Shown here: positions 1 to 44,375 of the stretch, one piece after another
How the letters are laid out: every line of letters begins with the position of its first letter
How positions within the stretch are numbered: position 1 is the stretch's first letter
Sequence record: NC_019704.1
Direction: 5' to 3' (one strand)
From: Enterobacteria phage mEp237
Length of the DNA: 44,375 bases
The notes under the pieces: generated by a model
The model's database searches: none
The model's input: the letters and a program-made list of their open reading frames with translations, nothing else
What the model was told of the DNA's origin: nothing
Program-made: the position numbers and the translations under genes

Positions 1-546
1 ATGGAGGTTAACAAAAAACGCTTATCCGAAATTTTCGGGGTAAGCGTCCGAACGATTCAGAACTGGCAGGAGCAAGGTATGCCGGTTGTCCGCGGTGGTG
101 GCAAAGGTAATGAGGTTCTCTTTGAATCTGCTGCTGCAATCGAATGGTACAGTGCGCGCGATGCAGCTATAGAAAATGAAAAGTTGCGGAAGGAAGTTGA
201 AGATCTCCGTATCGCTTCTGAGTCCGATCTTCAACCTGGCACGATTGAATATGAGCGACACCGACTTACGCGAGCTCAGGCTGACGCTCAGGAATTAAAA
301 AATGCAAAAGAGTCCGCTGAAGTGGTGGAGACCGCATTCTGCACGTTCGTGCTGTCGCGGGTAGCCGGAGAAATCGCCAGCATTCTCGATGGAATACCTC
401 TGTCGGTTCAGCGGCGCTTCCCGGAGCTGGAGAACCGACATATTGATTTCCTCAAGAAGGACATCATTAAGGCCATGAACAAGGCAGCTGCGCTGGATGA
501 AATGATACCGGGGTTGCTGAGTGAATATATCGAACAGTCAGGTTAA
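1..546 (+). CDS. nu1: Terminase small subunit (lambda gpNu1 homolog)
   Basis: 181 aa; near-identical over its length to remembered lambda Nu1 (MEVNKK..., ...LSEYIEQSG); overlaps the start of A as in lambda. Confidence 0.95.
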   Translation: MEVNKKRLSEIFGVSVRTIQNWQEQGMPVVRGGGKGNEVLFESAAAIEWYSARDAAIENEKLRKEVEDLRIASESDLQPGTIEYERHRLTRAQADAQELKNAKESAEVVETAFCTFVLSRVAGEIASILDGIPLSVQRRFPELENRHIDFLKKDIIKAMNKAAALDEMIPGLLSEYIEQSG

Positions 547-2443
547 GGGGCTGCAGCACTCTGCGCGGGCGGGGTTACGTTCGCTGTACCGGCCGCAACC
601 GCAAACAGCAGTTGAATGGGCAGATGAGAATTATTATCTCCCGAAAGAGTCTGCCTACCAGGAAGGGCGCTGGGAAACACTGCCATTTCAGCGTGCAATT
701 ATGAATGCGATGGGTAATGACTATATTCGCGAGGTGAATGTCGTTAAATCGGCTCGTGTCGGCTACTCAAAAATGTTGCTCGGCGTTTACGCATATTTCA
801 TCCAACATAAACAGCGTAACTCCCTAATATGGTTACCAACCGACGGTGATGCTGAAAACTTCATGAAGTCTCATGTAGAACCGACCATTCGTGATATTCC
901 GACGTTGCTGGCGCTTGCTCCCTGGTACGGTAAAAAACACCGGGACAATACGCTGAGCATGAAGCGTTTCTCGAATGGTCGTGGTTTCTGGTGCCTGGGC
1001 GGTAAGGCTGCAAAAAACTACCGTGAAAAATCAGTTGATGTGGCTGGCTACGACGAGCTCGCCGCTTTCGATGATGACATCGAGAAAGAAGGTTCTCCCA
1101 CCTTTCTGGGTGATAAGCGTATTGAGGGTTCTGTATGGCCGAAATCCATTCGCGGATCTACACCGAAAGTCAAAGGTATGTGCCAGATAGAAAGAGCTGC
1201 TAAGGAGTCTGAACATTTTCTTCGGTTCCATGTTCCATGCCCACACTGTGGGGAAGAGCAGTATCTGAAATTCGGTGATAAAGAGACACCATTTGGCTTC
1301 AAATGGTCTCCGGGAGAACCTGCCAGCGTTTACTACCTCTGTGAACACAATGCCTGTGTGATTAAACAACAGGAGCTGGAATTTCTGGAGGCCAGGTATA
1401 TTTGTGATGAAACAGGTATCTGGACACGAGACGGCCTTAACTGGTTTTCTTCATCCGGTACCGAAATTGAACCTCCTGACAGCGTTACATTCCACATCTG
1501 GACCGCATATAGCCCGTTCACAACCTGGGTGCAGATCGTCAAGGACTGGATAAAAACAAAAGGTGATACGGGTAAGCGAAAAACTTTCGTTAACACGACC
1601 CTGGGCGAAACGTGGGAACCGAAAATAGGTGAACGACCCGATGCTGAAGTTTTAGCGGAACGAAAAGAGCACTTTGAAGCGTCTGTGCCGGAGCGAGTGG
1701 CATATCTGACAGCGGGTATTGACTCCCAGCTTGACCGTTACGAAATGCGTGTTTGGGGATGGGGGCCGGGAGAGGAAAGCTGGCTTATCGACAAAATTAT
1801 CATTATGGGTCGTCATGATGATGAGTCGACTCTCGCTCGAGTTGATGAAGCGATCAACAGGACGTATAAGCGCCAGAACGGTCTCGAAATGGTTATATCC
1901 CGCACTTGCTGGGATATTGGCGGCATTGATCCCACCATCGTCTACAACCGCTCAAAAAAACACGGTCTGTTTCGTGTGATCCCTATAAAGGGGGCGTCGG
2001 TTTATGGAAAGCCAGTGGCGAACATGCCACGCAAGCGTAACAAGAATGGTGTTTACCTCACAGAGGTAGGAACAGACACCGCAAAAGAGCAGATTTATAA
2101 CCGTTTCACGCTGGTGGCGCAAAGAGACGAGCCGCTGGCGGGAGCGGTTCATTTCCCGAATAACCCAGAAATCTACGATCTAACAGAGGCCCAACAACTA
2201 ACAGCTGAAGAGCAGGTGGAAAAATGGGTAGACGGAAAGAAAAAGATCGTCTGGGACAGCAAAAAACGACGAAATGAGGCGCTCGATTGCTTTGTTTATG
2301 CACTGGCGGCGCTGCGTATAAGCATATCCCGCTGGCAGCTAAATCTTGATTCACTTCTGGCCAGCCTGCTGGAGGAAGAAGGCAGCCGTAACAATAACAA
2401 GACCCTGGCGGATTACGCGCGGGCATTATCTGGAGATGAATAA
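521..2443 (+). CDS. A: Terminase large subunit (lambda gpA homolog)
   Basis: 640 aa; N-terminus MNISNSQV... and length match lambda gpA (641 aa); start lies inside the Nu1 3' end. Confidence 0.96.
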
Positions 2444-2649
2444 TGGCAACACAGACTGAACTGGATGCCGCGCGCGCTGCGTTACATGACCTGATGATGG
2501 GAAAGCGCGTGGCGACGGTACAGAAAGACGGTCGAAGAGTGGAATTTACAGCCACTTCAGTCAGCGATCTCAAAAAATATATTGCTGACCTTGAATCTCA
2601 GGTTGGCACCACATCACGACGCCGGGGGCCAGCAGGGTTTTACGTATGA
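2443..2649 (+). CDS. W: Head-tail joining protein (lambda gpW homolog)
   Basis: 68 aa, same length as lambda W, with the conserved core [27 protein letters not shown]; TAATG overlap with A. Confidence 0.9.
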
Positions 2650-4238
2650 AAATACCATCTTTGGTGGGACCTGACGGGAAAACATCCCTTCGGGAATACG
2701 CAGGATATCATGGCGGTGGAGGCGGGTTTGGTGGGCAGCTGCGAGGCTGGAATCCGCCGAGTGAAAGTGCAGATGCCGCACTCCTACCCAACTATTCTCG
2801 CGGAAATGCCCGCGCTGACGATCTGGTGCGAAATAATGGCTACGCGGCAAACGCCGTGCAGCTCCACCAGGACCACATCGTCGGGTCATTTTTCAGACTA
2901 AGTTATCGACCAAGCTGGCGTTATCTGGGAATAAATGAGGAGGATTCACGGGCATTCTCGCGGGATGTGGAAGCTGCATGGAATGAGTATGCCGAGGACG
3001 ACTTTTGCGGGATTGATGCCGAGCGTAAGCGAACGTTTACGATGATGATCCGAGAAGGTGTGGCCATGCACGCGTTTAACGGTGAATTATGCACGCAGGC
3101 GACCTGGGACAGCGATTCAACGCGTCTTTTCCGTACTCAGTTCAAAATGGTCAGTCCGAAGCGCGTCAGCAATCCGAATAATATCGGTGATACCCGGAAC
3201 TGTCGCGCCGGTGTGAAAATAAATGATAGCGGTGCTGCGCTGGGATATTACGTCAGCGACGATGGTTATCCCGGCTGGATGGCGCAGAACTGGACCTACA
3301 TTCCTCGCGAACTACCCGGCGGTCGACCTTCATTTATCCATGTATTCGAACCGATGGAGGATGGACAGACCCGTGGGGCCAATGCGTTTTACAGCGTGAT
3401 GGAGCAGATGAAAATGCTCGATACCCTGCAAAATACCCAGCTCCAGAGCGCGATAGTGAAGGCTATGTATGCCGCTACCATCGAGAGTGAACTGGATACC
3501 CAATCGGCGATGGACTTTATTCTCGGCGCGGATAATAAAGAGCAGCAGAGCAAACTTACGGGCTGGCTCGGTGAAATGGCGTCCTATTACTCAGCTGCGC
3601 CTGTTCGCCTGGGTGGGGCAAGGGTTCCACACCTGTTGCCGGGTGATTCTCTCAACCTTCAGTCGGCGCAGGATACCGATAACGGCTACTCGACTTTTGA
3701 ACAGTCCCTGCTGCGTTATATTGCCGCTGGGCTTGGTGTGTCGTATGAGCAGCTTTCGCGAAACTATTCGCAGATGAGCTACTCGACCGCACGCGCAAGT
3801 GCTAACGAGTCCTGGGCGTACTTTATGGGGCGTCGCAAGTTTGTGGCATCCCGACAGGCCTGTCAGATGTTTCTTTGCTGGCTTGAAGAGGCGATTGTCC
3901 GCCGCGTGGTCACGCTTCCTTCGAAAGCCCGGTTCAGTTTCCAGGAGGCGAGAACAGCCTGGGGGAATGCCAACTGGATTGGCTCTGGTCGAATGGCAAT
4001 TGACGGGCTGAAAGAGGTACAGGAGGCCGTCATGCTCATTGAGGCAGGTCTCAGCACGTATGAAAAAGAGTGCGCCAAACGCGGTGATGATTATCAGGAG
4101 ATTTTTGCCCAGCAGGTCCGGGAAACCATGGAGCGTCGTGCTGCGGGTCTGAAACCACCGGCATGGGCCGCTGCAGCTTTTGAGGCCGGAGTGAAAAAAT
4201 CAAACGAGGAGGAGCAAGATGGCGCACGAGCTGCGTAA
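2646..4238 (+). CDS. B: Portal protein (lambda gpB homolog)
   Basis: 530 aa; strong similarity to remembered lambda gpB along its length; ATGA overlap with W. Confidence 0.95.
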
Positions 4239-5562
4239 TCTTCCGCATATTGCCAGTATGGCCTTTAATGAGCCGCTGATGCTTGAACCCGCCTATGCGC
4301 GGGTTTTCTTTTGCGCGCTGGCTGGCCAGTTGGGCATCACCCGGCTGACAGATACCGTCTCTGGCATCACGCTTGATGCCGGACAAATAGCCGAACCGCT
4401 GGCGCTGTTTGGTGAGGATGATGACATGGATCCCCGTCCATCACGCAGCTATCAGGTGGCAAATGGTATCGCGGTCTTGCCGGTTTCCGGCACGCTGGTC
4501 AGTAAAACCCGTGCGCTTCAGCCTTATTCCGGCATGACGGGTTACAACGGGATCATTGCTCGCCTGCAGCAGGCAATCAGTGACCCCGGCGTTGACGGCA
4601 TTCTTCTGGATATGGATACGCCGGGTGGAATGGTGTCCGGGGCGTTTGACTGCGCCGACATTATAGCCCGTATGCGCGATATCAAACCCATCTGGGCGCT
4701 GGCCAATGACATGAACTGCAGTGCAGGGCAGCTTATAGCCAGTTCGGCATCGCGACGGCTGGTCACACAAACGGCCAGAACCGGCTCCATTGGGGTCATG
4801 ATGGCGCACAGCAACTATGGCGCTGCGCTCAAAACTAACGGCGTTGAGGTCACGCTGATTTACAGCGGCGATCGCAAGGTCGACGGCAACCCTTACGAAA
4901 AGCTTCCGAAAGATGTGCGTGCTGATTTCCAGACGCGTATCGATGCCACTCGTCAGATGTTTGCCGAAAAGGTTTCCGCTTATACCGGCATGTCTGTTCA
5001 GGACGTGCTGGACACCGAAGCGGCAGTATTCTCCGGCCAGGAGTCTTTGGATAACGGACTGGCGGATGAACTTGTTAACAATACCGATGCGCTCGGCGTG
5101 ATGCGCGAAGCACTCGACAGACGCAAAAAAACAACCCTTGGAGGAACTATGCCATCACCTTCTGCTTCAGCTGTGACCACTAAGCCAGTTGACCAGGCAG
5201 CAACTCAGACAACTGCCTCAGCTGAACAGGTCACTACCGTTGACACGACCATTGCTTCCGTAGCGGCCCCTGTAGATGTCAGTGCGCAGGTTACTGCAGC
5301 AGTAGCTGCAGAGAATAGCCGCATCATGGGCATCCTGAACTGCGATGAGGCTAAAGGGCGTGAGTCACAGGCGCGAGCACTGGCCGAAACGCCGGGTATG
5401 ACGGTAGAGAGCGCACAGCGCATTCTGGCTGCTGCACCGCAAAGTGCCCAGGCGCGTACCGATACGGCGCTGGATCGTTTGATGGAAACAGCACCCGGTG
5501 CACTCCCAGCAGGTAGCGCATCTTCTGATGCCGCTGACGATTTGTTAAACACCCCCGTTTAA
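4219..5562 (+). CDS. C: Head maturation protease / scaffold (lambda gpC-Nu3 homolog, S49 family)
   Basis: 447 aa; lambda C-like N-terminus ([27 protein letters not shown]) and conserved C-terminal scaffold segment (AAENSRIMGILNC...). Confidence 0.9.
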   Translation: MAHELRNLPHIASMAFNEPLMLEPAYARVFFCALAGQLGITRLTDTVSGITLDAGQIAEPLALFGEDDDMDPRPSRSYQVANGIAVLPVSGTLVSKTRALQPYSGMTGYNGIIARLQQAISDPGVDGILLDMDTPGGMVSGAFDCADIIARMRDIKPIWALANDMNCSAGQLIASSASRRLVTQTARTGSIGVMMAHSNYGAALKTNGVEVTLIYSGDRKVDGNPYEKLPKDVRADFQTRIDATRQMFAEKVSAYTGMSVQDVLDTEAAVFSGQESLDNGLADELVNNTDALGVMREALDRRKKTTLGGTMPSPSASAVTTKPVDQAATQTTASAEQVTTVDTTIASVAAPVDVSAQVTAAVAAENSRIMGILNCDEAKGRESQARALAETPGMTVESAQRILAAAPQSAQARTDTALDRLMETAPGALPAGSASSDAADDLLNTPV

Positions 5563-5571
5563 GAGGCTATC

Positions 5572-5904
5572 ATGGCAATTACTGAAGTTTTCACACATAA
5601 CCAGCCGCTCGGTAACAGCGACCCGGCGCACACTGCGTATGGTCCTGGCGAACTGACGGCTTCCACTCCAGCCATGACGCCGCTCATGCTGGATGCCACT
5701 TCTGGCAAGCTGACCGTCTGGGATGGTGCTCATGCTGGCGCGGCAATGGGCATCCTGGCTGTAACCGCAGACCAGAACAGCGCGGAACTGGCATATTACA
5801 AATCTGGCTCTTTCCGTATTGAAGATGTCCTCTGGCCATCTGCCGTCACCGACGACAACATTAAACGTAACGCGTTCGCCGGTACTGCAATCAGCATCGT
5901 TTAA
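5572..5904 (+). CDS. D: Head decoration protein (lambda gpD homolog)
   Basis: 110 aa, same length as lambda D; conserved NSDPAHTA ... [10 protein letters not shown]. Confidence 0.9.
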
Positions 5905-5933
5905 TCCGCATTTCTACAACCATCATCATTCAT

Positions 5934-5958
5934 AAAAGCCGCTTGCGCGGCTTTTTTT
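5934..5958 (+). terminator. Intrinsic terminator-like hairpin between D and E
   Basis: 9-bp perfect stem AAAAGCCGC / GCGGCTTTT with 4-nt loop, followed by a T-run. Confidence 0.6.
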
Positions 5959-5971
5959 ACGGGAAAAATCT

Positions 5972-6997
5972 ATGTCCGTTTACACCACTGCCCAACTGCT
6001 GGCGGTCAATGAGAAGAAATTCAAATTCGATCCGCTTTTCCTGCGTATCTTTTTCCGCGAAACCTATCCCTTCAGTACAGAGAAGGTTTACCTGTCGCAA
6101 ATTCCTGGCCTGGTCAATATGGCGCTTTACGTCTCGCCGATTGTCTCCGGCAAAGTGATCCGCTCCCGTGGCGGCAGCACGTCTGAATTCACGCCGGGTT
6201 ATGTGAAGCCGAAACACGAAGTTAACCCACTGATGACTCTCCGCCGCCTGCCGGATGAGGATCCGCAGAATCTCGCTGACCCGGTCTATCGCCGTCGCCG
6301 CATTATCCTTCAGAACATGAAGGATGAAGAGCTGGCGATTGCTCAGGTCGAAGAGAAACAGGCTGTTTCGGCGGTGCTCAGCGGTAAATACACCATGACC
6401 GGGGAAGCGTTCGAGCCTGTTGAAGTCGATATGGGCCGCAGCGCTGGTAACAACATTGTCCAGGCCGGTGCGGCTGCATGGTCAACCCGCGACAAAGAAA
6501 CGTATGACCCGACCGATGACATTGAAGCCTACGCGCTCAACGCCAGCGGTGTGGTCAACATCATTGTGTTCGATCCGAAAGGCTGGGCGCTGTTCCGTTC
6601 CTTCAAGGCTGTTGAGAAGAAGCTGGATACGCGTCGTGGTTCTAACTCTGAGCTGGAAACTGCCGTGAAAGACCTGGGTATGGCTGTTTCATACAAGGGG
6701 ATGTTTGGCGATGTGGCCATCGTGGTGTACTCCGGCCAGTACGTCGAAAACGACGTCAAAAAGAATTATCTGCCGGACCTGACAATGGTGCTGGGGAATA
6801 CCCAGGCTCGTGGCCTGCGTACCTATGGCTGCATTCTTGATGCTGATGCCCAGCGCGAAGGTATCAATGCCTCGACACGCTACCCGAAAAACTGGGTGCA
6901 GTCGGGGGATCCGGCGCGCGAATTCACCATGATTCAGTCAGCTCCGCTGATGCTGCTGCCAGACCCTGACGCATTCGTCTCCGTCAAACTGGCATAA
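5972..6997 (+). CDS. E: Major capsid protein (lambda gpE homolog)
   Basis: 341 aa, same length as lambda E, with very high similarity (MSVYTTAQLLAVNEKKFKFDPLFLR...). Confidence 0.96.
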   Translation: MSVYTTAQLLAVNEKKFKFDPLFLRIFFRETYPFSTEKVYLSQIPGLVNMALYVSPIVSGKVIRSRGGSTSEFTPGYVKPKHEVNPLMTLRRLPDEDPQNLADPVYRRRRIILQNMKDEELAIAQVEEKQAVSAVLSGKYTMTGEAFEPVEVDMGRSAGNNIVQAGAAAWSTRDKETYDPTDDIEAYALNASGVVNIIVFDPKGWALFRSFKAVEKKLDTRRGSNSELETAVKDLGMAVSYKGMFGDVAIVVYSGQYVENDVKKNYLPDLTMVLGNTQARGLRTYGCILDADAQREGINASTRYPKNWVQSGDPAREFTMIQSAPLMLLPDPDAFVSVKLA

Positions 6998-7042
6998 CTT
7001 CCCCCAGTGGCCCTGTCGGGCCACCTTTCTGGAGTATTTCCC

Positions 7043-7450
7043 ATGACAGAAAAAGAAAAGCTGGTCGCCCGCCTGAATGAACTTGGGACCCAGCTTAACC
7101 GCGAGGTCAGTACCAGCGGCACCATTCAGGAACTGACGATGCGTATTGCTGAGCTTGAAGAGGAACTGGATGGCAATGCCGGGTCAGTTGACGGTGAAAA
7201 CGGCGTGCAGAATGCTTCCGACAGCACCGACAGCACCGACAACAATGTTGCTAACGTGGCAAAAGTAAAAACGGAATCGGCCACAACGGGTGACCTGGTA
7301 TCAGTAGAAACGCTGGCCACCCTGCATATTGACGCTCTGCATGCCACGCGTAACGAGCCGGTATCTATCGTAGAGCCTGGTGTGATTATCCGCGTATCTG
7401 AACAGGATGCCGACGACTTGATCGCAAAGGGGCTGGCTTTCGAAGTCTGA
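7043..7450 (+). CDS. FI: DNA packaging protein FI homolog
   Basis: Start at internal ATG (MTEKEKLVARLNELG...) preceded by GGAG; acidic middle region and C-terminus LHIDALHATR resemble lambda FI; the ORF-track start at 7007 lacks an RBS. Confidence 0.8.
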   Translation: MTEKEKLVARLNELGTQLNREVSTSGTIQELTMRIAELEEELDGNAGSVDGENGVQNASDSTDSTDNNVANVAKVKTESATTGDLVSVETLATLHIDALHATRNEPVSIVEPGVIIRVSEQDADDLIAKGLAFEV

Positions 7451-7460
7451 AGGGGGCCAC

Positions 7461-7814
7461 ATGGCTGATTTCGATAATCTCTTTGACGAGGCCATGTCGC
7501 GAGCTGATAGCGCTATCCGTGGTGTGATGGGCACAGAGGCAAAGGTGATGTCAGGCGCTTTGTCAGGTGCCACCCTGGTCGGTGTATTCGATGATCCAGA
7601 AAATATCGGATATGCCGGTGCCGGGATTCGTGTTGAAGGAACCAGCCCGACCCTGTTTGTGGAAACCGCCACTGTCAGGCAGCTGCAGCGTATGGACACG
7701 CTGACGATTAACGGTCGGCAATTCTGGGTTGAACGTATTGGTCCGGATGACTGTGGCTCCTGTCATATCTGTCTGGGTAACGGCTCTCCACCTGCATCTT
7801 CGCGTCGCCGTTAA
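7461..7814 (+). CDS. FII: Head-tail connector protein FII homolog
   Basis: 117 aa, same length as lambda FII; N-terminus MADFDNLFD and conserved GVFDDPENI. Confidence 0.9.
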   Translation: MADFDNLFDEAMSRADSAIRGVMGTEAKVMSGALSGATLVGVFDDPENIGYAGAGIRVEGTSPTLFVETATVRQLQRMDTLTINGRQFWVERIGPDDCGSCHICLGNGSPPASSRRR

Positions 7815-7823
7815 GGAGCGCAT

Positions 7824-8378
7824 ATGTCCATAAAAGGCCTTGAACAGGCCATAGAAAACCTTAACAGCATCAGCAAAACGGCTGTTCCGCGGGCATCGGC
7901 GCAGGCCGTTAACCGCGTGGCAAACCGGGCCGTCAGCCGCAGCGTGGCAGTCGTATCAAAAGATACGCGCGTACCGCGAAAACTGGTAAAGCAACGCGCC
8001 AGGGTGAAGCGTGCGACGGTCAATAGACCTCGTGCACTTATCCGGGTAAACCGGGGAAATTTACCGGCCATTAAACTCGGTACCGCAAGCGTGCGACTTT
8101 CCCGCAGAAAACGGGACAAGAAAGGGGCCAACAGCGTTCTGCGCATAGGGCCATTTCGTTTTCCGGGCGGCTTTATCCAGCAACTTAAAAATGGTCGCTG
8201 GCATGTCATGAGGCGGACTTCAAAACCTCGTTACCCCATTGAAGTGGTCAGCATCCCGCTGGCAGCTCCATTAACTACGGCATTTAAAGAAGAACTGCCG
8301 AAGCTCATGGAGTCAGATATGCCCAAAGAGCTCCGGGCATCCCTTACCAACCAACTCAGGTTAATTCTGACACGATGA
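7824..8378 (+). CDS. Z: Tail completion protein (lambda gpZ homolog)
   Basis: 184 aa; similarity to lambda Z (IKGLEQA...NGRWHVM); position after FII. Confidence 0.88.
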   Translation: MSIKGLEQAIENLNSISKTAVPRASAQAVNRVANRAVSRSVAVVSKDTRVPRKLVKQRARVKRATVNRPRALIRVNRGNLPAIKLGTASVRLSRRKRDKKGANSVLRIGPFRFPGGFIQQLKNGRWHVMRRTSKPRYPIEVVSIPLAAPLTTAFKEELPKLMESDMPKELRASLTNQLRLILTR

Positions 8379-8773
8379 AACACAGCGATATTCGCAAGGT
8401 GATTATTGACGCGCTGGAAAGCGCGATTGGTACTGATGTCATTTATTTTGACGGCAGACCTGCAGTGCTCGAAGAGGGTGATTTTCCCGCTGTTGCCGTC
8501 TACCTGACAGATGCGGAATACACAGGGGAAGAACTGGACGCCGATAGCTGGCAGGCCATTCTGCATATCGAAGTCTTTCTTGAGGCTCAGGTACCTGATT
8601 CTGATCTGGATGACTGGATGGAGACGAGAGTGTATCCGGTTCTCGCAGAGGTTCCGGGGCTTGAATCTCTTATCACCACAATGGTTCAGCAGGGCTATGA
8701 CTACCAGCGCGATGACGATATGGCGCTGTGGAGTTCTGCCGACCTGAAATATTCCATTACTTACGACATGTGA
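8375..8773 (+). CDS. U: Tail terminator protein (lambda gpU homolog)
   Basis: 132 aa; strong similarity to lambda U (FDGRPAV...[18 protein letters not shown]); ATGA overlap with Z. Confidence 0.9.
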
Positions 8774-8780
8774 GGACCCT

Positions 8781-9518
8781 ATGGCCACACCAAACCCGCT
8801 GGCACCAACAAAAGGTGCTGGTACCACCCTCTGGGTTTACACCGGAACTGGTGATCCATACGCCAATCCGCTTTCAGACGTTGACTGGCTGCGCCTGGCA
8901 AAGATTAAAGACCTGCAGCCCGGAGAACTGACAGCTGAATCGGAAGATGACACCTACATCGATGATGAGAATGCCGACTGGACATCAACGATGCAGGGGC
9001 AGAAATCAGCCGGTGAAACAAACCTGACGCTCGCATGGATGCCGGAGGATTCCGGTCAGCAGGACCTGGTGAACTGGTTCGATGAAGGCACCGTGAAGGG
9101 GTATAAAATCAAATATCCGAATGGTGTTGTCGATGTCTTTAAGGGCTGGGTGAGCAGTCTCGGCAAGACCATCTCGTCTAAAGAGGTCATGACCCGCACG
9201 GCAAAAATCACCAACAATGGCAAACCATCGCTGGCCGAAGACAGTGGTACCGCGCCGATTGCCGTTACGGGGATCAGCCTGGATAAATCCACGGCGGCTG
9301 TGGCTGTCGCGGCCACGACGCAACTGGTTGTTTCTGTCCTGCCAGCAAGTGCTTCAGATAAGTCTTTCCGCGTAGCCAGTTCTGATCCGTCAAAAGCAAC
9401 GGTCACCGTCAGCGGCAATACCCTGACTGTTACCGGCGTGGCGGCAGGCACCGTCGAGATCATCGTAATGAGCAATGACGGTAACTTTGTGGCGATCTGC
9501 AAAGTCACTGTTTCCTGA
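8781..9518 (+). CDS. V: Major tail tube protein (lambda gpV homolog) with C-terminal Ig-like domain
   Basis: 245 aa; lambda V-like N-terminus; C-terminal Big_2-like segment ([21 protein letters not shown]). Confidence 0.92.
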
Positions 9519-9554
9519 TAACCGGGGCGAAAGCCCCGTTCCCCCGGAGTAATT

Positions 9555-9977
9555 ATGTTTCTAAAGAGCGAGCTGCTTGAAAGTAACGGCAGCAGCGTCA
9601 CATTGTTCCAGCTGTCGGCGCTGCAGCGTATTGAATACCTCGAATACCTGAAACAACTTGAGGCGGTTGAAGCTGGTGATTTTCAGGCTGCCATTACCCT
9701 TACCGTGAAGAGTGGAGCATATCTGGTGGCAATGTCACTCTGGCATGGCCACGCGCTTAAAGGATCGCAGGGAGAAAACGCGGCGGCGGAAGTGGAGCAG
9801 ATTCAGGATGAGGTCATGCAGACATGGCCGACCGAACTTGTTGCCGAAGCCGAATATAAGGTGAAACTCCTGTCCGGGATGATTGCGCCGGTCACTGATG
9901 ACCAGGCTGAGCCCGGTGAAGAACGTAATGAACCCGCTGAACCTGTTACTGCGGAAAAGCCCTCGCCAGTGAGCTGA
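9555..9977 (+). CDS. G: Tail assembly chaperone (lambda gpG homolog)
   Basis: 140 aa, same length as lambda G, with similar N-terminus and core (MSLWH); followed by an overlapping -1 frame ORF. Confidence 0.9.
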   Translation: MFLKSELLESNGSSVTLFQLSALQRIEYLEYLKQLEAVEAGDFQAAITLTVKSGAYLVAMSLWHGHALKGSQGENAAAEVEQIQDEVMQTWPTELVAEAEYKVKLLSGMIAPVTDDQAEPGEERNEPAEPVTAEKPSPVS

Positions 9978-10306
9978 AGTTTGCCATGAAACTGGCGCGT
10001 GAGTTCGGTCGCCCGGACTGGCGTGCCATGCTTGCTGGCATGTCCTCAACGGAATACGGCGACTGGAAAATCTTCTACCAGGACAATTACTTTCATGATG
10101 CGCAGCTGGATGCTCATTTCTCCGGTTTGCTCTACACCATCTCAACCCTGTTTTTTGCTGATCCGGAATTAACACCGGACAGTTTCAGCATCCTTTCCCC
10201 TGTATCGGAAAGCATCGACGTTGATGAGCCGGATGACGATACGCTGATGGCGAAGGCTGCAGGTATTTCAGGAGGCGTGCGCTATGGCCCAGACGGCAGT
10301 GGGTGA
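9941..10306 (+). CDS. T: T segment of the G-T tail assembly chaperone fusion (reached by -1 frameshift from G)
   Basis: The -1 frame is open from 9941 (stop at 9938-9940) to 10306 and overlaps the G 3' end, matching the lambda G/G-T arrangement; exact slip site uncertain. Confidence 0.7.
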   Translation, partial: TCYCGKALASELKFAMKLAREFGRPDWRAMLAGMSSTEYGDWKIFYQDNYFHDAQLDAHFSGLLYTISTLFFADPELTPDSFSILSPVSESIDVDEPDDDTLMAKAAGISGGVRYGPDGSG

Positions 10307-12800
10307 TCTGGTCGTTAACCTTGACGTTAACTCGACGAAATTTAACGAGCAGCTTAACTACGTCAAAAAAGAATTAAAGCAGACTGGCAGCGCGGCGAAC
10401 GACGAAGCGCTACGGATCCAGCAGTCCTTTAGCCGCCAGGAGAACGCCGCGCGCAAGGCGGGTATTTCAATAGGCCAGTATAACGCAGCAATGCGTATGC
10501 TTCCGGCGCAGTTTACCGATATAGCTACGCAGCTAGCGGGCGGGCAGAACCCATGGCTGATTCTGCTTCAGCAGGGCGGTCAGGTTAAGGACTCCTTTGG
10601 CGGGATAATACCAACATTCCGGGCCTTACTGGGTACGATCTCACCGTTGATGGTCGGCATCGGTGCGCTGTCCGCCGCAACGGGTGCGCTGTTCTATGCC
10701 TGGTACCAGGGCTCATCCACACTATCTGACTTCAACAAAACGCTGGTACTGTCGGGGAACACGGCCGGATTGACTGCCGATCGTATGTTGGCGCTGGCAC
10801 GAAACGGCCAGGCAGCGGGGCTGACGTTCAATCAGACCAGCGAAGCCCTGAGCGAGCTTATCAACGCGGGGGTGGGCGCGAGTTCGCGCTTTGATGAAAT
10901 GAGCCAGGCGGTGGCGCGATTTACTGATGCCTCCGGCGTGCCGGTGGAAAAAGTCGCAGCCGCATACGGCAAGCTCACTACTGACCCTACATCAGGCCTG
11001 ATCGCGATGGCTCAGCAGTTCCACAACGTTACGGCCGAACAGATTGCCCATGTGGCACAGCTGCAGCGTGCCGGTGATGAGGCTGGCGCACTGCAGGCGG
11101 CTAATCAGGCTGCTACTGCCGGATTCAACGATCAGACCAAGGCCATCCGCGACAATATGGGGACGATTGAGTCTTCAGCGGATTCCCTGAAGCGTGCCTT
11201 CAAGTCGATGTGGGATGCTGCACTTGATATTGGCAGACCTGACACCGCCCAGGAGATGGTGGCAAAAGCCCAGGCCGCGTTTAAAAAGGCTGATGAAATC
11301 TGGAACCTGCGTAAAGGTGACCGATATGTCAATGATGAGGCTCGCGCCCGATTCTGGAATGACCGCGAAACGGCCAGGCTTGCGCTGGATATGGCGCAGC
11401 AGCAGGCGGGAATTGCCAGGGCGAACGAAGAGAATGCATCGCGCGAAGCGGCTGCGGAATCGGATCGCCAGAAGTATGCTGCGCAGGCACAGGCAAACTA
11501 TGCCAAAACGCAGACGGCACTGGAGAAATACACGGCCAGGCAGAGCGAGCTCAACAAGGCGCTGAAAGAGGGGCGGATCCTCCAGGCTGACTACAACATC
11601 AACCTGGCTGCCGCGAAAAAAGAGTACGAAGACACCCTTAAAAAGCCGAAGAAGACCCCGGCAATCAGAACCCCCGCAGGTGCCCGTGCCACCGATACGG
11701 CCAGTGCCCAGACGCTGGAGCTACAGACACAGCTGCGCACCCTGCAGGAGCATAAGAGCATCAATGACACCATCAGCCAGCAGCGTCAGGAGCTGTGGCG
11801 TCAGCAGTCCCGCTTTACGGTTCTGGAAGAGGCCGCGAAGACCCGAACGCTTTCTGCTGAGGAAAAATCCCTGCTGGCCAGTAAAAGTGAGGTGCTTTCC
11901 CGTGCGGAGCTGAATGCGAAGCTCGGCGATCAGATAGTGGCGCAGGAGCGGCTTAATCGCCTGCAGGATACGTCCCAAAAATACGTCACGCAGATCGGCG
12001 AGAAAACCCGAGCCCTTGCGGAAAGTGCTGGTATGAGCAGTCGTGCAGCACAACGTCGCAATGAAGAGGCCCAGCTTCTTCAGGGCTGGAAAAATGGTGG
12101 TGGTTCGGAGAACGATGCTGGTTATCAGAATGAGCTGCAGGCGCTGCAGGCGTATTACGCCGAGCAGGATAAGCTGCGGGACGACTGGCAGTCCGGAGCC
12201 AAATCCGCATGGGCAGATTATGTTGATTCTGCTTCAGATGCTTATGGCCAGATGAAGTCGGCTGCCACCAGTGCGTTTGATGGCATCGGGCAAAATATGG
12301 CTGACATGCTGACGCGCGGAAAGGCTGACTGGGCTGACTTCACCCGCTCCACGCTCTCCATGCTGACACAGATCCTGCTGAAACAGGCGATGGTAGGCCT
12401 GGTGGATTCAGCGACAACCGCGCTGGGATTTGCAGGTGGCGGTTATACCGGTTCAGGCGGGAAATATGAACCTGCAGGTGTCGTTCACCGTGGTGAATTT
12501 GTTTTCACCAAAGAGGCTACCAGCCGGATCGGCGTCGGCAATCTTTACCGGATGATGAAAGGGTATGCCACGGGTGGGTATGTCGGGGGCGGTGGTACAG
12601 GCCCGGCTGCAGCACCTTTCGGTGTCAGTGTATATGCCCCGGTGACGGTCGAGAATGCTTCCGGTAACGCACAGCAGCAAAACGACGGAGACAGGCTGGG
12701 TAAGGCGTATCAGCAGGTGATTAACAAATCTGTCAACGATGGTATCGCCAGGGCAATCCAGCCCGGTGGGCTTATCTGGAATGCGACCAATCGCAGGTAA
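10284..12800 (+). CDS. H: Tail tape measure protein (lambda gpH homolog)
   Basis: 838 aa; extensive similarity to remembered lambda H (KAGISIGQYNAAMRMLPAQFTD..., C-terminal GVVHRGEFVFTKEATSRIGVGNLYRMMKGYATGGYVG). Confidence 0.94.
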   Translation: MAQTAVGDLVVNLDVNSTKFNEQLNYVKKELKQTGSAANDEALRIQQSFSRQENAARKAGISIGQYNAAMRMLPAQFTDIATQLAGGQNPWLILLQQGGQVKDSFGGIIPTFRALLGTISPLMVGIGALSAATGALFYAWYQGSSTLSDFNKTLVLSGNTAGLTADRMLALARNGQAAGLTFNQTSEALSELINAGVGASSRFDEMSQAVARFTDASGVPVEKVAAAYGKLTTDPTSGLIAMAQQFHNVTAEQIAHVAQLQRAGDEAGALQAANQAATAGFNDQTKAIRDNMGTIESSADSLKRAFKSMWDAALDIGRPDTAQEMVAKAQAAFKKADEIWNLRKGDRYVNDEARARFWNDRETARLALDMAQQQAGIARANEENASREAAAESDRQKYAAQAQANYAKTQTALEKYTARQSELNKALKEGRILQADYNINLAAAKKEYEDTLKKPKKTPAIRTPAGARATDTASAQTLELQTQLRTLQEHKSINDTISQQRQELWRQQSRFTVLEEAAKTRTLSAEEKSLLASKSEVLSRAELNAKLGDQIVAQERLNRLQDTSQKYVTQIGEKTRALAESAGMSSRAAQRRNEEAQLLQGWKNGGGSENDAGYQNELQALQAYYAEQDKLRDDWQSGAKSAWADYVDSASDAYGQMKSAATSAFDGIGQNMADMLTRGKADWADFTRSTLSMLTQILLKQAMVGLVDSATTALGFAGGGYTGSGGKYEPAGVVHRGEFVFTKEATSRIGVGNLYRMMKGYATGGYVGGGGTGPAAAPFGVSVYAPVTVENASGNAQQQNDGDRLGKAYQQVINKSVNDGIARAIQPGGLIWNATNRR

Positions 12801-12805
12801 CAGTT

Positions 12806-13153
12806 ATGACGATAGAAACATTCCCCTGGGGTATTAAGGTCTCCAGCCAGCCCACAGAGGGAAGCAAAGACACCGTCAGGAAGGTCCAGTTCGGCGACGG
12901 TTACGCACAGGTGAGCGGCTCAGGTCTGAATGATGAAATTCGCACCTATGAATTTTCCTTCTCAGGGGATCCGACTACAGCGAATGAAATTCATGCCTTC
13001 CTTCGGCGGCATAAAGTGAAGTCGTTTATTTTCACTCCGCCTTTCGGCGATACCGCGCTGTGGCGTGTCGAGGCTGACACGCTCAAAAAGGTGGTTAAAA
13101 ACGTAAAAGTGATAACCGTAACCGCAACGTTTGAACAGGCATTTGCACCATGA
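12806..13153 (+). CDS. M: Minor tail protein (lambda gpM homolog)
   Basis: 115 aa; conserved VRKVQFGDGY motif and position after H. Confidence 0.88.
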   Translation: MTIETFPWGIKVSSQPTEGSKDTVRKVQFGDGYAQVSGSGLNDEIRTYEFSFSGDPTTANEIHAFLRRHKVKSFIFTPPFGDTALWRVEADTLKKVVKNVKVITVTATFEQAFAP

Positions 13154-13905
13154 GTCTTAATGCTGATTATCAAAAACTTGAGCCGGGCAATGAAGTCCGG
13201 CTTTTTTCTGTCGATGGTACAGCGTTCGGTATGTCAGATGTGCTCCGCTTCCACGCACACAATATCGCACACACCCCGGAAGAGATTGAAGCCGCAGGCG
13301 GGGATGAGAATAAACTTCCGGCGAAGTCCATATGGTGGCAGGGGGAGGAATATAAAGCCTGGCCATGTCAGGTGGAGGGTATTGAGGCGACCACAGACGG
13401 TACCAGCCCACAGCCAAAATTGACGGTGGCGAACCTGGACAGCTCGATCTCAGCGCTCTGTCTGGCGTATGACGATCTGCTGCAGGCGAAAGTGAGTATC
13501 CACGACACGCTGGCACAGTATCTGGACGCCAGAAATTTTCCGCAGGGCAATCCCACTGCAGACCCGTCACAGGAAAAGCTGAAGGTCTTTTATATCGATG
13601 CCAGAAGCACCGAGACGGATGAATCTGTTGAATTTACGCTTTCCAGTCCGATGGATTTACAGGGCCAGATGATACCCACGCGGCAGCTGCATTCGTTATG
13701 CAGCTGGTGCATCCGGAACAAGTACCGGACCGGCGACGGCTGCGACTATGCCGGAACGCGCTATTTCGACAAAAACAATAATCCGGTTGACGATCCATCG
13801 CTGGATGTCTGCAACGGCACGCTGACGGCCTGCAAGCTCCGGCACGGAGACAGCAACGAGCTGCCGTTTGGCGGTTTCCCCGGTACATCTCTTATCAGGA
13901 GCTGA
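13150..13905 (+). CDS. L: Minor tail protein (lambda gpL homolog) with C-terminal Cys cluster
   Basis: 251 aa; C-terminal cysteines (CSWC...C...C...C) as in the lambda gpL Fe-S region; ATGA overlap with M. Confidence 0.9.
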   Translation: MSLNADYQKLEPGNEVRLFSVDGTAFGMSDVLRFHAHNIAHTPEEIEAAGGDENKLPAKSIWWQGEEYKAWPCQVEGIEATTDGTSPQPKLTVANLDSSISALCLAYDDLLQAKVSIHDTLAQYLDARNFPQGNPTADPSQEKLKVFYIDARSTETDESVEFTLSSPMDLQGQMIPTRQLHSLCSWCIRNKYRTGDGCDYAGTRYFDKNNNPVDDPSLDVCNGTLTACKLRHGDSNELPFGGFPGTSLIRS

Positions 13906-13906
13906 T

Positions 13907-14638
13907 ATGCGCCAGAAAACCATTGATGCCATCATGGCACACGCTGCAGCGGAATATCCGCGAGAGTGCTGCGGCGTGGTGGCACAGAAAAGCCGGGTTG
14001 AGCGCTATTTTCCCTGTCGTAATCTCGCAGCAGAGCCGACTGAACATTTTCACCTGTCCCCCGAAGATTACGCAGCGGCAGAAGACTGGGGGACGGTGGT
14101 GGCCATTGTTCACAGCCATCCTGATGCGACGACGCAGGCCAGCGAGCTGGATAAGGCGCAGTGTGATGCAACGCTGCTGCCCTGGCATATTGTGAGCTGG
14201 CCAGAGGGGGATTTACGTACCATTCAGCCACGCGGGGAGCTGCCATTGCTGGAGCGTCCGTTCGTGCTTGGCCACTTCGATTGCTGGGGTCTGGTAATGA
14301 GCTATTTCCGGCAGACCCACTGTATCGAGCTCCACGATTACCGGGTGGATTATCCCTGGTGGGAAAACGACTACCCGGACAATTTCTATCAGGAGTGCTG
14401 GTACGAGTGCGGATTCAGGGAGTTTGATGGTCCGCCTCAGGAAGGGGACCTCGTCATCATGCAGGTGCAGGCCGATAAGTGGAATCATGCCGGGATTTTA
14501 CTGGAGGGTAACATGCTGCTGCACCATCTTTACGGGCATCTGAGTCAACGTGTTCCTTATGGCGGATACTGGCAGGAGCGCACAATGAAGATCGTTCGCT
14601 ATAAAGATGTAATGGCAGGTGAAACATGCAGGAAGTAA
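13907..14638 (+). CDS. K: Tail assembly protein (lambda gpK homolog; JAMM/MPN plus NlpC/P60 domains)
   Basis: Start MRQKTIDAIMAHA with AGGAG upstream; JAMM motif HSHP...S..D and C-terminal region match lambda K; the ORF-track start at 13868 overlaps L and lacks an RBS. Confidence 0.9.
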   Translation: MRQKTIDAIMAHAAAEYPRECCGVVAQKSRVERYFPCRNLAAEPTEHFHLSPEDYAAAEDWGTVVAIVHSHPDATTQASELDKAQCDATLLPWHIVSWPEGDLRTIQPRGELPLLERPFVLGHFDCWGLVMSYFRQTHCIELHDYRVDYPWWENDYPDNFYQECWYECGFREFDGPPQEGDLVIMQVQADKWNHAGILLEGNMLLHHLYGHLSQRVPYGGYWQERTMKIVRYKDVMAGETCRK

Positions 14639-15216
14639 TGACCCGCATTGAGCTTGGCGGCGTGCTCGGGAAAACATTCGGTAAAGTTCACCATCGCCTG
14701 ATTTCCCGCGTGAACGAAGCGAGTGTTGCGCTGGCAAAGACTATACCGGGCTTTGAGCAGTTTATGATTTCCAGCCAACGCCGTGGTCTCACTTATTCAG
14801 TATTCAAAGGGAAAAAGAATATTGGTGTTGATGACCTGGGTTACCCGGTCACCGGCGATGTCATTCGCATTGTCCCGGTGATTATCGGGAGCAAAAAGGC
14901 CGGATTACTCCAGACAATACTTGGTGCAGTTCTGGTTGCCGTTGGGGCGGTGCTTAATTTCACACCCTGGGCTGCGGCATCACCATTCTTATACAAATTC
15001 GGTGCCGCAATGATGATTGGCGGGGTTGTTCAGATGCTTTCCCCTCAACCAGCGGGGCTGGCCAGCAAACAGAGTTCAGATAACCGCGCCTCATACGCGT
15101 TCGGTGGAGTCACCAACACCGCCGCGCAGGGCTATCCGGTACCGCTTCTTTATGGTCGTCGGCAAATCGGCGGTGCGATTATTTCTGCCGGGATTTATGT
15201 CGAAGACCAGCAATAA
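14626..15216 (+). CDS. I: Tail assembly protein (lambda gpI homolog)
   Basis: 196 aa; hydrophobic central segment; gene order K-I-J. Confidence 0.85.
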   Translation: MQEVMTRIELGGVLGKTFGKVHHRLISRVNEASVALAKTIPGFEQFMISSQRRGLTYSVFKGKKNIGVDDLGYPVTGDVIRIVPVIIGSKKAGLLQTILGAVLVAVGAVLNFTPWAAASPFLYKFGAAMMIGGVVQMLSPQPAGLASKQSSDNRASYAFGGVTNTAAQGYPVPLLYGRRQIGGAIISAGIYVEDQQ

Positions 15217-15232
15217 ATAAAAACCTCCTTTC

Positions 15233-15257
15233 AGGCCACCTCAGGGTGGCCTTTTTT
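15233..15257 (+). terminator. Intrinsic terminator-like hairpin between I and J
   Basis: 8-bp stem AGGCCACC / GGTGGCCT, loop TCAG, then TTTTT. Confidence 0.6.
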
Positions 15258-15268
15258 ATGGGCGCAAT

Positions 15269-18200
15269 ATGGCTACATCTACTCCGATTAGAGGCCGCAA
15301 GGGCGGCAGCTCCAGTTCACGCACCCCGACTGAACAACCAGACGATCTCCAGTCCGTAGCGAAAGCCAAAATTCTTGTTGCACTGGGAGAGGGCGAATTT
15401 GCAGGGCAGTTGACGGCGAAGGATATCTATCTCGATGGCACGCCACTGGAGAATGCAGACGGATCGCAAAACTTCAGTGGCGTGGCGTGGGAATTTCGTC
15501 CGGGGACTCAGGCACAAAAATATATTCAGGGTATCCCCGGCACAGAAAATGAAATCAGCGTGGGCACCGAAGTGTCAAGCACCACCGGCTGGACACATAC
15601 CTTTACCAACACGCAACTGTCAGCCGTTCGCCTGCGCCTCAAGTGGCCATCGCTTTTTAAACAGGAGGATGATGGCGATCTGGTTGGCTATTCAATTAAC
15701 TACGCTATTGATCTGCAGACCGATGGCGGCACCTGGCAGACGGTACTTAATACCAGCGTAACCGGCAAGACAACTTCCGGCTACGAACGCAGCCATCGTA
15801 TCGATTTACCACAGGCAGGCAGTACATGGACGGTGCGCCTGCGTAAGCTTACGGCGGATGCCAACAGCGCGAAAATTGGCGACACGATGACGCTGCAGAG
15901 CTACACAGAGGTTATTGACGCCAAACTGCGTTATCCAAATACCGCGCTGCTGTACATCGAATTCGACTCAAGCCAGTTTAACGGCTCTATCCCGCAAATA
16001 TCCTGCGAACCGCGAGGGCGTGTAATCCGCGTTCCGGATACGTATGACCCGGAGACCCGCACCTACAGCGGCACATGGACAGGGGCGTTTAAGTGGGCGT
16101 GGACGGATAATCCAGCCTGGATTTTTTACGATCTGGTGGTGAGCGACCGCTTTGGGCTGGGCAATCGCCTGACGGCGGCCAATATTGATAAATGGACGCT
16201 TTATCAGGTCGCGCAATATTGCGATCAGCCGGTTCCTGATGGTAAAGGCGGTAGCGGCACTGAGCCTCGCTATACCTGTAACGTGTACGTGCAGGAGAGG
16301 AATGACGCCTATACCGTGTTACGTGATTTTGCGGCGATATTCCGGGGCATGACGTACTGGGGTGGCGATCAAATCGTTGCGCTGGCGGATATGCCCCGCG
16401 ATGTGGATTACAGCTACACGCGTGCAAACGTGGTTAATGGGCGCTTTACCTATTCGGGCAGCACCACCAAAACCCGCTATACCACGGCACTGGTTTCCTG
16501 GTCCGATCCGGGTAATGCCTACGCGGATGCGATGGAGCCTGTATTTGAGCAGGATCTCGTTGCTCGCTTTGGCACAAATCAGCTCGAAATGACAGCCATT
16601 GGTTGTACCCGGCAGTCAGAGGCAAACCGCAAAGGACGTTGGGGTATCCTGACCAATAACAAGGATCGCATCGTGTCGTTCGATGTTGGTCTTGACGGTA
16701 AGATCCCACAGCCTGGTTATATCATCGCGGTTGCCGATGAGCTGCTTTCCGGAAAAGTGATGGGAGGGCGCATCAGCGCGGTTAACGGTCGCGTTATCAC
16801 GCTTGATCGTGATTCGGCAGCCGCTCCCGGAAGCCGTCTGATGGTTAACCTTCCGTCCGGCGCATCGCAGAGCAGGACGATACAGAGCGTAAACGGGCGG
16901 GCCGTCACTGTGACAACGGCATACAGCGAAACACCTGCAGTGGAATCGGTGTGGATTGTCGAGTCTGAAGAGCTTTACGCGCAGCAATATCGCGTTATCA
17001 GCGTTACGGATAATAATGACGGAACGTATTCGATTGCTGGCGCTTTGCACGATCCGGATAAATATGCGCGTATCGATACCGGTGCCATTATCGACCAGCG
17101 GCCAATAAGTGTAATTCCGCCCGGTAATCAGTCCCCGCCAGCTAATATCGCGATCAGTTCGTTTTCTGTCGTTCAGCAGAATATCAGCGTTGAGACCATG
17201 CGCGTCAGCTGGGACCAGGCGAAAAATGCTATCGCGTATGAGGCACAGTGGCGTCGCAATGACGGGAACTGGGTGAATGTGCCGCGCAGCTCCACCACGT
17301 CATTCGATGTTCCGGGGATTTATGCAGGACGCTACCTGGTTCGCGTGCGTGCCATCAATGCCGCCGAAATTTCATCTGGGTGGGGCTATTCAGAAGAGAA
17401 AACGTTGACGGGTAAAGTGGGAAACCCACCGAAGCCGGTTGGCTTCATCGCTTCTGAAAACGTGGTATTCGGTATCGAGCTGAACTGGGGATTCCCGGCG
17501 AATACCGAAGACACGCTGAAGACGGAAATTCAGTACAGCCTGACCGGTAGCGAAGATGATGCAATGCTGCTGGCCGATGTGCCTTATCCGCAGCGCAAAT
17601 ATCAGCAGATGGGTCTTAAGGCAGGGCAGATTTTCTGGTATCGCGCGCAACTGGTCGACAGAACGGGAAACGAGTCCGGGTATACCGACTGGGTGCGAGG
17701 TCAGGCCAGCATCGATGTTTCCGATATCACCGATGTGATCCTGGAGGAGATCAAAGACTCCGCTACGTTTAAAGATCTGATTGAGAGCGCAGTGGACAGC
17801 AATGAAAAAATTGCTGGCATGGCTGACGAAATCAAAAACCATGCAGACGAGCTGGAGCAGCAGGCGAAAGATATACAGGAAAACGCTGACGGGCTGGCGC
17901 AGGCGGCGGTAAAAATCGATGAGATTTCCGTTTCAATGGACGGTATGACAGGAGGCGTGAAGAATTCGGCAATTGCGATAATCCAGAATGGGCTGGCGCA
18001 GGTTGTCAGTCGTCGTTCCCAGACAGCAACAAACGCCGGGAACAGTGCCAGTATAGACAGAGTGGATACTACGATTGCCGATACCAGCCAGGCGGTCGCA
18101 CGCGCGCTGGTCACACTGGATGCAGAAGCTGGTGGCAATATCTCTAACTCAACGGACCTGACAGAAACTCTTGCTGATTTCACCCAGGCTTCGGCAACAA

Positions 18201-18724
18201 AAATCAACACTCTGACTGTTAAATCAGGCGAAAACAGTGCAGCGATAAACGTCAACGCACAGGCTATAGCAGATGTAAACGGTAACCTCAGCGCGATGTA
18301 TAACATCAAGGTGGGGGTGTCCAGTAACGGGCAGTATTACGCTGCCGGGATGGGTATAGGGGTTCAAAATACACCCTCCGGCATGCAGTCACAGGTAATC
18401 TTCCTGGCAGACCGTTTCGCCGTGACTACTATGGTCGGCGGGACTGTAACACTGCCGTTCGTTATCCAGAATGGCCAGGCCATTATCAGGGATACAGTCA
18501 TTGGCGACGGGACCATAAGCAATGCAAAAATTGGCAATTACATCCAGTCGAACAATTATGTTGCCGGCTCTGTTGGCTGGAAACTGGATAAGTCCGGGAC
18601 GTTTGAGAACTACGGTTCGACAGCTGGGGAGGGAGCCATGAAGCAGACCAACCAGACAATCAGCGTCAAGGATGGCAACAACGTTCTGAGAGTGCAGGTT
18701 GGCCGATTAACGGGGGTGTTCTGA
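15269..18724 (+). CDS. J: Central tail fibre / host specificity protein (lambda gpJ homolog)
   Basis: 1151 aa (lambda J 1132 aa); conserved N-terminal and central blocks (e.g. TEVIDAKLRYPNTAL, TGAFKWAWTDNPAW); C-terminal part diverges. Confidence 0.95.
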   Translation: MATSTPIRGRKGGSSSSRTPTEQPDDLQSVAKAKILVALGEGEFAGQLTAKDIYLDGTPLENADGSQNFSGVAWEFRPGTQAQKYIQGIPGTENEISVGTEVSSTTGWTHTFTNTQLSAVRLRLKWPSLFKQEDDGDLVGYSINYAIDLQTDGGTWQTVLNTSVTGKTTSGYERSHRIDLPQAGSTWTVRLRKLTADANSAKIGDTMTLQSYTEVIDAKLRYPNTALLYIEFDSSQFNGSIPQISCEPRGRVIRVPDTYDPETRTYSGTWTGAFKWAWTDNPAWIFYDLVVSDRFGLGNRLTAANIDKWTLYQVAQYCDQPVPDGKGGSGTEPRYTCNVYVQERNDAYTVLRDFAAIFRGMTYWGGDQIVALADMPRDVDYSYTRANVVNGRFTYSGSTTKTRYTTALVSWSDPGNAYADAMEPVFEQDLVARFGTNQLEMTAIGCTRQSEANRKGRWGILTNNKDRIVSFDVGLDGKIPQPGYIIAVADELLSGKVMGGRISAVNGRVITLDRDSAAAPGSRLMVNLPSGASQSRTIQSVNGRAVTVTTAYSETPAVESVWIVESEELYAQQYRVISVTDNNDGTYSIAGALHDPDKYARIDTGAIIDQRPISVIPPGNQSPPANIAISSFSVVQQNISVETMRVSWDQAKNAIAYEAQWRRNDGNWVNVPRSSTTSFDVPGIYAGRYLVRVRAINAAEISSGWGYSEEKTLTGKVGNPPKPVGFIASENVVFGIELNWGFPANTEDTLKTEIQYSLTGSEDDAMLLADVPYPQRKYQQMGLKAGQIFWYRAQLVDRTGNESGYTDWVRGQASIDVSDITDVILEEIKDSATFKDLIESAVDSNEKIAGMADEIKNHADELEQQAKDIQENADGLAQAAVKIDEISVSMDGMTGGVKNSAIAIIQNGLAQVVSRRSQTATNAGNSASIDRVDTTIADTSQAVARALVTLDAEAGGNISNSTDLTETLADFTQASATKINTLTVKSGENSAAINVNAQAIADVNGNLSAMYNIKVGVSSNGQYYAAGMGIGVQNTPSGMQSQVIFLADRFAVTTMVGGTVTLPFVIQNGQAIIRDTVIGDGTISNAKIGNYIQSNNYVAGSVGWKLDKSGTFENYGSTAGEGAMKQTNQTISVKDGNNVLRVQVGRLTGVF

Positions 18725-18725
18725 T

Positions 18726-19028
18726 ATGGCTTATGGAATACAGACCTGGGATGCTTCGGGAAACCCCAACAACTACGGAATCAAGCCAGTTTCCGTTGTT
18801 GGACGTATACAACTTGCCGCCGGACAAAACTCCGGCAGCTGGTCTTTCACGGTACCCTCAGGAATGAAGGTCGGTTTTGCGCTCTCACTTGATGAAGGAG
18901 GTAACAGCGTAGGGAGGAGCATTGTCGCGTCAGGGAACACAATAACCGTAACCGCAGCCTCTTCTGTGGGCCTGGGTAATTACCCGGCCTCTAAATGTGA
19001 GGTGGTCGTTTTCATGGAGAAAGCATAA
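18726..19028 (+). CDS. Hypothetical tail-associated protein
   Basis: 100-aa ORF directly after J; contains a WDASG motif shared with the next ORF; no family recognised. Confidence 0.55.
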   Translation: MAYGIQTWDASGNPNNYGIKPVSVVGRIQLAAGQNSGSWSFTVPSGMKVGFALSLDEGGNSVGRSIVASGNTITVTAASSVGLGNYPASKCEVVVFMEKA

Positions 19029-19702
19029 TGGCCGAATTTGGCGCGATGATATTAATGGATAACGGGAATCCCTTTGTAACGCCACAATCAACGCCTTTCT
19101 GTCTTTACGGGAAGTATACCTTCAATTCATCCGCGAATGGCAGTTCTCAGCAGGTTGCTCAAAATATCGCTTTAAACGCTGATTACCCAGTGATGGTTTT
19201 TATCAAAACCACCAATACAGCACAGCCCACTCCGGTTATGTCTTACAGGAACGGCGGTAATGTGTATGTTGCTGGTGTTAATCCCTACAACCAAAGTTTC
19301 ACTTTAACGGCGTACGTTTTTGCCATATTCCCGCAGATATTACCGAAATGGGGTTTGGCAATATGGGATGCGAGCGGAAAGCTTGTGTTAACTAATGAGT
19401 CCCGTGTGCTATCAGACCTGCAGACGGTTGGCACGCCTGGTGCAAACGGCGGGATAAATATTGACCAGACGCTGAGCGGGTCATGGGCCGTTGCACCTGC
19501 TCAGTTGGGTCAGACCATCATTGTGAATAATTCAACCCAGCCTCCGACTATCTACACGATAAATGCTTATTCTTCATGCAGGTTTGACGGGGCCAATACG
19601 AGGATAAACGCAGGGGGGACCTCCACTGGGGCAGGTTCACCTGGAGGGGGAACGAATACTGGCATTTCATTAACCGCCATAAATACAGCGGCCTATGATT
19701 GA
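19028..19702 (+). CDS. Hypothetical tail-associated protein
   Basis: 224-aa ORF with GGAG RBS and TAATG coupling to the previous ORF; Gly/Thr-rich C-terminus. Confidence 0.6.
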   Translation: MAEFGAMILMDNGNPFVTPQSTPFCLYGKYTFNSSANGSSQQVAQNIALNADYPVMVFIKTTNTAQPTPVMSYRNGGNVYVAGVNPYNQSFTLTAYVFAIFPQILPKWGLAIWDASGKLVLTNESRVLSDLQTVGTPGANGGINIDQTLSGSWAVAPAQLGQTIIVNNSTQPPTIYTINAYSSCRFDGANTRINAGGTSTGAGSPGGGTNTGISLTAINTAAYD

Positions 19703-19813
19703 TTGATCGTTTTTAGCGATCAATAACATAATATTGATCTATCCAATCAATTATACCCACCAGAATTGTATTGGTATCGTCTAAGATACTGAATTCCTCT
19801 GGATACTATCAAA

Positions 19814-20047
19814 ATGAGAAAACTGATTATCTGCATGGCAGGCGCTGTCATGCTTACAGGATGCGCTGGCGTAATTGAGAAACAGGAACCAGTTTGCAGC
19901 GGCACTGCAATCGTTGGCGGTCAGGAAACTACGGTTCAGATTTACGGTGTGCGTAAACAAAACAACCAGACGCAGTACCGGGCTGGATATCCTTTCAGCT
20001 GGCGCTGGGTAAGTGCGAATACATTTACCGAAACAACCTGCAAATAA
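19814..20047 (+). CDS. Small lipoprotein (possibly Cor-like superinfection exclusion)
   Basis: 77 aa; signal peptide with lipobox LTGC (MRKLIICMAGAVMLTGCAG); followed by an intrinsic terminator. Confidence 0.6.
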   Translation: MRKLIICMAGAVMLTGCAGVIEKQEPVCSGTAIVGGQETTVQIYGVRKQNNQTQYRAGYPFSWRWVSANTFTETTCK

Positions 20048-20068
20048 CCCACTACGCTTAAACATAAA

Positions 20069-20091
20069 CCTCGCTCCGGCGGGGTTTTTTT
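20069..20091 (+). terminator. Intrinsic terminator after the lipoprotein gene
   Basis: Stem CCTCGC / GCGGGG (one G-U pair), loop TCCG, then a 7-T run. Confidence 0.65.
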
Positions 20092-20107
20092 ATTGCCTGG
20101 AGAAAAT

Positions 20108-21511
20108 ATGCTTTATAACACCGGCACCATCGCCATTAATGGAAATACCGCCACCGGGACGGGTACAAACTGGACGGCACCGGCCAGCCAGGTCCGCGCT
20201 GGCCAGACGATTATCGTGATGTCTAACCCGGTGCAGCTGTTTCAGATTTCATCCGTGAACAGCGCCACGTCTTTGACGGTTACGCCAGTTGCTTCCCCGG
20301 CGCTGAGCGGCCAGAAGTATGGAATCCTTGTGTCAGACAATATCTCAGTCGACGGCCTGGCGCAGGCCATGTCTCAGCTCATCAAAGAGTATGACGAGAA
20401 TATCGGCGCATGGGAGACGTTCGCCACAACCTCAGCCAACCAGAACATTACCGTTACGATCAATGGCACCAGTTTATCAATCCCGGCTCTTGGGAAATTA
20501 CTGCAGAAGGGGGGCAACGGAGCTTTGCCGGTTAATCAAGGTGGTACCGGCGCAACGAATGCCGCAGACGCTCGCACAAACCTCGGTTTAGGCACATTCG
20601 TTACCCAGGAAGATCAGAGCATCGTCTATGGCCCGTCGCTGGATCATGCGCTTGTCGTACGAAAAGACGAATGGGGCGTCGTTGTTTCGGATAATGGTAA
20701 TCCGGTACCACTCGGAACCCGTTATGGCGGAACGGGGGCAAAAACACCTTTTGATGCAGCAACAAATCTGCAAACCATTAGATCCCTGACATATAGATTT
20801 GGCCCAGGAATGGACCCTACGTCAATATCATTTAAAAACACATCAGCATTTATAGTAGGACAGCAGGGCTATGGTCCTATCGGCGCTTTTCTGGATATCA
20901 CATCTTTCGATAATTCTGCAAGGATGCAGCTCTACGGGTGCTATGACTCACAAATGTTCCCGGGTAAAAATGCACTTGCCTACGCAACGTATAACCCAAA
21001 CGACCGTACCTGGTACCCAATTGCATTTGTAAGGGACACATCGAATACAACTGTCGATTCGAACGGTTTCATTAAATCAGCATCTCCAATAGTCAACGTT
21101 TATGGTGATGGGCGATACGAAACTAACGATGAATCAGAAGGGGTAAGAGTCACACGTCTGGATGTGGGGCAATACTACATTGAGGGATGTCAGGCGCTCA
21201 ATTCTGACGCTGCATGGGGCGGTATTGACGGAGGTTTTGAGATTCCCACTGACAGGAATAAGCAACCGCTGATATGGCTGGATTACGAGGTTAACGCCGA
21301 CGGCTCTGTGCTGGTAAAAACCTATCACCGCGAGCATCCTTCAGCGCCAGCATTTGCCAGGAATGAGCGCGCTGGATTGGCAGATGGCGAGCCGGTTGAC
21401 ATCCCGGCTGATCAGTTCGTCAGCGTTCGTGTAGAAATGCCAGCGAGTAGCATCTGGAATCAGAAACAGAAACAAACGGAAGAGGCTTTAAAGCAGGAAC
21501 AGGGGTCTTAA
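20108..21511 (+). CDS. Putative side tail fibre protein
   Basis: ATG at 20108 with GGAG 5 nt upstream (track start 20093 is a TTG); Gly/Thr/Asn-rich N-terminal region typical of tail fibres; sits after J. Confidence 0.7.
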   Translation: MLYNTGTIAINGNTATGTGTNWTAPASQVRAGQTIIVMSNPVQLFQISSVNSATSLTVTPVASPALSGQKYGILVSDNISVDGLAQAMSQLIKEYDENIGAWETFATTSANQNITVTINGTSLSIPALGKLLQKGGNGALPVNQGGTGATNAADARTNLGLGTFVTQEDQSIVYGPSLDHALVVRKDEWGVVVSDNGNPVPLGTRYGGTGAKTPFDAATNLQTIRSLTYRFGPGMDPTSISFKNTSAFIVGQQGYGPIGAFLDITSFDNSARMQLYGCYDSQMFPGKNALAYATYNPNDRTWYPIAFVRDTSNTTVDSNGFIKSASPIVNVYGDGRYETNDESEGVRVTRLDVGQYYIEGCQALNSDAAWGGIDGGFEIPTDRNKQPLIWLDYEVNADGSVLVKTYHREHPSAPAFARNERAGLADGEPVDIPADQFVSVRVEMPASSIWNQKQKQTEEALKQEQGS

Positions 21512-21515
21512 AAAA

Positions 21516-21552
21516 AACCGCCGTCCATTTTGTGTAAGAATGAGCGGCGGTT
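21516..21552 (-). terminator. Terminator-like hairpin downstream of the minus-strand DinI-like gene
   Basis: Stem AACCGCCG / CGGCGGTT with a long loop; on the minus strand it is followed by a T-run (plus-strand A8 at 21508-21515). Confidence 0.5.
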
Positions 21553-21606
21553 GATTGCTCAGTGTTCATGCCCGAGCAAACGCCGGGAATATTACCCGAA
21601 CAAGAT

Positions 21607-21873
21607 TTATAGGCCAACCTGGCGAACAGTCGGGAACTCTGAAACCAACCACATATCGGACTCTTCAAACATTTCCTCCAGCATGCGGTTCAGTTTTTCC
21701 CGATCGCTTTTGCTGGCATCGCTGTTTAAGCCGTTCGCCTGCATCGGCTTAACCTTCACTTCTGCATCCGGAAAGATCCGGTGCACTCGCTTTGTTAACT
21801 CATTCAGAATTATTTCTCTGGCACCTGTTAATCCTTCAACATTCCGTTTGTCGTACACCAACTCAACGAACAT
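21607..21873 (-). CDS. dinI: DinI-family protein (MsgA-like)
   Basis: Start MFVELVYDKRN with GGAGG upstream; resembles the remembered DinI-family MsgA sequence (KRVHRIFPDA); LexA box upstream. Confidence 0.8.
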   Translation of the reverse strand: MFVELVYDKRNVEGLTGAREIILNELTKRVHRIFPDAEVKVKPMQANGLNSDASKSDREKLNRMLEEMFEESDMWLVSEFPTVRQVGL

Positions 21874-21911
21874 ACCGCCTCCAAAGCAACAATGATTTTG
21901 CACGCAATTTA

Positions 21912-21930
21912 TACTGTTTATTTATACAGT
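21912..21930. promoter_or_regulatory. LexA (SOS) box upstream of the DinI-like gene
   Basis: TACTGTTTATTTATACAGT: perfect CTGT-N8-ACAG core (21914-21929), about 40 nt upstream of the start codon. Confidence 0.75.
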
Positions 21931-22125
21931 GTCAACGGTTGGGCACGTAGCTTTTTAAGGAAGGTTTTTGGGGCATGTATGGGGCATAAATGCCAGTTTT
22001 GGGGCATGGTTGGGACATTTTAACTCATATGAACTTAACCGAATTTCATATGGAGGCGTCTTATAATGCACTGATTAACCTAAAGAAAACACATGCTCTT
22101 GGGCGTTCTTTAGTGATTTTAAAAA

Positions 22126-22230
22126 TTACCGCGTCACGCAGTTAAAGTGACGGGCATACTCTTCAAGGCTGGTGATCCCCAACCGCACCCATTTAGGATG
22201 CGACCATTGCGGCAGACCGATGTAAATCAT
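22126..22230 (-). pseudogene. 5' fragment of a yecE-like (DUF72) host gene: 34 codons then stop
   Basis: Minus-strand translation [34 protein letters not shown] resembles a DUF72/YecE N-terminus (from memory) and ends prematurely. Confidence 0.55.
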
Positions 22231-22463
22231 AACGCGTGAAGGATCTCTTCCACGCTACGCACACGGGCGATGCGCGGGTAGATATGATTAATGCTGTTAT
22301 TGTGTTGCTCGGCGCTGGCGGCACTACAGGCGTCTTCGGCAATCACCAGATTAAAGCCAAGTTCCCAGGCATTGCGGGCGGTGGATTCAACACCGATATT
22401 GGTCGAGATCCCACATAACACAATTGTATCGATACCTCGGCGGCGTAACCGCACCTCGACCAT
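22227..22463 (-). pseudogene. 3' fragment of an isochorismatase-family hydrolase gene (yecD-like)
   Basis: 78-aa ORF with isochorismatase C-terminal signature ([28 protein letters not shown]...VIAEDACSA); no N-terminal half; reading frame broken just upstream. Confidence 0.65.
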
Positions 22464-22654
22464 ATTGCAGGATTTTACCGTTGGGTAATTTCATCCATCC
22501 ATCACCACTGGCAAAAAAAGCCATATCCGGTATCTGATTTTCCCCTGTTCCCACATCCCGTTTTGCCGCTTCTCCCAAACCAACCTTTCAAATATTTTTC
22601 TGAATCAGGTGATATTTCGCCTCTTCTCCTGTTTTTACAACAGGAGAAGCACTC

Positions 22655-23203
22655 ATGATTTACGGTTATGCCCGAGTATCAACAAACCACCAGGACACTG
22701 AATTGCAACTAACGGCGCTCAAGTCAGCTGGTTGTGAGAAAATTTTTGAAGAGCATGCCAGCGGGAGGAAATCGAATCGGCCGGTTCTAAAACGGCTGAT
22801 CGCCACTATGCAGCCGGGGGATGAACTGGTGGTCTGGAAGCTGGACAGGATAGGCCGCAACGTTCTGCATGCGCTGTTGATGTTCCAGCAGTTACAGGAA
22901 AAGGGTATCAACTTCCGCAGTATTACCGATGGCGTGGATCTCAAAACAGCCAGCGGCCGCTATAACTTTCGTAACATCCTTTCCGCAGCACAATATGAAT
23001 CTGATCTTAATAGCGAACGTACCTTAGCAGGGCTGGCCGTAGCCAGGGCAAAAGGGCGAGTTGGTGGTCGCAGGCCTAAGTTCACGGATGAGCAATGGCG
23101 GGAAATGGGGGAGCGGATGGCAACCGGTGAATCACGACAAAGCGTATCAAAAACGTATGGAGTAGGGCTCTCAACTCTGTATAAAAAGTTTCCAGCTAGC
23201 TGA
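22655..23203 (+). CDS. Serine recombinase, DNA invertase (Hin/Gin/Pin family)
   Basis: 182 aa; N-terminal YARVSTNHQ catalytic Ser motif, VVWKLDRIGRN, C-terminal HTH (GLSTLYKK); GGAG RBS. Confidence 0.92.
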   Translation: MIYGYARVSTNHQDTELQLTALKSAGCEKIFEEHASGRKSNRPVLKRLIATMQPGDELVVWKLDRIGRNVLHALLMFQQLQEKGINFRSITDGVDLKTASGRYNFRNILSAAQYESDLNSERTLAGLAVARAKGRVGGRRPKFTDEQWREMGERMATGESRQSVSKTYGVGLSTLYKKFPAS

Positions 23204-23478
23204 TAACGGGAAAGAAACAGAGAAGGGCACAAATATTGTGTACTTTAATGTGCCCTTTAATTTATTGATTGGTGGTTGAATTGTCCGTAACTTTTTGATT
23301 TAAGTGCAAATTTCTAATAAATTAGAACACTTTCTTAAATTGTCATTTGGCATATTACGAACAATTCCGCGTAAAAACGTTCTGTTACGCTAAACCCTTA
23401 TCCAGTAGGCTTTCAAGGATGTAAACCATAACACTCTGCGAACTAGTGTTACATTGCGTGTAGCTTTGAGTGGGCAAC

Positions 23479-23519
23479 TTTGTGTACACTTTTGTGTACC
23501 CAAAAACAAAAATGTGTAC
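23479..23519. repeat. Three direct repeats of TTTGTGTAC / ATGTGTAC just upstream of int (candidate integrase arm sites)
   Basis: TGTGTAC at 23481-23487, 23494-23500 and 23513-23519; a fourth copy at 23237-23243. Confidence 0.5.
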
Positions 23520-23526
23520 CCATTCA

Positions 23527-24720
23527 ATGATCACCGACACAAAGCTCAGGAAGGCGCTCGGCAAGAAAAGAGATGATATCGAGATTATTTCTGATTCGCA
23601 CGGGCTCAACGCCAGAATCAGCCAGGCCGGAAAAATATCATTTTTCTATCGGTATCGCTGGGCCGGTAAAGCGGTAAAACTCAATGTTGGTGATTATCCT
23701 GCAATGAGTATCACCCAGGCAAGAGAGCGTCGCCAACAATTCAGAAACTGGTTAACTGAGGGACTGGATCCGCGAGAGCAGGTGAAGCTGGATAAGCAGA
23801 CCCGACAGGAAGCGATGTCCGTTGCCGAAGCGTTCAATTACTGGATTGAAAGGCACTGTATCGCTAACGGGCTAGTTAAAGTCGATTACTATCGCCAGGT
23901 GTTTGAGAAACATATCGCCGAACCGATGAAGAATGTCAAAGTCGATAACACAGCGAAAATGCACTGGATCAACGTCTTCGATTCTATAGAAAGCAGGGTG
24001 ATGGCTCATTACATGCTTTCGCTGTGCAAACGGGCGTTTAGGTTCTGCGTTAACAGAAGTGTGATCGCCTCAAACCCACTCGAGGGATTACTGCCATCTG
24101 ATGTCGGGCAAAAGCCTAAAAAGAGAACTCGCAGGATGGACGATGACGATCTGCGCAAAATCTATCAGTGGTTGAAAAGCCATATGTCGATAGAGTCCGT
24201 TTTCCTGGTGAAATTTATTATGCTTACCGGATGCCGTACGGCTGAGATTCGACTTAGTGAGAGATCATGGTTTCGATTGGATGATAATGAGTGGGTCGTG
24301 CCTGCGGGCAGTTATAAAACTCGGGTACATATTAGAAGGGGACTCTCAGACGCCGCCGTTAACCTGGTCAGAAATCACCTCAAGAAAATAAACACCAATC
24401 ACCTGGTGACTTCACAACGTAAAATTGATGGCGGGATCAAAGATTCGCCCGTTCATTCACCTGTGGCATCCAATTACGCCCGTTCTATTTGGAATGGAAC
24501 AGGTATGGCAGAGTGGTCGCTTCATGATATGAGGCGGACGATAGCCACAAATCTCTCTGAGTTAGGTTGCCCGCCGCACGTAATTGAAAAGCTGCTCGGG
24601 CATCAGATGGTGGGGGTTATGGCGCATTACAACCTTCATGACTATATCGATGATCAGAAACACTGGCTCCGCGTTTGGCAGAGCCATCTTGAAGAGATCA
24701 TCGGAGAGCCCTTCAGTTAA
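23527..24720 (+). CDS. int: Tyrosine integrase (P4-like phage integrase family)
   Basis: Start MITDTKLRK typical of P4-like integrases; C-terminal catalytic region (HDMRRT..., LLGHQ...HYNLHDY); track start 23470 and ATG 23512 are alternatives. Confidence 0.92.
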
Positions 24721-24959
24721 TTTATCTTCTTTTTATCCTCCCACTCTTTGATTGACTCAGAGCGCCAGCGGTTAGGGTTGCCGGGCCAGTCAGGGGGTGG
24801 GAACGGGCATACGAAGCCCCGAGGCATTGTGTCTGCACTTTGCCATGACCAAAGGGTTTTGCGTGAAATTTTGTAGCGACTGGTCAGGTCTGACGTTACC
24901 AAAATATCATCCATAGCTCTCTCCAGTTGCCCGTTCGGGCCATTCAAAATCTTTTTCAA
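24717..24959 (-). CDS. Excisionase / AlpA-like DNA-binding protein
   Basis: Pattern ...[10 protein letters not shown]...[11 protein letters not shown]... resembles Xis/AlpA; ATGA coupling to the upstream ORF; internal start at 24914 with GGAGAG RBS is an alternative. Confidence 0.6.
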
Positions 24960-25198
24960 CCAACCTGCCCGGGCAGGGAGCGGAGACGGCGCATGCCGGT
25001 CATCGCTGTGGCCACGTAGCTCGCCTTTCGGTTCACCACCTCCACCCAGACTTTCACGCCTTCAACCTTCACCGTATAAGTCTCTTTCATCTTGCTTCGC
25101 CCATAGTCGCCATATGTTTGCAAGTGAGCTGCCAGCGCGATGTCGCATGCTTGGCGAGCTAAAGGTGATTGCTTACTTCCTCGATTGATCAGTCGCAT
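24956..25198 (-). CDS. Hypothetical protein
   Basis: 80-aa ORF in the minus-strand early operon, translationally coupled to the downstream gene. Confidence 0.45.
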   Translation of the reverse strand: MRLINRGSKQSPLARQACDIALAAHLQTYGDYGRSKMKETYTVKVEGVKVWVEVVNRKASYVATAMTGMRRLRSLPGQVG

Positions 25199-25236
25199 AT
25201 AATCTCCTTGAGGGAGGGTTACCCCTCCCGGTTTCG

Positions 25237-26355
25237 TCAGGCCACGTATTCCGGTTTCATATCCGCCAGGGTGATGCTGAATTGATCGTGCAGTTCATCG
25301 CCTAAGTGACGCTTTGAAGATGCAAGCATGCGCTCGGCTTCAGCGAACCGTTCGGCTGCATGCGGCTCGTCGGGCTGGGGCAGGGATTTAATAGCCTCCT
25401 CAACCTTGTTGCGTGCATCCACTAGGTAATAACGCTTTACGGCTTTGTTTTTCAGCTCGGTGAATAGTGCGGATCCCAGCGTAGCTTTCGCCGTTTCAAT
25501 GTCGGCACGCAGCGATTTGGCGCTATCCACGTCCTGAGCAGATTCGATGCGTTCGCGGAAATCATCGGCAAGAGAGTCGACATTTACCGACGATTCCTGT
25601 GCGCTTTGCGTGGTTGTGACGGTGTCACCTGAGATATCAGCCAGGCTAACGCGTTGCGGCGTTGGGTTGATCTCTTTTTCTGTGCGCTGTTCAATCTCAT
25701 CAGGGGTGTACACACCAAGAACAACTGCAGGGCAATACAGGCGCGCCCAGTATTTGAGTGCCAGATAAGCGATCTGCTGTTTCGGGTTTGATACCCAAAG
25801 TGGAGAATTACGTGTGATTACGCTGGAGAGGAAAACAGGCTCTCCCCAGGTGATATCACTTTCACCGCGAATAACGGCACCTACCCGTACCGACAGTCCT
25901 TGTTCATCAGCACTTTCCCAACCGCGTACCATTTCTTTCTTGTCGTACGTCCCGCCACCTTTCGCAGGCTTTTTAACGGTTATCTCGCGGCTGCTGGCAC
26001 ATTTCGACCAGTCGCCCTCGTACTCATAGTGAAAGCGGCCAACGATGGCGTTTGAGCTGGAGATCACCGCATTAACCAGTTGCGCTTCGTATCCCAGGAC
26101 ACCGTTAACCAGGTGCGTCTTTTGCGCCACGGCGTAAGGGTTCATACCCCACTGCATCGCCTGCATGATGATGGCCATGCAGTCTGCCGGATTGCCGCGG
26201 AGGTGCTCAGGCACCGTTACGGCTGCCTGTGCCATCAACCCGGCGACAGACTGAAGCTGGGTTAAAGCCTGCACGTTGAAAATGGCATTGCTGGCTGAGA
26301 TCGTGTTTGGAGTCTGCTGCTCAGCGGTTACGATATTCGTGTTTTCCATCATCAT
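25237..26355 (-). CDS. Putative single-strand annealing protein (RecT-like; family uncertain)
   Basis: 372-aa ORF directly downstream of the RecE-like exonuclease gene; called by position and general character, not by a recognised motif. Confidence 0.55.
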   Translation of the reverse strand: MMMENTNIVTAEQQTPNTISASNAIFNVQALTQLQSVAGLMAQAAVTVPEHLRGNPADCMAIIMQAMQWGMNPYAVAQKTHLVNGVLGYEAQLVNAVISSSNAIVGRFHYEYEGDWSKCASSREITVKKPAKGGGTYDKKEMVRGWESADEQGLSVRVGAVIRGESDITWGEPVFLSSVITRNSPLWVSNPKQQIAYLALKYWARLYCPAVVLGVYTPDEIEQRTEKEINPTPQRVSLADISGDTVTTTQSAQESSVNVDSLADDFRERIESAQDVDSAKSLRADIETAKATLGSALFTELKNKAVKRYYLVDARNKVEEAIKSLPQPDEPHAAERFAEAERMLASSKRHLGDELHDQFSITLADMKPEYVA

Positions 26356-26360
26356 TCCCC

Positions 26361-29270
26361 TTATGCCTGAGTACGCAGCGCTTCAAGGCGGCGCAGGTCG
26401 AAGTCGTTCAGTTCGTCGGTGTAGTCAGCAGTGATTGGCGCTGGCCATTCACCTGTGTCGAATCCGGTTGCGATATTGCGCATCGCTTTGCGGTACTCGA
26501 GCATACCCAGCTCCAGTAGTTCAGCGGATGCCTCGATGATGGCGATCCAGTGGTAGTTCTCGTCTTTGTTGACGAAAATCCAGAAGAACTGATCCAGCGC
26601 TGCGGTTTCGCAGTACATAGCCGCGCTCAGGTGATAATCACGTTCAATAATTTCCCGGTGTAGCCTGGCGCGCAGGCTTTCCTGCTTAACATTCCACATG
26701 CTGATGGTTTTCAGGTCTGCACCTATACGCACGCCATCCAGGTCGATCTCAAGGTCAGGGCGCACACGAACTTCCAAGCCCGTCTCCTCGTCAAAACCAA
26801 AGTAGCTCACCTCAACGGCTCGGCTAGGGTGGGTCAGCAGCATGCCGGCGGTCGGGTGTGCCAGAAGCGCTTTTTGAATATTCAGCGCGGTGCTCAGCTG
26901 CTGGCGGGTGACCAGCACTTTTCCTTCCGGGTTATCGCGCCAGGCATCCAGCAGTTCGTCGGCAAATACGGCATCTGGTTTGACTGCCTTCACGGCCTGG
27001 ATCATGTCTGCTTTGGTACCGGACACTTTCAGTGGTGCCGGTTTCTGTGCTTCCTGAGCCACAAGGTCAGGGTTGATGATTGCCAACTGCTCCAGCAGCG
27101 CGTCACGGCTGCCGCTGGTTTTAACCGGCGGCGGCAGGGTGGCGTTGTACTCTTTAATGCATGCCTTCATTGCCGTCGCCGTCTGCTTCTGGTCACCATC
27201 AATACGCTGGAAGTCAGCTGGCAGCGCCATATAGTTCTGTGCCGTTTCTTCCAGGTTAGCGCCAAGCGGAACCTGCGGCGGCAGGGTGGCGTTGTACTCT
27301 TCCAGTAACACCTTGATGTCGTCGGCAGACAGCAGCGCCGGCAGGCTGGCATTGTGCTCATCGATAAAGGCGCGCAGGGTCGCGGCCGTTGTGAATGCGC
27401 CTTCAGGGATCACCGGTTCAACGCTGAATTCTGCGTCCAGTAGTTCAGGCTGCAACGCCAGCGCATGCACCAAGTTGCCCATGTCCAGCACCGCTGAGCG
27501 CTCTTTGACGATGGTTTTCTCTACGTGGCGCGCATTGAAGTACATCAGCGAAACGCGCGCATCTTTCACCTGGGTTGAGCTGATGCCGTTGGCGGCGTGG
27601 TAAACCTCGTTTGGCAGCCCTTCATAGCGGCCTGGCTCGAAATAAGCGGGATAAACAACAGCTGGTTCGTCAGATTGCGCTTCTGGCTCGGTTTGTGCTG
27701 CAACTGGTTCGGTTTGGCTTACAGAATCGCTATTTTTGGCGACAGAATCCGTATTCTGGTTTACATCGTCCTTCTGGCCGGGATGTGACTCTTCACCAGA
27801 CTCCAGACTGCTTTCGCCTGGCTGTACTTCATCACCAGCTTGTTTTTCATCACTGACAGTTTCTTGAACCTGCACATTGCTGGTGGTCTCCGTAGCCTTT
27901 TTCGTGCCATGAGTTGCTGAGTTCTGCAGCAAAGCCGTAACGTCGAATATTCCGTTGCCGACATTTTTAACCAGTTCTTGTTCGACTTTCTGCGGTTGTG
28001 CTGCCGCTTCCTCTGCGCGGCGGCGTGCTCCTTCTTCACGCACGCGTTGCAGGTTCTCTTCGTGAGTGCAGAAGGATTTGCGCGGAGACTCCTTACCTTC
28101 AGGTTGGGGAATTTCCTGTGTTGCGGGTTCAGCCTCATGCAACGGCAATAACTCGACCGCGGAATTGAACGCGGCTGTCATGGTCTGGTTAACAAATTCC
28201 AGGTGAGCGACAGGAGTTAAATGAATATTTTCCGGTGCGATACGTACCAGGTTAAAAATAGCCGTGCGGTTAACACCCAGAACGCCTGGCTGATTGCGCA
28301 GGATGTTGCTCCATGATTTCCATGGTTCTTCTTTTTTGGTCACGATTTCTTTAGCGCGACGAAGAATGCTGCCCGGGATCTCGAAGTGGTTGAAGTCCAT
28401 AGGCAGAAGGGCACACGCAATCTCTAAATCGAGAGTGTCCAGTGTGTGGTGTGCGTCAGGTCCACGGTCAGTGACGTAACCGCCGTCGGCATTAGTGCCG
28501 GAATCAGTACGCTGCACACTACTGATGCGATTACCGGCGGCCCATTCACGCGCCAGGATGCCACGGTCAATGTAATCAGTCGCCGCCCACATTCTGGTGA
28601 AACGGAGTACCAGCGCGAGTTCGTGACGCTTGTCCTGGCTGAACACTTTGCGAATGGCATCGGTGTAGCGCCACAGGTCTTTGGTGTCGTAACCCTTCAC
28701 TTCCGGGCAGTTCTCAGCAGCTAACAGCAAGTTCTGGACGTAACTGTTATCAGTGTCCATCTCCAGCGCGCCGATAGCTTCGTACTCTTCGTGGGTTACG
28801 TGGTGGCGCAGTTCGTCGGCGGTGAACTGGGAAAGCAGTTGCTTACGAAACGGCATCTGCACTACCGGGTAGAGGGTTGAGTCGTCGTCGTGTTCGTCCA
28901 GCGTGATGCCAGCGGTTTCTGGCAGCGTTGACTCAGTAGTTATGTGACTATCAACGGTCTGAGCCGTTTTCTCGTCAGAGTTTTCAGCTGTGACTTTTGG
29001 CAGCCAGGTGCGGTCATCGTTCTGCAGTTCGTAGCGTTCGCACCAGGTGTAATCCACTGCGCCTTCTTCCGGCAGGTCGTCATATACCGGGAAATCGGTG
29101 CGGATTGGTTTGGCATAATCTTTACCGCGGCCAGTTTCTTCAATTCCGGCTTCTTCCAGTGCCACATCGAGTTGGAGATTGGCGCGCGCTACACTTTTCG
29201 CAGTGAACCAAATCACTGCATCTTTCTTACCAGACTTCTGACTGGCTTTTATCAGATGGAAAAATTCCAT
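26361..29270 (-). CDS. recE: RecE-like exonuclease (exodeoxyribonuclease VIII type) with C-terminal PD-(D/E)XK domain
   Basis: 969 aa; C-terminal nuclease-like region (VRVRPDLEIDLDG...ADLKT); acidic repetitive linker; paired with the downstream annealing-protein candidate. Confidence 0.75.
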   Translation of the reverse strand: MEFFHLIKASQKSGKKDAVIWFTAKSVARANLQLDVALEEAGIEETGRGKDYAKPIRTDFPVYDDLPEEGAVDYTWCERYELQNDDRTWLPKVTAENSDEKTAQTVDSHITTESTLPETAGITLDEHDDDSTLYPVVQMPFRKQLLSQFTADELRHHVTHEEYEAIGALEMDTDNSYVQNLLLAAENCPEVKGYDTKDLWRYTDAIRKVFSQDKRHELALVLRFTRMWAATDYIDRGILAREWAAGNRISSVQRTDSGTNADGGYVTDRGPDAHHTLDTLDLEIACALLPMDFNHFEIPGSILRRAKEIVTKKEEPWKSWSNILRNQPGVLGVNRTAIFNLVRIAPENIHLTPVAHLEFVNQTMTAAFNSAVELLPLHEAEPATQEIPQPEGKESPRKSFCTHEENLQRVREEGARRRAEEAAAQPQKVEQELVKNVGNGIFDVTALLQNSATHGTKKATETTSNVQVQETVSDEKQAGDEVQPGESSLESGEESHPGQKDDVNQNTDSVAKNSDSVSQTEPVAAQTEPEAQSDEPAVVYPAYFEPGRYEGLPNEVYHAANGISSTQVKDARVSLMYFNARHVEKTIVKERSAVLDMGNLVHALALQPELLDAEFSVEPVIPEGAFTTAATLRAFIDEHNASLPALLSADDIKVLLEEYNATLPPQVPLGANLEETAQNYMALPADFQRIDGDQKQTATAMKACIKEYNATLPPPVKTSGSRDALLEQLAIINPDLVAQEAQKPAPLKVSGTKADMIQAVKAVKPDAVFADELLDAWRDNPEGKVLVTRQQLSTALNIQKALLAHPTAGMLLTHPSRAVEVSYFGFDEETGLEVRVRPDLEIDLDGVRIGADLKTISMWNVKQESLRARLHREIIERDYHLSAAMYCETAALDQFFWIFVNKDENYHWIAIIEASAELLELGMLEYRKAMRNIATGFDTGEWPAPITADYTDELNDFDLRRLEALRTQA

Positions 29271-29403
29271 GTGAGATCCTCTTTTTTGGGTGTTAGAATC
29301 CCCGGACCATTGATAGCGCCCATTGGGTTAACTTTGGTTTTAATGTTGTTTCCGGTGTAACTTTGGTCGGTACCACCGGACGTAGATCCCGCCTTGCGCG
29401 GGT

Positions 29404-29571
29404 TTTACGTTAGCCTTCGTGAGCCATCTGGTCGTGCGAAGCGCAACGTTTGGAGCAATACTCTTTTTCTTTGCGCGCCAGCTGTGAGCCGTTGCGATAG
29501 AGAAGGGTGCTCTTGATTACTTCCTCCGTTTTAACCGGCTTGCCGCAATATCCGCATTTCTTGTCTAACAT
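29404..29571 (-). CDS. Small hypothetical protein (55 aa, one CxxC pair)
   Basis: Hand-translated MLDKKCGYCGKPVKTEEVIK...; GGAGGA RBS 4-9 nt upstream; below the ORF-track length cutoff. Confidence 0.4.
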
Positions 29572-29582
29572 GACATCCTCCG

Positions 29583-29789
29583 CTAGTGGCTGAGTCCATG
29601 CCCCAGACCGTTCAGATAAACTTCAACCAGCAAATCCTTGGTGTAAGTCATTTCTACGCCGCGATGCAGATACAAACGTCCGCGAGCGTTAGCTGATGCC
29701 GTCCAGGTTGAGTCTTTGTGTTTGACGAGCATCCCCGGCTGAACTGCGCCGCGGTTTACTGTCTGTGTACCGTAGTGCTGATGAACCAT
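29583..29789 (-). CDS. Hypothetical early-region protein
   Basis: 68-aa ORF in the minus-strand early operon. Confidence 0.45.
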   Translation of the reverse strand: MVHQHYGTQTVNRGAVQPGMLVKHKDSTWTASANARGRLYLHRGVEMTYTKDLLVEVYLNGLGHGLSH

Positions 29790-30122
29790 GATGTTCTCCA
29801 GTTTTCTGAGTGAACTTCGCTGGTGGTGCCGTGACGCTGATCTTCACGGTTGAGCTTTTTCACTCTGCAATTCACCACCGCGAAGCTCACTTCTGTGTTT
29901 GCCCTTGTCGCCAGGCTGGCGGAACGTTTCAAACCTACTGCGCGTTAATCTCACCACCTCATTCCGGTTTTCGTATGCCCCGGACGGCTACTTCGTGGGC
30001 GTCCTGCCTCGGTGGTTGTGTTGATGGAGTAAGTAAAACACCGCTTTACCATTAAGTCAAGCAATGCAGATGCAAAAGGTAAAGCATAGCTGTATGTTGG
30101 GCGAAATTTATCCAGATTAGAG

Positions 30123-30374
30123 ATGATTGCATCAACTAAAAGTGTGTATGATGAAAAAAAACATCATTGGGGGTGGGATGTGGAAAAGTTCTACGTGGGT
30201 TACAACGATGTATGTCAGGCGGTAGGTAGAGCGACGCTGAATCTGATATCACATGGAGACGCGCCAACTACTGAGGCGATCATTTCAATACTTGAGTCGC
30301 TGGGGGATATTGAGCAGAACGATTTTTGGCGACAGGTGTTCAGGTTTGCAGCTGAGGAAGTGCGAAAAGGGTAG
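30123..30374 (+). CDS. Hypothetical protein, convergent with the three-gene operon
   Basis: 83-aa ORF ending 11 nt before the shared hairpin at 30385-30404; weak RBS. Confidence 0.4.
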   Translation: MIASTKSVYDEKKHHWGWDVEKFYVGYNDVCQAVGRATLNLISHGDAPTTEAIISILESLGDIEQNDFWRQVFRFAAEEVRKG

Positions 30375-30384
30375 GCAAAAGAAA

Positions 30385-30404
30385 CCCGGCGCGGTGGCCG
30401 GGTC
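30385..30404 (-). terminator. Terminator hairpin closing the minus-strand three-gene operon
   Basis: 7-bp stem ACCCGGC / GCCGGGT with 6-nt loop, 5 nt past the stop of the last gene; minus-strand downstream sequence is T-rich. Confidence 0.6.
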
Positions 30405-30408
30405 GATT

Positions 30409-30822
30409 CTACCCAAATGGTAGCTCAATATTCTTGATAGTTGTTGGCTTAAGTATTTGTTCACATTGTGTTTTAAAGAATATTTTTACGTTATATTCAA
30501 AGAACCATCGGTTTTCATCAAGTAATTCTGGTGTTAAATCGATACTGTCTGGATAAGTGAATACTAAACGTAAACCAAATTGCAGGTTAAACGTTTCATG
30601 GATTGCCCCATCACTGGTCGTGCTGAGACCTACAACCTTTGGGGAAGCAGTTATCTCAATTATACTTAGTGCTTCATCGGATTTTAATTTTTTACCGGCT
30701 TCGACAGTAATCTCACCGATCTCAGCTTCAAAATTGCCCCTATTAGTACCACTTTTCAAAGGGGTATGCTTGAAATGTATGTTGCTAGTGCTGACCTCAA
30801 TGAGCCTTATCTCTGATAACAT
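30409..30822 (-). CDS. Unknown protein, third gene of the AT-rich operon
   Basis: 137 aa; about 30% GC; overlaps the preceding gene by 16 nt; no family recognised. Confidence 0.65.
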   Translation of the reverse strand: MLSEIRLIEVSTSNIHFKHTPLKSGTNRGNFEAEIGEITVEAGKKLKSDEALSIIEITASPKVVGLSTTSDGAIHETFNLQFGLRLVFTYPDSIDLTPELLDENRWFFEYNVKIFFKTQCEQILKPTTIKNIELPFG

Positions 30823-31253
30823 AAAATACCCACATCATTGTTGTCGTTGCTAGAGCCAAACTTACTTCCTATCACAAAGCGCACAATTTTTGTTTCACTA
30901 GTATCTTTCAGTTCGGGTTCACTAGTCTCATATTGCCTTAATGGTGGAATGATGTGATGTGAGACATCAACCCCATTTCTGAAAACAGAGACCCTTGCTT
31001 CAGCACCCAGTGCGTATGATATGTCGGATAATGTTCTCAGGGTCATGTTTCTGGTTCCATCAAGCAGCTGCGAAACATGGGAAGGTGATTTACCAAGTTT
31101 CCTGGCAAGCTCACCTTTGGTGATGCCTGCATCTTGCATGGCTAGTAGGAGATCCTCCGTGGTGTTGAACACCAATCGTTCGGAAGCCATCTCCCTTTCA
31201 CTGACATAGGGAAGTTCGAAAACTTCGCCTGCAGAATTGTTGTCAACAGTCAT
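30807..31253 (-). CDS. XRE-family HTH protein with N- and C-terminal extensions, second gene of the operon
   Basis: 148 aa; HTH_3-like core (ITKGELARKLGKSPSHVSQLLDGTRNMTLRTLSDISYALG); GAGAGAGGA RBS; overlaps both neighbours. Confidence 0.75.
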   Translation of the reverse strand: MTVDNNSAGEVFELPYVSEREMASERLVFNTTEDLLLAMQDAGITKGELARKLGKSPSHVSQLLDGTRNMTLRTLSDISYALGAEARVSVFRNGVDVSHHIIPPLRQYETSEPELKDTSETKIVRFVIGSKFGSSNDNNDVGILCYQR

Positions 31254-31650
31254 CTAATCCTCTCTCGATTCGTTCCCAGTTGTTACGGACCTTCTGGGTA
31301 TCAGAATCACTTAGGTCATCAAAATCCTTGTAGATGTAATGACTTATGAAATAAGTCATGAATACTCTTTCTGACTCCCAGTAATAACCTCTGATGGGTA
31401 TCTTCTTTATAGCCCAAAAATTTTTGCTGGGTTTTCCATTGTAAGAAGGTAAAACCCCCTCCTTTCTAACACTTAGGTCGGGAGTCCTCTTACCAGAGGC
31501 TAATCGCTCTATTTGTAGTCTAAGATTGACTACCATAGTTTTTTGCTTTTTGGCTGGAGTCACGCTCCGGATGACATCAGATAGCGTTTTAAGAGCCCCA
31601 TTACAATGAGTTACTGTGAAGCAGTTACCTTTAAATGTATGTTGAACCAT
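31243..31650 (-). CDS. Unknown protein, first gene of the operon
   Basis: 135 aa; AT-rich; palindromic operator-like element upstream; no family recognised (RelE/HigB-like fold is only a guess). Confidence 0.65.
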   Translation of the reverse strand: MVQHTFKGNCFTVTHCNGALKTLSDVIRSVTPAKKQKTMVVNLRLQIERLASGKRTPDLSVRKEGVLPSYNGKPSKNFWAIKKIPIRGYYWESERVFMTYFISHYIYKDFDDLSDSDTQKVRNNWERIERGLDDC

Positions 31651-31662
31651 CTACTAATCCAT

Positions 31663-31682
31663 AGTTAACATATATATTAACT
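31663..31682. promoter_or_regulatory. Near-palindromic operator-like element upstream of the three-gene operon
   Basis: AGTTAACATATATATTAACT: 20-bp dyad with two mismatches, 13-32 bp upstream of the first start codon. Confidence 0.5.
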
Positions 31683-31929
31683 CACAAAATGCACGCGAGC
31701 CACCATCATCGTACACAGATAATCCAAAATCGTTGTTAGCAACTTAGCTACCCCACTATGGTAGCGGCTGCGATTGTTGACAGACGAAGCTCACCTTTAT
31801 TTCCAAGATTCATGTGCTTAGAATAAAAAAACATCTAGGACTTCAGGAAAAGCACATAGATGCGGTACATATTTTGTTGCTCTTCTTCTGGTTGTTAGCG
31901 ATAAAACTCACAAAACTTACTTTTCCGCT

Positions 31930-32121
31930 TCACAATAACACCATTACTGTAACCACTACGAATGCTATCAATAGCACTGCCATAACGATGACCGCAAAAG
32001 TTGTTGAGTCCTTAAAGTAAGTCTTTTCATGCCCATTCACAGGACCAATGAGCATGATCCAGATGAAAATGAAGGTAAAGCAAAGAACAGCGATGGAAAT
32101 TAAAAACAGGCCAGTTTTCAA
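31930..32121 (-). CDS. Small membrane protein (two predicted TM helices), TTG start
   Basis: 63 aa, strongly hydrophobic (LFLISIAVLCFTFIFIWIMLIGPV ... FAVIVMAVLLIAFVVVTVMVLL); GAGGGA RBS; sits directly downstream of the repressor genes. Confidence 0.5.
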   Translation of the reverse strand: MKTGLFLISIAVLCFTFIFIWIMLIGPVNGHEKTYFKDSTTFAVIVMAVLLIAFVVVTVMVLL

Positions 32122-32153
32122 TAATGTCCCTCGCCATTTTCATCAGATGCTAC

Positions 32154-32546
32154 TTACTCAGAATCACCCTTAATCCGCCGCCCCATATACTTGGCGTACA
32201 GTTCATCGAGTTCCTTCAGGCGCAGTGATACCGCCTTAAGAACTCCACTCTGATCCTCTTCGGGGAGTTGACGGAAAAAACGTAAAAGCTCTTGCTCATT
32301 ACTTTTTAATCCATCATTGGGCCCTATATCCTGCCCCAAAACCCAGGCTAAATTCACACCAAGCGCATCAGCTAGCTTAAGTGCGGAGTTTTTTCCAATA
32401 GTTCCCCTTACAAACCAGTTGTTAACCGACTGGGATGTTACGCCACAAATTCTGGCCAGATCTGCTTTTGAGAGATGTTTACTATTCGTGATCTCATTGA
32501 GTCGTCTGACCTGTGGGTTATCTGATTCGTGTGTATTTTTTCTCAT
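32154..32546 (-). CDS. DicA/RacR-like HTH repressor paralog (no peptidase domain)
   Basis: N-terminal XRE HTH (LSKADLARICGVTSQSVNNWF) and C-terminal LPEEDQ...LRLKELDELYAKYM segment shared with the adjacent paralog; start taken at internal ATG. Confidence 0.75.
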   Translation of the reverse strand: MRKNTHESDNPQVRRLNEITNSKHLSKADLARICGVTSQSVNNWFVRGTIGKNSALKLADALGVNLAWVLGQDIGPNDGLKSNEQELLRFFRQLPEEDQSGVLKAVSLRLKELDELYAKYMGRRIKGDSE

Positions 32547-32565
32547 GTACAAGAGTATCACTTAG

Positions 32566-32949
32566 CTAATCAGCATCGCCCCTGATTCTGCGATTCATGT
32601 ACTTGGCATATAGTTCATCGAGTTCCTTCAGACGCAGGGAGAAGATCCTTATCATATTCTGCTGTTCTTCTTCCGGTAACTGTCTGTAGAGCTCCAGAAT
32701 ACGTTGTTCATCAGGCTTAAGGCCATCCTTCTCTCCAACATCCTCACCAAGTAGCCAGGGGACGGATACCCCAGCAGCATCAGCAACCGCTAATGCAGAA
32801 CTTTTGCTGATTCTTCCTGTTTTGAACCAACTGGAAACAGCTTGCTTACTGACGCCAGCAACCCTGGCCATCTCTGTTTTAGAGAAACCTTTCCGGTTCA
32901 GTTCTGTAAGCCTGGAGATCAGCCCAGTAGTCATTGTGTTTTCGCTCAT
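32566..32949 (-). CDS. DicA/RacR-like phage repressor (CI analog without S24 peptidase domain)
   Basis: HTH (FSKTEMARVAGVSKQAVSSWF) plus C-terminal LPEEEQ...LRLKELDELYAKYM domain; divergent from the cro-like gene; start could be 32934, 32949 or 33033. Confidence 0.8.
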   Translation of the reverse strand: MSENTMTTGLISRLTELNRKGFSKTEMARVAGVSKQAVSSWFKTGRISKSSALAVADAAGVSVPWLLGEDVGEKDGLKPDEQRILELYRQLPEEEQQNMIRIFSLRLKELDELYAKYMNRRIRGDAD

Positions 32950-32958
32950 TTCACTAGT

Positions 32959-33024
32959 GTAAATGATTGCTTTACCAGTAGGTAGGCATTCATTGATTGA
33001 CTCATTGGTAAAATGATGCTTTAC
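32959..33024. promoter_or_regulatory. Divergent immunity promoter/operator region with two dyad-symmetric operator-like sites
   Basis: GTAAATGATTGCTTTAC (32959-32975) and GTAAAATGATGCTTTAC (33008-33024), each GTAAA-N-TTTAC, 49 bp apart; candidate -35 TTGACT at 32997-33002. Confidence 0.55.
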
Positions 33025-33046
33025 TTTTTCCATCTAAGGAGGTCCT

Positions 33047-33271
33047 ATGACTGGTATTGAGAAAGCTATTCAAAAGTTTGGCACAGGTGCGGCACTCGGA
33101 AGAGCGCTTGGATTTTCAAAAATGACAATTTCCAACTGGAAGAAAACTGGCATTCCGCCCGATCACATTCGCTCTGTTTTTGAGCTTACGGGAGTCACCC
33201 CGCATGAGTTGCGGCCTGACTTATATCCCAATCCAACCGATGCCTTACCAGTGCAAGAAACGAGGGCATAA
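33047..33271 (+). CDS. Cro-like / YdaS-family HTH regulator
   Basis: 74 aa; divergent from the repressor; YdaS/Cro-like pattern (GTGAALGRALGFSKMTISNWKKTG...ELRPDLYP); AGGAGG RBS. Confidence 0.8.
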   Translation: MTGIEKAIQKFGTGAALGRALGFSKMTISNWKKTGIPPDHIRSVFELTGVTPHELRPDLYPNPTDALPVQETRA

Positions 33272-33273
33272 CC

Positions 33274-33813
33274 ATGCAGTCACTGTCACTTCATCAAAAT
33301 AGCGGATATCAACCGGCTGCGATGATAAATCGCAATCAACCTGTCTCGGTAGATAAACATGACCAGATCCGCGATGCCGTTCGTGCGTGGGCGGGTGTAG
33401 ATGGTCAGGATGTCGTTTCTGCTCTGATCATCGAAGAGTACCAGGCTCAAGGGGGAGACGAGATCACTTTCCCTGATGACCTCAGCCGACAGCGTCAGAA
33501 GCTTTTCCGCTTTCTGGATAACCATTTCAACAGCGAACGGTACCGCGAAAACGTTCGCCAGCTGACTCCGGCAATCCTCGCTGTCCTGCCGATTGAATAC
33601 CGCAATCGTCTGCTACCAGAAGACAACGTAATGGCTCGTCTGGCAAGGCTGGAGAAGGAAACCAGCGAAGCGAAGATTGCTGTCGCAATGGATGCGCCAC
33701 GTCATCAGAAGCTGAAAGAGTTGAGCGAGGGGATCGTGGAGATGTATCGCGTTGACCCTGGGTTAACCGGTCCGTTGATGGAAATGGTGCAGATTATGCT
33801 GGGGGCTATATGA
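33274..33813 (+). CDS. CII-like / YdaT-like early regulator
   Basis: 179 aa at the cII position between cro-like and O; family assignment from memory only. Confidence 0.5.
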   Translation: MQSLSLHQNSGYQPAAMINRNQPVSVDKHDQIRDAVRAWAGVDGQDVVSALIIEEYQAQGGDEITFPDDLSRQRQKLFRFLDNHFNSERYRENVRQLTPAILAVLPIEYRNRLLPEDNVMARLARLEKETSEAKIAVAMDAPRHQKLKELSEGIVEMYRVDPGLTGPLMEMVQIMLGAI

Positions 33814-33897
33814 CCGGTTCAAAAATGGCGAAAGCCGCGGTGCTCGAACACCAACGGCTTTCAGGTGCAAAAACAGTGCGTAATTGCGGAGAACAGT

Positions 33898-34806
33898 ATG
33901 TCAAACACCGCTGAAATAATCAATTTCCCAAATAAAACCGAACAACCGGGAGGTCGTATGGCCGACCTGTCGAACGGGTATACCAAGGTCGCTAACGAGA
34001 TCCAACAGCTTAAGCCTCGCCTGAGACTGTCAGGCCGGGAATGGCAATGTTTTGAGGCGGTGATCTGGCTTACCTACGGCTGGAACAAGAAACAGGACCG
34101 CGTGACAAATACGGTTATTGCCGAGCTTACGGGCCTGAGCGATACGCATGTATCGGACGCGCTTAAGTCTCTCGCAGAACGCAAAATCATCTTTTCACAG
34201 AAGCAGGGCATGATGAAAATCGTCGGTGTAAACACTGACCTTTCAGCATGGATTTTAGACAAACCGGAAACGGGAAGAAAATTCCCGAAAACGGGAAAAT
34301 CCTTCCCGAAATCAGGAATAACCTTCCCGAAAACGGTAGACACCCAATACAAGAACAAGAACAGTATTAAAAGATCTTCGTCCGAGAATTCTGACGAATC
34401 CTCTGACGCACGTCTGAAGAAATTTTTATCAACTCATCCTGAAGCTGCGGTCTACACACCATCCGGTGCGAAGTGGGGCTCTGCTGAAGACCTCGAGACA
34501 GCTAAGTGGATTTCCTCCAGGGTAAAGCTGATTAACCCAACCTGCAAAGCCCCGGACATGACCTCCTGGTCTAACACTGTTCGCCTGATGCGCCAGATAG
34601 ACAACCGGTCGCACCAGGACATCTGCGCGCTGTATGACTGGGCTAGCAAACACCACTTCTGGCAGACCAACATCCTGAGTCCCGAAAGCCTGCGTAAGCA
34701 GTGGGACAAGCTGACAATGCAGCGTAACGCCGGAGGTGAGCAGCGCGCTGTCAAGCCAGATCTGGACTTCAACAACACTGACTGGGCCTATGGGGTGATC
34801 CGATGA
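33898..34806 (+). CDS. O: Replication initiator (lambda gpO homolog)
   Basis: Start MSNTAEIINF... with GGAGA RBS matches the lambda O N-terminus (MTNTAKILNF); iterons inside the gene. Confidence 0.88.
   Translation: MSNTAEIINFPNKTEQPGGRMADLSNGYTKVANEIQQLKPRLRLSGREWQCFEAVIWLTYGWNKKQDRVTNTVIAELTGLSDTHVSDALKSLAERKIIFSQKQGMMKIVGVNTDLSAWILDKPETGRKFPKTGKSFPKSGITFPKTVDTQYKNKNSIKRSSSENSDESSDARLKKFLSTHPEAAVYTPSGAKWGSAEDLETAKWISSRVKLINPTCKAPDMTSWSNTVRLMRQIDNRSHQDICALYDWASKHHFWQTNILSPESLRKQWDKLTMQRNAGGEQRAVKPDLDFNNTDWAYGVIR
34262..34340. repeat. Origin of replication iterons inside the O gene
   Basis: Four about 20-bp direct repeats with core TTCCCGAAAACGG at roughly 34264, 34282, 34303 and 34324, followed by A/T-richer sequence. 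Confidence 0.8.
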
Positions 34807-35492
34807 AATCTCTTGCAGAGCAGATGCGTAACCACGACCGCGAGCAGATGAGCCGCATGGCCCATAACCTGCCAGAGCAGTACCAGGAGTGCGCGACGGT
34901 CGAGCAGGTGGCGCAGGTATTCAACAAGCTGTTCAACGAGCTGCGCGCCGCGTTCCCGGCCAGCATGGCGAACTTCCGCACCCAGGAAGACCTGAACGAA
35001 TTCCGCCGTCAGTGGCTGCTGGCGTTTCAGGAGAACGGGATCCACACCATGGCTCAGGTCGATGCCGGCATGCGCATTGCCCGCCGCCAGGAGCGCCCAT
35101 TCCTGCCGTCGCCGGGCCAGTTCGTCGCCTGGTGCAAGCAGAGCGGCGGCGCGCTGGGCGTCAACGTTGACCAGGTGATCGCCGAATACTGGGACTGGCG
35201 TAACCGCTCGTTCGAATTCATCTCCAGCGAGCAATTTCCATGGTCGCAGCCGGTCATGTACCACATTTGCGTAGAATTGCGCCACCGCAGCACCGAGCGC
35301 CAGTTAACGCATGGTGAACTGGCACGCGAGGCAGGCGATCTGCTGGACATGTGGGAAAGGCGCGTCACCGAGGGTAAGCCAGTGCCGCCGGTACGCCGGG
35401 CTATTGCCGCACCAGCTGCCGAGCAAGGGCCGACGCCGATCCAGCTGCTGCTGGCCAAGTACAACCGCAACAAGTCGAACGGGATGGTGTGA
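34803..35492 (+). CDS. P: Replication protein (lambda gpP homolog, helicase loader)
   Basis: 229 aa; strong similarity to remembered lambda P (RQERPFLPSPGQFVAWC); ATGA overlap with O. Confidence 0.92.
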   Translation: MKSLAEQMRNHDREQMSRMAHNLPEQYQECATVEQVAQVFNKLFNELRAAFPASMANFRTQEDLNEFRRQWLLAFQENGIHTMAQVDAGMRIARRQERPFLPSPGQFVAWCKQSGGALGVNVDQVIAEYWDWRNRSFEFISSEQFPWSQPVMYHICVELRHRSTERQLTHGELAREAGDLLDMWERRVTEGKPVPPVRRAIAAPAAEQGPTPIQLLLAKYNRNKSNGMV

Positions 35493-35493
35493 C

Positions 35494-35838
35494 ATGAACA
35501 TAACAATCCGTGAGCAGGTGCTGGCAGCCCTGCGCAACAACCCAGGGTTGAACAACGCCAAACTGGCAGGGCTTATCGGCATGGACACCAAAAAGATATC
35601 CGGAACGGTGAGCACGCTGCTGGCAGACGGCCTGATCCGCTGCGAAGGAAAATACGGCCAGCGCCTTTACAGCCTGACCAGCTACGGAATGCGCTTCGCC
35701 CCTGACACGATACCTGGCATGAAGCAGGGTAAGTCGAAGTTAATTCAGCGGACGGACACAAACGTGATCTGCCAGGAGTGCCGCAACAGCGCGGCGATGA
35801 GAAGGGTATTGATGGTTTGGGGGAGGGTAGGGGTATGA
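35494..35838 (+). CDS. ren: Ren-like protein
   Basis: 114 aa after P; C-terminal ECRNSAAMRRVLMVWGRV resembles lambda Ren ECRQSAAMKRVLAVYGV. Confidence 0.7.
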   Translation: MNITIREQVLAALRNNPGLNNAKLAGLIGMDTKKISGTVSTLLADGLIRCEGKYGQRLYSLTSYGMRFAPDTIPGMKQGKSKLIQRTDTNVICQECRNSAAMRRVLMVWGRVGV

Positions 35839-36032
35839 AAATCGAAGATATCAAAAACGTTGCGGTGTTCTTCAATATGAACGGCAAGACAGTAGCGTTA
35901 CGAATGGATGCTGAGCAGAAGCGGATCGTCGCATTAATGGCGCTTAACACGGCTGATGCTCGGGCAGAACTGATTGAAGTGCCGCACATGACTTTACCAG
36001 CAGACCCAGCCATGGAGGAGGCCGCCCAATGA
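35835..36032 (+). CDS. Hypothetical protein
   Basis: 65-aa ORF (MKIEDIKNVAV...) with ATGA overlap to ren and a G-rich RBS. Confidence 0.5.
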   Translation: MKIEDIKNVAVFFNMNGKTVALRMDAEQKRIVALMALNTADARAELIEVPHMTLPADPAMEEAAQ

Positions 36033-36047
36033 GCAACATCGACAAAC

Positions 36048-36452
36048 GTGGATTACGGGAAGCAGCGGAGAAGGCGACGAAAGGCGGGTGGGCTGCACGT
36101 AGGGGAGGTGAAAACCACTCTTGCGGTCGATGAATACGACGAACATCGCGCGCAGCTGGCGTTGGAGTTCCTGCGTAAGTACTGCGGTGAGGATTGCGAC
36201 GGGCTGGTAGATATTGACAGAATCACTTTTCGCATCGTTGATATCGGTATGCGGATGCTGCAACCGCACGAGCTATACCGCGTGCAGGGCTTCCCGGAGT
36301 GGTACATCATCGATCAGGACTATCGGGGGCAGAAGTACGCGAAGGACAAGCAGGTTGCGCGTTGTGGCAACGCAGTTCCGCCGCCATTCGCCGAGGCACT
36401 GGTGAGAGCTAATTTACCGGAGCTTTGTCAGCAGAAAGAGATCGCAGCTTAA
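36048..36452 (+). pseudogene. Truncated DNA cytosine-5 methyltransferase (C-terminal fragment only)
   Basis: Only C-terminal motifs present (RMLQPHELYRVQGFPEWY, ARCGNAVPPPFAEAL); no motif I/IV region upstream; a diverged second copy of the last about 20 codons lies at 36975-37040. Confidence 0.65.
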
Positions 36453-36551
36453 TGTCCGAGTTTCAGAACATGGTGTAACAAATCCTGCTACTTCAATGAC
36501 GTAGATTCAAACCTGATATAATTAGGCTCTTCACAACACGAGGAGCCTAAA

Positions 36552-36788
36552 ATGCACCATTACATGATCCCTATCAACGGAACTGTTCACCTGATCAAGA
36601 CTGACTCTCTAATCCCTGAAGGGACTGAGTATAGCTTTGAAGGAGAAAGTCTAATCTGCGCTCATGCCACTTTTAAATCTGGGACGTATGGCTTCCTGAT
36701 ACCAAAGGGAAATCAGTTGAATAGAGAGCATGCGTTCTGGCATGTAAGTGGAATTCACCCTAATCCCCTGGGAATGGATAAATCGTAA
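36552..36788 (+). CDS. Hypothetical protein in a cassette inserted into the methyltransferase remnant
   Basis: 78-aa ORF with GAGGAG RBS; followed by a 14-bp-stem hairpin. Confidence 0.5.
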   Translation: MHHYMIPINGTVHLIKTDSLIPEGTEYSFEGESLICAHATFKSGTYGFLIPKGNQLNREHAFWHVSGIHPNPLGMDKS

Positions 36789-37057
36789 TCCATAATATGC
36801 ATGCCATCGTCCTGAACATACGGTGGCATGCATCCGGCACTACAACAGAAACGTTAAAGTGCAAACAATACAATTCGAGCAATATTCAACCTGTCACAGA
36901 TGGCGAATACCACCGCCATTTCGTGCATTCTGTGGTTTCTATTACCCATTGCGTTAATGCTGTCCAATCATCAGCTCGCTGAGGCGCTGGTTAGGGCTAA
37001 CCTACAGGAGCTTTGTCAGCAGAAACAAATAGCGGCGTAATAAAACATCGCTAATTC

Positions 37058-37085
37058 AACCCGCTACGGCGGGTTTTCTTTTTTT
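37058..37085 (+). terminator. Intrinsic terminator after the methyltransferase remnant
   Basis: Stem AACCCGC / GCGGGTT with loop TACG, followed by an 11-nt T-rich run. Confidence 0.7.
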
Positions 37086-37147
37086 ACTACTGACAGAAAA
37101 TTAACAATTTGTGCTCTTAAAACGTTGATCATTTCCGCGCATAGGTA

Positions 37148-37167
37148 TACTGTATAAAAACACAGTA
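37148..37167. promoter_or_regulatory. LexA (SOS) box upstream of the second DinI-like gene
   Basis: TACTGTATAAAAACACAGTA: perfect CTGT-N8-ACAG (37150-37165), about 20 nt upstream of the start codon. Confidence 0.78.
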
Positions 37168-37185
37168 CATGCAATGGGGGCCATT

Positions 37186-37419
37186 ATGAAAGTTGAATTA
37201 ACCATTGATCGCATGAAAGAACTTCCTAAAGGCGCAGTACCAGCACTGGAGAAAGAACTGCTTAAGCGCCTGAATGATCACTATGACAATTGCAGGCTCA
37301 CAATCCGCCGTGCCGGGGCCGATGGGTTAAGTGTTTTTGGTGGTGACAAGGACGATAAAAAGAAAATTGAATCAATCCTCCAGGATACCTGGGAAAGCGC
37401 TGACGACTGGTTTTATTAG
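37186..37419 (+). CDS. dinI: DinI-family protein
   Basis: 77 aa from MKVELTIDR; matches remembered E. coli DinI pattern including C-terminal ESILQDTWESADDWF; G-rich RBS. Confidence 0.88.
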   Translation: MKVELTIDRMKELPKGAVPALEKELLKRLNDHYDNCRLTIRRAGADGLSVFGGDKDDKKKIESILQDTWESADDWFY

Positions 37420-37536
37420 AATTGCGCTTAAGGCTGGCGCGCATTTTTCAGAATACCGCAATTTGCGTAACCCTCTGATGCTGCTGCCGACAATCTTTAA
37501 TCGCGTCTGTTAGTCGCTCGAAGGGAGAACATAAAT

Positions 37537-37785
37537 GTGAGTGATTCAGCTTTGCAAACGTCAGAAGACAACTGGTATGACATTGTAAGAAGGTCTGACG
37601 GCTGCGTGGTGTTTAGCTTTCCTTCATCGGGCAGGCATCTAATTTATCGCGTCAATGGCATGGTTTCTATGCGGCCTTTGCTGGATGATGAAGAGGTCTT
37701 TACTCCTAATGGTTTTATGCAATTTATCCGCCGTCTCGGCTACCGGGTAACACCACCTTCTGATAATATGAAATCAACGGTCTGA
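37537..37785 (+). CDS. Hypothetical protein (GTG start), downstream of the LexA-controlled dinI
   Basis: 82-aa ORF with AAGGGAG RBS 9 nt upstream of GTG. Confidence 0.5.
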   Translation: MSDSALQTSEDNWYDIVRRSDGCVVFSFPSSGRHLIYRVNGMVSMRPLLDDEEVFTPNGFMQFIRRLGYRVTPPSDNMKSTV

Positions 37786-37819
37786 ACAACCGTAACCTAC
37801 TGCGCCACGGAGAGAAACC

Positions 37820-38419
37820 ATGGCGCACGAACTACAACTCATTAAGCAGTCCTCAGGAATTCTGATCCCCGCTACGCCGGAGACCAGCGATATTCTGCAA
37901 TCAAAAATCAAACTTGGTGCCGTATTGGTAGCCGAATTTCGTCAGGTGAGGAATCCAGCATTCCATCGCCGTTTCTTTGCGCTCCTGAATCTCGGGTTTG
38001 AATACTGGGAACCCACCGGTGGGGCGATTTCTTCCAATGAACGTAAATTGGTGACCGGGTACGCTAAATTCCTCGCGGCATTTGGTGGAAACGAAGGCGC
38101 ACTGCTGGATGCTGCCGAGCAGTATCTGGACCGTATCGCCGATAAGCGCGCCGGTAGTATCAGCATCTGCAAATCCTATGACGCATATCGTGCATGGGTG
38201 ATCATCGAGTCTGGCCACTACGACGCCATACAGCTTCCCGACGGCACCCTTCGCAAACACCCCCGCAGCATTGCCTTTGCCAACATGGACGAAACCGAGT
38301 TCCAGCAGCTGTACAAAGCCGCGCTCGATGTTCTGTGGCGCTGGGTATTGTCCCGGGCATTCAAGGACCAGCGTGAAGCGGAAAACGCCGCATCGCAGCT
38401 CATGAGCTTTGCGGGGTGA
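37820..38419 (+). CDS. Hypothetical nin-region protein
   Basis: 199-aa ORF with GGAGAGA RBS; family not determined. Confidence 0.6.
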   Translation: MAHELQLIKQSSGILIPATPETSDILQSKIKLGAVLVAEFRQVRNPAFHRRFFALLNLGFEYWEPTGGAISSNERKLVTGYAKFLAAFGGNEGALLDAAEQYLDRIADKRAGSISICKSYDAYRAWVIIESGHYDAIQLPDGTLRKHPRSIAFANMDETEFQQLYKAALDVLWRWVLSRAFKDQREAENAASQLMSFAG

Positions 38420-38625
38420 TGGCGATGAAATATTCCTGGTTCCACCATCACGAATGCACAACCGATCAGGCCGACGAGCTGGTGGAGAAATACCGGGCGC
38501 GCGGTGTAAAAACAGAGCGCAGCCTGAATCGCGACAACATCACCTGGACCGTCAGCGCGCAATTGCCGGAAGGCGACAACGCGCCTCGCCCGAGCCGGGT
38601 ATGGCAAAGCAAGGCGTGGGGGTGA
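38419..38625 (+). CDS. Hypothetical nin-region protein
   Basis: 68-aa ORF whose ATG overlaps the preceding stop (TGATG). Confidence 0.45.
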   Translation: MAMKYSWFHHHECTTDQADELVEKYRARGVKTERSLNRDNITWTVSAQLPEGDNAPRPSRVWQSKAWG

Positions 38626-38627
38626 GC

Positions 38628-38918
38628 ATGGCAAATTTACGCAAAGAGGCTCGTGGTCGTGATTGTCAGGTTCGAATTCCCGGCGTCTGCAACGGTAACC
38701 CGGAAACGTCTGTACTGGCGCACATTCGCCTGGCCGGGTTATGTGGCACCGGAATCAAACCGCCTGATCTGATTGCCACCATTGCATGCTCTGCCTGTCA
38801 CGACGAGATCGACCGCCGTACACATTTTGTCGATGCTGAGTATGCTAAAGAATGCGCGCTGGAAGGTATGGCGAGAACGCAGGTTATCTGGCTGAAAGAG
38901 GGGGTAATCAAGGCGTGA
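38628..38918 (+). CDS. ybcO: YbcO-like protein (DUF1364, putative Cys-rich nuclease)
   Basis: 96 aa from [21 protein letters not shown]...; near-identical to remembered DLP12 prophage YbcO; conserved Cys/His. Confidence 0.8.
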
Positions 38919-39277
38919 ATACTTACAACATCACATTGCCCTGGCCGCCGAGCAATAACCGCTACTACCGCCATAATCGCGGGCGCACGCACATCAGCGC
39001 AGAAGGGCAGGCATACCGCGATAACGTCGCCCGAATCATTAAAAACGCAATGCTGGATATCGGTCTGGCTATGCCTGTGAAAATCCGCATTGAGTGCCAC
39101 ATGCCGGATCGCCGTCGCCGTGACCTGGATAATCTGCAAAAGGCCGCTTTTGACGCACTCACCAAAGCAGGTTTCTGGCTGGACGATGCTCAGGTCGTTG
39201 ATTATCGCGTTGTGAAGATGACCGTTACCAAAGGTGGAAAGCTGGAACTGACAATCACCGGGCTGGAGGCCGTATGA
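38915..39277 (+). CDS. rusA: Holliday junction resolvase RusA
   Basis: 120 aa from GTG ([26 protein letters not shown]...); near-identical to remembered E. coli RusA; overlaps the ybcO stop. Confidence 0.88.
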
Positions 39278-39410
39278 CATTTGAATCCTGTTTTTCCGAT
39301 CACCTCCGCGTTCGCTGGCAGCGGCTTCGCTTATACCACTTTCCCGGCTCTGTGCTAACGGACTACCGGATACTGAAGAATTACGTGAAAACTTATGCTG
39401 GAGAAGCGCT

Positions 39411-40241
39411 ATGAACCTTGAAAACACAGTGAAATACCACTTCGCTAAATCCACACTGATTAGCGATTCTCCGCGCGCTACCGCCTCCGATTCACTGACC
39501 GGTACCGACATAATGGCTGCCATGGGCATGACGCAGGAACGCGCCGCAATGGGTTACAGCGCCTTCCTCGGCAAGATGGGCATAAGCAATAACGACCGGG
39601 ATCGGGCTATCGGACTGCTGGCTGAGTACGCGATGACCAAATGTGACAAGGTTGCCGCGCTGCGTAAGTTGGATTTCGGGGTTAAGCCTCAGGTGATGTA
39701 CCAGTTGGCCACCTTCGCATTTGAGGATTATTCCCGCAGCGCAGCCAGTGTAAAACGGTGCGATTGCTGCAACGGTGAGGGCTTTATTGATGCTGAGGTA
39801 TTCAGTATGAAAACCAATACGCCGGCACATGCAAAAGAAATCATTAAGGCATCAAAAGCGTTTGGTTTGAAGGTGATACCTTCGCAGCACCAAAACAGGC
39901 GTGAGGTAAAAGAGATAACGCGCGTTCTCTGTCCTCAGTGCAAAGGGAAAAAAGCCATCAGTTGCGCATGTAGTGATTGCCGTGGCCGTGGGAAAGCGGT
40001 GAATCAGAAGGAAACGAAGCAGCAAGGCGTTCCAGTATTCAGCACCTGCAAGCGCTGTGGCGGTCGCGGATATGAGCGCATCCCGTCAACTGAGGCCCAC
40101 GCAGCTGTTTGCCAGATTACGGATGTAATCAGCCTGGATACGTGGAAGAAGTCCGTTAAACCGTTCTATGATCAGCTGATTACGAAATTCGATATTGAAG
40201 AGGCATGGGCAGAAAAACAGCTTAAGCAGATAACGCGGTAA
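39411..40241 (+). CDS. Putative late-gene antiterminator (Q-like, Cys-rich zinc-finger type)
   Basis: 276 aa at the Q position between rusA and the lysis cassette; CxxC repeats (CDCCNGEG, CPQCKGKK, CACSDCRGRG, CKRCGGRG); family assigned by position and Cys pattern. Confidence 0.65.
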   Translation: MNLENTVKYHFAKSTLISDSPRATASDSLTGTDIMAAMGMTQERAAMGYSAFLGKMGISNNDRDRAIGLLAEYAMTKCDKVAALRKLDFGVKPQVMYQLATFAFEDYSRSAASVKRCDCCNGEGFIDAEVFSMKTNTPAHAKEIIKASKAFGLKVIPSQHQNRREVKEITRVLCPQCKGKKAISCACSDCRGRGKAVNQKETKQQGVPVFSTCKRCGGRGYERIPSTEAHAAVCQITDVISLDTWKKSVKPFYDQLITKFDIEEAWAEKQLKQITR

Positions 40242-40337
40242 CGCCTGTAGCGATAGCCTGCGATTTTGTTGCGGGCTATTTACTTTTCCCGAATCTGTGT
40301 TAATTTTGTCCCAACGATGGGTTAATGCCTTCGTTTC

Positions 40338-40368
40338 AAGCCCTGCGGATAACACCGTGGGGCTTTTG
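40338..40368 (+). terminator. Candidate late terminator (tR'-like) downstream of Q
   Basis: Interrupted stem AAGCCC-TG-CGG / CCG-TG-GGGCTT with loop ATAACA, followed by TTTT, about 100 bp after the Q stop. Confidence 0.5.
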
Positions 40369-40708
40369 CGTTTCTGGAGGGTAAGAAAATGCACCAGTAA
40401 ACGGATAGACCGCAGCCGATAGGCAAATCCGCAGTCGTGATGCGGTCCCGAGTCTCCATGAGAGCCAGATGCAGGTACGAACTGCAACACACACTGGTTA
40501 GGGTTAATAAAGAAGAGGTGTGCCGGTACTCCAGAACGATCGCCAATCGTTCTCCGGTTAGAGGTGAGGGATTCATGAGATACCCCTGACTACGGTCTCA
40601 AAGGCATGAGCGCGGCCACTGCGAGAGTGTGGTAAGCAACAGAATAGTAATTCACAGGCCCCTTATGTAAATGCTATAAAAGCGGACTATTGAAAAGGAG
40701 AGTTCGCT

Positions 40709-41350
40709 ATGTCAAAAACCTTTGAGCAAATGAAACTTAATTTTATTTATTTGCACGAATTATGGTTGTTAACTCATTCGATAAAAACACGCTGTGAAGA
40801 GCTCTTTCATGAGACACCACTTCCTGATGCTGGTTACTACTTTAAAATTGATTACAATATTCATATATTAATAAATAGTATTCTTTCAGATGCGGCTAAC
40901 GTCAAGAAACTAATCGCAGTTCCTAAAAATCAGACTAGGGAAGAATCCCCTGAACAATTCAGATTGCATATTGAGCGAAGTAATTACCTTCAAGAAAAAA
41001 TAAAAGATATTGAAATTAAGGAAATTAATTCCGTGAGGGTGAGAAACACCTTGCAACACTTCGATGAGTATTTAGATCAGCTAAACATTGATGTTACAGC
41101 AGGGAAGATGAAAGGTCATGGTATTGCAGTTTATAATTTTGTGATCTCCCACTGGAAGGCAATCAACCCTAGGCCATATCCGATAAGGTTATATGTTTGT
41201 GAGGAAAAAACATACTATAATATGAAGGCGTCAATTAACTTAGAAAAAGTATACAATGAGGCTTTTCAGATTAATGAGGTAATCCGTAAAGAAATAAATA
41301 AAGAAGCTGGTGCAGAGCCTGGTAGCTTTATGGTTCCTTTAAACTTTTAA
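40709..41350 (+). CDS. AT-rich moron protein with an Rx4H (HEPN-like) motif; function unknown
   Basis: 213 aa; strong RBS AAAGGAGAG; low GC against the backbone; R-N-T-L-Q-H at residues 112-117 (nt 41042-41059); own downstream terminator. Confidence 0.7.
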   Translation: MSKTFEQMKLNFIYLHELWLLTHSIKTRCEELFHETPLPDAGYYFKIDYNIHILINSILSDAANVKKLIAVPKNQTREESPEQFRLHIERSNYLQEKIKDIEIKEINSVRVRNTLQHFDEYLDQLNIDVTAGKMKGHGIAVYNFVISHWKAINPRPYPIRLYVCEEKTYYNMKASINLEKVYNEAFQINEVIRKEINKEAGAEPGSFMVPLNF

Positions 41351-41377
41351 ACTTTTAAACTTTATAATTCTATTAAC

Positions 41378-41402
41378 TGCCCCGTAATAGCGGGGCTTTT
41401 TT
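41378..41402 (+). terminator. Intrinsic terminator after the moron gene
   Basis: Stem GCCCCG / CGGGGC, loop TAATAG, then a 6-T run. Confidence 0.7.
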
Positions 41403-41514
41403 ATTTCAGGCTTCCGGGAATCATCCGCTACGTGCTTTGTTGATAAATCCAGCCCGTGAAGCCTGACCCTTTTCATACACACACAGCGCCATCCGAAGAA
41501 TCGGAGGTGAGGCT

Positions 41515-41793
41515 ATGACCAGAATGAGCACCATTTACAGCAGACTTTCATATGGAACAGGCACCACGCTGACCGGCTGCGGTGTATCAGCGAAGGCATA
41601 TGCCGAAACAGCAAAAACAGCAAAAGAGGTGTCCTGGATGTTGGCCGACAGAATTGCAGGGTTAAGCCTGAGCGACTGGGCAATTATTGTCGGTATCGCA
41701 TGCACGGTAATCACCTGTGCAGTGAACTGGTATTTCCGCTGGAAAGAACGGGAGGATCGGCGCAATGGCTATGTCTCTAAAGCTGAAGAATAA
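41515..41793 (+). CDS. Holin (likely pinholin, dual-start motif)
   Basis: 92 aa; GGAGGTGAGG RBS; two Met codons (MTRMSTIY) as in holin/antiholin pairs; TM segment LSDWAIIVGIACTVITCAV; directly upstream of a SAR endolysin. Confidence 0.75.
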   Translation: MTRMSTIYSRLSYGTGTTLTGCGVSAKAYAETAKTAKEVSWMLADRIAGLSLSDWAIIVGIACTVITCAVNWYFRWKEREDRRNGYVSKAEE

Positions 41794-42313
41794 ATTGAGC
41801 GCAGCGGTCGTTGGTTTGATTCTTGCCGGGGCTTCCGCACCCGTGATTCTCGATCAGTTTCTGGATGAGAAAGAGGGTAACAGCTTGACAGCATATCGCG
41901 ACGGCGGCGGACTCTGGACCATTTGCCGTGGTGCAACAATGGTTGATGGCAAGCCAGTAGTACAGGGCATGAAGCTGTCAGCTGAGAAATGCGCCCAGGT
42001 AAACGCCATTGAACGCGACAAGGCGCTGGCGTGGGTTGACCGAAATATCAAAGTACCACTGACCGAACCACAGAAAGCGGGTATCGCTTCTTTCTGCCCA
42101 TATAACATCGGCCCCGGAAAATGCTTCCCATCGACCTTCTATAAGCGCATCAACGCAGGTGACCGCATCGGTGCATGCGAGGCAATCCGCTGGTGGATTA
42201 AAGACGGTGGCCGCGATTGCCGCCTAACCAAAGGCCAGAAGAATGGCTGCTATGGTCAGGTTGAGCGACGGGACCAGGAAAGCGCGCTGGCGTGCTGGGG
42301 GTTAGACCAATGA
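41765..42313 (+). CDS. R: SAR endolysin (T4-lysozyme-like muramidase)
   Basis: N-terminal hydrophobic signal-anchor-release segment (LSAAVVGLILAGASAPVIL); catalytic E-x8-D-x5-T (EGNSLTAYRDGGGLWT). Confidence 0.88.
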   Translation: MAMSLKLKNKLSAAVVGLILAGASAPVILDQFLDEKEGNSLTAYRDGGGLWTICRGATMVDGKPVVQGMKLSAEKCAQVNAIERDKALAWVDRNIKVPLTEPQKAGIASFCPYNIGPGKCFPSTFYKRINAGDRIGACEAIRWWIKDGGRDCRLTKGQKNGCYGQVERRDQESALACWGLDQ

Positions 42314-42825
42314 AAATTAATCCGGGTCTTATAGGCGTTGTTGTTATTGCTGTCCTTTCGGTCGCTCTCGCTAAGAGTTGCTCCAACGCCAGTCGCCTTC
42401 AGAGCGATAACGACGTTCTGCGAAGTGACAACTCTATGCAGGGGCAGGTGATCGCCACCCAGGCATTCAACTTCAATCGATTCAATCAGGTTGCAGAACA
42501 TGCCAACAGGCTAAACTCCCTGATCGACACCAGCACCGAAGAAACTGTAATCGAATACCGGGAGATTCTCCGCCGTGAAAAAACCTGTGATCTGCCTGTT
42601 CCTGCTGACATTGCTGGTGGGCTGCTCGAATACGCGTACCGTTTACGTTCCAGCGCAATGCACGCCGATACCGACGGACCTGACGCAGCCGATGATAGTA
42701 CCGCTGCCGCCGGCTCAATAACGTACTGCCAGGCTGTGCTCTGGATTAAGCCGCTGCTGGCCGTGATTGAAAAGGGCAATAACAATTTCGCTGGAATTCG
42801 TCAAATAGAGAGCGAGCGTCAATAG
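42310..42825 (+). CDS. Rz: Spanin, inner-membrane subunit (Rz-like)
   Basis: ATGA overlap with endolysin; N-terminal TM segment (LIGVVVIAVLSVALA) and a long helical periplasmic region; contains an embedded out-of-frame lipoprotein gene. Confidence 0.8.
   Translation: MKINPGLIGVVVIAVLSVALAKSCSNASRLQSDNDVLRSDNSMQGQVIATQAFNFNRFNQVAEHANRLNSLIDTSTEETVIEYREILRREKTCDLPVPADIAGGLLEYAYRLRSSAMHADTDGPDAADDSTAAAGSITYCQAVLWIKPLLAVIEKGNNNFAGIRQIESERQ
42575..42721 (+). CDS. Rz1: Spanin, outer-membrane lipoprotein subunit (Rz1-like), embedded in Rz in another frame
   Basis: Hand-translated 48-aa ORF from GTG: MKKPVICLFLLTLLVGCS (lipobox LVGC) then Pro-rich tail; GGAG 10 nt upstream; below the ORF-track cutoff. 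Confidence 0.7.
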   Translation: MKKPVICLFLLTLLVGCSNTRTVYVPAQCTPIPTDLTQPMIVPLPPAQ

Positions 42826-42932
42826 TCTTTATCCCTAGCAAGGGATAAAGCAACCATTATCCCCGCTAAGGGATAGGCGTTACAGCAGACACTCACCTAA
42901 TGCCTGTTGCCATTCAGCCAAGGAGCCAGCCT

Positions 42933-43178
42933 ATGAAAAAAGTTAAAGTTACAATTGCTCACCTTGAAGAGCACTACGAGGGTATTGTTCGAGCCGCAAA
43001 CGTCACATTCCAGGTTATTCAGAATGAAAGTGTGATAGTGAAGGATTCTTTATCCGGTAAAGCTTCCCATCCCTTCACTAAAATTTACGCTGTCGATGTT
43101 GATGAATCAGCTGTACATGTGATGCATGATCGGCCTGATTTGAGCTGGTTAACAATTACAGCAGAGCTTGTTGAATAG
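42933..43178 (+). CDS. Hypothetical protein (low-GC gene between lysis cassette and cos)
   Basis: 81 aa from MKKVKV... with AAGGAG RBS 7 nt upstream; track start 42900 lacks an RBS. Confidence 0.55.
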   Translation: MKKVKVTIAHLEEHYEGIVRAANVTFQVIQNESVIVKDSLSGKASHPFTKIYAVDVDESAVHVMHDRPDLSWLTITAELVE

Positions 43179-43237
43179 TATTTATTTTGCAGCTTCAATT
43201 GCTTAGCATTATCTCCGGGTACCCAAAGGAGATAAAT

Positions 43238-43459
43238 ATGTTTGTTGCAGAAGGCTTGAAGCCTGACCTTGATAATATAGGTTGGGTTATGGGGTGGGGG
43301 GTTGTAAGGAATGCCCCGTGGCATTTAGTCGGTGTTTACGCCACCAAAGATGTGGCCGAAACTAAGGCAGCCTCACTAGGTGAGGGCTATGAAGCCCATT
43401 ATGGCTCACATCGGTTAGGCTCTGACGACTTCATCCACCACAACTTCACGCGCAGTTAA
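43238..43459 (+). CDS. Hypothetical protein
   Basis: 73 aa from MFVAEGLKP... with AAGGAG RBS; followed by an intrinsic terminator. Confidence 0.55.
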   Translation: MFVAEGLKPDLDNIGWVMGWGVVRNAPWHLVGVYATKDVAETKAASLGEGYEAHYGSHRLGSDDFIHHNFTRS

Positions 43460-43482
43460 CAAAAGAAGTTGTTCGATATTTA

Positions 43483-43506
43483 GCCTCGCTTATGCGGGGC
43501 TTTTTT
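43483..43506 (+). terminator. Intrinsic terminator
   Basis: Stem GCCTCGC / GCGGGGC (one G-U pair), loop TTAT, then a 6-T run. Confidence 0.65.
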
Positions 43507-43619
43507 ATGCGCATCGCACGCGCACACCGTAGAAAGTCTTTCAGTTGTGAGCCTGGGCAAACCGTTAACTTTCGGCGGCTTTGCTGTGCGACAGGCTCAC
43601 GTCTAAAAGGAAATAAATC

Positions 43620-44087
43620 ATGGGTCATAAAATTATCACGTTGTCCGGCGCGGCGACGGATGTTCTGTATGCGCTGTTTTTCCGTGGCGCGCTTCAGTCT
43701 GGTGATCTGCCAGCCAAATCTGGTGCTGCTGAGCTTCTAGAGCTGGGATTCGCTGAAACACGCCATACCGCGACGGAGTATCAAAAGGAAAATTATTACA
43801 CCTTCCTGACCGCTGAAGGGCAGGAGTTCGCCATTAAGCACCTGGTGAATACGCGCTTTGGTGTTCCTGCTGGTGGTTATATTGGTGGCTCTGTAAATAT
43901 TCAGTTTGGCCGGATAGAGAACGACCCACGAAAAGGCTATGCCATCAATGTTGGCATCTGTCCCGAAATTAAGACCGGCGTGAAGCTATCCCCTGAAATG
44001 GTAAAAGCGATCTCAGATGTTGTGTCCGAGGAACTGAAGAAGAGTCTTCGGCCAGGTGGCACGATATGGTCAGCGCTGTCGCGATGA
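43620..44087 (+). CDS. Hypothetical protein
   Basis: 155-aa ORF, last gene before cos; family not recognised. Confidence 0.55.
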   Translation: MGHKIITLSGAATDVLYALFFRGALQSGDLPAKSGAAELLELGFAETRHTATEYQKENYYTFLTAEGQEFAIKHLVNTRFGVPAGGYIGGSVNIQFGRIENDPRKGYAINVGICPEIKTGVKLSPEMVKAISDVVSEELKKSLRPGGTIWSALSR

Positions 44088-44188
44088 ATGGACGTTTAGA
44101 CGTCCAAATGGGTGCGAATCAAGTCGCATTCCAGCAAATGATAATCATTATCATTTGCGGGTCCTTTCCGGCGATCCGCCTTGTTACG

Positions 44189-44375
44189 GGGCGGCGTCCG
44201 CGCAGATTCTCGCTATTTATGAAAATTTTCTGGTTTATGCCATTTCCGTTCTTCTTCTTGTTTACTCATTGTTTTTGTTAAAAACGTCCTCTCTCCAGAA
44301 AGGAAATGCTGAGCAAGGAAAACGGAAGTTTACCGTTGATTGTTTCCTTTCTCTGTTTTTTGCCAGGAGTAAGCC
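44189..44375. other. cos: Cohesive end site: cosN-like sequence (44189-44200) plus cosB-like terminase-binding region
   Basis: GGGCGGCGTCCG followed by CGCAGATTCTCGCTATTTATGAAAATTTTCTGGTTTATGCCATTTCCGTTCTTCTTC... closely matches the remembered lambda left end; about 176 bp upstream of the Nu1 ATG when the window is circularised. Confidence 0.8.

Follow-up and report, generated by a model that had tools for sequence, protein, structure and literature searches.

The DNA analysed here (the window) comprises 44,375 nucleotides of Enterobacteria phage mEp237 (NC_019704.1). A DinI-family gene of the dinL type was found on the minus strand of its b-region, together with a predicted promoter, LexA box and terminator. 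A second DinI-family gene with a LexA box of its own lies in the nin region. The features of both loci and of their surroundings are collected in Table 1.

Table 1. Positions of the features described in the text (numbering of the window)
Feature	Position	Strand	Remarks
Side tail-fibre gene, convergent with dinL	20093..21511	+	Phage_tail_C_2 domain; context
gix-like palindrome	20571..20596		CTCGCACAAACC-TC-GGTTTAGGCACA, core TC
Intrinsic terminator of dinL (predicted)	21510..21552	-	U8 preceded by stem 21552..21516, its arms at 21516-21529 and 21539-21552
dinL-type DinI-family coding sequence	21607..21873	-	88 aa; ATG 21873..21871, stop 21609..21607
dinL codons 80-88, C-terminal tail	21610..21636	-	FPTVRQVGL
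Shine-Dalgarno sequence GGAGG	21878..21882	-	4 nt before ATG; direct reading
Sigma-70 promoter of dinL (predicted)	21906..21935	-	promoter scan 10/12 match and direct reading
LexA (SOS) box of dinL (predicted)	21912..21931		20-mer CACTGTATAAATAAACAGTA in gene orientation; core 21914..21929
Pseudo-site, 13 nt upstream of dinL -35	21949..21974		AGCTTTTTAAGG-AA-GGTTTTTGGGGC, core AA
Four copies of TGGGGCAT / TGGGACAT	21966-22018		ATGCCCCA on the dinL strand; spacing 11/20/11 nt
pix-like site, 60 nt upstream of pin	22570..22595		TTCTCCCAAACC-AA-CCTTTCAAATAT, core AA
Perfect 11-bp inverted repeat	22623-22649		CTTCTCCTGTT-N5-AACAGGAGAAG
Tandem CI-type HTH proteins, 155 and 135 aa	32566..33033 and 32154..32561	-	C-terminal halves alike
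LexA box of nin-region paralogue (predicted)	37148..37167		TACTGTATAAAAACACAGTA
nin-region DinI paralogue	37186..37419	+	77 aa; heads induction operon; Pfam DinI E=3.8e-26
ORF positioned like the Gifsy antirepressor gene (gfoA/gftA)	37537..37785	+	82 aa, GTG start; phrog_340
DUF1367 / irsA homologue, third operon gene	37820..38419	+	Pfam DUF1367 E=2.5e-91

Coding sequence and C-terminal tail of dinL

The open reading frame listing places the minus-strand frame at 21607..21903, beginning with a GTG. This start at 21903, which would yield a product of 98 amino acids, was rejected, as it is devoid of a Shine-Dalgarno sequence and the homologues begin at the ATG. The ATG at 21873 was taken as the real start of dinL because GGAGG lies 4 nt upstream of it and all homologues start with MFVELVYDK.

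It was considered whether the true gene could be the antisense frame on the plus strand at 21530..21895 (121 aa), which corresponds to the hypothetical protein PHI80_26 of phi80 and is open both in the window and in phi80. This frame is open, however, in just 13 of 150 distinct homologue coding sequences. It has neither a promoter nor a Shine-Dalgarno sequence, while the minus-strand frame displays a strong Pfam match. The antisense frame was rejected, its chance of being the real gene being negligible.

The nine-residue tail at the end of the product is found neither in phi80 DinL nor in E. coli DinI. It is encoded by 91 of 166 homologue genes, and two length classes were observed, with 91 genes of 88 amino acids and 64 genes of 79. 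The nucleotide diversity of the tail at codon positions 1, 2 and 3 was 0.034, 0.031 and 0.334, and the body of the gene showed the same signature (0.044, 0.018 and 0.222). This third-position-biased diversity indicates translation of the tail and purifying selection acting on it. That the tail is an artefact of a lost stop codon was rejected on account of its frequency among the homologues and of the same bias. Judged from these genes, the 79-aa and 88-aa forms of DinL are two natural length classes, both common in nature. The 79-aa homologues occur in many species of Enterobacteriaceae, with varied downstream contexts.

Promoter, LexA box and terminator

The -35 hexamer of the predicted promoter is a perfect TTGACA (21935..21930) that abuts the LexA box, the region reading TTGACA-CTGTATAAATAAACAG-TATAAATT in gene orientation. 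Two -10 candidates lie within 21913..21906, namely TATAAA, with a spacer of 16 nt, and TAAATT, with a spacer of 18 nt, which is the one that scored 10/12 in the scan. The predicted LexA box occupies the spacer between the -35 and -10 elements. An operator that fills the promoter spacer is the classic SOS arrangement.

The sequence TACTGTTTATTTATACAGT sits at 21912..21930 and contains the core CTGT-N8-ACAG with a spacer made up entirely of A and T. The quality of the box was measured as the mismatch count to the consensus. The initial annotation had called this LexA box perfect, which is accurate for the core but not for the whole 20-mer, since the latter agrees with TACTGTATATATATACAGTA, the consensus, in 17 of its 20 positions. 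In the 44-kb window CTGT-N8-ACAG was found twice (0.41 expected), and the 20-mer consensus with up to three mismatches was also found twice, against 0.00 in 100 shuffles. Both matches are located exactly upstream of the only two DinI-family ORFs of the window (21607..21873 and 37186..37419). As predicted for an SOS-regulon gene, dinL has a consensus-matching box over its promoter.

When the 20-mer CACTGTATAAATAAACAGTA was compared with the operator of the host dinI gene, ACCTGTATAAATAACCAGTA (E. coli K-12, locus L169, ~4508-4527), 17 of 20 positions were identical, including the whole spacer. The two operators are near-identical although the proteins share only about 35% of their residues.

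A terminator belonging to the gene had also been claimed. A hairpin followed by U8 is indeed predicted, but it lies at 21510..21552 and so outside the interval 21607-21930 to which the claim referred. The U8 corresponds to an A-run at 21510..21517 on the plus strand and reaches into the stop codon of the tail-fibre gene that is convergent with dinL. A search for known RNA families gave no match at gathering score in the window; within 21400..22700 the lone sub-threshold match was to CssrB, on the dinL terminator.

Conservation of the operator among homologues

In order to evaluate the operator across the family, 160 homologue loci were used, 80 of them from bacterial contigs with one genome per species and 80 from IMG/VR, and the pattern CTG-N10-CAG was scored within upstream regions of 150 nt. 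The pattern was present in 127 of 133 distinct upstream regions (95%), compared with 5.2% of control windows taken from the same loci (n=2,311). The boxes comprised 57 different 16-mers in three spacing classes. The retention of the box in so many regions with such a number of variants indicates that the operator is maintained while its sequence and surroundings turn over. A predicted LexA-type operator is, by this survey, a near-universal trait of the MsgA/DinL subfamily.

Family membership, fold and RecA-contact surface

The product of dinL matched the Pfam DinI profile (PF06183) with E=5.6e-23 and 81.5 bits (cut-off 24.2) over profile positions 3-63 of 63, and phrog_189, 'RecA filament binding protein DinI', with E=1e-21. 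With phmmer, the E. coli DinI structure (PDB 1GHH) was matched at E=2.8e-7. The AF2 model of the product (pLDDT 83; elements E2-8, H18-33, E38-44, E48-51 and H55-71) displays the alpha/beta fold of DinI, with a three-stranded sheet and two helices, and its best PDB matches were 1GHH and 7YWA (probability 1.00, TM 0.70-0.76). The latter entry represents DinI on the RecA filament.

Within the family, the protein belongs to the MsgA/DinL subfamily, as evidenced by its MFVELVYDKRN start, the F-E-E-x-D-M-W motif and high identity to proteins so named. It is 82-95% identical to 120 homologues among the matches listed, several of which are named 'virulence protein MsgA'. Membership of the DinI family is solid, and the DinI/MsgA-like gene of the initial annotation is upheld by the profile search, the fold matches and the naming in the sources.

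The initial annotation had taken dinL to be the second, diverged one of two LexA-controlled DinI paralogues in the phage. This is confirmed, the other paralogue being the nin-region gene of Table 1, whose product is 30% identical to that of dinL. The comparison of both with host DinI, which had been suggested at the same time, gave 46% identity for the nin copy. For the b-region copy it gave 37% over 67 aligned residues and 33% over the full alignment, with fewer RecA contacts kept. Against the NCBIfam model of DinI equivalogs (NF007893, cut-off 111 bits), the dinL product scored 41.5 bits and the nin copy 91.4. As both scores fall below the cut-off, the two phage proteins are paralogues, not equivalogs, of host DinI. 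DinL may nevertheless be a candidate for a functional equivalent of host DinI.

E. coli DinI contacts RecA through a hydrophobic pocket (L13, L21, W71, W77 and F78) and an acidic patch (E24, E69 and D76) (PMC9926225). In the b-region copy three of these eight residues are identical (E24, E69 and W77), three are conservatively replaced (L21I, W71F and F78L) and two are changed (L13G and D76M). The nin copy retains seven of the eight, plus E69D. The change of D76 to M is close to invariant across the MsgA/DinL subfamily, and the nine-residue tail begins straight behind the residues making up the RecA F203 pocket.

These differences, together with the selection on the tail and the lower score with the equivalog model, could mean that DinL binds RecA otherwise or has another partner, so that the targets of the two paralogues do not overlap. 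On the other hand, W77, the acidic helix at the C-terminus and the fold as a whole are kept in alignment and model, the gene is predicted to be regulated as host dinI is, with the operator likeness given above, and no data point to another partner. A diverged specificity of this kind is considered rather unlikely. The suggestion of the initial annotation that two DinI copies might act at two points or with two specificities is in need of reframing; a difference in specificity is possible and would be compatible with the diverged contact residues of the b-region copy.

The nin-region paralogue and its operon

The nin paralogue is preceded, on direct reading, by a terminator-like hairpin with a T-run, and its product is 66% identical to the DinI homologues that Gifsy-1 and Gifsy-2 encode. 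In the Gifsy prophages a LexA box is followed by a dinI homologue, a small GUG-initiated antirepressor gene and irsA (Lemire, Figueroa-Bossi & Bossi 2011; PMC3121763). The operon triggers induction there because the repressors are not cleaved (PMC3121763). The window resembles this order throughout, with terminator, LexA box, dinI gene, a small ORF with GTG start and a DUF1367/irsA gene. The product of the last gene is 86% identical to Gifsy-2 STM1020, encoded at the position of the irsA homologue. The small ORF differs in that it showed no similarity to Gifsy-2 GftA, while sharing 42% identity with its counterpart in Citrobacter phage Chris1. Its position makes it a candidate antirepressor, perhaps one of a different specificity class. 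From the gene order and similarities, the nin paralogue is assigned to the head of a Gifsy-type, LexA-controlled dinI-antirepressor-irsA induction operon, a module separate from dinL.

A domain search detected no Peptidase_S24 domain in the two CI-like HTH proteins, which are encoded as tandem paralogues. Repressor candidates devoid of a self-cleavage domain would fit an induction driven by an antirepressor.

Both types of paralogue, each with a LexA box, occur together in Gifsy-2 and in FSL SP-016, so that two LexA-boxed DinI paralogues in one phage cannot be regarded as a novelty. The msgA-type copies of these two have a truncated or different C-terminus, and that of Chris1 is a fragment without a box.

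Relation to phi80 and other known systems

The dinL gene and its LexA site are already known and annotated in phi80, and the same layout is present in phiKO2. The window is 100% nucleotide-identical to phi80 (Lula; JX871397 / NC_021190) from 21638 to 22100, a stretch that spans codons 1-79, the Shine-Dalgarno sequence, the promoter, the LexA box and 170 bp upstream. In phi80 the gene (PHI80_27) is annotated as 'dinL, DinI family protein; msgA; virulence protein (macrophage survival gene)', with 'predicted LexA binding site' given for the same 16 bp. It likewise lies between the tail-fibre gene and pin.

The phi80 protein is identical over residues 1-79 and ends after Glu79 (...WLVSE), like E. 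coli DinI. Homology ends exactly at the phi80 stop codon, while the ORF of the window continues for the nine codons of the tail. The difference is a recombination joint and not a point mutation, because the phi80 sequence past its stop codon is unrelated. This mosaic joint (window 21607-21640, phi80 locus L001 3990-4000) leads from the 79-aa to the 88-aa class. Downstream of it, the terminator and tail-fibre gene of the window resemble a Fraca/HK140/SaltyDalty-like lineage and not phi80. The allele of the window is, by this comparison, a recombinant with a promoter and body of the phi80 type and with its tail, terminator and tail-fibre gene from the other lineage. A 14-nt similarity between 21637..21650 and 22572..22585 was considered as the recombination site behind the joint. 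It was not supported, since these 3.9 kb abound in repeat families of equal quality and a degenerate invertase-site pattern is at chance level across the window.

Public assemblies contain the identical 88-aa protein in 46 blocks. In five of the six places listed its neighbourhood is ompW-yciC-yciB-yciA-yciI, which we take to be the region of the phi80 attachment site, and in the sixth it adjoins biotin-synthesis genes. One of them (L172) is identical to the window from -800 to +400.

In two further loci, from Citrobacter youngae (L015) and Kluyvera cryocrescens (L016), residues 1-79 of DinL are 100% identical to phi80. With tblastn each of them was seen to carry a second DinI homologue, the upstream region of which resembles the operator region of phiKO2 gp22/gp23 (…CACAGTATAAATACTGTATA…CCAGTA), indicating that multiple msgA/DinI-type copies per genome are common.

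In phiKO2 the DinI-like gp22, which shares 59% amino-acid identity with the dinL product, is also convergent with the J/tail-fibre genes, has an annotated LexA site in its promoter and shares a terminator, described as 'putative bidirectional', that is situated where the dinL terminator is. It differs in that the UmuD-like gene gp23, which is divergent from it and has no counterpart in the window, shares the LexA site, and in that the prophage is a linear plasmid. In the passage of PMC7556043 that deals with gp22, its regulation by LexA is stated as shown, citing Casjens et al. 2004. The same arrangement is reported for a Serratia phage (PMC7556043).

Over the matched residues 1-63/65, DinL shares 84% identity with the group made up of Salmonella MsgA and the msgA-like genes found in FSL SP-016 and at the attR end of Gifsy-2. 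The two prophage genes have a LexA box upstream, as dinL does. The Gifsy-2 copy differs in being truncated at the prophage end and in its box, which lies 15 nt from the ATG, compared with 38 in the window. Salmonella MsgA is said to be a 'macrophage survival gene'; the virulence phenotype was reportedly described for the chromosomal gene and not for a phage copy. For the chromosomal msgA, a LexA box and a 3.4-fold induction with nalidixic acid are reported (PMC8072944).

E. coli DinI (b1061), which is SOS-regulated, shares the fold of the dinL product and is of equal length up to '...W-x-V-S-E'. The phage-borne protein differs from it at L13, D76, W71, F78 and L21 and by the extra tail.

The cassette and its surroundings

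As expected of a moron, dinL has a promoter and terminator of its own, is oriented convergently to the tail-fibre gene and is present independently of its flanks. The latter vary among phi80, the window and six further loci (L170-L175), with no change in the cassette from -90 to +145.

Around the cassette, a gix-like palindrome was noted at the junction of the constant and variable parts of the tail-fibre gene. The pix-like site upstream of pin is continued by part of an alternative C-terminal exon of the tail-fibre gene, which lies on the minus strand, and a pseudo-site adjoins the dinL promoter. The degenerate invertase-site pattern as such occurs at chance level in the whole window (38 matches, 35 expected).

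In two prophages, L173 and L174, the dinL coding sequence is identical and divergence from the window starts 90 nt upstream of the ATG. The junction was read in L174 (5885-5925) alone, L173 being known by the shared divergence point. In L174 621 bp are missing, and the joint (...ATATTTGAAAGG-TT-CCTTAAAAAGCT...) falls on the 2-bp cores of the pseudo-site and the pix-like site. This is what a deletion of the serine-invertase type between directly oriented sites would leave. From its sequence, the region in which dinL lies looks like a fossil of a Pin-invertible tail-fibre segment.

In such a setting dinL could be a decaying passenger, a functionless relic in a degenerating invertible segment. 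It sits among pseudogene fragments, according to the phi80 annotation, with degenerate invertase sites on both sides, and the truncation of the Gifsy-2 copy points the same way. Nevertheless, the ORF, promoter, Shine-Dalgarno sequence and terminator are all intact, codon position 3 is 5 to 12 times as diverse as positions 1 and 2, the operator is found in 95% of homologues despite sequence turnover, and the cassette was left untouched by the neighbouring 621-bp deletion. A relic is disfavoured as very improbable.

Proposed role of dinL

The findings are probably best explained, taken as a whole, by a LexA-operated moron cassette that makes a RecA-filament-tuning protein of the DinI fold. It would be a unit of ~430 bp (promoter, operator, gene and terminator) carried by a phi80/HK225-like lambdoid phage in its b-region, with the side tail-fibre gene on one side and the pin invertase gene on the other. 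As long as the phage is lysogenic, LexA of the host would bind the box in the -35/-10 spacer and block RNA polymerase. Upon DNA damage, active RecA would bring about the self-cleavage of LexA, and the dinL promoter would fire. The resulting short mRNA would be translated from its strong GGAGG site and end at the hairpin and U8, the terminator presumably keeping antisense transcription out of the late tail operon. The 88-aa product, as a member of the MsgA/DinL subfamily, would most probably occupy the groove of an activated RecA filament in the way known for E. coli DinI (PMC9926225). From this place it would lend the filament stability and compete with other groove binders such as UmuD, LexA and CI-type repressors, so that the strength or duration of the SOS signal is tuned.

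This account builds on the ORF, the family and fold of its product, the anatomy of promoter, operator and terminator and the family-wide conservation of the operator, all established here from sequence. LexA control or damage induction is taken from the literature on relatives, namely phiKO2 gp22 (PMC7556043), Salmonella msgA and the Gifsy dinI genes (PMC8072944 and PMC3121763). From these we infer that LexA binds at the dinL site, that the MsgA/DinL subfamily binds RecA and that phage or host benefits. The changes of L13 to G and D76 to M, the merely conservative residues W71F, F78L and L21I, the score of 41.5 bits against a cut-off of 111 and the position of the tail by the F203 pocket speak against the account.

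Non-polar deletions of the dinI homologues carried by Gifsy-1 and by Gifsy-3 did not significantly affect induction, the data not being shown (PMC3121763). The phenotype of phage DinI proteins is therefore elusive. This result would suit a moron selected for host fitness, that is, a lysogenic conversion gene that helps the lysogen to survive genotoxic or oxidative stress, and not for control of the phage's own induction. The naming of close homologues as 'virulence protein MsgA', the autonomous cassette at the prophage end beside host genes and the spread of the 79-aa homologues among Enterobacteriaceae would be in line with such selection, while the virulence role of MsgA itself comes from annotation and older work. 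A host-fitness role is possible, though held with less than even confidence. It involves the same molecular mechanism as the RecA-filament-tuning cassette and hence is not exclusive of it.

A bolder proposal is that the MsgA/DinL subfamily, especially the tailed 88-aa form with D76 changed to M, is a functionally distinct modulator of RecA*, and that the two paralogues have separate jobs. If true, DinL might block the RecA-stimulated cleavage of CI-type repressors of rivals, or of UmuD, while sparing LexA. A phage induced by an antirepressor would then keep its own trigger and silence competing prophages. This is a speculative and improbable possibility.

On the whole, the initial observation is confirmed and its interpretation partly supported. 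The dinL locus is real but ordinary, the work having re-identified a DinI-like moron annotated as SOS-regulated (phi80 dinL, phiKO2 gp22, the msgA family) and a known induction operon of the Gifsy type. What is added is the near-universal operator (95%, 57 boxes), the 79-aa and 88-aa classes with a selected tail, and the diverged RecA-contact surface. These three give a concrete handle on the role of phage DinI homologues, which has been called elusive (PMC3121763).

Further features upstream of dinL

The four ATGCCCCA units (21969..22018) lie 100-145 nt upstream of the dinL ATG, inside the stretch deleted in L174. They are kept in the phi80-type loci L015, L016 and L096, and a diverged version is found upstream of msgA in FSL SP-016. 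Of 149 homologue loci, 134 lack the units, which gave no Rfam match.

The perfect inverted repeat of Table 1 ends 5 nt before the ATG of pin (22655). In phi80 this repeat bears the annotation IR3, and it could serve pin as an operator or as a translational hairpin.

Follow-up and report, generated by a model that had tools for sequence, protein, structure and literature searches.

The window analysed here is the whole 44,375-nucleotide stretch of Enterobacteria phage mEp237 (sequence record NC_019704.1). Within it, fragments of the E. coli genes yecD and yecE are found between a phage arm leading to dinL and an integration module of phi80 type, and the following features were assigned to the region (window coordinates, evidence in brackets).

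21634-21873, minus strand: dinL, a DinI-family gene and the first phage-arm gene past the relic core (Pfam DinI, E=4e-23; dinL in the phi80 annotation)
21904-22132, minus strand: P' arm of a yecE-type attachment site (99.25% identity to the LR536431 arm)
21914-21929, minus strand: LexA box CTGTATAAATAAACAG, upstream of dinL (sequence and position from the phi80 'predicted LexA binding site')
22126-22230, minus strand: yecE' pseudogene, 32 native codons followed by Thr-Arg-stop from the phage arm (ORF list, MG1655 alignment, phi80 annotation)
22133-22153, minus strand: exact 21-bp att of yecE-integrating phages, CCGTCACTTTAACTGCGTGAC (equal to the Stx1_14040 'duplication due to insertion')
22227-22448, minus strand: yecD' pseudogene fragment, codons 116-188 and stop (Pfam Isochorismatase and MG1655 alignments)
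22441-22448, minus strand: novel joint, an 8-bp microhomology TTACGCCG common to yecD and the tail-fibre gene (window, pro483 and MG1655 aligned together)
22441-22583, minus strand: tail-fibre stump, 48 codons from the variable part (Sv') of an invertible gene of P2-like type (pro483 ORF31 codons 276-323, 94.4%)
22570-22598, minus strand: single gix/pix-like invertase crossover site (right half-site TTGGTTTGGGAGAA exact, left half degenerate)
22655-23203, plus strand: pinL, an orphan Pin-family serine invertase (Pfam Resolvase, E=4e-39, and HTH_7)
23324-23340, minus strand: phi80-type attP core between pin and int (17-bp match to the phi80 attB in yciI)
23512-24720, plus strand: phi80-type tyrosine integrase (402/402 residues identical to phi80 Int)

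In the ORF list of the window, a 78-codon frame on the minus strand (22463-22227) terminates in ...EEILHAL, and its TGA shares an ATGA with the ATG of a 34-codon frame (22230-22126, minus strand). The 78-residue product matches positions 107-175 of the 175-position Pfam Isochorismatase profile (PF00857, E=2e-21) with 77.3 bits, above the gathering score (cut-off 27). A complete domain is not present, the match comprising yecD codons 116-188 only, with the N-terminal 60% of the domain absent; yecD' is hence a gene fragment and no member of the Isochorismatase family in the functional sense. The 34-residue yecE' peptide is too short and gives no Pfam DUF72 match, and yecE' is a 5' fragment only, the window DNA matching E. 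coli yecE over its first 96 nt inside a longer alignment. This DNA alignment, window 22135-22457 against MG1655 yecD-yecE, has 96.3% identity over 323 bp (E about 1e-153), and within it 22135-22448 (minus strand) corresponds to the final 73 codons of yecD and, across the ATGA overlap, to codons 1-32 of yecE. The yecD-yecE locus is present in 5426/5426 complete E. coli genomes, the nearest chromosomal alleles being 99.4-99.7% identical to the window copy. Similarity at this level is far beyond chance, and 22135-22448 is genuine E. coli DNA of fairly recent acquisition. The preliminary description, which had recognised an isochorismatase-family end in an ATGA overlap with a 34-codon yecE-like start and likened it to a yecD-yecE junction, is thereby borne out as to both identity and overlap, and the chromosome search and the alignment with intact yecD-yecE that it had called for also located the breakpoints, at the att core (22133-22153) and at the 8-bp joint (22441-22448). 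Of 5438 hits for the 314-bp yecD-yecE piece in the search of complete E. coli genomes, one lies on a plasmid record.

On the yecD side, the alignment of window, pro483 and MG1655 places the breakpoint within the 8 bp of TTACGCCG: the tail-fibre gene is colinear through ...GGTGCGGTTACGCCG and yecD identity begins at TTACGCCGCCGAGG, giving GGTGCGGTTACGCCGCCGAGG as the unique joint sequence. The broken frame at this position had earlier been explained by 16 extra nucleotides, the deletion of which would restore a continuous LQLRR reading. The arithmetic of this proposal stands, as removal of ATGGTCGAGGTGCGGT yields CTGCAATTACGCCGC, that is LQLRR; the insertion does not, since the bases concerned are tail-fibre sequence. 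Everything down to 22441, including CTGCAATATGGTCG, is colinear with pro483 ORF31 at 94%, CTGCAAT being native tail-fibre sequence, and as CTGCAATATGGTCG is also found in pro483, nothing was inserted into yecD and the restored LQLRR is a coincidence. The frame breaks because yecD and the tail-fibre gene fragment are fused there, in a novel joint at the 8-bp microhomology.

The tail-fibre stump is annotated in phi80 as 'internal fragment, phage tail collar domain protein (pseudogene)'. Its start coincides exactly with the gix/pix-like site, which adjoins the Pin-family invertase gene; pro483 has TTCTCGCATACCTTGGTTTGGGAGAA at the equivalent place and the window retains TTGGTTTGGGAGAA at 22570-22583. 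No partner gix site was found anywhere in the window, so that the invertase is orphaned and the invertible segment gone. A Pin invertase beside the phi80-type attP is kept in the window, phi80, HK225 and mEpX1, although it is orphaned in the window. Just upstream of pin, an 11-bp perfect inverted repeat (TTCTCCTGTTG/CAACAGGAGAA, 22623-22649), annotated as 'IR3' in phi80, does not conform to the hix/gix pattern AAACC..GGTTT. The tail-fibre gene of the window itself (20093-21511) is a mosaic relative to the LR536431 tail protein, with 89% identity at 20072-20741, 78% at 21044-21444 and no match in between; its C-terminus is a PF25670 domain.

On the yecE side, identity to the chromosomal (MG1655) gene ends at ...AACTGCGTG / ...CACTTTAACTGCGTG, that is at the att core. 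Window 22133-22153 matches the annotated Stx1_14040 duplication at 21 of 21 positions, and this 21-bp sequence is defined as the att of yecE-type phages by Nakamura et al. (2021, PMC8112680). Over the 400 bp beyond the core, identity to the arm of the LR536431 yecE prophage is 99.25%. Four ATG(C/T)CCCA repeats are located in the P' arm (21966-22018), and the same motif recurs in the otherwise divergent Stx1 and PPompW arms; these repeats are likely candidates for the arm-type sites of a yecE-type integrase.

Comparison to the Stx1_14040 prophage shows how the host DNA relates to such a site. In this element, the flanks match MG1655 as far as the core, the left one in yecE and the right one in yecD-yecE', and only 19 bp of MG1655 sequence is present at both prophage ends. 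The int-side arm lacks any yecD or yecE 5' homology, and about 40 bp separate the core from the start of int. The possibility that a long yecD/yecE homology is native to the attP of yecE phages was considered and rejected, only about 19-21 bp being in common. As the native attP shares no more than this with the chromosome, the 323 bp of the window represent host flank. The arrangement in the window, a 21-bp core with host sequence on one side and a P' arm on the other, is thus that of an attR, and host segment, core and P' arm together appear to form an attR-type junction that is now internal to another phage. A cognate integrase is absent, the Int of the window having no significant similarity to the yecE-type IntR, and without it the junction is a relic and not an active end of the mEp237 element.

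Many Stx1 and Stx2 phages, P-EibC and others are integrated in yecE, and the tail-fibre end of these prophages reads yecD, yecE', core, dinI. The attR of the yecE prophages (Stx1/Stx2, P-EibC, LR536431) accordingly shows the same order as the window, yecD-yecE'-core-P' arm-dinI, at up to 99% identity. However, it is chromosomal, adjoins a full-length yecD and aspS, and has its cognate int at the opposite prophage end, whereas the junction of the window is internal to a phage and truncated within yecD.

The phage has an integration site of its own elsewhere. Its phi80-type core and integrase point to yciI, the 3' end of which contains the phi80 attB (PMC13449921). In all four lysogens examined (SZQ1, 22F46, HH107 and XL10-Gold), the module of pin, tail-fibre fragment, yecD' and yecE' directly adjoins yciI, and homology between lysogen and window stops at 23343, within the yciI 3' end. 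The yecD'-yecE' segment is therefore not the attachment site of mEp237 itself. Of the two explanations put forward in the preliminary description, integration of the phage at yecD-yecE is refuted by the phi80-type attP core, the phi80-identical Int and the four lysogens at yciI. Imprecise capture of flanking host DNA was correct in kind and wrong in source, the DNA coming from the attR end of a different, yecE-integrating relative.

Among known phages, phi80/Lula (JX871397) is closest at this locus: 701 bp around the segment are 99.3% identical, and novel joint, pinL, attP, int context and dinL are all alike. The phi80 record annotates an 'N-terminal fragment, DUF72/UPF0759 (pseudogene)', pinL, the attP core and int, but its features for the stretch include neither the yecD piece nor the yecE-type core; the phi80 core has one mismatch to the Stx-type 21-mer, while that of the window is exact. 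The window is a mosaic distinct from phi80, with virion genes nearest to HK225 (94.9%) and phi80 at 92.6% over 54% of a 24-kb query. HK225 is 98.8% identical from 22562 onward, including pin-attP(yciI)-int, and mEpX1 and HK225 match at 98-99% from 22727 (or 22562) through pin, attP and int; the relic is absent from both. The unique joint is present in phi80, in nine complete E. coli genomes (701-bp query) and in four IMG/VR prophage contigs, a recurrence that argues against an assembly artefact, and is absent among the GTDB species representatives. A second copy of the 314-bp yecD-yecE piece occurs in 12 of the 5426 E. coli genomes. All relic copies have one private substitution in common, T at 22422, compatible with a single origin.

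A counterpart of the proposed source is provided by the yecE prophage of LR536431, which is complete, measures about 45 kb and reads 'yecE, int, xis ... terminase ... J, cor, tail protein, invertible fibres, pin, dinI, core, yecE', yecD. Its Int is 74% identical to the yecE-type IntR of Stx1_14040. The virion region matches the window at 1-14605 (95.6%) and 15235-20741 (89.8%), the lysis/cos end matches at 95-98%, and the right end, dinI-core-flank, is 96.2% identical to window 21619-22457. It shares nothing with the window from 22457 to 41905. Its pin and tail-fibre segment have no nucleotide match to window 22457-23203, making the LR536431 prophage a relative of the donor and not the donor. 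A derivation of the block from dinI to pin by circular permutation or tandem duplication of LR536431 (Sv'-gix-pin-dinI-core-yecE'-yecD') was dropped, the pin and tail-fibre segment being unmatched. In the LR536431 lysogen (3071-3844), the remaining 'yecE is annotated as an intact 774-bp DUF72 coding sequence overlapping the end of the prophage int gene, and the phage arm may give 'yecE a new start and continued expression.

Based on these comparisons, we propose that the segment is a fossil attR-type prophage-host junction of a yecE-integrating, phi80-like relative, grafted onto a phi80/HK225-type module, a reading that we hold with considerable confidence. A phi80-like phage with a yecE-type integrase would once have resided in E. 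coli yecE, its right end reading ...J-cor-tail fibre-dinI-P' arm-core-yecE'-yecD. The recipient ancestor would have combined a phi80-type pin-attP-int with an intact invertible Sv/Sv' containing ...GGTGCGGTTACGCCGACATTATCG... beside gix. The right end of the resident prophage, together with 323 bp of host flank, would then have been joined to the phi80/HK225-type integration and early arm (Sv-gix-pin-attP80-int80), replacing the tail-fibre and invertible-segment region of the recipient. One crossover was presumably homologous, within near-identical virion genes, and the other illegitimate, between yecD and the variable tail-fibre segment at the 8-bp TTACGCCG microhomology; the illegitimate joint would have deleted the invertible segment, orphaning pin. 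The product integrates at yciI via the phi80 module, with yecD' and yecE' as non-coding passengers. Both breakpoints are read directly from the sequence; how many events there were, and in which order, we infer. A single double crossover, an aberrant excision with a later exchange of modules, and integration into an older relic followed by deletion are all possible courses; the simplest reading would be acquisition of a yecE-prophage right end through one homologous and one illegitimate crossover.

A related junction is available for comparison in PPompW prophages. Nakamura et al. (2021, PMC8112680) report 87% identity to yecE for their attB-in-PP_1, which they derive from yecE and at which Stx2a phages demonstrably integrate; neither phi80 nor an attR-like or aberrant-recombination origin is mentioned in the text searched. 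In the present search, the PPompW copies are 91-92% identical to yecE and match it from the start to the core, at query positions 15-112 only. Past the core, attB-in-PP_1 continues as a homologue of the P' arm of the window and not as downstream yecE (L016, LC567822 697-950; L017, LC567818 695-950). With yecE homology up to the core and a P'-like arm thereafter, attB-in-PP_1 is itself an attR-type relic and not a copied attB. The window likewise contains a yecE-derived core in a prophage with this architecture, i.e. the yecE 5' part up to the 21-bp core, then a P'-like arm with TG(C/T)CCCA repeats. The PPompW copy is older or more diverged and lacks the yecD part (87% or 91-92% to yecE, compared to 96-99.7% for the window), its arm is only about 70% identical to that of the window, and it is located at the end of ompW-integrated prophages. 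The PPompW site is moreover a proven recipient of Stx phages, whereas a window-type copy was never seen occupied.

The likeness raises an alternative that goes beyond a fossil, namely that the relic is a live secondary attachment site for yecE-type phages, Stx phages included, where later deletions between homologous virion genes of the guest and the host prophage would leave arm and cargo swapped; in a variant, guest integration and deletion could themselves have produced the present arrangement. We regard a live site as possible yet doubtful. The functional attB-in-PP_1 has the same one-sided architecture and, with Stx2_14040 inserted, its sequence changes to the Stx arm at the core, and the 21-mer of the window is exactly the Stx1_14040 att sequence. 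In addition, relic copies with 99.7-100% identical host parts are joined to at least four arms, the switch occurring within about 8 bp of the 21-mer. However, homologous recombination in the 323-bp host part with real attR junctions explains this diversity equally well. Polymorphisms have no power to tell a site-specific exchange at the core from a homologous one, as the sole relic-private marker, 22422, is far from the core. The arm diversity would fit repeated exchange at or near the core, and homologous recombination would look alike. The P' arm is also present, rendering the site attR-like and not a clean attB. Finally, no prophage is inserted at the relic core in the four inspected carriers (SZQ1, 22F46, HH107 and XL10-Gold), and the other five matches in complete E. 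coli genomes give no sign of insertion, a small sample that does not show inability to receive phages.

Individual carriers illustrate the range of arms. An identical relic is followed, from about 22132 downward, by at least four arm and cargo types in different yciI prophages (L005, L006, L007, L012 and L014). The arm type of 22F46 and IMGVR_2568 resembles a Stx-phage arm, with 88% identity over 50 bp. Between yciI and kch, 22F46 (400-14300) holds only a degraded prophage, about 13 kb long, that ends in the relic; pin, relic and integrase are kept at its ends, and its interior contains baseplate genes of myovirus type, IS remnants and a TolB-family gene.

The grafted attR-type junction also has to be weighed against an origin of lambda bio type. 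Phages of the lambda bio and gal kind carry, behind a hybrid att, the host DNA that flanked one prophage end, and this DNA stops at a novel joint. By analogy, the ancestor in yecE would have excised aberrantly together with yecE'-yecD' and gained the phi80 pin-attP-int later. In the window, the host DNA does run on from the attR side, preceded by an intact hybrid att, it ends in a host/phage novel joint at a short homology (the 8-bp TTACGCCG, 22441-22448), and the cognate int is missing, all of them typical traits of transducing phages of lambda bio type. Nonetheless, the phage side of this joint, Sv'-gix-pin, is 98.8% of HK225 type and belongs with the phi80 attP-int module; it is not derived from the int-proximal end of a yecE prophage, which has about 40 bp between int and core, so that aberrant excision requires an extra recombination step and is, in our judgement, unlikely. 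The window further departs from lambda bio and gal in carrying only 323 bp and no complete gene, and its cognate integration module has been swapped for an unrelated, functional one, leaving the phage non-defective.

With respect to function, the yecD' and yecE' coding fragments are almost certainly dead judging from their sequence: the ATG of the 78-codon frame comes from the tail-fibre stump, inspection reveals no Shine-Dalgarno sequence ahead of this ATG, and the domain lacks its N-terminal 60%. A functional moron, i.e. a truncated isochorismatase-like peptide or a regulatory element, is highly improbable on the same grounds, even if the frame is still open and dinL, which is SOS-regulated, lies downstream of the segment in the same orientation, as its conservation is at the level of neutral DNA and HK225 and mEpX1 lack it.

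The segment acts only as DNA, with 323 bp that are homologous both to the chromosome and to every prophage resident in yecE, and the relic may also offer a site to yecE-type integrases. In phi80 this homology is recombinogenic: De Paepe et al. (2014, PMC3945230) describe phi80 near attP as having '96% mean identity over 300 bp' to yecD, and report 6e-7 recombinants per phage for phi80 x chromosomal yecD. In MG1655, yciI and yecD-yecE are located at 1.310 Mb and 1.951 Mb, respectively, about 640 kb apart, and in a yciI lysogen the relic and chromosomal yecD-yecE form 323-bp inverted repeats. Recombination between them could conceivably invert the interval of about 640 kb, which we take to include the replication terminus.

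The homology was already annotated and used in recombination assays in phi80, and our gain is interpretation, not discovery; the reading as an attR relic and the kinship with attB-in-PP sites may be new, if modest in scope. What the segment provides is a base-resolved record of a change of integration specificity in temperate phages, in which the virion half of a yecE phage and 323 bp of chromosome were apparently joined to the integration and early half of phi80 type. Old attR junctions are further suggested as a source of the prophage-borne secondary attB sites involved in Stx-phage accumulation. Tentatively, prophage-borne attB sites in general might be fossil attR junctions, and the phi80-type relic a working Stx landing pad and point of module exchange. 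If true, tail-fibre, dinI and cargo modules would be exchanged at the relic between phi80-like phages and yecE-resident prophages, and a phi80/Lula lysogen would offer Stx phages a second integration site even with yecE occupied. Phi80/Lula, a contaminant of laboratory strains, carries this recombinogenic patch, and the dead junction shows by what route host DNA enters phage genomes and integration modules are exchanged.

Follow-up and report, generated by a model that had tools for sequence, protein, structure and literature searches.

Introduction

The invertases Gin, Cin and Pin, which serve the G segment of phage Mu, the C segment of P1 and the P segment of e14, belong with Hin to the Din family of enzymes of about 180-200 aa, whose hallmarks are a catalytic N-terminus joined to a C-terminal helix-turn-helix and two inverted 26-bp crossover sites with identical cores. 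Hin, Gin and Cin biochemistry has established that sites with unequal cores fail to religate after the 180-degree rotation, and in the Gin and Cin systems the Fis-bound recombinational enhancer lies within the 5' part of the invertase gene itself. DNA invertases are expected to be expressed at very low levels. Leader hairpins that sequester the Shine-Dalgarno sequence are known from other systems, namely the fold-back inhibition of the IS10 transposase and the mom mRNA of Mu, which is opened by Com.

Some lambdoid prophages carry a serine invertase without a usable segment of its own, and orphan invertases of this sort have been documented acting in trans (PMC12529663; Kutsukake 2006, as cited in PMC4272514). 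The closest described counterpart of the locus considered here is found in phage phi80, whose GenBank record (JX871397; Rotman et al. 2012) already labels the invertase gene, as pinL, and the palindrome in front of it, as the repeat 'IR3'. The record assigns no function to IR3 and annotates no crossover site. Just upstream of pinL, on the minus strand, it places an 'internal fragment, phage tail collar domain protein (pseudogene)', and it also annotates a DUF72 fragment, dinL, and the attP core just downstream of pinL.

Results

The invertase locus of mEp237

The window analysed here is the whole 44,375-nucleotide stretch of Enterobacteria phage mEp237 DNA (NC_019704.1), and sequence comparison showed the invertase locus to be about 98.7% identical to phage phi80 across this region. 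The features of the locus, in window coordinates, are as follows.

20108-21511, plus strand: side tail-fibre gene, 467 aa (ORF list; Phage_tail_C_2 PF25670, Pfam E 1.5e-60)
20571-20596, plus strand: pixL, former left crossover site, CTCGCACAAACC TC GGTTTAGGCACA, PWM score 17.7 bits, encoding ..TNLGLG..
21607-21903, minus strand: dinI-family gene in the interior of the former invertible segment (Pfam DinI, E 7.6e-23; dinL in phi80)
22095-22448, no strand assigned: captured host DNA, a C-terminal fragment of yecD (isochorismatase) and a fragment of yecE (DUF72) (Pfam Isochorismatase, E 2e-21)
22441-22583, minus strand: relic of an alternative tail-fibre C-terminal cassette, its first 143 nt, starting at the crossover site (sequence similarity)
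22570-22595, minus strand: pixR, right crossover site, ATATTTGAAAGG TT GGTTTGGGAGAA on the minus strand, PWM score 33.4 bits
22608-22621, plus strand: small leader hairpin GGTGA-TATT-TCGCC with a 5-bp stem, 1 nt 5' of the palindrome (RNAalifold)
22623-22649, plus strand: perfect palindrome with an 11-bp stem and a 5-nt loop, CTTCTCCTGTT-TTTAC-AACAGGAGAAG (IR3 of phi80)
22655-23203, plus strand: pin, an intact Gin/Pin-type serine DNA invertase gene, 182 aa (Pfam; Mu Gin alignment)

A first-pass annotation of this DNA had described the invertase gene as intact, and the 182-aa ORF bears this out. Its product carries the Resolvase (PF00239, E 3.6e-39) and HTH_7 (PF02796, E 1.5e-09) domains of Pfam, in the Din-family arrangement of catalytic N-terminus and C-terminal helix-turn-helix, and aligns end to end and without gaps to Mu Gin over residues 1-181 (3UJ3, E 1.4e-56; 4M6F, E about 1e-56). 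The catalytic Ser9 is kept, with MIYGYARVSTN of Pin aligned to MLIGYVRVSTN of Gin at the YxRVST motif, and the alignment gives Pin the same STLYKK recognition helix as Gin. The 5' coding part of pin resembles the cin/gin enhancer region; a simple Fis consensus scan missed even the annotated P1 enhancer. Additionally, one cassette was found in both orientations among different genomes of the pin lineage. To judge from its sequence, the Pin enzyme looks functional.

The palindrome, the tail-collar pseudogene fragment, the dinI and DUF72 fragments and the position beside attP are the same in phi80 and the window. The two differ in the invertase, since phi80 pinL encodes only 172 aa whereas the window pin is intact: a TCA to TAA change (JX871397 position 24468; window equivalent 23172) deletes the final 10 residues and with them the recognition helix of the helix-turn-helix. 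Pin is accordingly dispensable for the phage, because the laboratory phi80 copy is truncated. They differ also in the tail-fibre gene, which in phi80 is without the 62-aa block that bears the TC-core left site of the window. A further 19 substitutions, clustered at 22927-23017, separate the window pin from phi80 pinL while the translated products are identical, and this patch suggests a gene-conversion tract.

Two crossover sites with unequal cores

The first-pass annotation had seen no flanking crossover sites and had proposed a genome-wide search for gix/hix-like 26-bp dyads, and the outcome of that search depended on the model used. The generic hix/gix consensus TTNTCNNAAACCNNGGTTTNNGANAA, with up to 3 mismatches allowed, had zero matches in the window, and a generic half-site search gave matches at chance level only. 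In their place we used a PWM made from the lineage's own sites (21 distinct crossover sites of the pin lineage). This family PWM picked out just two outstanding matches in the window, which are mutually inverted and 2.0 kb apart: a full-strength right site, pixR, and an inverted partner with a TC core, pixL. The flanking sites reported as missing are therefore present.

The pixR site lies 60 bp upstream of pin and its score falls within the range of functional sites (28-40.6 bits). Its plus-strand reading is TTCTCCCAAACC AA CCTTTCAAATAT, and all 26 bp are identical in phage SKA5, where an inverted partner sits 1.8 kb away. The similarity of other phages to the window starts abruptly at about 22569-22572, that is, at pixR. 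Moreover, the inner half and core of pixR are those of the inverted repeat of the e14 P segment (e14 sequence from PMC12529663).

The pixL site is the second-best PWM match of the window, standing above the shuffle maximum of 12.4 bits and the next match at 8.2 bits. Its constant-side half is identical to that of the relatives' functional sites, and its core is TC instead of TT; in the alignment, the intact relatives L049 and L046 (L numbers denote our compared loci) read CTCGCACAAACC TT GGTTTGGGAGAA at this position. Since the core of pixL is TC and that of pixR is TT, the established knowledge of Hin, Gin and Cin implies that productive inversion would be blocked or extremely rare. The Din-family pair of inverted 26-bp sites with identical cores is found in SKA5 and in L049 and is absent from the window.

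A TC core is typical of mEpX1-type systems, in which the right sites have the complementary GA core. The invertases of those systems have an MQIGY N-terminus, the cores TC/GA and a different leader that is without the palindrome. A homologue of the C-terminal domain of the window fibre (21044-21463), at 67-72% nucleotide identity, is present in mEpX1 (L005/L058, 3013-3401) and in L042 (2681-3100), in both cases as an inverted, silent cassette adjoining the invertase gene.

Remains of the segment and intact relatives

The N-terminal constant part of the tail fibre reaches about 20584 and is 88% identical to phi80 PHI80_25, and the PF25670 domain occupies the C-terminal part of the protein. Homology to the intact systems L049 (98%), L031, L046 and L086 spans cor and the stf N-terminus and stops at 20592, just past the left site. 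At the other end, the relic cassette has 93-95% identity to cassettes that Omnitron (L003) and L046 express in the opposite orientation, and is cut off by the yecD/yecE host fragment, with dinI farther on. The host fragment matches, at 96% identity, host DNA that is duplicated where Stx prophages have integrated at yecE, and its genes are annotated as pseudogenes in phi80 and in RefSeq.

An alternative C-terminal cassette, which the first-pass annotation had failed to find, is thus present as a 143-nt minus-strand relic fused to pixR. Its other statements on the segment hold: the window has no tfa gene, dinI and host-like fragments lie between the tail fibre and the invertase (Pfam, phi80 annotation), and there is no usable invertible segment in cis, given the unequal cores, the cassette stump, and the dinI and host DNA inside.

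We compared the locus with about 80 related IMG/VR loci together with SKA5 and Omnitron. At least 38 relatives have an inverted partner site with 0-1 mismatch 1.3-3.2 kb upstream, all but one of them within 2.1 kb; the same search found no such partner in the window, phi80, HK225 and some others. In SKA5, an intact stf-tfa / tfa'-stf' segment has at its right end pixR, a palindrome identical to the window's and an invertase of 79% identity, and the inverted partner, CTCTCGAAAACC TT GGTTTGGGAGAA, is located 1.8 kb upstream. Additionally, phi80-like prophages at yciI with the order cor-stf-tfa-tfa'-stf'-recombinase are common in E. coli genomes.

In a further group of loci (L044, L047, L050, L054 and L028/L057) the family similarity breaks off precisely at the AA core of the right site, about 70 nt upstream of pin, and the cassette-side half is unrelated, as in CAGCGGCATAGG AA CCTTTTTTATAA. 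Such endpoints at the AA core would be the expected trace of recombination with secondary (quasi) sites.

A conserved palindrome over the ribosome-binding site

The first-pass annotation had also noted a perfect palindrome with an 11-bp stem over the AGGAG ribosome-binding site of the invertase gene at 22623-22649, which is exactly what the sequence contains: the Shine-Dalgarno AGGAG (22642-22646) lies within the right arm, and the pin ATG is at 22655. The RNA folding that it had called for agrees, since the palindrome buries the ribosome-binding site in a 27-mer hairpin that alone is predicted at -14.9 kcal/mol (z = -6.5), a stability that none of 200 shuffles matched. Opening the Shine-Dalgarno would cost 14-15 kcal/mol in the pin clade, a value reached by at most 1 of 200 controls with shuffled upstream sequence; for the window pin the cost is 15.2 kcal/mol, matched by 1 of 200 controls. 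Among 61 phi80 genes, the ribosome-binding site of pinL is the third hardest to open (18.1 kcal/mol, median 8.5), and for the two genes that rank higher the printed stretch shows no clear Shine-Dalgarno close before the annotated start.

A search of the window for perfect hairpins with a minimum stem of 10 bp and a loop of 3-8 nt gave three palindromes; when the minimum stem is 11 bp, the expectation is 0.1 per shuffled window. The second 11-bp stem, GCAAATGATAATCATTATCATTTGC at 44134-44158, resembles the Fur-box consensus, and phi80 has a 'putative Fur-regulated protein' nearby. The remaining one has a 10-bp stem, CTTTATCCCT-AGCA-AGGGATAAAG, at 42827-42850.

The palindrome was found in every member examined of the 'MIYGY' invertase clade (at least 79% amino-acid identity), which extends over E. 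coli, Citrobacter, Trabulsiella, Kluyvera, Pseudocitrobacter, Shimwellia and Apirhabdus, and it is conserved in all of the 100-odd copies examined. The pattern TTCTCCTGTT-N5-AACAGGAGAA occurs in 89 IMG/VR stretches; all 78 that were newly fetched have it before a MIYGY-type pin, and among those stretches it is exclusive to that position. One such copy is L262 (IMGVR_UViG_2541047881_000004). The same palindrome, with identical arms, occurs in orphaned systems and in systems with an intact segment, so that it is a property of the lineage and unrelated to orphaning.

Conservation was assessed over 22 distinct leaders. Nine of the 11 stem pairs are invariant, and the outer U-A pair is changed to C-G on both sides in 3 of the 22, which amounts to one compensatory change; a single leader (one copy) has a C.A mismatch in the stem. 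The loop varies (TTTAC, TTCAT, TTCAC, TTTAT) and the 25-nt upstream spacer varies freely. RNAalifold predicted the main stem and the adjacent small 5-bp stem independently. In the small stem, pair 29-38 is C-G in 15 leaders and U.G in 7, which is the behaviour of plus-strand RNA, because U.G is tolerated only there. Loci at about 72% identity or less in genome contigs, a scan that covered 14 loci only, have unrelated leaders and added zero covariation. We make no claim for a variable third hairpin, CTGAATCAG / CCTGATAACCAGG, whose register is inconsistent and which overlaps the small stem.

Several further observations concern the leaders. In SKA5 (L002, 6001-6650, against window 22570-23203) the 86-nt leader from crossover site to ATG differs by 1 nt, whereas the entire 531-nt match, leader included, is 77% identical and the coding part is more diverged. 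Leader types A-E are shuffled relative to the invertase alleles. Homologous recombination may use the invariant palindrome and start region as a joint. A motif, CTGATAACC(A/T)GG, recurs some 45-55 nt ahead of the start codon in L048, L050, L054, L055, L091 and the 72%-identity clade L096-L099, whose leaders are otherwise unrelated; its role might be that of a promoter element or of a site for protein binding.

Discussion

Probable origin of the locus and proposed action of the palindrome

We consider it moderately probable that pin is the surviving right end of a decayed invertible side-tail-fibre segment and, jointly, that the hairpin holds Pin translation low. The segment would have been of the Mu G / e14 P type, with its interior since mostly replaced by dinI and host yecD/yecE DNA. 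The window is a mosaic here, in which a TC-core left site with its cassette has been joined to a TT-core right site with its invertase. Any inversion that remained would join the fibre to a 63-aa stump and give a truncated fibre, and the invertase is, to all appearances, functionally orphaned in cis.

In the mRNA, the leader hairpin would occlude the ribosome-binding site and keep Pin translation very low, and folding predictions make this the most likely, and best-supported, reading of the palindrome. Throttling of Pin by the hairpin fits, because very low expression is what is expected of DNA invertases. A sigma-70 consensus scan returned no plus-strand promoter upstream of pin, and it is by inference that we place the left arm in the pin mRNA and take translation to be reduced. 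Several further points weigh against the mRNA hairpin. The covariation is thin, consisting of one compensatory pair, and arms that are near-invariant beside strong divergence would suit a sequence-specific DNA-binding dyad as well. A stability of -14.9 kcal/mol is so strong that Pin synthesis in intact systems becomes puzzling. Furthermore, Din invertases as a family do not share the strong Shine-Dalgarno occlusion. The leaders of e14/P2-type pins, Mu-like gin and P1 cin have homologous but weak Shine-Dalgarno-pairing stems; those of the e14 type, Mu-like gin and the mEpX1 type are mostly equal to controls, and that of P1 cin is modestly stronger (5 of 200 controls). We dropped a general rule of Shine-Dalgarno-occluding stems in Din invertases, as the opening energies are mostly like those of shuffled controls. 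A literature search on the translational control of invertases returned nothing relevant.

Possible action in trans

A different view of the locus is that Pin is no dead relic and has been kept for acting in trans, on the e14 P segment, on the segments of P2-like and Mu-like prophages or on those of co-infecting phages. The gene is intact in the window and in many other copies that have no partner site, the recognition helix is that of Gin, and pixR has TTCTCCCAAACCAA in common with the repeats of the e14 P segment. A precedent exists in orphan PinQ, which inverts e14 in trans (PMC12529663). However, the pinL of laboratory phi80 has lost its recognition helix by a nonsense mutation with no known penalty, and Pin expression is predicted to be very low. 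Trans action of Pin on e14-type segments is plausible on these sequence grounds, and retention of the gene for such a role is a possibility that we hold tentatively.

The palindrome as a possible DNA operator and lesser alternatives

The palindrome could instead work as duplex DNA, as an operator through which Pin (at a non-cleaved autoregulatory site) or a host protein would control the transcription of pin. The pattern of conservation is what an operator would give, in that 9 of 11 pairs are invariant while the flanking leader is strongly diverged and the dyad centre, the loop of the hairpin, is free to vary. The arms open with TTCTCC, the outer motif of the family crossover half-site TTCTCCCAAACC, and the dyad spans 25 bp as compared with 26 bp for a crossover site. 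Non-cleaved accessory sites are familiar from the Tn3/gamma-delta resolvases, where subsites II and III of res are of this kind, and resolvases bind subsites of differing spacing. However, e14-type and mEpX1-type enzymes share the TTCTCC/TTCCC sites, and their leaders keep the anti-Shine-Dalgarno arm without a TTCTCC dyad. The palindrome is not among the top 12 PWM matches listed, of which the lowest scores 1.0 bit, and the adjoining small stem has a U.G wobble typical of RNA. As to a host protein, a LexA box is a CTG-N10-CAG dyad and the palindrome is CTG-N9-CAG, hence no LexA box; the phi80 record, moreover, predicts LexA sites only near dinL, and we rejected this candidate. Taken together, an operator of either kind seems unlikely. 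Its more specific form, in which the palindrome is a non-cleaved Pin-binding subsite, with TTCTCC motifs one bp closer than in a crossover site, and Pin represses itself, is quite doubtful.

Less probable again, and in our judgement improbable, is that the hairpin insulates pin, silencing read-through transcripts from the tail-fibre side while the gene's own transcripts, starting inside the hairpin, stay translatable; this would be a minor form of the mRNA reading, in the manner of the fold-back inhibition of the IS10 transposase. The architecture of intact systems is in keeping with this, since late tail-operon transcription there heads through the segment toward pin, and the leaders of e14/P2-type pins have a conserved extended -10-like TGGCATCAT that overlaps the left arm of their weaker stem and would place the start inside the loop. 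In these e14/P2-type pins (L105-L184), TGGCAT(C/G/T)AT, extended -10-like, is strongly conserved about 25-35 nt upstream of the ATG. Their own-promoter transcripts would then be without the anti-Shine-Dalgarno arm, in an IS10-like arrangement. However, the window's clade has no -10-like hexamer at the corresponding place, and its small upstream hairpin is RNA-like, which implies a start upstream of the left arm.

That the palindrome arose by chance or acts as an intrinsic terminator has nothing beyond the hairpin shape in its favour and is scarcely credible, since about 0.1 such hairpins are expected per window and this one is conserved in 100-odd copies, and since no U-tract follows the stem on either strand and the scan for terminators made no call. 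The intrinsic terminator was rejected on the same grounds, uncalled by the scan and with no T-run on either strand. An upstream ORF running across the left arm was likewise rejected, as only one leader type has it in frame and it is not conserved. Rfam covariance models gave no match up to E = 1 in 22450-22800.

Implications

The locus explains a recurring annotation puzzle, that of 'orphan' invertases at the ends of lambdoid prophages; here both former sites and the stump of a cassette remain legible. If the hairpin throttles translation, as we prefer to read it, it would set the inversion frequency in many relatives whose tail-fibre switches are intact, and it would also affect the strength with which prophage invertases act in trans, an action that a recent report ties to phage defence. 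If, on the other hand, the Pin-binding subsite were true, a Din-family invertase would have a resolvase-style accessory or autoregulatory site, possibly with a dual function in DNA and RNA. Our verdict is that the locus is ordinary overall and holds one uncharacterised cis-element; current concepts are unchanged, and a testable regulatory detail is added.

Comparison with known systems

The phi80 annotation already includes the pin gene, the palindrome and the pseudogene fragment, and trans activity of orphan invertases and Shine-Dalgarno-sequestering control are also known in themselves. What is new is the recognition of both former crossover sites, with their core mismatch traced to a mosaic of two invertase systems, and of IR3 as a leader element that is almost invariant, exclusive to this gene and altered in compensatory fashion at one pair.

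Beside the Mu G/Gin, P1 C/Cin and e14 P/Pin systems, the window has a Gin-like Pin (about 50% identity). As in Din-family segments generally, a crossover site stands where the constant part of the fibre meets the variable part, within the conserved coding motif for NLGLG; as in Mu and e14, the alternative cassette is on the opposite strand and abuts the invertase gene; and e14 has a half-site and core identical to those of pixR. Unlike the segments of Mu, P1 and e14, that of the window is non-invertible, with TC and TT cores, a cassette stump of 143 nt, no tfa, and dinI and host DNA inside.

In being a serine invertase of lambdoid-prophage type without a usable segment of its own, Pin resembles PinQ and PinR of E. 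coli K-12 and Fin of Salmonella Fels-2, although PinQ is only distantly related (38% to PinE; PMC12529663). With IS10 and mom the locus has in common a ribosome-binding site, that of a potentially harmful DNA-rearranging or DNA-modifying enzyme, enclosed in a stable stem, which in the case of pin is predicted from the sequence.

Follow-up and report, generated by a model that had tools for sequence, protein, structure and literature searches.

The attachment site of phage mEp237, a phi80-type attP with candidate integrase arm-type sites on both sides of its core

In Enterobacteria phage mEp237 (NC_019704.1), a gap of 323 bp (23204-23526) separates the stop of the DNA invertase gene pin (23203) from the ATG of the integrase gene int (23527). 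What is this gap, and what are the short repeats in it for? A preliminary description of the DNA had pointed to an AT-rich stretch of about 320 bp with repeats of TGTGTAC and had read it as a probable attP arm. The stretch is indeed AT-rich, with a GC content of 35.6% compared to 51.4% for the window, which is the whole stretch of 44,375 nucleotides (44 kb) analyzed here and the source of all position numbers. The reading we favor, and consider highly probable, is that the gap is the full attP of a phi80-type phage, at which Int grips TGTGTAC-type arm sites, acts at a 17-bp core, and likely represses its own gene.

The attachment site and its core

In a GenBank comparison, positions 22600-24800 were 99.3% identical to HK225 (JQ086371) and 99.0% identical to phi80 (JX871397, X04051). 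At the matching positions, these records have the DNA invertase gene, an IHF site, and the attP core, as well as pI (given as a possible int promoter), int itself, and xis in the convergent orientation. Because of this 99% identity and the matching annotation, the gap falls on the known phi80 attP. Judged by its sequence, mEp237 is a lambdoid phage of the phi80/HK225 type. Since the core maps inside the interval, both arms lie there as well, and the gap is the whole attP, consisting of P arm, core, and P' arm. Thus, the assignment to attP in the preliminary description stood, given the 99.0-99.3% identity to an annotated attP and the lysogen junctions inside the gap, while its limitation to a single arm did not. 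The features of the locus are listed in Table 1.

Table 1. Positions of the features in and around the attachment site of mEp237
Feature	Coordinates	Strand	Sequence	Remarks
pin, DNA invertase gene, left neighbor of attP	22655-23203	+		Pfam Resolvase and HTH_7; DNA invertase in HK225 and phi80 annotation
Complete attP region, AT-rich	23204-23526			99% identity to phi80/HK225 attP; GC 35.6%
9-nt inverted repeat	23223-23257	+	AAGGGCACA (23223-23231) / TGTGCCCTT (23249-23257)	Arms 100% complementary, 17 nt apart
P1, candidate arm-type Int site	23237-23243	+	TGTGTAC	87 bp left of core start; homologous copies in the P arm of Kp4864-1, the ML35 prophage, Oslo, and SEN34
P2, degenerate arm-type candidate	23249-23255	+	TGTGCCC	12 bp after P1; same repeat family as P1
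IHF consensus match	23258-23270	-	AATCAATAAATTA	Perfect match to WATCAANNNNTTR
13-nt inverted repeat bracketing the core, left arm	23278-23290	+	GAATTGTCCGTAA	92% complementary to right arm
IHF consensus match	23288-23300	-	AATCAAAAAGTTA	Perfect match to WATCAANNNNTTR; IHF protein_bind feature in phi80 JX871397
attP core, 17-bp identity with attB	23324-23340		AGAACACTTTCTTAAAT	Alignment of attP, MG1655 attB, and ECCRA-119 attL and attR
Strongly conserved P'-arm block, including right arm of the bracketing repeat	23351-23391	+		Nearly invariant at 77-87% Int identity; neighboring DNA varies
Conserved block, candidate int promoter/activator region	23446-23470	+	TGTTACATTGCGTGTAGCTTTGAG	Conserved down to relatives with 61% Int identity
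P'1, arm-type candidate	23481-23487	+	TGTGTAC	Overlaps TACACT 23485-23490, the annotated pI -10
P'2, arm-type candidate	23493-23499	+	TGTGTAC	12 bp after P'1
P'3, arm-type candidate	23513-23519	+	TGTGTAC	20 bp after P'2, start to start; ends 8 bp before the int ATG
int, tyrosine integrase with N-terminal arm-binding domain	23527-24720	+		Pfam PF13356 and PF00589; transcribed away from the core
xis, excisionase	24717-24914	-		phi80 and HK225 annotation; no Pfam match; convergent with int

The core had been described as not identifiable without the host attB. It was placed by aligning attP with the empty site of E. coli MG1655 and with both junctions of the lysogen E. coli ECCRA-119. The block common to attP, attB, attL, and attR is exactly the 17 bp of AGAACACTTTCTTAAAT, and the flanks swap as expected. 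This core overlaps the 3' end of yciI, and the E. coli attB lies at kch-yciI; the integration target is the 3' end of yciI, next to kch. The int-side part of the region (23321-23526) adjoins kch in about 176 E. coli genomes, and the pin-side part (up to 23343) adjoins yciI in 119. The preliminary description had allowed that the core might map elsewhere, and the lysogen junctions put the crossover inside the gap. Compared to phi80, with its neighbors pin, int, and convergent xis, its 17-bp core, and its target, there is essentially no difference. The 'attP core' feature of JX871397 (ACACTTTCTTAAATTGT) falls on 23327-23343, 3 bp too far right compared to the true identity block, and the records disagree on the int start.

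The element is already known, being the attP of phi80 and present in GenBank annotation, and it carries little weight as a discovery. It was reportedly first sequenced by Leong et al. in 1985/1986. A map of the phi80 attP has existed for decades, and the site is used routinely, for example in CRIM vectors and in Dual-In/Out strain construction. Arm-type sites are not among the features annotated in the phi80 and HK225 records, and a literature search, which did not reach the 1985/1986 work of Leong et al., found no paper naming phi80 arm-type sites or a minimal phi80 attP. Excision by Int and Xis at ectopic sites works with fragments of phi80 attL and attR in which every repeat discussed below is present, the attL primer ending at 23531 and the attR primer starting near 23004 (PMC2532685). 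With these functional fragments the repeats are sufficient, which does not imply that they are necessary.

Several database matches to the locus were of other kinds. The cloning strains DH5alpha, DH10B, NEB 5-alpha, and 10-beta carry the int-side junction only, which is consistent with a phi80dlacZdeltaM15 remnant, while natural lysogens carry both junctions. The sole match in a plasmid search was one prophage junction filed as a plasmid. A 567-bp contig of Streptococcus danieliae (NZ_JACBXX010000235.1, coverage 1.3) is 100% identical to phi80 int and is almost certainly contamination from phi80 or from an E. coli cloning strain.

The TGTGTAC repeats

The four copies of TGTGTAC noted in the preliminary description are present, all on the + strand. 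The three int-proximal copies had been given as TTTGTGTAC within 41 bp; the span is correct and two copies read that way (23479-87 and 23491-99), but the third is AATGTGTAC (23511-19). Half of the eight TGTGTAC matches of the whole window sit in the gap, with 3.2 expected window-wide, and four copies were reached in none of 20,000 first-order Markov simulations of the 323-bp region. Some 7-mer, mostly a low-complexity word, reaches at least four copies in about 7% of the simulations, so the repeat statistic within the window is only moderate. Together with the degenerate P2, the repeats form a motif that is distinct from the core sequence and lies on both sides of it, two copies to the left and three to the right. 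The start-to-start spacings are 12 bp (P1-P2), 12 bp (P'1-P'2), and 20 bp (P'2-P'3), which is a P4-type layout, and P1 lies 244 bp from P'1.

Comparison with the att sites of related integrases had been proposed as a check, and in it the motif, its 12-bp pairing, and its position recurred down to 34% Int identity. In the relatives with 77-87% Int identity (Kluyvera, Citrobacter, and Klebsiella phage Kp4864-1), all three P' copies are kept, the second often as TGCGTAC, with variable spacers and variable DNA just upstream. At 50-61% Int identity, the upstream DNA of the relatives cannot be aligned with the window, yet TTTGTGTACAC is found with a second copy 12 bp downstream; a third copy is usual, 19-20 bp further, and ends 2-14 bp before the int start. 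An unbiased k-mer count in ten lineages returned TGTGTAC as the most widely shared 7-mer upstream of int, with 13 copies in nine of the ten, compared to shuffled sets in which a 6-mer was common to at most seven lineages. Chance was rejected as the origin of the repeats. An alignment-based locus search returned the close relatives already found and no others, and a search of viral contigs with the Citrobacter-type core pattern gave, among the matches listed, unrelated AT-rich DNA only.

The P arm shows the same pattern. In Kp4864-1 it carries TGTGTAC and TGTGTCC, 12 bp apart, the latter being the equivalent of P2; the TGTGCCC of P2 itself also serves as the P'2 site in one relative (L176). For a distant P arm, we used the complete chromosome of E. 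coli ML35, as the Stx2a_2499 record stops before attR and that of Klebsiella phage ST16-OXA48phi5.1 stops inside a tail gene. The ML35 prophage (52% Int identity) has the core CTATCGTAAGGCAT in the 3' end of sapB, defined from both junctions. Two TGTGTAT copies with a 12-bp spacing lie in its P arm, 95 bp left of the core and separated from it by an IHF consensus, and its P1-to-P'1 distance is 244 bp, exactly the value in the window. In phage Oslo (34% Int identity), two copies of TGTGTACCA are followed at a distance of 231 bp by another TGTGTACCA and by TGCGTACCA, which precede the int ATG. SEN34, also with 34% Int identity, has an Oslo-like layout with the motif T(G/A)AGTACA. Thus, the layout recurs from 77% to 34% Int identity despite unrelated cores and arm DNA. 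The N-domain of Int is always better conserved than the rest of the protein (70% vs 47% for ML35, 46% vs 31% for Oslo), and the motif changes as this domain diverges.

The repeats are very probably arm-type sites for Int. Points against this model include the degeneracy of P2 and the distance of about 150 bp between the P' sites and the core, across which no IHF consensus was found. Another possible explanation is that the int-proximal repeats are transcriptional elements of int only, serving either in the promoter or as an operator bound by a regulator other than Int (for example Xis, CII, or a repressor-type dimer), with no role in recombination. The sites stand directly before the int start in every lineage, P'1 overlaps the annotated -10 of pI, and this TACACT follows the motif in seven of the ten lineages. 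In addition, GTGTACAC in P'1 is an 8-bp palindrome, a common trait of dimeric operators; because of it the orientation of the arm sites is ambiguous, and the sequence alone would also allow a dimeric regulator. However, the 12-bp motif pair is also found across the core, 230-250 bp away and beside unrelated genes, in phi80, Kp4864-1, ML35, Oslo, and SEN34. The motif varies with the Int N-domain, and a like layout in P4 is annotated as att arm repeats. We consider a purely transcriptional role improbable. Promoter and arm-site functions can also coexist, as at P'1 of KplE1 (PMC2951348), and the repeats may additionally serve as a promoter or operator of int, which is compatible with the arm-site role.

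The repeats might instead be bound by the excisionase (Xis/RDF) rather than by Int, which appears less probable still. Sites of this kind are commonly short tandem direct repeats in att arms, and those of KplE1 overlap the int promoter in attL (PMC2951348). Yet they normally lie in one arm near the core, whereas the TGTGTAC motif occupies the distal ends of both arms. The motif also stays constant while the RDF genes are annotated differently, as the phi80 Xis without a Pfam match and as an HTH regulator in the ML35 prophage. Moreover, relatives have other candidate RDF repeats in the stretch from the core to P'1. Those with about 50% Int identity (L215, positions 400-480; L179, L184, and L187 upstream of int) show three or four TGCTTTA/GCTTTA repeats there, phased at 10-14 bp, and it is plausible that they are excisionase sites; no equivalent of this repeat type was found in the window.

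Returning to Int as the protein at the TGTGTAC sites, the following mechanism is proposed. Int would be a heterobivalent tyrosine recombinase with C-terminal domains that act at the 17-bp core, and its N-terminal PF13356 domain most probably binds P1 and P2 in one arm and P'1, P'2, and P'3 in the other. Bending by IHF at its two candidate sites could fold the P arm back so that arm-bound Int reaches the core. The resulting intasome, of the lambda/P4 type, would recombine with attB to give attL (kch side, P' arm, and int) and attR (pin, P arm, and yciI). Int on the three P' sites probably also represses int.

Inverted repeats, the int start, and its promoter

The inverted repeat GGGCAC...GTGCCC of the preliminary description is present just after the pin stop; P1 lies within its loop and P2 forms its 3' arm. 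It could be the intrinsic terminator of pin, its overlap with the motif being coincidental. The perfect 9-bp stem with its T-rich tail, located right behind the pin stop, would fit this, and the ML35 relative shows a clear terminator hairpin in the corresponding position just before P1. On the other hand, the 17-nt loop fails the terminator scan, and as RNA the element folds much like its shuffles (-14.4 kcal/mol, z = -1.7, with 15 of 200 shuffles folding as well). In Kp4864-1 the left arm is lost and the TGTG(C/T)CC half is conserved. On these grounds (loop, scan, z-score, and unconserved left arm) the hairpin was rejected as a confident terminator, and a terminator role here is possible but doubtful. 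The ML35 hairpin (ATGCCCCGTAC TTTT GTACGGGGCAT) is clean and stands in the prophage attR (L216, 640-665) immediately before P1/P2, where the window has its weaker GGGCAC/GTGCCC dyad.

Perfect matches to the IHF consensus WATCAANNNNTTR number only three in the window, and two of them fall between P1/P2 and the core. Within the P' arm of about 150 bp there is none, even when one mismatch is allowed. A second inverted repeat brackets the core, its right arm TTACGAACAATTC lying at 23355-23367 within the conserved P'-arm block. Our guess is that this block, or the bracketing repeat, is a site for Xis, or for Fis or another host bending protein.

Public records place the int start at GTG 23470 (HK225, X04051), ATG 23512 (phi80 JX871397), or ATG 23527 (PGAP). 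The last is most likely, since it is the PGAP choice, the Pfam arm domain begins at residue 2 of this form, and the upstream starts and the longer frame are lost in relatives. Specifically, GTG 23470 is replaced in relatives, ATG 23512 has become AAG in two of them (L176 and L177), and every Kluyvera, Citrobacter, and Klebsiella relative lacks 1 bp between P'2 and P'3, which disrupts the longer frame. No Shine-Dalgarno sequence was found before ATG 23527. In this form, the arm-binding PF13356 domain covers residues 2-87 (E = 1.4e-18) and the catalytic PF00589 domain covers residues 203-371. These data also bear on the proposal that the int-proximal repeats are kept as coding sequence for an N-terminal extension of Int, either a 416-aa protein from GTG 23470 or one from ATG 23512. 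The reading frame is open from 23470, longer Int forms exist in database records, and some homologues have 'FVYT...' extensions. However, the broken frame and the lost starts in relatives speak against such an extension, as does the arm domain starting at residue 2, and the P-arm copies of the motif are non-coding. This proposal was rejected and is hardly credible.

A scan of 22600-24000 called no + strand sigma-70 promoter and no terminator. The pI of the GenBank records has its -35 at 23458-23463 and a 21-bp spacer to its -10, TACACT. Upstream of the P' sites, 23430-23470 holds a conserved dyad, AACACT(N9)AGTGTT, followed by the conserved block TGTTACATTGCGTGTAGCTTTGAG with TTGC-N6-CTTT (23454-67). 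The dyad and the block may be an activator-dependent int promoter, which would be CII-like in the manner of lambda pI. A lambda-CII-like TTGC-N6-TTGC box was not found here, only TTGC-N6-CTTT, whose spacing to TACACT is unlike that in lambda pRE or pI. The 3' ends of int and xis overlap by 4 bp (24717-24720), and because the two genes are convergent a shared promoter is impossible, unlike in lambda. In a lysogen, the int promoter must lie in attL, upstream of the P' sites and the ATG, and for this reason Int on the P' sites would probably repress int. As no canonical sigma-70 promoter was found and the spacer of the GenBank pI is 21 bp, the case for autorepression rests on analogy with P4 and KplE1.

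Comparison with known attachment sites

The closest parallel in layout is phage P4 (NC_001609), which also has a PF13356 integrase and an int transcribed away from the core. Its RefSeq record lists 12-mers as 'attP arm sequence repeat', two adjacent ones on each side of the core and a fifth over the int ATG, which matches the layout in the window. The copy at the P4 int ATG reads ATGTGCCCCCAA on the int strand, and P'3 of the window reads ATGTGTACCCAT. The differences are in sequence and detail. The TGTGTAC motif does not follow the P4 consensus TTGGGGGCAYA, and only TGTGCCC resembles the reverse complement of the P4 repeat. Relative to int, the four main repeats of P4 are oriented oppositely to those in the window. 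The P4 core has 20 bp and lies in a tRNA gene, compared to 17 bp in the 3' end of yciI, the P1-to-P'1 distance is 209 bp in P4 versus 244 bp, and the two Int proteins are 23% identical. The element in the window would work like the P4 attP but does not belong, by its sequence, to the P4 family of sites.

The lambda attP has the general arrangement proposed here for the window: its Int is heterobivalent, P1 and P2 lie in the int-distal arm and three tandem P' sites in the int-proximal one, arm and core have IHF sites between them, and the RDF is Xis. In lambda, int is read toward att under the control of pI, pL, and sib, unlike int in the window. The N-domain family and the arm consensus of lambda also differ, its core has 15 bp, and its P' sites lie 55-85 bp from the core compared to about 150 bp in the window.

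Precedents for control of int from the arm sites come from two systems. Self-repression by Int has been reported for P4 (PMC2951348). In the attL-intS region of KplE1/HK620, the int promoter lies inside attL, the P' arm sites overlap this promoter, P'1 sits on its -10, and both Int (IntS) and the RDF have been demonstrated experimentally to repress int (PMC2951348). The window would resemble this system in the predicted placement of the int promoter in attL and of P'1 on a -10, which here is that of the annotated pI, and similar repression would be expected by analogy. KplE1/HK620 differs in that its arm motif contains TAAA and its target is the tRNA gene argW.

The recurrence of the layout could reflect a rule that holds generally for PF13356 (P4-family) integrases and has been little exploited, a proposal we make tentatively and hold at somewhat less than even chances. 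Under this rule, a 12-bp pair of arm sites would lie distally, followed by the core and by a second 12-bp pair plus a third site that comes 19-23 bp later and ends immediately ahead of the int start. The P1-to-P'1 distance would be about 210-250 bp, and the motif, centered on GTAC, would drift with the N-domain from TGTGTAC to TGAGTAC to TGTGCCCCC. If the rule is true, attP limits and arm sites would be predictable from sequence for many uncharacterized prophages and islands with PF13356 integrases, and the P' triplet would double as a universal int operator.

More immediately, the analysis provides as a by-product a base-exact anatomy of the site, with the core, five candidate arm sites, and two candidate IHF sites, as well as corrected GenBank core coordinates and an int start corrected to 23527. 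The conserved P4-like arm layout could aid the att annotation of related integrases and the design of minimal phi80 att substrates. Under the longer int annotations, the arm repeats are read as 'FVYT...' peptides, which also happens in deposited homologues and in P4.

Follow-up and report, generated by a model that had tools for sequence, protein, structure and literature searches.

The DNA analysed here, referred to as the window, comprises 44,375 nucleotides of Enterobacteria phage mEp237 (NC_019704.1), a lambdoid phage with a backbone like that of HK225 and phi80. It carries a block of three open reading frames on the minus strand, designated g1, g2 and g3 (Table 1), which overlap by 11 nt (g1/g2) and 16 nt (g2/g3), exactly as the initial annotation had reported. 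An intrinsic terminator, also proposed in that annotation and found as a hairpin with a T-run read from 30404 to 30383, begins 5 nt past the g3 stop codon and consists of a stem of 8 bp with 6 GC pairs, a loop of 6 nt and a T-rich tail (GACCCGGCCACCGCGCCGGGTT, TCTTTTGCCT). The block was further described as strikingly AT-rich. It is indeed the lowest-GC part of the window, ranking fourth lowest among 863 sliding windows of equal length, but the proposed value of about 30% was wrong, since its GC content is 40.7% (40.0% for g1, 44.1% for g2 and 37.2% for g3) against a window mean of 51.4%.

Table 1. Coordinates of the three-gene block and of the features surrounding it in the window
Feature	Position	Strand	Description
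g1, predicted toxin	31243-31650	minus	135 aa
g2, predicted antitoxin and autorepressor	30807-31253	minus	148 aa
HTH DNA-binding domain of g2	30999-31142	minus	residues 38-85; Pfam and PADLOC HTH matches
Putative ChAD-like tail of g2	30810-30977	minus	residues 93-148, ~57 aa; sequence pattern and co-inheritance with g3
g3, predicted SecB-like chaperone	30409-30822	minus	137 aa
Intrinsic terminator closing the operon	30383-30404	minus	hairpin and T-run
Operator-like palindrome	31663-31682		inverted repeat upstream of g1; minus-strand sequence AGTTAATATATATGTTAACT
Candidate g2 target	at the palindrome		GTTAATATATATGTTAAC
AT-rich spacer, repressor gene to g1	31651-32153		~500 nt, 39% GC
Spacer ORF	31930-32121	minus	63 aa, very hydrophobic, TTG start
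Spacer inverted repeat	31812-31819 / 31850-31857		8 nt
First CI-like HTH repressor gene	32154-32561	minus	135 aa
Second CI-like HTH repressor gene	32566-33033	minus	155 aa
Small ORF	30123-30374	plus	83 aa, convergent on the terminator
Portable unit	30367-32231		terminator, three genes, operator, spacer and final ~78 nt of the neighbouring repressor gene

The block is bordered on the left by ydaE, kilR and recE. On the right, two CI-like repressor genes lie directly upstream of it on the same strand (32154-33033) and are followed by YdaS/YdaT-type genes and the O/P replication genes, in agreement with the earlier placement of the block between the recombination genes and the immunity region. 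The two repressor genes are tandem paralogues, their products being 55% identical over 118 aa, and may represent a duplicated or dual-immunity region. Among prophages carrying the same operon, a single repressor gene (127-131 aa) is present in loci L001-L003 and L005, and both are present in L004 and L006. At the left edge of the block, the 83-aa open reading frame is another small variable gene, replaced in L001 by an unrelated 69-aa DUF2767 gene. The AT-rich spacer between the repressor genes and g1 contains a short inverted repeat and a 63-aa open reading frame, which was considered as a fourth component and rejected, being absent outside close relatives.

Upstream of g1, the near-palindrome that had been noted as operator-like is made of two arms of 10 nt, AGTTAACATA and TATATTAACT, which are 90% complementary, and its core (GTTAAyATATAyrTTAAC) ends 3-4 nt ahead of the g1 Shine-Dalgarno sequence. 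Of the 26 distinct versions of the triad, 23 carry the same 18-bp motif, 19-37 nt ahead of the called g1 start; one of the three versions without it has no upstream DNA in its locus. The motif is kept even in Klebsiella, Raoultella, Serratia and Shewanella, while the DNA on either side of it cannot be aligned from one genus to another. Type II toxin-antitoxin operons are autoregulated. On the sequence pattern, the 18-bp palindrome is probably the operator bound by the HTH protein g2. A scan for consensus sigma-70 promoters upstream of g1 returned none.

Contigs with close or distant homologues of g1 yielded 43 loci, representing 26 distinct versions; they come from E. coli, Klebsiella, Raoultella, Serratia and Shewanella and include 28 IMG/VR viral contigs. 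The order of the genes (g1, HTH gene, third gene of 132-170 aa) is kept in all 43 loci, with reading frames that overlap or abut. Because the triad is whole in every locus and the dN/dS ratio of g1 between relatives is 0.03-0.10, the three open reading frames are real genes and not chance ones. A DNA search of 50,697 phage records and 5,426 complete E. coli genomes did not detect the operon in any of them. At the protein level, clustering of the toxin at 90% identity gives about 57 clusters, spread over Enterobacterales and Shewanella, and about 400 blocks of the public assembly collection contain the exact g1 sequence.

The g1 protein is 100% identical to mEp237_036, annotated as 'hypothetical protein'. 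The initial annotation had stated that g1 and g3 match no recognisable family, which holds for their sequences. For g1, no Pfam family was found at E ≤ 1, no match was obtained in NCBIfam or PADLOC, and PHROGs returned nothing informative. None of the 33 homologues of g1 matched a RelE, HigB or Gp49 model at E ≤ 10, their other Pfam matches being noise, and a profile built from these 33 sequences found nothing among PDB sequences at E ≤ 10. The statement does not hold for the folds. Structure prediction and fold search, an approach suggested with the initial annotation, placed g1 among the Gp49-like HigB toxins of the RelE/ParE superfamily: the predicted structure shows the RelE fold, in which four antiparallel strands are accompanied by a long helix, alpha3, at the C-terminus. 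Since neither g1 nor g3 has a significant sequence match in Pfam, NCBIfam, PADLOC or the PDB, both assignments rest on the predicted structures of the window's own proteins.

Of the three proteins, g1 shows the highest conservation, and its low dN/dS ratio shows that it is under strong purifying selection. Twenty-nine residues are invariant among the 33 homologues, and the sheet carries the invariant or nearly invariant R62, E64, K82, R87, H104, Y105 and K108. These may include counterparts of the catalytic basic residues of HigB1 (K58/R68/R77/K95/K99). By analogy with toxins of this fold, g1 is most likely a ribosome-dependent mRNA endonuclease.

The g2 protein is the sole member of the triad recognisable by sequence. 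It contains the XRE-type HTH anticipated in the initial annotation (PF01381, E 2e-6, residues 39-83; PF13443, E 1.3e-5), is weakly similar to antitoxins of the HigA and HipB types, and matches phrog_1373, a transcriptional regulator (1.9e-12). The PADLOC search suggested alongside the structure searches returned the HTH of g2: g2 matched the PDC-M64B/C models (5e-10, residues 38-85), but g1 and g3 matched no PADLOC model, and membership in PDC-M64 was rejected on that ground. We predict that g2 is both the antitoxin and the autorepressor of the operon.

The layout of g2 comprises a conserved N-terminal segment with the HTH (residues about 1-92), followed by a variable C-terminal tail. In the window, this tail displays a DVSHxIxP linker, Y108, a hydrophobic beta-strand (IVRFVIG, residues 123-129), F132 and Y146. 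A common plan, consisting of the DVSHxIxP linker, an aromatic residue, an [IV]x[IV]x[IV] strand and an aromatic residue near the C-terminus, recurs in almost every distinct tail of the alignment. This pattern resembles the aromatic, aggregation-prone features of the chaperone-addiction (ChAD) elements of HigA from the HigBAC system of E. coli NT1F31. The tail is thus a putative ChAD-like element, and its dependence on g3 would follow the behaviour described for characterised antitoxins (PMC5105189; Mets et al. preprint, bioRxiv 10.1101/2024.02.24.581848).

The third gene had been regarded as a second toxin candidate. Its predicted structure argues instead for a chaperone. An AF2 model of g3, obtained with 19 sequences, reached a pLDDT of 90.9 and shows a beta-sheet followed by a long helix. 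The top 19 PDB matches returned by Foldseek were all SecB or SecB-like, the best being Rv1957, the chaperone of the M. tuberculosis toxin-antitoxin-chaperone (TAC) system, in complex with the HigA1 ChAD peptide (5mtw, E 5e-5, probability 1.0), followed by the SecB proteins of H. influenzae and E. coli. Based on this model, g3 is predicted to be a SecB-like chaperone, analogous to SecB-TA and HigC. Its sequence matched nothing in Pfam, NCBIfam or PADLOC, and its PHROG match, phrog_19522, is of unknown function. Its sequence does not place g3 in the family of housekeeping SecB, which binds SecA in protein export, as the Pfam SecB model is unmatched by g3 and by 18 relatives. A word-indexed protein search recovered two relatives of g3 and an exhaustive HMMER search 19; re-searching with the profile added few, all 'hypothetical', and the profile of the 19 short-type sequences found nothing among PDB sequences at E ≤ 10.

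A longer third gene, of 158-170 aa, occurs in distant triads (L007 from Shewanella and L041-L044); its product contains an acidic insertion and, in the C-terminal part, a motif clearly like that of SecB-TA (NNVGYHVWPYWREY). The profile of these five long-type proteins gave a single match among 177,635 PDB sequences, Rv1957 (E 0.0028), spanning the C-terminal helix motif of SecB (WPYWREY...P). Comparison of the short-type and long-type profiles with hhalign yielded no significant alignment (probability 0.9%). The two types, which may or may not be orthologous, could reflect extreme divergence, or the replacement of one SecB-like chaperone by another.

The TAC class has been known since 2011, from M. 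tuberculosis. A TAC is recognised by a co-oriented, linked toxin-antitoxin-chaperone order, a type II toxin fold (HigB/RelE, MqsR, HicA or ART), a chaperone of SecB fold and a ChAD extension of the antitoxin and, in its function, by a toxin-antitoxin pair that is toxic unless the chaperone is present to restore neutralisation. The operon displays this gene order and, in the predicted structures, both the toxin fold and the chaperone fold. Because the predicted fold of g1 is that of a Gp49-like HigB and that of g3 is SecB-like, the block is very probably a TAC module. The earlier view of a toxin-antitoxin-like module, with the HTH protein as antitoxin or regulator, is thereby supported; the suggestion of an undescribed kind of system is not, as the predicted folds place the operon in a known class.

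Comparison of the 26 versions revealed that the parts of the triad diverge at different rates. Mean pairwise identity is 59% for g1 and 57% for the N-terminus and HTH of g2, against 28% for the g2 tail and 34% for g3, making the tail and the chaperone the fastest-diverging parts. While dS is saturated in most pairs, L025 and L027 form one pair with unsaturated, comparable dS values, and here non-synonymous change relative to g1 was about four times faster in the tail and about three times faster in g3. In Mantel tests, all four parts correlated alike (0.67-0.84), and the tail-chaperone correlation (Spearman 0.78) was no stronger than the general phylogenetic one. As this test could not separate covariation from phylogeny, the real evidence for co-inheritance of tail and chaperone comes from mosaics. 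Between the window and L021, g1 is 92% and the N-terminal part of g2 77% identical, with only 28% identity in the tail and 26% in g3; DNA homology stops at 30961, about residue 97 of g2, which is the HTH/tail junction. The reverse arrangement was observed between L013 and L038, in which the tail is 98% and g3 100% identical (dS 0.04) and the dS of g1 is 0.47. In two independent mosaics, tail and chaperone were thus inherited together, apart from the toxin and HTH.

As the breakpoints fall at the HTH/tail junction in both mosaics, tail and SecB-like chaperone might constitute an exchangeable 'sensor cassette', swapped among conserved toxin/HTH 'warheads', a tentative reading that we regard as rather doubtful. 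If true, the family would vary the phage protein that triggers it by cassette exchange, as a natural counterpart of the engineered CmdTA-HigC hybrid (Mets et al.), and would offer ready-made chaperone variants for mapping trigger specificity.

The operon itself also travels as a unit. A segment delimited by the terminator and the last nucleotides of the adjacent repressor gene (Table 1) is 98.8% identical to L001, the flanks of which are 70-90% identical or unalignable. The right-hand break at 32231 recurs in L017 and L020. It leaves within the unit the 3′ end of the repressor gene (32154-32231), in a C-terminal segment conserved among different repressors. This suggests that the cassette moves between immunity types by recombination through a conserved repressor coding segment. 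HK225 (L045), the phage with the closest backbone, shows no homology to window positions 29798-33895. At its own positions 8433-9379, between kil and cI, it encodes homologues of HK97 Gp48 and Gp49, a Gp49-type HigBA-like pair occupying a slot equivalent to 29800-33900 of the window. The slot recurrently hosts HigB-type toxin-antitoxin modules, with or without a chaperone, and the earlier description of the block as acquired accessory cargo in an exclusion or defence slot is supported.

A mechanism can be proposed that joins the gene structure, coupling, predicted folds, conserved operator and triad, purifying selection and tail/chaperone co-inheritance computed here to the properties of two characterised systems, the M. 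tuberculosis TAC (PMC5105189, PMC6377645, PMC9098466) and NT1F31 HigBAC (bioRxiv 10.1101/2024.02.24.581848), on which toxicity, neutralisation, chaperone addiction, trigger and defence role are modelled. In a lysogen, the overlapping genes would ensure that all three proteins are made together, with the toxin kept silent. The N-terminal part of g2 and its XRE HTH would neutralise g1 and repress the operon through the 18-bp palindrome, and the variable tail would render g2 unstable or aggregation-prone unless held by g3. During infection by a foreign phage, an abundant phage protein would compete for the client groove of g3, causing the antitoxin to fail. Freed g1, cleaving mRNA on the ribosome, would then stop translation, and the infection would abort. 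A HigB-HigA-SecB-type TAC acting in this way, which the prophage carries as cargo directly on the downstream side of its repressor genes, is in our judgement the best explanation of the locus, with a probability of roughly 0.7. As to function, we lean slightly towards anti-phage defence as its main role, by analogy with NT1F31 HigBAC and because the triad occupies a position equivalent to the slot of that system.

The role, more than the class, is where another reading deserves weight. The operon could be a genuine TAC serving mainly to stabilise the prophage or the locus by addiction, or to control growth of the lysogen in response to stress. The founding TAC, that of M. tuberculosis, was characterised as responding to stress and was not linked to phage (PMC3581621, PMC5105189), type II modules on mobile elements are classical addiction modules, and the 1.9-kb unit is passed from prophage to prophage as a discrete cassette. 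The defence role, moreover, is drawn from analogy, and PADLOC recognises neither g1 nor g3. However, the slot downstream of the repressor is a classical exclusion and defence hotspot, and the sole TAC tested from the same slot defends against lambda-vir and Bas25. The fast joint diversification of tail and chaperone, under strong purifying selection elsewhere in the triad, also fits an arms race with variable triggers better than simple addiction. We consider stabilisation or growth control unlikely as the main role.

Readings outside a functional TAC fare worse. A mere regulatory cassette, in which g1 would be a degenerate, non-toxic HigB-like protein, g2 only a transcription factor and g3 a general or morphogenetic phage chaperone, has a precedent in HigB2 and HigB3 of M. 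tuberculosis, which are non-toxic despite the same fold (PMC9098466), and would be compatible with the catalytic residues of g1 being no more than candidates and with the other clients that SecB-fold proteins can have (PMC4257090). It is highly improbable given that g1 is the most conserved protein, retains invariant basic and aromatic residues on its sheet (R87, H104, Y105 and K108) and evolves under the low dN/dS ratio given above, and that the toxin-antitoxin-chaperone order with overlaps is strict in 43 of 43 loci. A role in phage morphogenesis is further opposed by the Shewanella L007 triad, which has no recognisable phage genes in the 4 kb upstream. The lack of sequence-family matches for g1 and g3 in Pfam, NCBIfam, PADLOC and the PDB might also suggest a three-gene defence system of an entirely new category, with no relation to known families; this is hardly credible, as each of the three proteins can be assigned, by fold or sequence, to a TAC component, and their order is the canonical one.

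The TAC reading bears on a class of anti-phage immunity, encoded by prophages and validated only recently, whose sensor is the chaperone. The family is invisible to sequence searches of Pfam, NCBIfam, PADLOC and the PDB, so annotation pipelines and defence finders miss such TACs, and recognising it widens their known diversity. With a conserved toxin and a hypervariable chaperone and tail, it provides natural variants for studying how chaperone sensors gain phage specificities. The novelty lies in the sequence family, which is recognised by no library tested; the TAC kind itself is known, no new principle is revealed, and a TAC in a repressor-adjacent slot will not surprise a specialist.

Among known systems, HigBAC of E. 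coli NT1F31 shares the genomic setting and is the experimentally supported model for the mechanism. Work published in 2024 established it as a TAC with anti-phage activity in precisely this prophage slot of E. coli (bioRxiv 10.1101/2024.02.24.581848), in which HigC senses the lambda major tail protein gpV (Mets et al. 2024, same preprint; Cell Host Microbe 32:1059). We took this locus from the NT1F31 genome by means of the DNA fragment in Dataset S1 of that paper and compared the two systems component by component. Both have overlapping toxin, antitoxin and chaperone genes with their own terminator, in a lambdoid prophage slot immediately downstream of the repressor gene. The components differ. 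NT1F31 HigB has 95 aa and matches PF09907 at 1.3e-30, whereas g1 has 135 aa and no Pfam match, and hhalign detected no similarity between them (probability 0.3%). NT1F31 HigA has 218 aa, with a 96-aa ChAD bearing four aromatic motifs, against the 148 aa of g2, its tail of ~57 aa and 2-3 aromatic positions; BLASTP aligned the two in the HTH region only (E 1.2). The g3 profile aligned with NT1F31 HigC in the C-terminal helix only, over 30 columns (probability 18.7%). Membership in the NT1F31 HigBAC family was rejected, there being no significant sequence similarity of components. Of the 5,426 complete E. coli genomes, 90 contain the NT1F31 HigBAC region and none the TAC of the window. PGAP labels the validated HigC chaperone 'hypothetical protein'.

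Several other systems share single traits with the triad. HigBA pairs of the HK97 Gp49/Gp48 type (S. pneumoniae HigBA, 6af3/6af4) have two genes and neither a chaperone nor a chaperone-dependent tail, and, unlike the toxins of that family, g1 has no score against the Pfam Gp49-like model. CmdTAC from E. coli O112ab:H26 is also a prophage-borne anti-phage TAC with a SecB-like chaperone (PMC11618068), but its toxin is an mRNA ADP-ribosyltransferase, whereas g1 is a predicted RNase of RelE fold. RexAB and SieB of lambda occupy a like position, as lysogen-expressed accessory genes beside the immunity region, with no sequence or fold similarity to the triad and a different mechanism. In the literature searched, as far as its accessible parts extend, no description of this TAC family was found; it may be among the unnamed 'TAC-like systems in Enterobacteriaceae' of Figure S1A in Mets et al. 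2024.

Compared with the M. tuberculosis TAC (Rv1955 HigB1 - Rv1956 HigA1 - Rv1957 SecB-TA), identity in structural alignments is 7-12% and the tail sequences are unrelated. The two also differ in setting, an enterobacterial prophage here and a mycobacterial chromosome there, and the latter system has been described as stress-responsive and not as phage defence. In its predicted folds, a Gp49-like HigB, an XRE HigA and a SecB-TA, the triad of the window is nevertheless closer to the M. tuberculosis TAC than to HigBAC.

Follow-up and report, generated by a model that had tools for sequence, protein, structure and literature searches.

What is encoded by the short open reading frame (ORF) that lies immediately 3' of the two repressor genes of Enterobacteria phage mEp237, and what might it contribute to a lysogen? 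Here, we analyzed this locus within the complete 44,375-nt sequence record of the phage (NC_019704.1), referred to below as the window. The window is that of a Rac-like lambdoid temperate phage, with the gene order recE/recT, a YdaE-like gene, the immunity region, ydaS (cro-like), ydaT, and O/P-type replication genes. Few phage genes are expressed in every lysogen, and prophage genes cotranscribed with a repressor belong to these few; the ones studied so far (rexAB, hex, and bstA) have exclusion or lysogeny-stability functions. The product of the ORF is 100% identical to "hypothetical protein mEp237_037," and a whole-word search of the literature on mEp237 returned prophage-typing mentions only, with none on gene 37. 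From inspection of the DNA alone, it had been proposed that the ORF encodes a small two-transmembrane (TM) protein in a rexB-like position and that, together with the three-gene operon that follows, it may form part of a single cargo island.

Every structural detail of that original prediction matches the sequence: a 63-aa ORF with a TTG start and a GAGGGA Shine-Dalgarno sequence, co-oriented with and 3' of two repressor genes (Table 1). The gene is also AT-rich, as had been noted (GC content of 0.39 vs 0.51 for the whole window). Its product is very hydrophobic (GRAVY 1.73), and hydropathy analysis delimits two hydrophobic segments (aa ~4-25 and 41-63) with a polar loop, PVNGHEKTYFKDSTT, between them. 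AlphaFold2 returned a helix at residues 2-25, a loop at 26-38, and a helix at 39-62 (pLDDT 70). The 63-aa product is thus modeled as a helical hairpin, in agreement with the two-TM protein that had been proposed, and it probably resides in the inner membrane. TM prediction had been suggested as a check, and the two helices were recovered by both methods; the orientation of the hairpin, however, is ambiguous by the positive-inside rule, there being one K/R at the N terminus and two K/R together with two or three acidic residues in the loop.

Table 1. Features of the mEp237 immunity region and its 3' flank (window coordinates)
Feature	Coordinates	Strand	Remarks
Repressor gene 1	32566..32949	minus	HTH_3 / Phage_CI_repr domain; C-terminal segment LPEEEQQNM..LRLKELDELYAKYM conserved
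Repressor gene 2	32154..32546	minus	Tandem paralogue of gene 1; 130 aa from ATG 32546
Spacer, repressor 2 stop to small gene	32122..32153	minus	32 nt; contains GAGGGA
Shine-Dalgarno GAGGGA	32132-32127	minus	Five nt 5' of TTG
Small membrane protein gene	31930..32121	minus	63 aa, TTG start
TTG start codon of small gene	32121-32119	minus	
TM1 of small protein (predicted)	32047-32112	minus	aa 4-25
Conserved loop of small protein	32002-32046	minus	aa 26-40
TM2 of small protein (predicted)	31933-32001	minus	aa 41-63
Repressor-paralogue pseudogene remnant	31790..31918	minus	Last ~40 codons; tblastn E = 4e-10
Three-gene operon	30409..31650	minus	135 aa unknown; 148 aa Xre-type HTH; 137 aa phrog_19522
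Terminator-like hairpin, first downstream	30383..30404	minus	8 pairs, 6 G-C, T-rich tail

Homologous DNA for coding tests was taken from Enterobacter prophages and chromosomes. The dN/dS ratio of the small gene against the Enterobacter phage copies is 0.15-0.16, but this is not decisive on strand because the sense frame and the antisense ORF (31814-32020) have the same wobble positions; to assign the strand, we relied on codon-position counts and ORF integrity. In six lineages with 54-90% protein identity, no stop interrupts the 63 codons of the sense frame, and every other reading frame contains stops in at least some of the six. Pairwise differences in this six-lineage comparison amount to 252, 115, and 480 at sense codon positions 1, 2, and 3, respectively. 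The TTG and a Shine-Dalgarno sequence 5 nt upstream of it are kept in the phage copies as well as in three chromosomal copies (L046, L054, and L056), and a further chromosomal copy (L059) has an ATG at the position of the TTG. We conclude that 31930-32121 (minus strand) is a genuine protein-coding gene. It had been recognized at the outset that the 68-aa ORF on the opposite strand (31814-32020, plus) might instead prove to be the real gene, and its apparent dN/dS is indeed equally low (0.11-0.17), by way of the wobble positions common to the two frames. Nonetheless, we consider it extremely improbable that this ORF is the true gene. Of four phage-type lineages compared, three have a stop in this frame inside the gene span, L011 being the exception, and in the wider alignment one or more stops occur in every one of the six lineages. 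Moreover, its 5' half is unconserved, its first 38 codons falling in a repressor remnant (see below) whose DNA is not conserved between lineages. The codon-position pattern also runs against it: the antisense reading predicts that sense position 1 should be the most conserved, whereas it is sense position 2 that changes least, and antisense position 2 (equivalent to sense position 1) is the more variable of the two. The ORF is also without an NCBIfam or PHROG family match.

We also considered the possibility that the ORF is decaying or merely hitchhiking, without function in the phage, or that only a 41-aa product is made from an internal ATG (M23). The sporadic distribution of the gene could be read in this way, as could the Arg substitutions within TM1 of one copy, and the M23 start is the one chosen by some gene callers (P0006, P0007, and P0010). 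These observations are outweighed by several others, which make this explanation highly improbable. Over codons 2-22 (the TM1 region), the frame is open in all lineages and differences follow the order position 3 > 1 > 2 (140/86/62); changes there are mostly synonymous, with a dN/dS of about 0.1 compared with 0.15 overall. In addition, a Shine-Dalgarno sequence stands 5' of the TTG, and there is none before the internal ATG. The N-terminal helix therefore belongs to the protein. The copy with the Arg substitutions (two of them, in metagenomic copy L012/L043) may itself be decaying.

The ORF of repressor gene 1 is open up to 33033 (155 aa), with an alternative ATG at 32949 (127 aa). The latter is the more plausible start; the 155-aa start lies only 13 nt from the divergent ydaS-like gene (33047), and the orthologue in E. 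coli AR_0118 is annotated as 127 aa. For repressor gene 2, the program-made ORF list gives a GTG start at 32561, and the stop is a TAA at 32156-32154. We found no promoter-like site in the 32-nt spacer that separates this stop from the small gene and none on the opposite strand near the small gene; nor was a terminator-like site found on the minus strand from repressor gene 1 to 30404. The 306 nt 3' of the small gene showed no sign of structured RNA (fold z = -0.5 vs shuffles), and Rfam returned no match at E <= 1 within 30300-33200. Because the small gene has no promoter of its own, it is probably transcribed in the lysogen together with the repressor(s). The first hairpin downstream, a strong terminator-like one (Table 1), is likely to be the end of a transcript reading through from the repressor genes, and the lysogenic repressor transcript may thus read on into the three-gene operon. 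Translation of the small gene from its conserved weak TTG presumably takes place at a low level, and the family-wide use of this weak start suggests selection for low dosage.

A second question concerns the borders of the unit to which the small gene belongs. The original prediction placed it with the three-gene operon in a single cargo island (about 30.4-32.15 kb), and this did not hold up. The two are separated by a noncoding stretch of 279 nt, and homology between related loci ends at the small gene's stop codon: Enterobacter prophages match the window (83.5%) only over 32225-31929, a segment that takes in the final ~70 nt of the repressor and ends with the stop of the small gene. On the upstream side, the repressor pair is 97.8% identical at the DNA level to that of E. 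coli AR_0118, TC24, and PCP06171, and homology to these three stops 13 nt past the repressor stop (about 32141), inside the spacer. Their slot instead holds a 32-aa YoaK-family gene (NF033821), followed by hicA-hicB and a 141-aa gene. The window-type operon is found 3' of the small gene at L002-L009, L037, L039, L040, L044, and L045 but is absent there in L010, L011, L012, L029, L036, L038, and L041, where the small gene precedes at least five other, unrelated cargos or no cargo at all. These cargos consist of BstA, with KilA-N and BstA_C domains (L010); a KilA-N-like gene (L038); genes of 150 and 101 aa (L011 and L036); genes of 102 aa and 137 aa with a HicB-like gene between them (L012); and genes of 93 and 173 aa (L041), while in L029 there is no cargo between the small gene and recE. 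Upstream of the small gene we found at least four repressor alleles (128, 131, 130, and 155 aa), yet, apart from L029 with its 29 nt, every phage-type locus has a spacer of 32 nt. Because cargos and repressor alleles vary while the spacer stays constant, the small gene is a unit of its own, tied to the repressor 3' end and separate from the three-gene cargo module. It is also dispensable, since it was present in just one (L029) of the 22 prophages with a repressor of this family that were surveyed, at one genome per species; in the remaining 21, the repressor is followed directly by diverse cargo. Several resemblances in this neighborhood were tried and discarded. The 137-aa third operon gene was considered as a SecB-like chaperone of a tripartite toxin-antitoxin system, but a PDB profile search was empty, and hhalign against an approximate E. 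coli SecB sequence gave a probability of 0.2%. Likewise, the plus-strand 83-aa ORF at 30123-30374 showed no similarity to FumD, a FumD-like product being annotated at the equivalent place of other prophages. A small membrane gene was also sought 3' of racR in the K-12 Rac prophage; there is none, ydaG and ydaF not being hydrophobic. The racR repressor is of a different type.

Where, then, does the gene come from? Curated collections were of little help: against Pfam, NCBIfam, PHROGs, and PADLOC, neither the small protein nor its chromosomal homologues gave anything above noise, the only Pfam/NCBIfam match at E <= 0.1 being a chance-level one to 7tm_7 (12.5 bits). Among 50,697 phage records, the small gene went unmatched by megablast and blastn, mEp237 itself seemingly being absent from this collection, and by tblastn, where a match was probably lost to the low-complexity filter. 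Similarly, 5,426 complete E. coli genomes gave no match, even in distant mode. Profile searches, in contrast to these, were productive. An hmmsearch of 1.84 billion representatives retrieved P0008 at E = 9e-20, and a profile word search retrieved P0016 at E = 1e-27 (60% identity over 98% of the query); together the two yielded 26 clusters, all from Enterobacteriaceae. The family alignment has 22 invariant columns, and all members share a motif spanning the loop and the start of TM2, W-I-x-x-x-G-P-x-x-G-x-x-K-T-Y-x-x-D-S-T-x-F-A. By these comparisons, the small gene belongs to an unannotated small-protein family confined to Enterobacteriaceae.

Most nonphage members of this family are chromosomal, single, non-prophage genes. 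In the Enterobacter cloacae complex, the gene of the commonest cluster, P0016 (64 aa, 60% identical, >200 index blocks), is flanked by fnr and uspE, in the order abgA-abgB-abgT-ogt-fnr-[gene]-uspE-pntBA, and frameshifted metagenomic versions of the gene occur at this locus too; in E. coli K-12 the fnr-uspE gap is only 151 nt and is without a homologue. Elsewhere, P0015 lies near ompW-yciCBA-tonB, P0020 adjoins a TonB-dependent receptor gene, and P0022 (Salmonella) is in an island with an integrase and a tail-fiber assembly gene. The chromosomal proteins (for example, "hypothetical protein B1H42_12540," the product of the fnr-uspE gene) are homologous to the phage protein over its full length and share with it a size of 63-64 aa, the predicted two-TM hairpin, the loop motif, and a TTG (or ATG) start at the equivalent codon with a Shine-Dalgarno sequence 5-6 nt upstream. 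They differ in setting, in that the chromosomal copies stand alone with their own ~125-nt upstream region in a conserved metabolic or stress neighborhood, whereas the phage gene closes an immunity operon as its last cistron. Identity among the chromosomal copies is 68-81%, and between these and the phage copies it is only 54-65%; the phage clade is thus the most diverged branch of the family, and its loop departs from the chromosomal form by the changes K29N, E31H/Q, and Q37K. The phage gene is therefore a captured, diverged copy of a host small membrane protein gene, and the phage copies constitute the first phage-borne branch of this unnamed family.

The flanks of the gene allow the capture itself to be reconstructed in outline. 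In every phage-type locus, a copy of the repressor end (~40 codons) lies directly 3' of the small gene. In the window, this remnant, which begins 12 nt past the end of the small gene, contains two stop codons (KFCEFYR*QPEEEQQNMYRIYVLFLKS*.. vs RILELYRQLPEEEQQNMIRIFSLRLKELDELY in the repressor). The remnants of L010 and L038 are uninterrupted (E ~2e-16), those of L012, L011, and L036 contain stops, and those of L029 and L041 are nearly erased. A comparison of two loci is instructive in this regard: the L036 remnant, which ends ..KYMKGRIRSQGE, has a 150-aa gene after it, and this gene also occurs in L025, where it directly follows an intact repressor with the end ..KGRIRSQGE*. A segment made up of repressor 3' end, spacer, and small gene has therefore been inserted by recombination midway along a resident repressor gene. 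Outside the ORF, L056 (the closest chromosomal type) is similar for only about 15 nt upstream (ATGCGAGGGAGTGGATTG vs ATGGCGAGGGACATTATTG) and about 10 nt downstream, so that the captured piece was a minimal cassette of about 220 nt. A repressor remnant 3' of the AR_0118 YoaK gene was also suspected by eye, but it was not significant by tblastn. The comparisons argue strongly that a tandem repressor paralogue of a Rac-like phage lost its 5' two-thirds to the ~220-nt cassette. In the simplest history, a Rac-like temperate phage with tandem repressor paralogues, as in the window, would have received the cassette (Shine-Dalgarno sequence, TTG, and ORF) in exchange for the HTH-coding two-thirds of its distal paralogue, whose final ~40 codons would have persisted as the remnant directly 3' of the small gene. 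The two copies of the repressor 3' end that now bracket the gene have probably served as homology arms since then; recombination in the upstream arm would shift the gene between immunity types, and recombination in the downstream arm would put it ahead of whichever cargo follows a repressor. Recombination in both flanking repeats would thus account for the constant 29- to 32-nt linkage to the repressor alongside many unrelated cargos, and on this basis the constant linkage reflects capture history rather than functional coupling.

It is useful to compare the mEp237 protein with systems of known function. Lambda Rex consists of two components, soluble RexA and the four-TM RexB (about 144 aa), the genes for which are cotranscribed with cI from PRM. 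The rexA-rexB genes likewise lie immediately 3' of a repressor gene in the same orientation and yield a membrane protein, whereas the mEp237 gene encodes a single 63-aa two-TM protein without homology to Rex. No RexA-like partner adjoins it, its neighbors differing in every lineage and being missing altogether in L029, and no match to a RexB-type family was obtained at E <= 0.1 in Pfam, PHROG, or PADLOC. The rexB-like description is therefore apt for the position, the co-orientation, and the lack of an intervening promoter or terminator but fails for the partner, the four-TM protein, and the family. A second parallel is offered by HK97, a phage from the same collection of lambdoid coliphages as mEp237. 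Its gp15 is a single-TM protein encoded in the tail operon as an independent moron, whereas the mEp237 protein has two predicted TM helices and is encoded within the repressor operon, without a promoter or terminator of its own. Both are nevertheless small, prophage-encoded proteins, the mEp237 one probably residing in the inner membrane as gp15 does, and both are diverged copies of enterobacterial chromosomal families, gp15 being an exclusion protein related to host YebO that blocks genome entry by other phages while leaving outer-membrane receptors untouched (PMC3594210). Homology of the small protein to YebO/gp15 was not detected, there being no Pfam or NCBIfam match to it at E <= 0.1. The small gene resembles a classical moron in being AT-rich relative to its flanks but lacks the independent promoter and terminator that define one.

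The YoaK slot gene (AR_0118/TC24/PCP06171) is also a host-type small membrane protein gene placed directly 3' of repressor 2 and ahead of a three-gene cargo operon. However, its 32-aa, one-TM product is unrelated in sequence (54.9 bits against NF033821 for AR_0118, with a cutoff of 32, and no NCBIfam match for the mEp237 protein), and no repressor remnant lies 3' of it. Finally, T4 Imm and P22 SieA are inner-membrane proteins that block phage DNA injection (PMC11436027, PMC10883804). These small to medium-sized proteins exclude superinfecting phages on their own, as is proposed below for the mEp237 protein, but Imm is encoded by a lytic phage, the larger SieA is specified by a locus of its own, and the small protein is without sequence similarity to either. 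The mEp237 protein thus lies outside the Rex, gp15/YebO, YoaK, and Imm families, and its gene is not a classical moron.

Against this background, we tentatively favor the view, as the most plausible of those considered but with less than even confidence, that the gene encodes a lysogen-expressed inner-membrane factor that acts by itself, with superinfection exclusion at DNA entry as its most plausible role. The conserved loop would interfere with the DNA entry of incoming phages, and the protein would do so without a Rex-like sensor/effector pair and without the adjacent three-gene operon. We lean toward exclusion because the gene is probably among the very few expressed with the repressor; because the slot otherwise holds defense cargo (BstA and HicAB); because the HK97 exclusion protein gp15 is itself a diverged copy of host YebO; because another host small membrane protein (of the YoaK family) has reached the same slot independently; and because the conserved polar loop resembles an interaction surface that has been altered specifically in the phage clade. 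Set against this are the facts that the gene is missing from 21 of the 22 species-representative prophages with this repressor family, that the chromosomal homologues point to an ancestral function in host physiology which the phage may have retained, and that searches of Pfam, NCBIfam, PHROG, and PADLOC show no similarity to known exclusion proteins. A more specific and more speculative version, which we consider unlikely in this full form, is that the phage protein is a diverged host-protein mimic that would engage the host protein's membrane partner through the conserved loop and thereby close a DNA-entry route needed by other phages, the gene spreading on the repressor 3'-end arms between immunity types and ahead of any defense cargo.

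The retained host function just mentioned is the main alternative, although it is, on balance, unlikely. Under this alternative, the phage copy would keep the function of the chromosomal family, for example, as a regulator of a transporter, a sensor, or a stress response, and it would then represent a lysogen fitness trait unrelated to phage defense. That the family consists mostly of chromosomal genes, present singly and in conserved non-prophage contexts, that the phage copies retain the loop motif, and that the AR_0118 slot gene belongs to the YoaK host family are all in keeping with such a role. The phage clade is, however, the most diverged (54-65% identity), and its K29N, E31H/Q, and Q37K changes suggest a shifted specificity; furthermore, Enterobacter lysogens probably have a chromosomal copy already, so that a redundant function would add little, and the slot region is otherwise filled with defense-type cargo such as BstA and HicAB. 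Alternatively, given a small and very hydrophobic peptide at the position of rexB, one might think of a membrane-damaging toxin or abortive-infection effector (RexB-, holin-, or type I toxin-like) that would depolarize the membrane when overproduced or when triggered by infection, and a conserved weak TTG is compatible with the selection for low expression that such a protein might impose. We judge this improbable. No conserved partner, sensor, or antitoxin travels with the small gene, the chromosomal homologues stand alone in conserved non-prophage settings, and the predicted two helices contrast with four in RexB and a single helix in typical type I toxins. Nor was there a PADLOC match, an Rfam antisense or small-RNA family (30300-33200, E <= 1), or a structured RNA nearby. 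Hex, a protein which is cotranscribed with the 434 repressor from PRM and stabilizes lysogeny, provides the precedent for a further alternative (PMC3564112), namely, that the small protein is an accessory of the immunity switch that would affect lysogen stability or repressor activity. The constant 29- to 32-nt linkage to the repressor gene on the same predicted transcript would fit such a role, but one capture event and later recombination in the flanking repeats account for that linkage; the small gene is dispensed with by 21 of 22 related prophages, homologues are found on chromosomes far from any repressor, and Hex is not described as a membrane protein (PMC3564112). Such an accessory role therefore seems very unlikely to us.

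A lysogen-expressed factor acting at DNA entry, the reading we prefer, would be of a known kind, that of the lysogen-expressed small membrane proteins, and its practical value is modest unless a phenotype emerges. The phage branch offers the first testable lead for a nameless small-protein family of Enterobacter and its relatives that has >200 index entries and no annotation. Phage recruitment of a host small membrane protein, of which gp15/YebO is the first case, would here have its second, and the YoaK gene in the same slot may be a third. More generally, the region behind Rac-type repressors appears to be rebuilt by recombination within the repressor's own 3' end, and this mechanism would explain why the slot is a hotspot for defense cargo such as BstA and HicAB. 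The repeat-bracketed cassette, if our reconstruction is correct, would represent a previously undescribed way of mobilizing a lysogenic-conversion gene inside an immunity operon.

We examined what lies 3′ of this repressor family and found, across 22 species, many unrelated fillings at that position; the region is a hotspot of defence cargo. In the Enterobacter asburiae locus, the small gene (the 63-aa two-TM membrane protein ORF of the window) is followed by a BstA-type gene, BstA being a known abortive-infection defence of prophages, and in another locus (L038) it is followed by a KilA-N-like gene. Directly 3′ of the small gene in mEp237, a third repressor paralogue persists as a pseudogene fragment, counterparts of which are present in all related loci and in part of them are uninterrupted. 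These repressor remnants appear to serve as a recombination arm for swapping cargo.

The cargo in mEp237 is a three-gene operon (30409-31650, minus strand), whose 137-aa third gene (phrog_19522) matches the third gene behind hicA-hicB in the E. coli AR_0118 prophage (28% identity, E = 4e-8) and, weakly, the third gene of the L012 locus (E = 0.007). As judged by sequence comparison, the 137-aa gene and the AR_0118 third gene are distant homologues. Because the third genes of the window, AR_0118, and (weakly) L012 are related, an architecture of toxin-like gene, DNA-binding antitoxin-like gene, and third component of ca. 140 aa is suggested to recur among the cargos. The 137-aa protein was also tested as a SecB-like chaperone (TAC system), for which we found no support. 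Many gene callers take an internal Met of the 135-aa gene as its start (giving 97 aa). The inverted repeat upstream of this gene is possibly an operator for the 148-aa HTH protein of the same operon.

Features of the immunity region, its cargo, and related loci
Feature	Location	Strand	Source	Remarks
hicA-hicB + third gene operon	L001 4566-5696		E. coli AR_0118	
YoaK-family small membrane protein gene	L001 5857-5955 (NZ_CP020048.1 415400-415498)		E. coli AR_0118	NF033821, 54.9 bits
BstA-type gene	L010 6400-7164		Enterobacter asburiae	KilA-N + BstA_C domains; 3′ of small gene
Cargo with third gene weakly like 137-aa gene	L012 6597-7876			
Inverted repeat GTTAA-N8-TTAAC	31664-31681		mEp237	13 nt upstream of 135-aa gene ATG
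Third-repressor-paralogue pseudogene fragment	31790-31918	-	mEp237	last ~40 codons; two in-frame stops
Repressor 1, longest reading	32566-33033	-	mEp237	155 aa
ydaS/cro-like gene	33047-33271	+	mEp237	divergent from repressor 1

The two tandem repressor paralogues of the immunity region are 52% identical. Since the longest reading of repressor 1 would leave only 13 nt between its start and that of the divergent ydaS/cro-like gene, ATG 32949 (127 aa) is the more likely start. The position of a -10-like hexamer (TACACT), 6 nt upstream of this ATG, hints that the transcript may be near-leaderless, as is that of lambda cI.

In the AR_0118 prophage, whose repressors are 97.8% identical to those of the window, a YoaK-family gene occupies the exact slot of the 63-aa gene; here a small membrane protein of the host has been recruited 3′ of the same repressor for a second time, independently. 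The small gene copy shared by L012 and L043 (metagenome Ga0308165_1000789) carries C14R and W21R in TM1 and K38G in the loop, with dN/dS raised to 0.46, and may be decaying or else may have changed over to a 41-aa single-TM product.

In some Enterobacter genomes (L049 and L052), synteny with uspE is lost ca. 22 nt after the stop codon of the chromosomal homologue of the small gene (locus coordinate ~5217), and the foreign DNA past the break comprises, in one, an SRAP gene with umuDC and, in the other, cold-shock genes, ynfU, an invertase, and a tail-fibre gene, i.e., the end of a prophage. Because uspE synteny breaks and foreign DNA enters at this point, an integration hotspot adjoins the host copy, and it is possible that this hotspot was the route by which phages captured the host small gene.

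What the first reader, a model, noticed from the sequence alone, without database searches (positions are those of the whole stretch)
32154..33033. Two tandem paralogous DicA/RacR-type repressors lacking a RecA-cleavable peptidase domain
The immunity region encodes two adjacent HTH proteins that share a C-terminal segment (LPEE.Q...LRLKELDELYAKYM.RRI.GD), and that segment is also about 90% identical at the DNA level (32157-32225 versus 32566-32636), pointing to recent duplication or gene conversion. Neither has an S24 peptidase domain, so induction cannot be by RecA-stimulated autocleavage. The shared dimerisation-like segment could allow heterodimers.
Basis: partly seen in the sequence, partly recalled or inferred. 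Interest (0 to 1): 0.6.

Follow-up and report, generated by a model that had tools for sequence, protein, structure and literature searches.

The report
Phage repressor plus a hitch-hiking second repressor
This phage's immunity region holds an ordinary Gifsy-type repressor, which a DNA-damage-induced antirepressor switches off, followed by a conserved second repressor of another immunity type that has no binding sites in its own genome and probably silences rival phages.

Summary
The two adjacent helix-turn-helix genes are real paralogues (55% identity, E 2e-49) and neither has an S24 peptidase domain. They are not a recent duplication or gene conversion. DNA identity over the quoted segment is 78%, not about 90%, and that tail is conserved across the whole family.

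The window is coliphage mEp237. Gene B, next to cro, is an orthologue of GfhR, the Gifsy-3 repressor (86% identity, identical operators). Gene A is GfoR-type (Gifsy-1 of ATCC14028). The window also carries the published induction machinery: LexA box, dinI, a GfoA-type antirepressor and an irsA-like gene. Induction without RecA cleavage is therefore already explained.

What is new is gene A. Its own phage has no cognate operators, whereas stand-alone A-type prophages carry four perfect ones. It has no cro partner and lies 19 bp downstream of B. It is under strong purifying selection (dN/dS 0.02-0.12) and recurs behind at least three different primary immunity types. One C-terminal subtype (FRQLPxEDQ) was seen only in such downstream copies.

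My best reading is that A is a "rider" repressor giving cross-immunity against A-type phages. This is inferred, not shown. It is a new variant of a known kind and of moderate interest.

The parts
32566..32952 (-). Gene B, short form (128 aa): primary immunity repressor and GfhR (Gifsy-3) orthologue
   Evidence: 86% identity over 154 aa to the GfhR-type protein of L133, with an identical HTH. L133 was identified through the published gfhR primers. The model has a 5-helix HTH, helix 80-90 and a long helix 94-124, pLDDT 87.8. For Gifsy-3 the short form is the main product and its promoter lies between the two AUGs.
32953..33033 (-). In-frame upstream extension of B (155-aa long form, equivalent to GfhR*). 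It overlaps both OR operators and ends 13 bp from the cro start.
   Evidence: ORF 32566..33033. The N-terminus MEKVKHH matches MTKVKHH of the long gfhR construct. In Gifsy-3 the long form accumulates only on mitomycin C induction. The 155-aa form is the one annotated in databases.
32154..32546 (-). Gene A (mEp237_038, 130 aa): second, downstream 'rider' repressor of GfoR type. An alternative in-frame GTG lies at 32561.
   Evidence: 61% identity to GfoR-type L136, with the same recognition helix SQSVNNWFVRGTIGK. Exact match to AFM76193.1. dN/dS is 0.08-0.12 against other downstream copies. The ORF is intact in all 10 loci examined.
32547..32565 (-). B-A junction (19 nt) with no promoter-like or terminator-like site and no Shine-Dalgarno sequence
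   Evidence: Sequence. The same junction is found in L001, L002, L141 and L147 behind three different primary immunity types. The scan found no minus-strand promoter or terminator here.
32959..32975 (.). OR operator next to the start of B (GTAAATGATTGCTTTAC)
   Evidence: Perfect GTAAA-N7-TTTAC site. Identical to an operator of the Gifsy-3-type loci L130, L132, L133 and L147.
33008..33024 (.). OR operator overlapping the candidate PR promoter (GTAAAATGATGCTTTAC)
   Evidence: It overlaps the -35 TTGACT (32997-33002), the 17-nt spacer and the -10 TTTACT (33020-33025). The promoter assignment is a consensus match only.
33047..33271 (+). cro analogue (YdaS family), divergent from B
   Evidence: PF15943, E 4.5e-12. 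Nearly identical to the cro of the GfhR-type locus L133.
33274..33813 (+). cII analogue (YdaT family)
   Evidence: PF06254, E 2e-25. YdaT as a functional equivalent of CII: PMC9986795 abstract.
30033..30049 (.). OL operator 1 (GTAAAACACCGCTTTAC), upstream of the leftward kil/ydaE/recET operon
   Evidence: Third perfect site in the window. A degenerate partner, GTAAAGCATAGCTGTAT, lies at 30079-30095, 46 bp away, which is the spacing seen in the OL pairs of related phages.
37148..37167 (+). LexA box TACTGTATAAAAACACAGTA, preceded by a terminator-like hairpin at about 37060-37086
   Evidence: Perfect CTGT-N8-ACAG. Sequence. The layout matches that described for all Gifsy prophages, and the box is nearly identical to the one in primer pp752.
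37174..37419 (+). dinI homologue, first gene of the SOS operon
   Evidence: NF007893 E 4e-26 and phrog_189.
37537..37785 (+). GfoA/GfhA-type antirepressor (82 aa, GTG start)
   Evidence: 90-93% identical to the ORF between dinI and irsA in loci that carry gfoR or gfhR. Its termini match the gfoA primers, (M)SNSALQK... and ...RRLGYRVTPPSD. It co-occurs with this repressor family in eight distinct sequenced phages. phrog_340, 'unknown function'.
37820..38419 (+). irsA-like / NinB-like gene, third gene of the SOS operon
   Evidence: 86% identical to Gifsy-1 STM2620; phrog_319.

Best explanation
The window is coliphage mEp237, and 32154-33033 is the repressor side of a Gifsy-type immunity region.

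Gene B:
- B is a GfhR orthologue and the primary repressor.
- As a dimer it should bind the asymmetric GTAAAGC-N4-WTTTAC operators at OR (32959-32975, 33008-33024) and OL (30033-30049). This would shut off the cro/cII-like rightward operon and the kil/recET leftward operon.
- B is not cleaved on induction. DNA damage removes LexA from the box at 37148-37167, the dinI-antirepressor-irsA operon is expressed, and the 82-aa GfoA-type antirepressor binds the repressor and takes it off the DNA.

Gene A:
- A is a second, complete repressor with a GfoR-type DNA-binding domain. It was brought in by recombination, not made by local duplication.
- It is co-transcribed with B from the maintenance promoter, in the position that rexAB holds in lambda.
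- It has no operators or cro of its own in the phage.
- In a lysogen it most likely acts in trans, repressing incoming or co-resident phages whose operators are TAAAC-N5-GTTTA. That would give the lysogen a second immunity specificity.

What is shown and what is inferred:
- Shown here: homology, the operator sets, the absence of A-type operators, purifying selection on A, and recurrence of the arrangement.
- Shown by others for the orthologues: no cleavage, LexA control, antirepressor action, and cross-reaction of GfoA/GfhA on both GfoR and GfhR.
- Inferred: co-transcription, A's DNA specificity, its cross-immunity role and its sensitivity to the antirepressor.
For: Identity of the phage and of B:
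- Exact protein matches to mEp237 AFM76193-76196.
- The primers in Table S1 of PMC3121763 give the termini of gfhR, gfoR and gfoA. Exact-match scans recovered Gifsy-type loci.
- B is 86% identical to GfhR, with an identical HTH and identical OR operators.

SOS operon:
- LexA box, dinI, an ORF 90-93% identical to the GfoA-type ORF, and irsA 86% identical to Gifsy-1 STM2620.
- Published biology of the orthologues.

A is not a local duplicate:
- A is 55% identical to B, but 61% to GfoR and 74-82% to A-type repressors elsewhere.
- In L002 both copies equal stand-alone repressors. The downstream copy is protein-identical to L007 and L067, and the upstream copy's DNA-binding domain is identical to those of L021, L115, L117 and L119.

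A has no targets in cis:
- Stand-alone A-type prophages, including E. coli L153, carry four perfect TAAAC-N5-GTTTA sites, an OR pair and an OL pair.
- The window has none, even with one mismatch allowed.
- No other tandem locus has a perfect site.

A is functional:
- N-domain dN/dS is 0.12, 0.08 and 0.02 among downstream copies, with pS 0.40-0.55.
- pS is saturated (0.73-0.97) against pN 0.11-0.29 between old downstream lineages.
- The 90% cluster has 61 members; the 15 listed are 130 or 134 aa.

Recurrence:
- All 9 distinct contexts of exact B carry an A-type gene downstream.
- P0078 (6 of 6 places shown), P0079 (1 place standing for 24 contigs) and P0108 (8 of 8 places shown) are always downstream copies.
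- The viable Salmonella phage SEN34 has the same layout.
- The primary repressor comes in at least three operator types behind a shared junction.

Precedent for the proposed role:
- Mycobacteriophage Mcgavigan carries an acquired foreign repressor that gives heterotypic immunity and is dispensable for lysogeny (PMC12700041).
Against: - No experiment or transcript data for A. Its translation start has no Shine-Dalgarno sequence, so expression rests on the selection argument alone.
- A's specificity is inferred from a shared recognition helix. Its N-domain is only about 78% identical to the nearest stand-alone repressors.
- A-type and B-type operators are related (both TAAA-N7-TTTA), so A might bind the phage's own operators.
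- A-type single prophages are rare in E. coli, 11 of 5426 complete genomes. The benefit in that host may therefore be small, although such prophages are abundant in the Klebsiella, Citrobacter, Enterobacter and Salmonella records retrieved.
- The distinct C-terminal subtype of downstream copies is not explained by simple cross-immunity.
Confidence: 0.55

Rival explanations
1. A works on mEp237 itself. It could act as a co-repressor or modulator at OR/OL, alone or as an A-B heterodimer through the shared C-terminal helices. It could also act as a sponge for the antirepressor, setting the induction threshold.
For: - Both proteins share the C-terminal helix pair, modelled with high confidence.
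- Gifsy repressors elute as dimers and bind the antirepressor as A2B2.
- A-type and B-type operators share TAAA-N7-TTTA, and some B-type operators contain a TAAAC half-site.
- A sits in the same operon as B.
Against: - Gifsy-3 and 77 of the 80 closest B-type loci run the identical switch without A.
- Downstream copies tend to have a different C-terminal subtype from their partner. Partner identity in that part is 0.63 (window), 0.78 (L002) and 0.50 (SEN34), against 0.67-0.85 for most enterobacterial A-type singles compared with B. This points away from heterodimers.
- The same A lineage sits behind three operator types.
Confidence: 0.2
2. A is a passenger left by recombination between two heteroimmune phages and has no function of its own.
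For: - It has no cognate operators or cro, and no Shine-Dalgarno sequence.
- Tandems are rare: 4 of 5426 E. coli genomes, 0 of the 33 species-representative loci with a family hit, and 3 of the 80 closest B-type loci.
- The region is highly mosaic.
Against: - dN/dS is 0.02-0.12, with saturated synonymous divergence between downstream lineages.
- No truncated alleles were seen among the cluster members listed or the 10 loci examined.
- The arrangement persists across E. coli, Salmonella, Citrobacter and an isolated phage.
Confidence: 0.1
3. One reading: a recent in-place duplication, or gene conversion, produced two copies that share a dimerisation segment.
For: - 55% protein identity between neighbours.
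- A 20-nt exact run, and 78% DNA identity in the last 24 codons against 55% in the N-domain.
Against: - The tail is conserved family-wide. A's tail is 92% identical to that of L003, an unrelated single repressor, and 78% to B's.
- B's entire C-terminal half is 100% identical in DNA to the upstream copy of L002, while their N-domains are 63% identical. That is the signature of mosaic exchange with other phages.
- Synonymous codon identity between A and B is low: 0.41 in the N-domain, 0.27 in the middle segment and 0.55 in the tail.
- Each copy has closer relatives that stand alone.
Confidence: 0.03

Closest known systems
GfhR/GfoR repressors and GfoA/GfhA antirepressors of Salmonella Gifsy-3 and Gifsy-1 (Lemire, Figueroa-Bossi and Bossi 2011, PMC3121763)
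   Same: - B is a GfhR orthologue (86% identity), with identical operators and a near-identical cro.
- A has a GfoR-type DNA-binding domain.
- The window has the same LexA box, dinI, antirepressor and irsA operon.
- B has the same two in-frame starts as GfhR/GfhR*.
- In that system one antirepressor inactivates both heteroimmune repressors.
   Different: - In Salmonella ATCC14028 the two repressor types sit in two separate prophages, each with its own operators and cro.
- Here both sit in one operon of one phage, and the GfoR-type copy has neither operators nor cro.
- A's C-terminal part is of a subtype not seen in stand-alone repressors.
DicA of the Qin prophage with its antirepressor Rem (PMC10448788)
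   Same: A short HTH repressor with the L.P.E..LLELF..LPE.EQ C-terminal helices. It has no cleavage site and is relieved by a small antirepressor distantly related to GfoA.
   Different: - Only 26-30% identity.
- Scores of 29-32 bits against a cut-off of 101 for the DicA model.
- A single gene, and Rem's inducing signal is unknown.
Bxb1-like repressor acquired by mycobacteriophage Mcgavigan (PMC12700041)
   Same: A foreign, second repressor carried by a temperate phage. It is dispensable for its own lysogeny and gives lysogens immunity to a heterotypic phage group. This is the role proposed for A.
   Different: - Unrelated proteins and hosts.
- There the function was shown by deletion; here it is inferred.
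- Here the second repressor is a paralogue of the primary one, lies immediately downstream of it, and probably shares its antirepressor.
SinR/SinI of Bacillus subtilis, and repressor-AimX complexes of SPbeta-like phages
   Same: An HTH domain followed by C-terminal helices that mediate oligomerisation and are the target of a small protein antagonist. SinR/SinI was the top Foldseek hit, 1b0n_A.
   Different: The structural match is weak: E 0.03, TM 0.43-0.52, and no hit at E<=0.001. There is no sequence relationship beyond the HTH.
Lambda cI-rexA-rexB
   Same: An exclusion function co-transcribed with the repressor from the maintenance promoter and expressed in lysogens.
   Different: Rex proteins are not repressors, and the co-transcription is only inferred here.

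Membership tests
Gifsy-type antirepressor-controlled repressors (GfoR/GfhR group) | Short protein (about 130-155 aa) with an N-terminal Cro/CI-type HTH and no S24 peptidase domain | tested here: met
   A is 130 aa and B is 128 or 155 aa. Both match HTH_3 and Phage_CI_repr, and no S24 family appears at E<=0.1.
Gifsy-type antirepressor-controlled repressors (GfoR/GfhR group) | Sequence homology to GfhR or GfoR | tested here: met
   B is 86% identical to the GfhR-type protein of L133. A is 61% identical to the GfoR-type protein of L136. Both loci were identified by exact matches to the published primers.
Gifsy-type antirepressor-controlled repressors (GfoR/GfhR group) | Cognate operator pairs at OR and OL, and a divergent cro-like gene | tested here: met
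   Met for B: operators at 32959-32975, 33008-33024 and 30033-30049, and cro at 33047. Not met for A: no TAAAC-N5-GTTTA site in the window even with one mismatch, and no cro partner.
Gifsy-type antirepressor-controlled repressors (GfoR/GfhR group) | A LexA-controlled dinI-antirepressor-irsA operon in the same phage | tested here: met
   LexA box 37148-37167, dinI, a GfoA-type ORF at 90-93% identity, and irsA-like at 86%.
Gifsy-type antirepressor-controlled repressors (GfoR/GfhR group) | The repressor is not cleaved on induction. Antirepressor binding displaces it from DNA. | not testable with these tools
   Shown for the Gifsy repressors. It needs Western blots, pull-downs and EMSA for the mEp237 proteins.
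DicA (NCBIfam NF007257) | Score above the curated cut-off of the DicA model | tested here: not met
   28.6 and 31.9 bits against a cut-off of 101, although the alignment spans nearly the whole profile. BLASTP to K-12 DicA gives 26-30% identity, E 1e-9.
RacR | Full-length homology to RacR of the Rac prophage | tested here: not met
   Only 27 residues of the HTH align, E 1e-4. The neighbouring ydaS and ydaT homologues are present.
LexA/lambda CI-type autocleaving repressors | C-terminal S24 peptidase domain with a Ser/Lys dyad | tested here: not met
   No Peptidase_S24 hit. The C-terminal part is modelled as two helices.
SinR-like HTH plus helical-hook repressors | Significant structural match of the C-terminal oligomerisation helices | tested here: inconclusive
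   1b0n_A is the top hit, but at E 0.03 with rmsd 11.8. No hit at E<=0.001. The profile search of solved structures matches only the HTH.

The most novel reading that the evidence does not exclude
Downstream 'rider' repressors form an old, dedicated lineage. Their private C-terminal subtype (FRQLPxEDQ) may have evolved so that they neither heterodimerise with the primary repressor nor respond to the shared GfoA-type antirepressor. On DNA damage mEp237 would then be induced while A stays active. A would keep rival A-type prophages or incoming phages silent, even though those rivals' own repressors had been inactivated. That would be repressor-based sabotage of competitors, the mirror image of the antirepressor crosstalk described for the Gifsy phages.
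Probability: 0.12. Interest if true: 0.75.

Novelty: new variant of a known kind. Interest (0 to 1): 0.42.

Why it matters
The family, its operator logic and its induction route are already known, so most of the finding is ordinary.

What remains is a temperate enterobacterial phage that carries, behind its own repressor, a second repressor of another immunity type with no binding sites in its own genome. That gene is kept under purifying selection and travels with several different primary immunity modules. If it confers cross-immunity, immunity specificity in lambdoid and Gifsy-like phages would be additive and tradable like a moron. Prophage competition in Salmonella and E. coli would then involve trans-acting repressors as well as the trans-acting antirepressors already described.

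There are practical consequences too:
- Gene A and the antirepressor are currently annotated as a hypothetical or generic 'helix-turn-helix domain-containing' protein.
- The 155-aa annotation of B probably describes the induction-specific long form.

Tried and rejected
- **S24 or other C-terminal domains.** Pfam, NCBIfam, PHROGs and PADLOC give only HTH families.
- **Solved structures by sequence.** Only the HTH matches.
- **Gene conversion between A and B.** Rejected by the codon-level comparison.
- **A-type operators in the window.** None at 0-1 mismatch. The looser TTAAAC-N5-GTTTAA scan (up to 3 mismatches) gives 23 hits against 14.5 expected, none in a regulatory position. The generic TAAA-N7-TTTA scan finds only the three B operators plus two sites inside coding sequence, at 16189 and 30474.
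- **Similarity of the 82-aa ORF to GftA of LT2 Gifsy-1.** None. It is GfoA-type instead.
- **RacR homology.** HTH only.
- **Megablast of the region against the phage collection.** Only a 236-nt match to phage PHB10, so mEp237 itself appears not to be in that collection.
- **Literature on mEp237.** Nothing on its immunity region.
- **Literature on tandem or second repressors in enterobacterial phages.** No direct report found. These were limited full-text searches, so absence is not proof.
- **Not attempted.** A second structure job for A seemed unlikely to add anything.
Full report
**1. What is there**

Two minus-strand ORFs lie head to tail at 32154..32561 and 32566..33033.
- They are paralogues: 65/118 identical, E 2e-49.
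- Both match HTH_3 and Phage_CI_repr. No S24 peptidase or any other C-terminal family appears even at E<=0.1.
- On the other strand follow a YdaS-family cro analogue (33047-33271), a YdaT-family cII analogue (33274-33813) and replication genes.
- Exact protein look-ups identify the window as Enterobacteria phage mEp237. A is AFM76193.1 (mEp237_038), B is AFM76194.1, and the cro and cII analogues are AFM76195 and AFM76196.

**2.

- The shared C-terminal motif is real.
- The DNA identity over the quoted coordinates is 78% (54/69), with a longest exact run of 20 nt, not about 90%.
- The operator guess is correct. Perfect GTAAA-N7-TTTAC sites lie at 32959-32975 and 33008-33024, and a third lies at 30033-30049 upstream of the leftward kil/ydaE/recET operon. 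At up to one mismatch the scan gave 7 matches against 0.87 expected, and these three are the perfect ones.
- A candidate PR promoter (TTGACT, 17 nt, TTTACT, 32997-33025) is overlapped by the second site.

**3. Which family**

Their short repressors are not cleaved. Small antirepressors inactivate them, and these are encoded in a LexA-controlled dinI-antirepressor-irsA operon (PMC3121763).

Table S1 of that paper gives primer sequences that contain the ends of gfhR, gfoR and gfoA. Exact-match scans with them retrieved Gifsy-type loci, which gave the full proteins.
- B is 86% identical to the GfhR-type protein, with an identical helix-turn-helix.
- The two OR operators of those loci are identical to the window's, and the cro is nearly identical.
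- A is 61% identical to the GfoR-type protein and has the same recognition helix, SQSVNNWFVRGTIGK.

The window also holds the induction operon:
- a terminator-like hairpin and the LexA box TACTGTATAAAAACACAGTA;
- dinI;
- an 82-aa ORF that is 90-93% identical to the ORF in the same position in gfoR- and gfhR-bearing loci, and whose termini match the gfoA primers;
- an irsA-like gene 86% identical to Gifsy-1 STM2620.

This 82-aa ORF co-occurs with the repressor family in eight distinct sequenced phages. It is unrelated to GftA of LT2 Gifsy-1.

DicA is a distant full-length relative at 26-30% identity, far below the NCBIfam cut-off. RacR matches only in the HTH.

Like GfhR, B has two in-frame starts. 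In Gifsy-3 the short form is the main product, with its promoter between the two AUGs. The long form (GfhR*) appears on induction. By homology, ATG 32952 gives the maintenance repressor. The annotated 155-aa ORF from 33033, which runs across both operators, corresponds to the long form.

**4. Not a duplication**

Across 119 loci with a family member, 110 have one repressor and 9 have two. The N-terminal domains fall into two types:
- A-type (GfoR-like);
- B-type (GfhR-like and relatives).

Every stand-alone locus has a stereotyped switch: two 15-bp sites about 47-49 bp apart between repressor and cro, and another pair at OL. A-type phages use TAAAC-N5-GTTTA.

In every tandem the cro-proximal gene is B-type and the distal gene is A-type.

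Codon-level comparison shows the following:
- A's tail is 92% identical to that of L003, an unrelated single repressor, but 78% to B's.
- B's whole C-terminal half is 100% identical in DNA to the proximal gene of E. coli 1368KP (L002), while their N-domains are 63% identical.
- A's residues 81-106 are only 42% identical to the consensus-type copies compared, which share 73-92% among themselves.

In L002 the distal protein is identical to the single repressors of L007 and L067. The proximal N-domain is identical to those of the singles L021, L115, L117 and L119.

The pair is therefore a juxtaposition of two heteroimmune repressors in a highly mosaic region. The shared tail reflects family-wide conservation. 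That conservation is plausibly because the C-terminal helices carry dimerisation and antirepressor recognition, which would fit the published cross-reaction of GfoA and GfhA on both GfoR and GfhR. This last point is inference.

**5. Gene A is an orphan, but it is kept**

- The window has no TAAAC-N5-GTTTA site even with one mismatch, and no other tandem locus has a perfect one. Stand-alone A-type prophages, including E. coli B18271 (L153), have four perfect sites.
- A has no cro partner. It starts 19 nt after B's stop, with no promoter-like or terminator-like site between them and no Shine-Dalgarno sequence. Co-transcription with B is the simplest reading. An in-frame GTG four bases after B's stop could allow translational coupling, but that is speculative.
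- A is not decaying. dN/dS of the DNA-binding domain among distal copies is 0.12, 0.08 and 0.02, at pS 0.40-0.55.
- Between older distal lineages synonymous sites are saturated (pS 0.73-0.97) while pN is 0.11-0.29 in both halves.
- The ORF is intact in all loci examined. The 15 listed members of the 61-member 90% cluster are 130 or 134 aa.

**6. The arrangement recurs**

- All nine distinct contexts of exact B carry an A-type gene downstream, while the flanking morons and replication genes vary.
- Relatives P0078, P0079 and P0108 are distal copies in every place shown. The nearest stand-alone relative, P0077, sits next to its own cro.
- The isolated Salmonella phage SEN34 has the same layout.
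- E. coli and Salmonella tandems share one junction sequence behind three primary operator types: GTAAAGC..., TAAACCA...ATTTA and TTAAGCC.... L235 and SEN34 have other junctions.
- Tandems are nevertheless a minority: 4 of 5426 complete E. coli genomes, against 11 with an A-type single; 3 of the 80 closest B-type viral contigs; and none of the 33 species-representative loci with a family hit.
- A C-terminal subtype, FRQLP(E/D)EDQ, was found only in distal copies: the A cluster, the P0108 type, L173 and SEN34_42. Singles and proximal copies have YRQLPEEEQQ or YNQLPNEEEQ.
- Some distal copies (L002, L154, P0078, P0079) carry the ordinary subtype, so this is a tendency and not a rule.

**7. Structure**

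An AlphaFold2 model of short B (pLDDT 87.8) has a five-helix HTH domain, a linker, helix 80-90 and a long helix 94-124. No solved structure matches significantly. The best Foldseek hits are SinR/SinI (E 0.03) and phage repressors complexed with small antirepressors. This is a resemblance in architecture and is not evidence of family membership.

**8. Interpretation**

With high confidence:
- B is the GfhR-type maintenance repressor.
- Induction runs through LexA and the GfoA-type antirepressor.

With moderate confidence:
- A is a functional second repressor expressed from the maintenance operon that acts in trans on phages with A-type operators, giving lysogens a second immunity specificity.
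- A functional precedent exists in mycobacteriophage Mcgavigan. Its acquired Bxb1-like repressor gives heterotypic immunity and is dispensable for lysogeny.

Rivals:
- A acts at the phage's own operators or titrates the antirepressor.
- A is a passenger, which the selection data make unlikely.

Not resolved by any of my data: whether A is sensitive to the antirepressor, and why distal copies tend to have their own C-terminal subtype.

**9. Verdict**

- The duplication/conversion interpretation is wrong.
- The induction puzzle is already solved in the literature and by genes present in this window.
- The orphan 'rider' repressor is a modestly novel variant worth a simple genetic test.

Noticed in passing
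window 21607-21929: A second perfect LexA box (CTGTTTATTTATACAG, 21914-21929) lies just upstream of a minus-strand DinI-like ORF (21607..21903, MFVELVYDK...) at the end of the tail-fibre region. The phage therefore carries two SOS-controlled dinI-type genes.
   Followed up: no
window 30409-31650: A three-gene minus-strand cassette lies between gene A and OL: a 135-aa protein with no family, a 148-aa HTH protein with PADLOC PDC-M64B/C hits (E 5e-10), and a 137-aa phrog_19522 protein. It is followed by the only terminator-like site of the region (30404-30383). A similar three-gene set of matching sizes follows the single repressor in Citrobacter locus L148. It may be a defence or toxin-antitoxin moron in the maintenance transcript.
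   Followed up: partly
window 31930-32121: A small hydrophobic ORF (63 aa) lies immediately downstream of gene A. Related loci annotate a 32-aa YoaK-family small membrane protein at this position (L001, L123, L148).
   Followed up: no
window 36388-36453 and 36976-37041: A 66-nt direct repeat (82% identity) duplicates the 3' end of the ORF ending at 36452 (...EALVRANLPELCQQKEIAA). The repeat flanks a 588-bp insert that carries a 78-aa ORF (36552-36788). It looks like a moron insertion just upstream of the SOS operon's terminator.
   Followed up: partly
window 30474-30488: An operator-like site, TAAAGAATATTTTTA (one mismatch to GTAAA-N7-TTTAC), lies inside the 3' part of the 30409-30822 gene, about 440 bp from OL. 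It could be chance or a remote auxiliary operator.
   Followed up: no
window 22227-24720: Between the tail genes and recT lie three features: a short ORF (22227-22463) with isochorismatase-like sequence, a Pin/Hin-type invertase-like ORF (22655-23203), and an integrase-like ORF on the plus strand (23470-24720). The last is in the opposite orientation to recET, unlike the Rac layout as I recall it. These assignments come from reading the translations only.
   Followed up: no
L005 (Klebsiella phage ST974-OXA48phi18.2, MK448237.1) 8001-8512: The stand-alone A-type repressor there is annotated 'putative repressor Cro', and a 39-aa ORF after it is annotated 'CI transcriptional regulator'. GfoA-type antirepressors are annotated 'hypothetical protein' in every phage record seen. 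Annotation of this module is generally poor.
   Followed up: no
L004 8504-8518 (Salmonella phage SEN34), also L109-L112 at 3504: A site with one mismatch to the A-type operator (TAAACTTAATCTTTA) lies about 100 bp downstream of SEN34's distal repressor gene and is conserved in the SEN34-like contigs. It is the only hint of a possible in-cis target for a distal copy.
   Followed up: no
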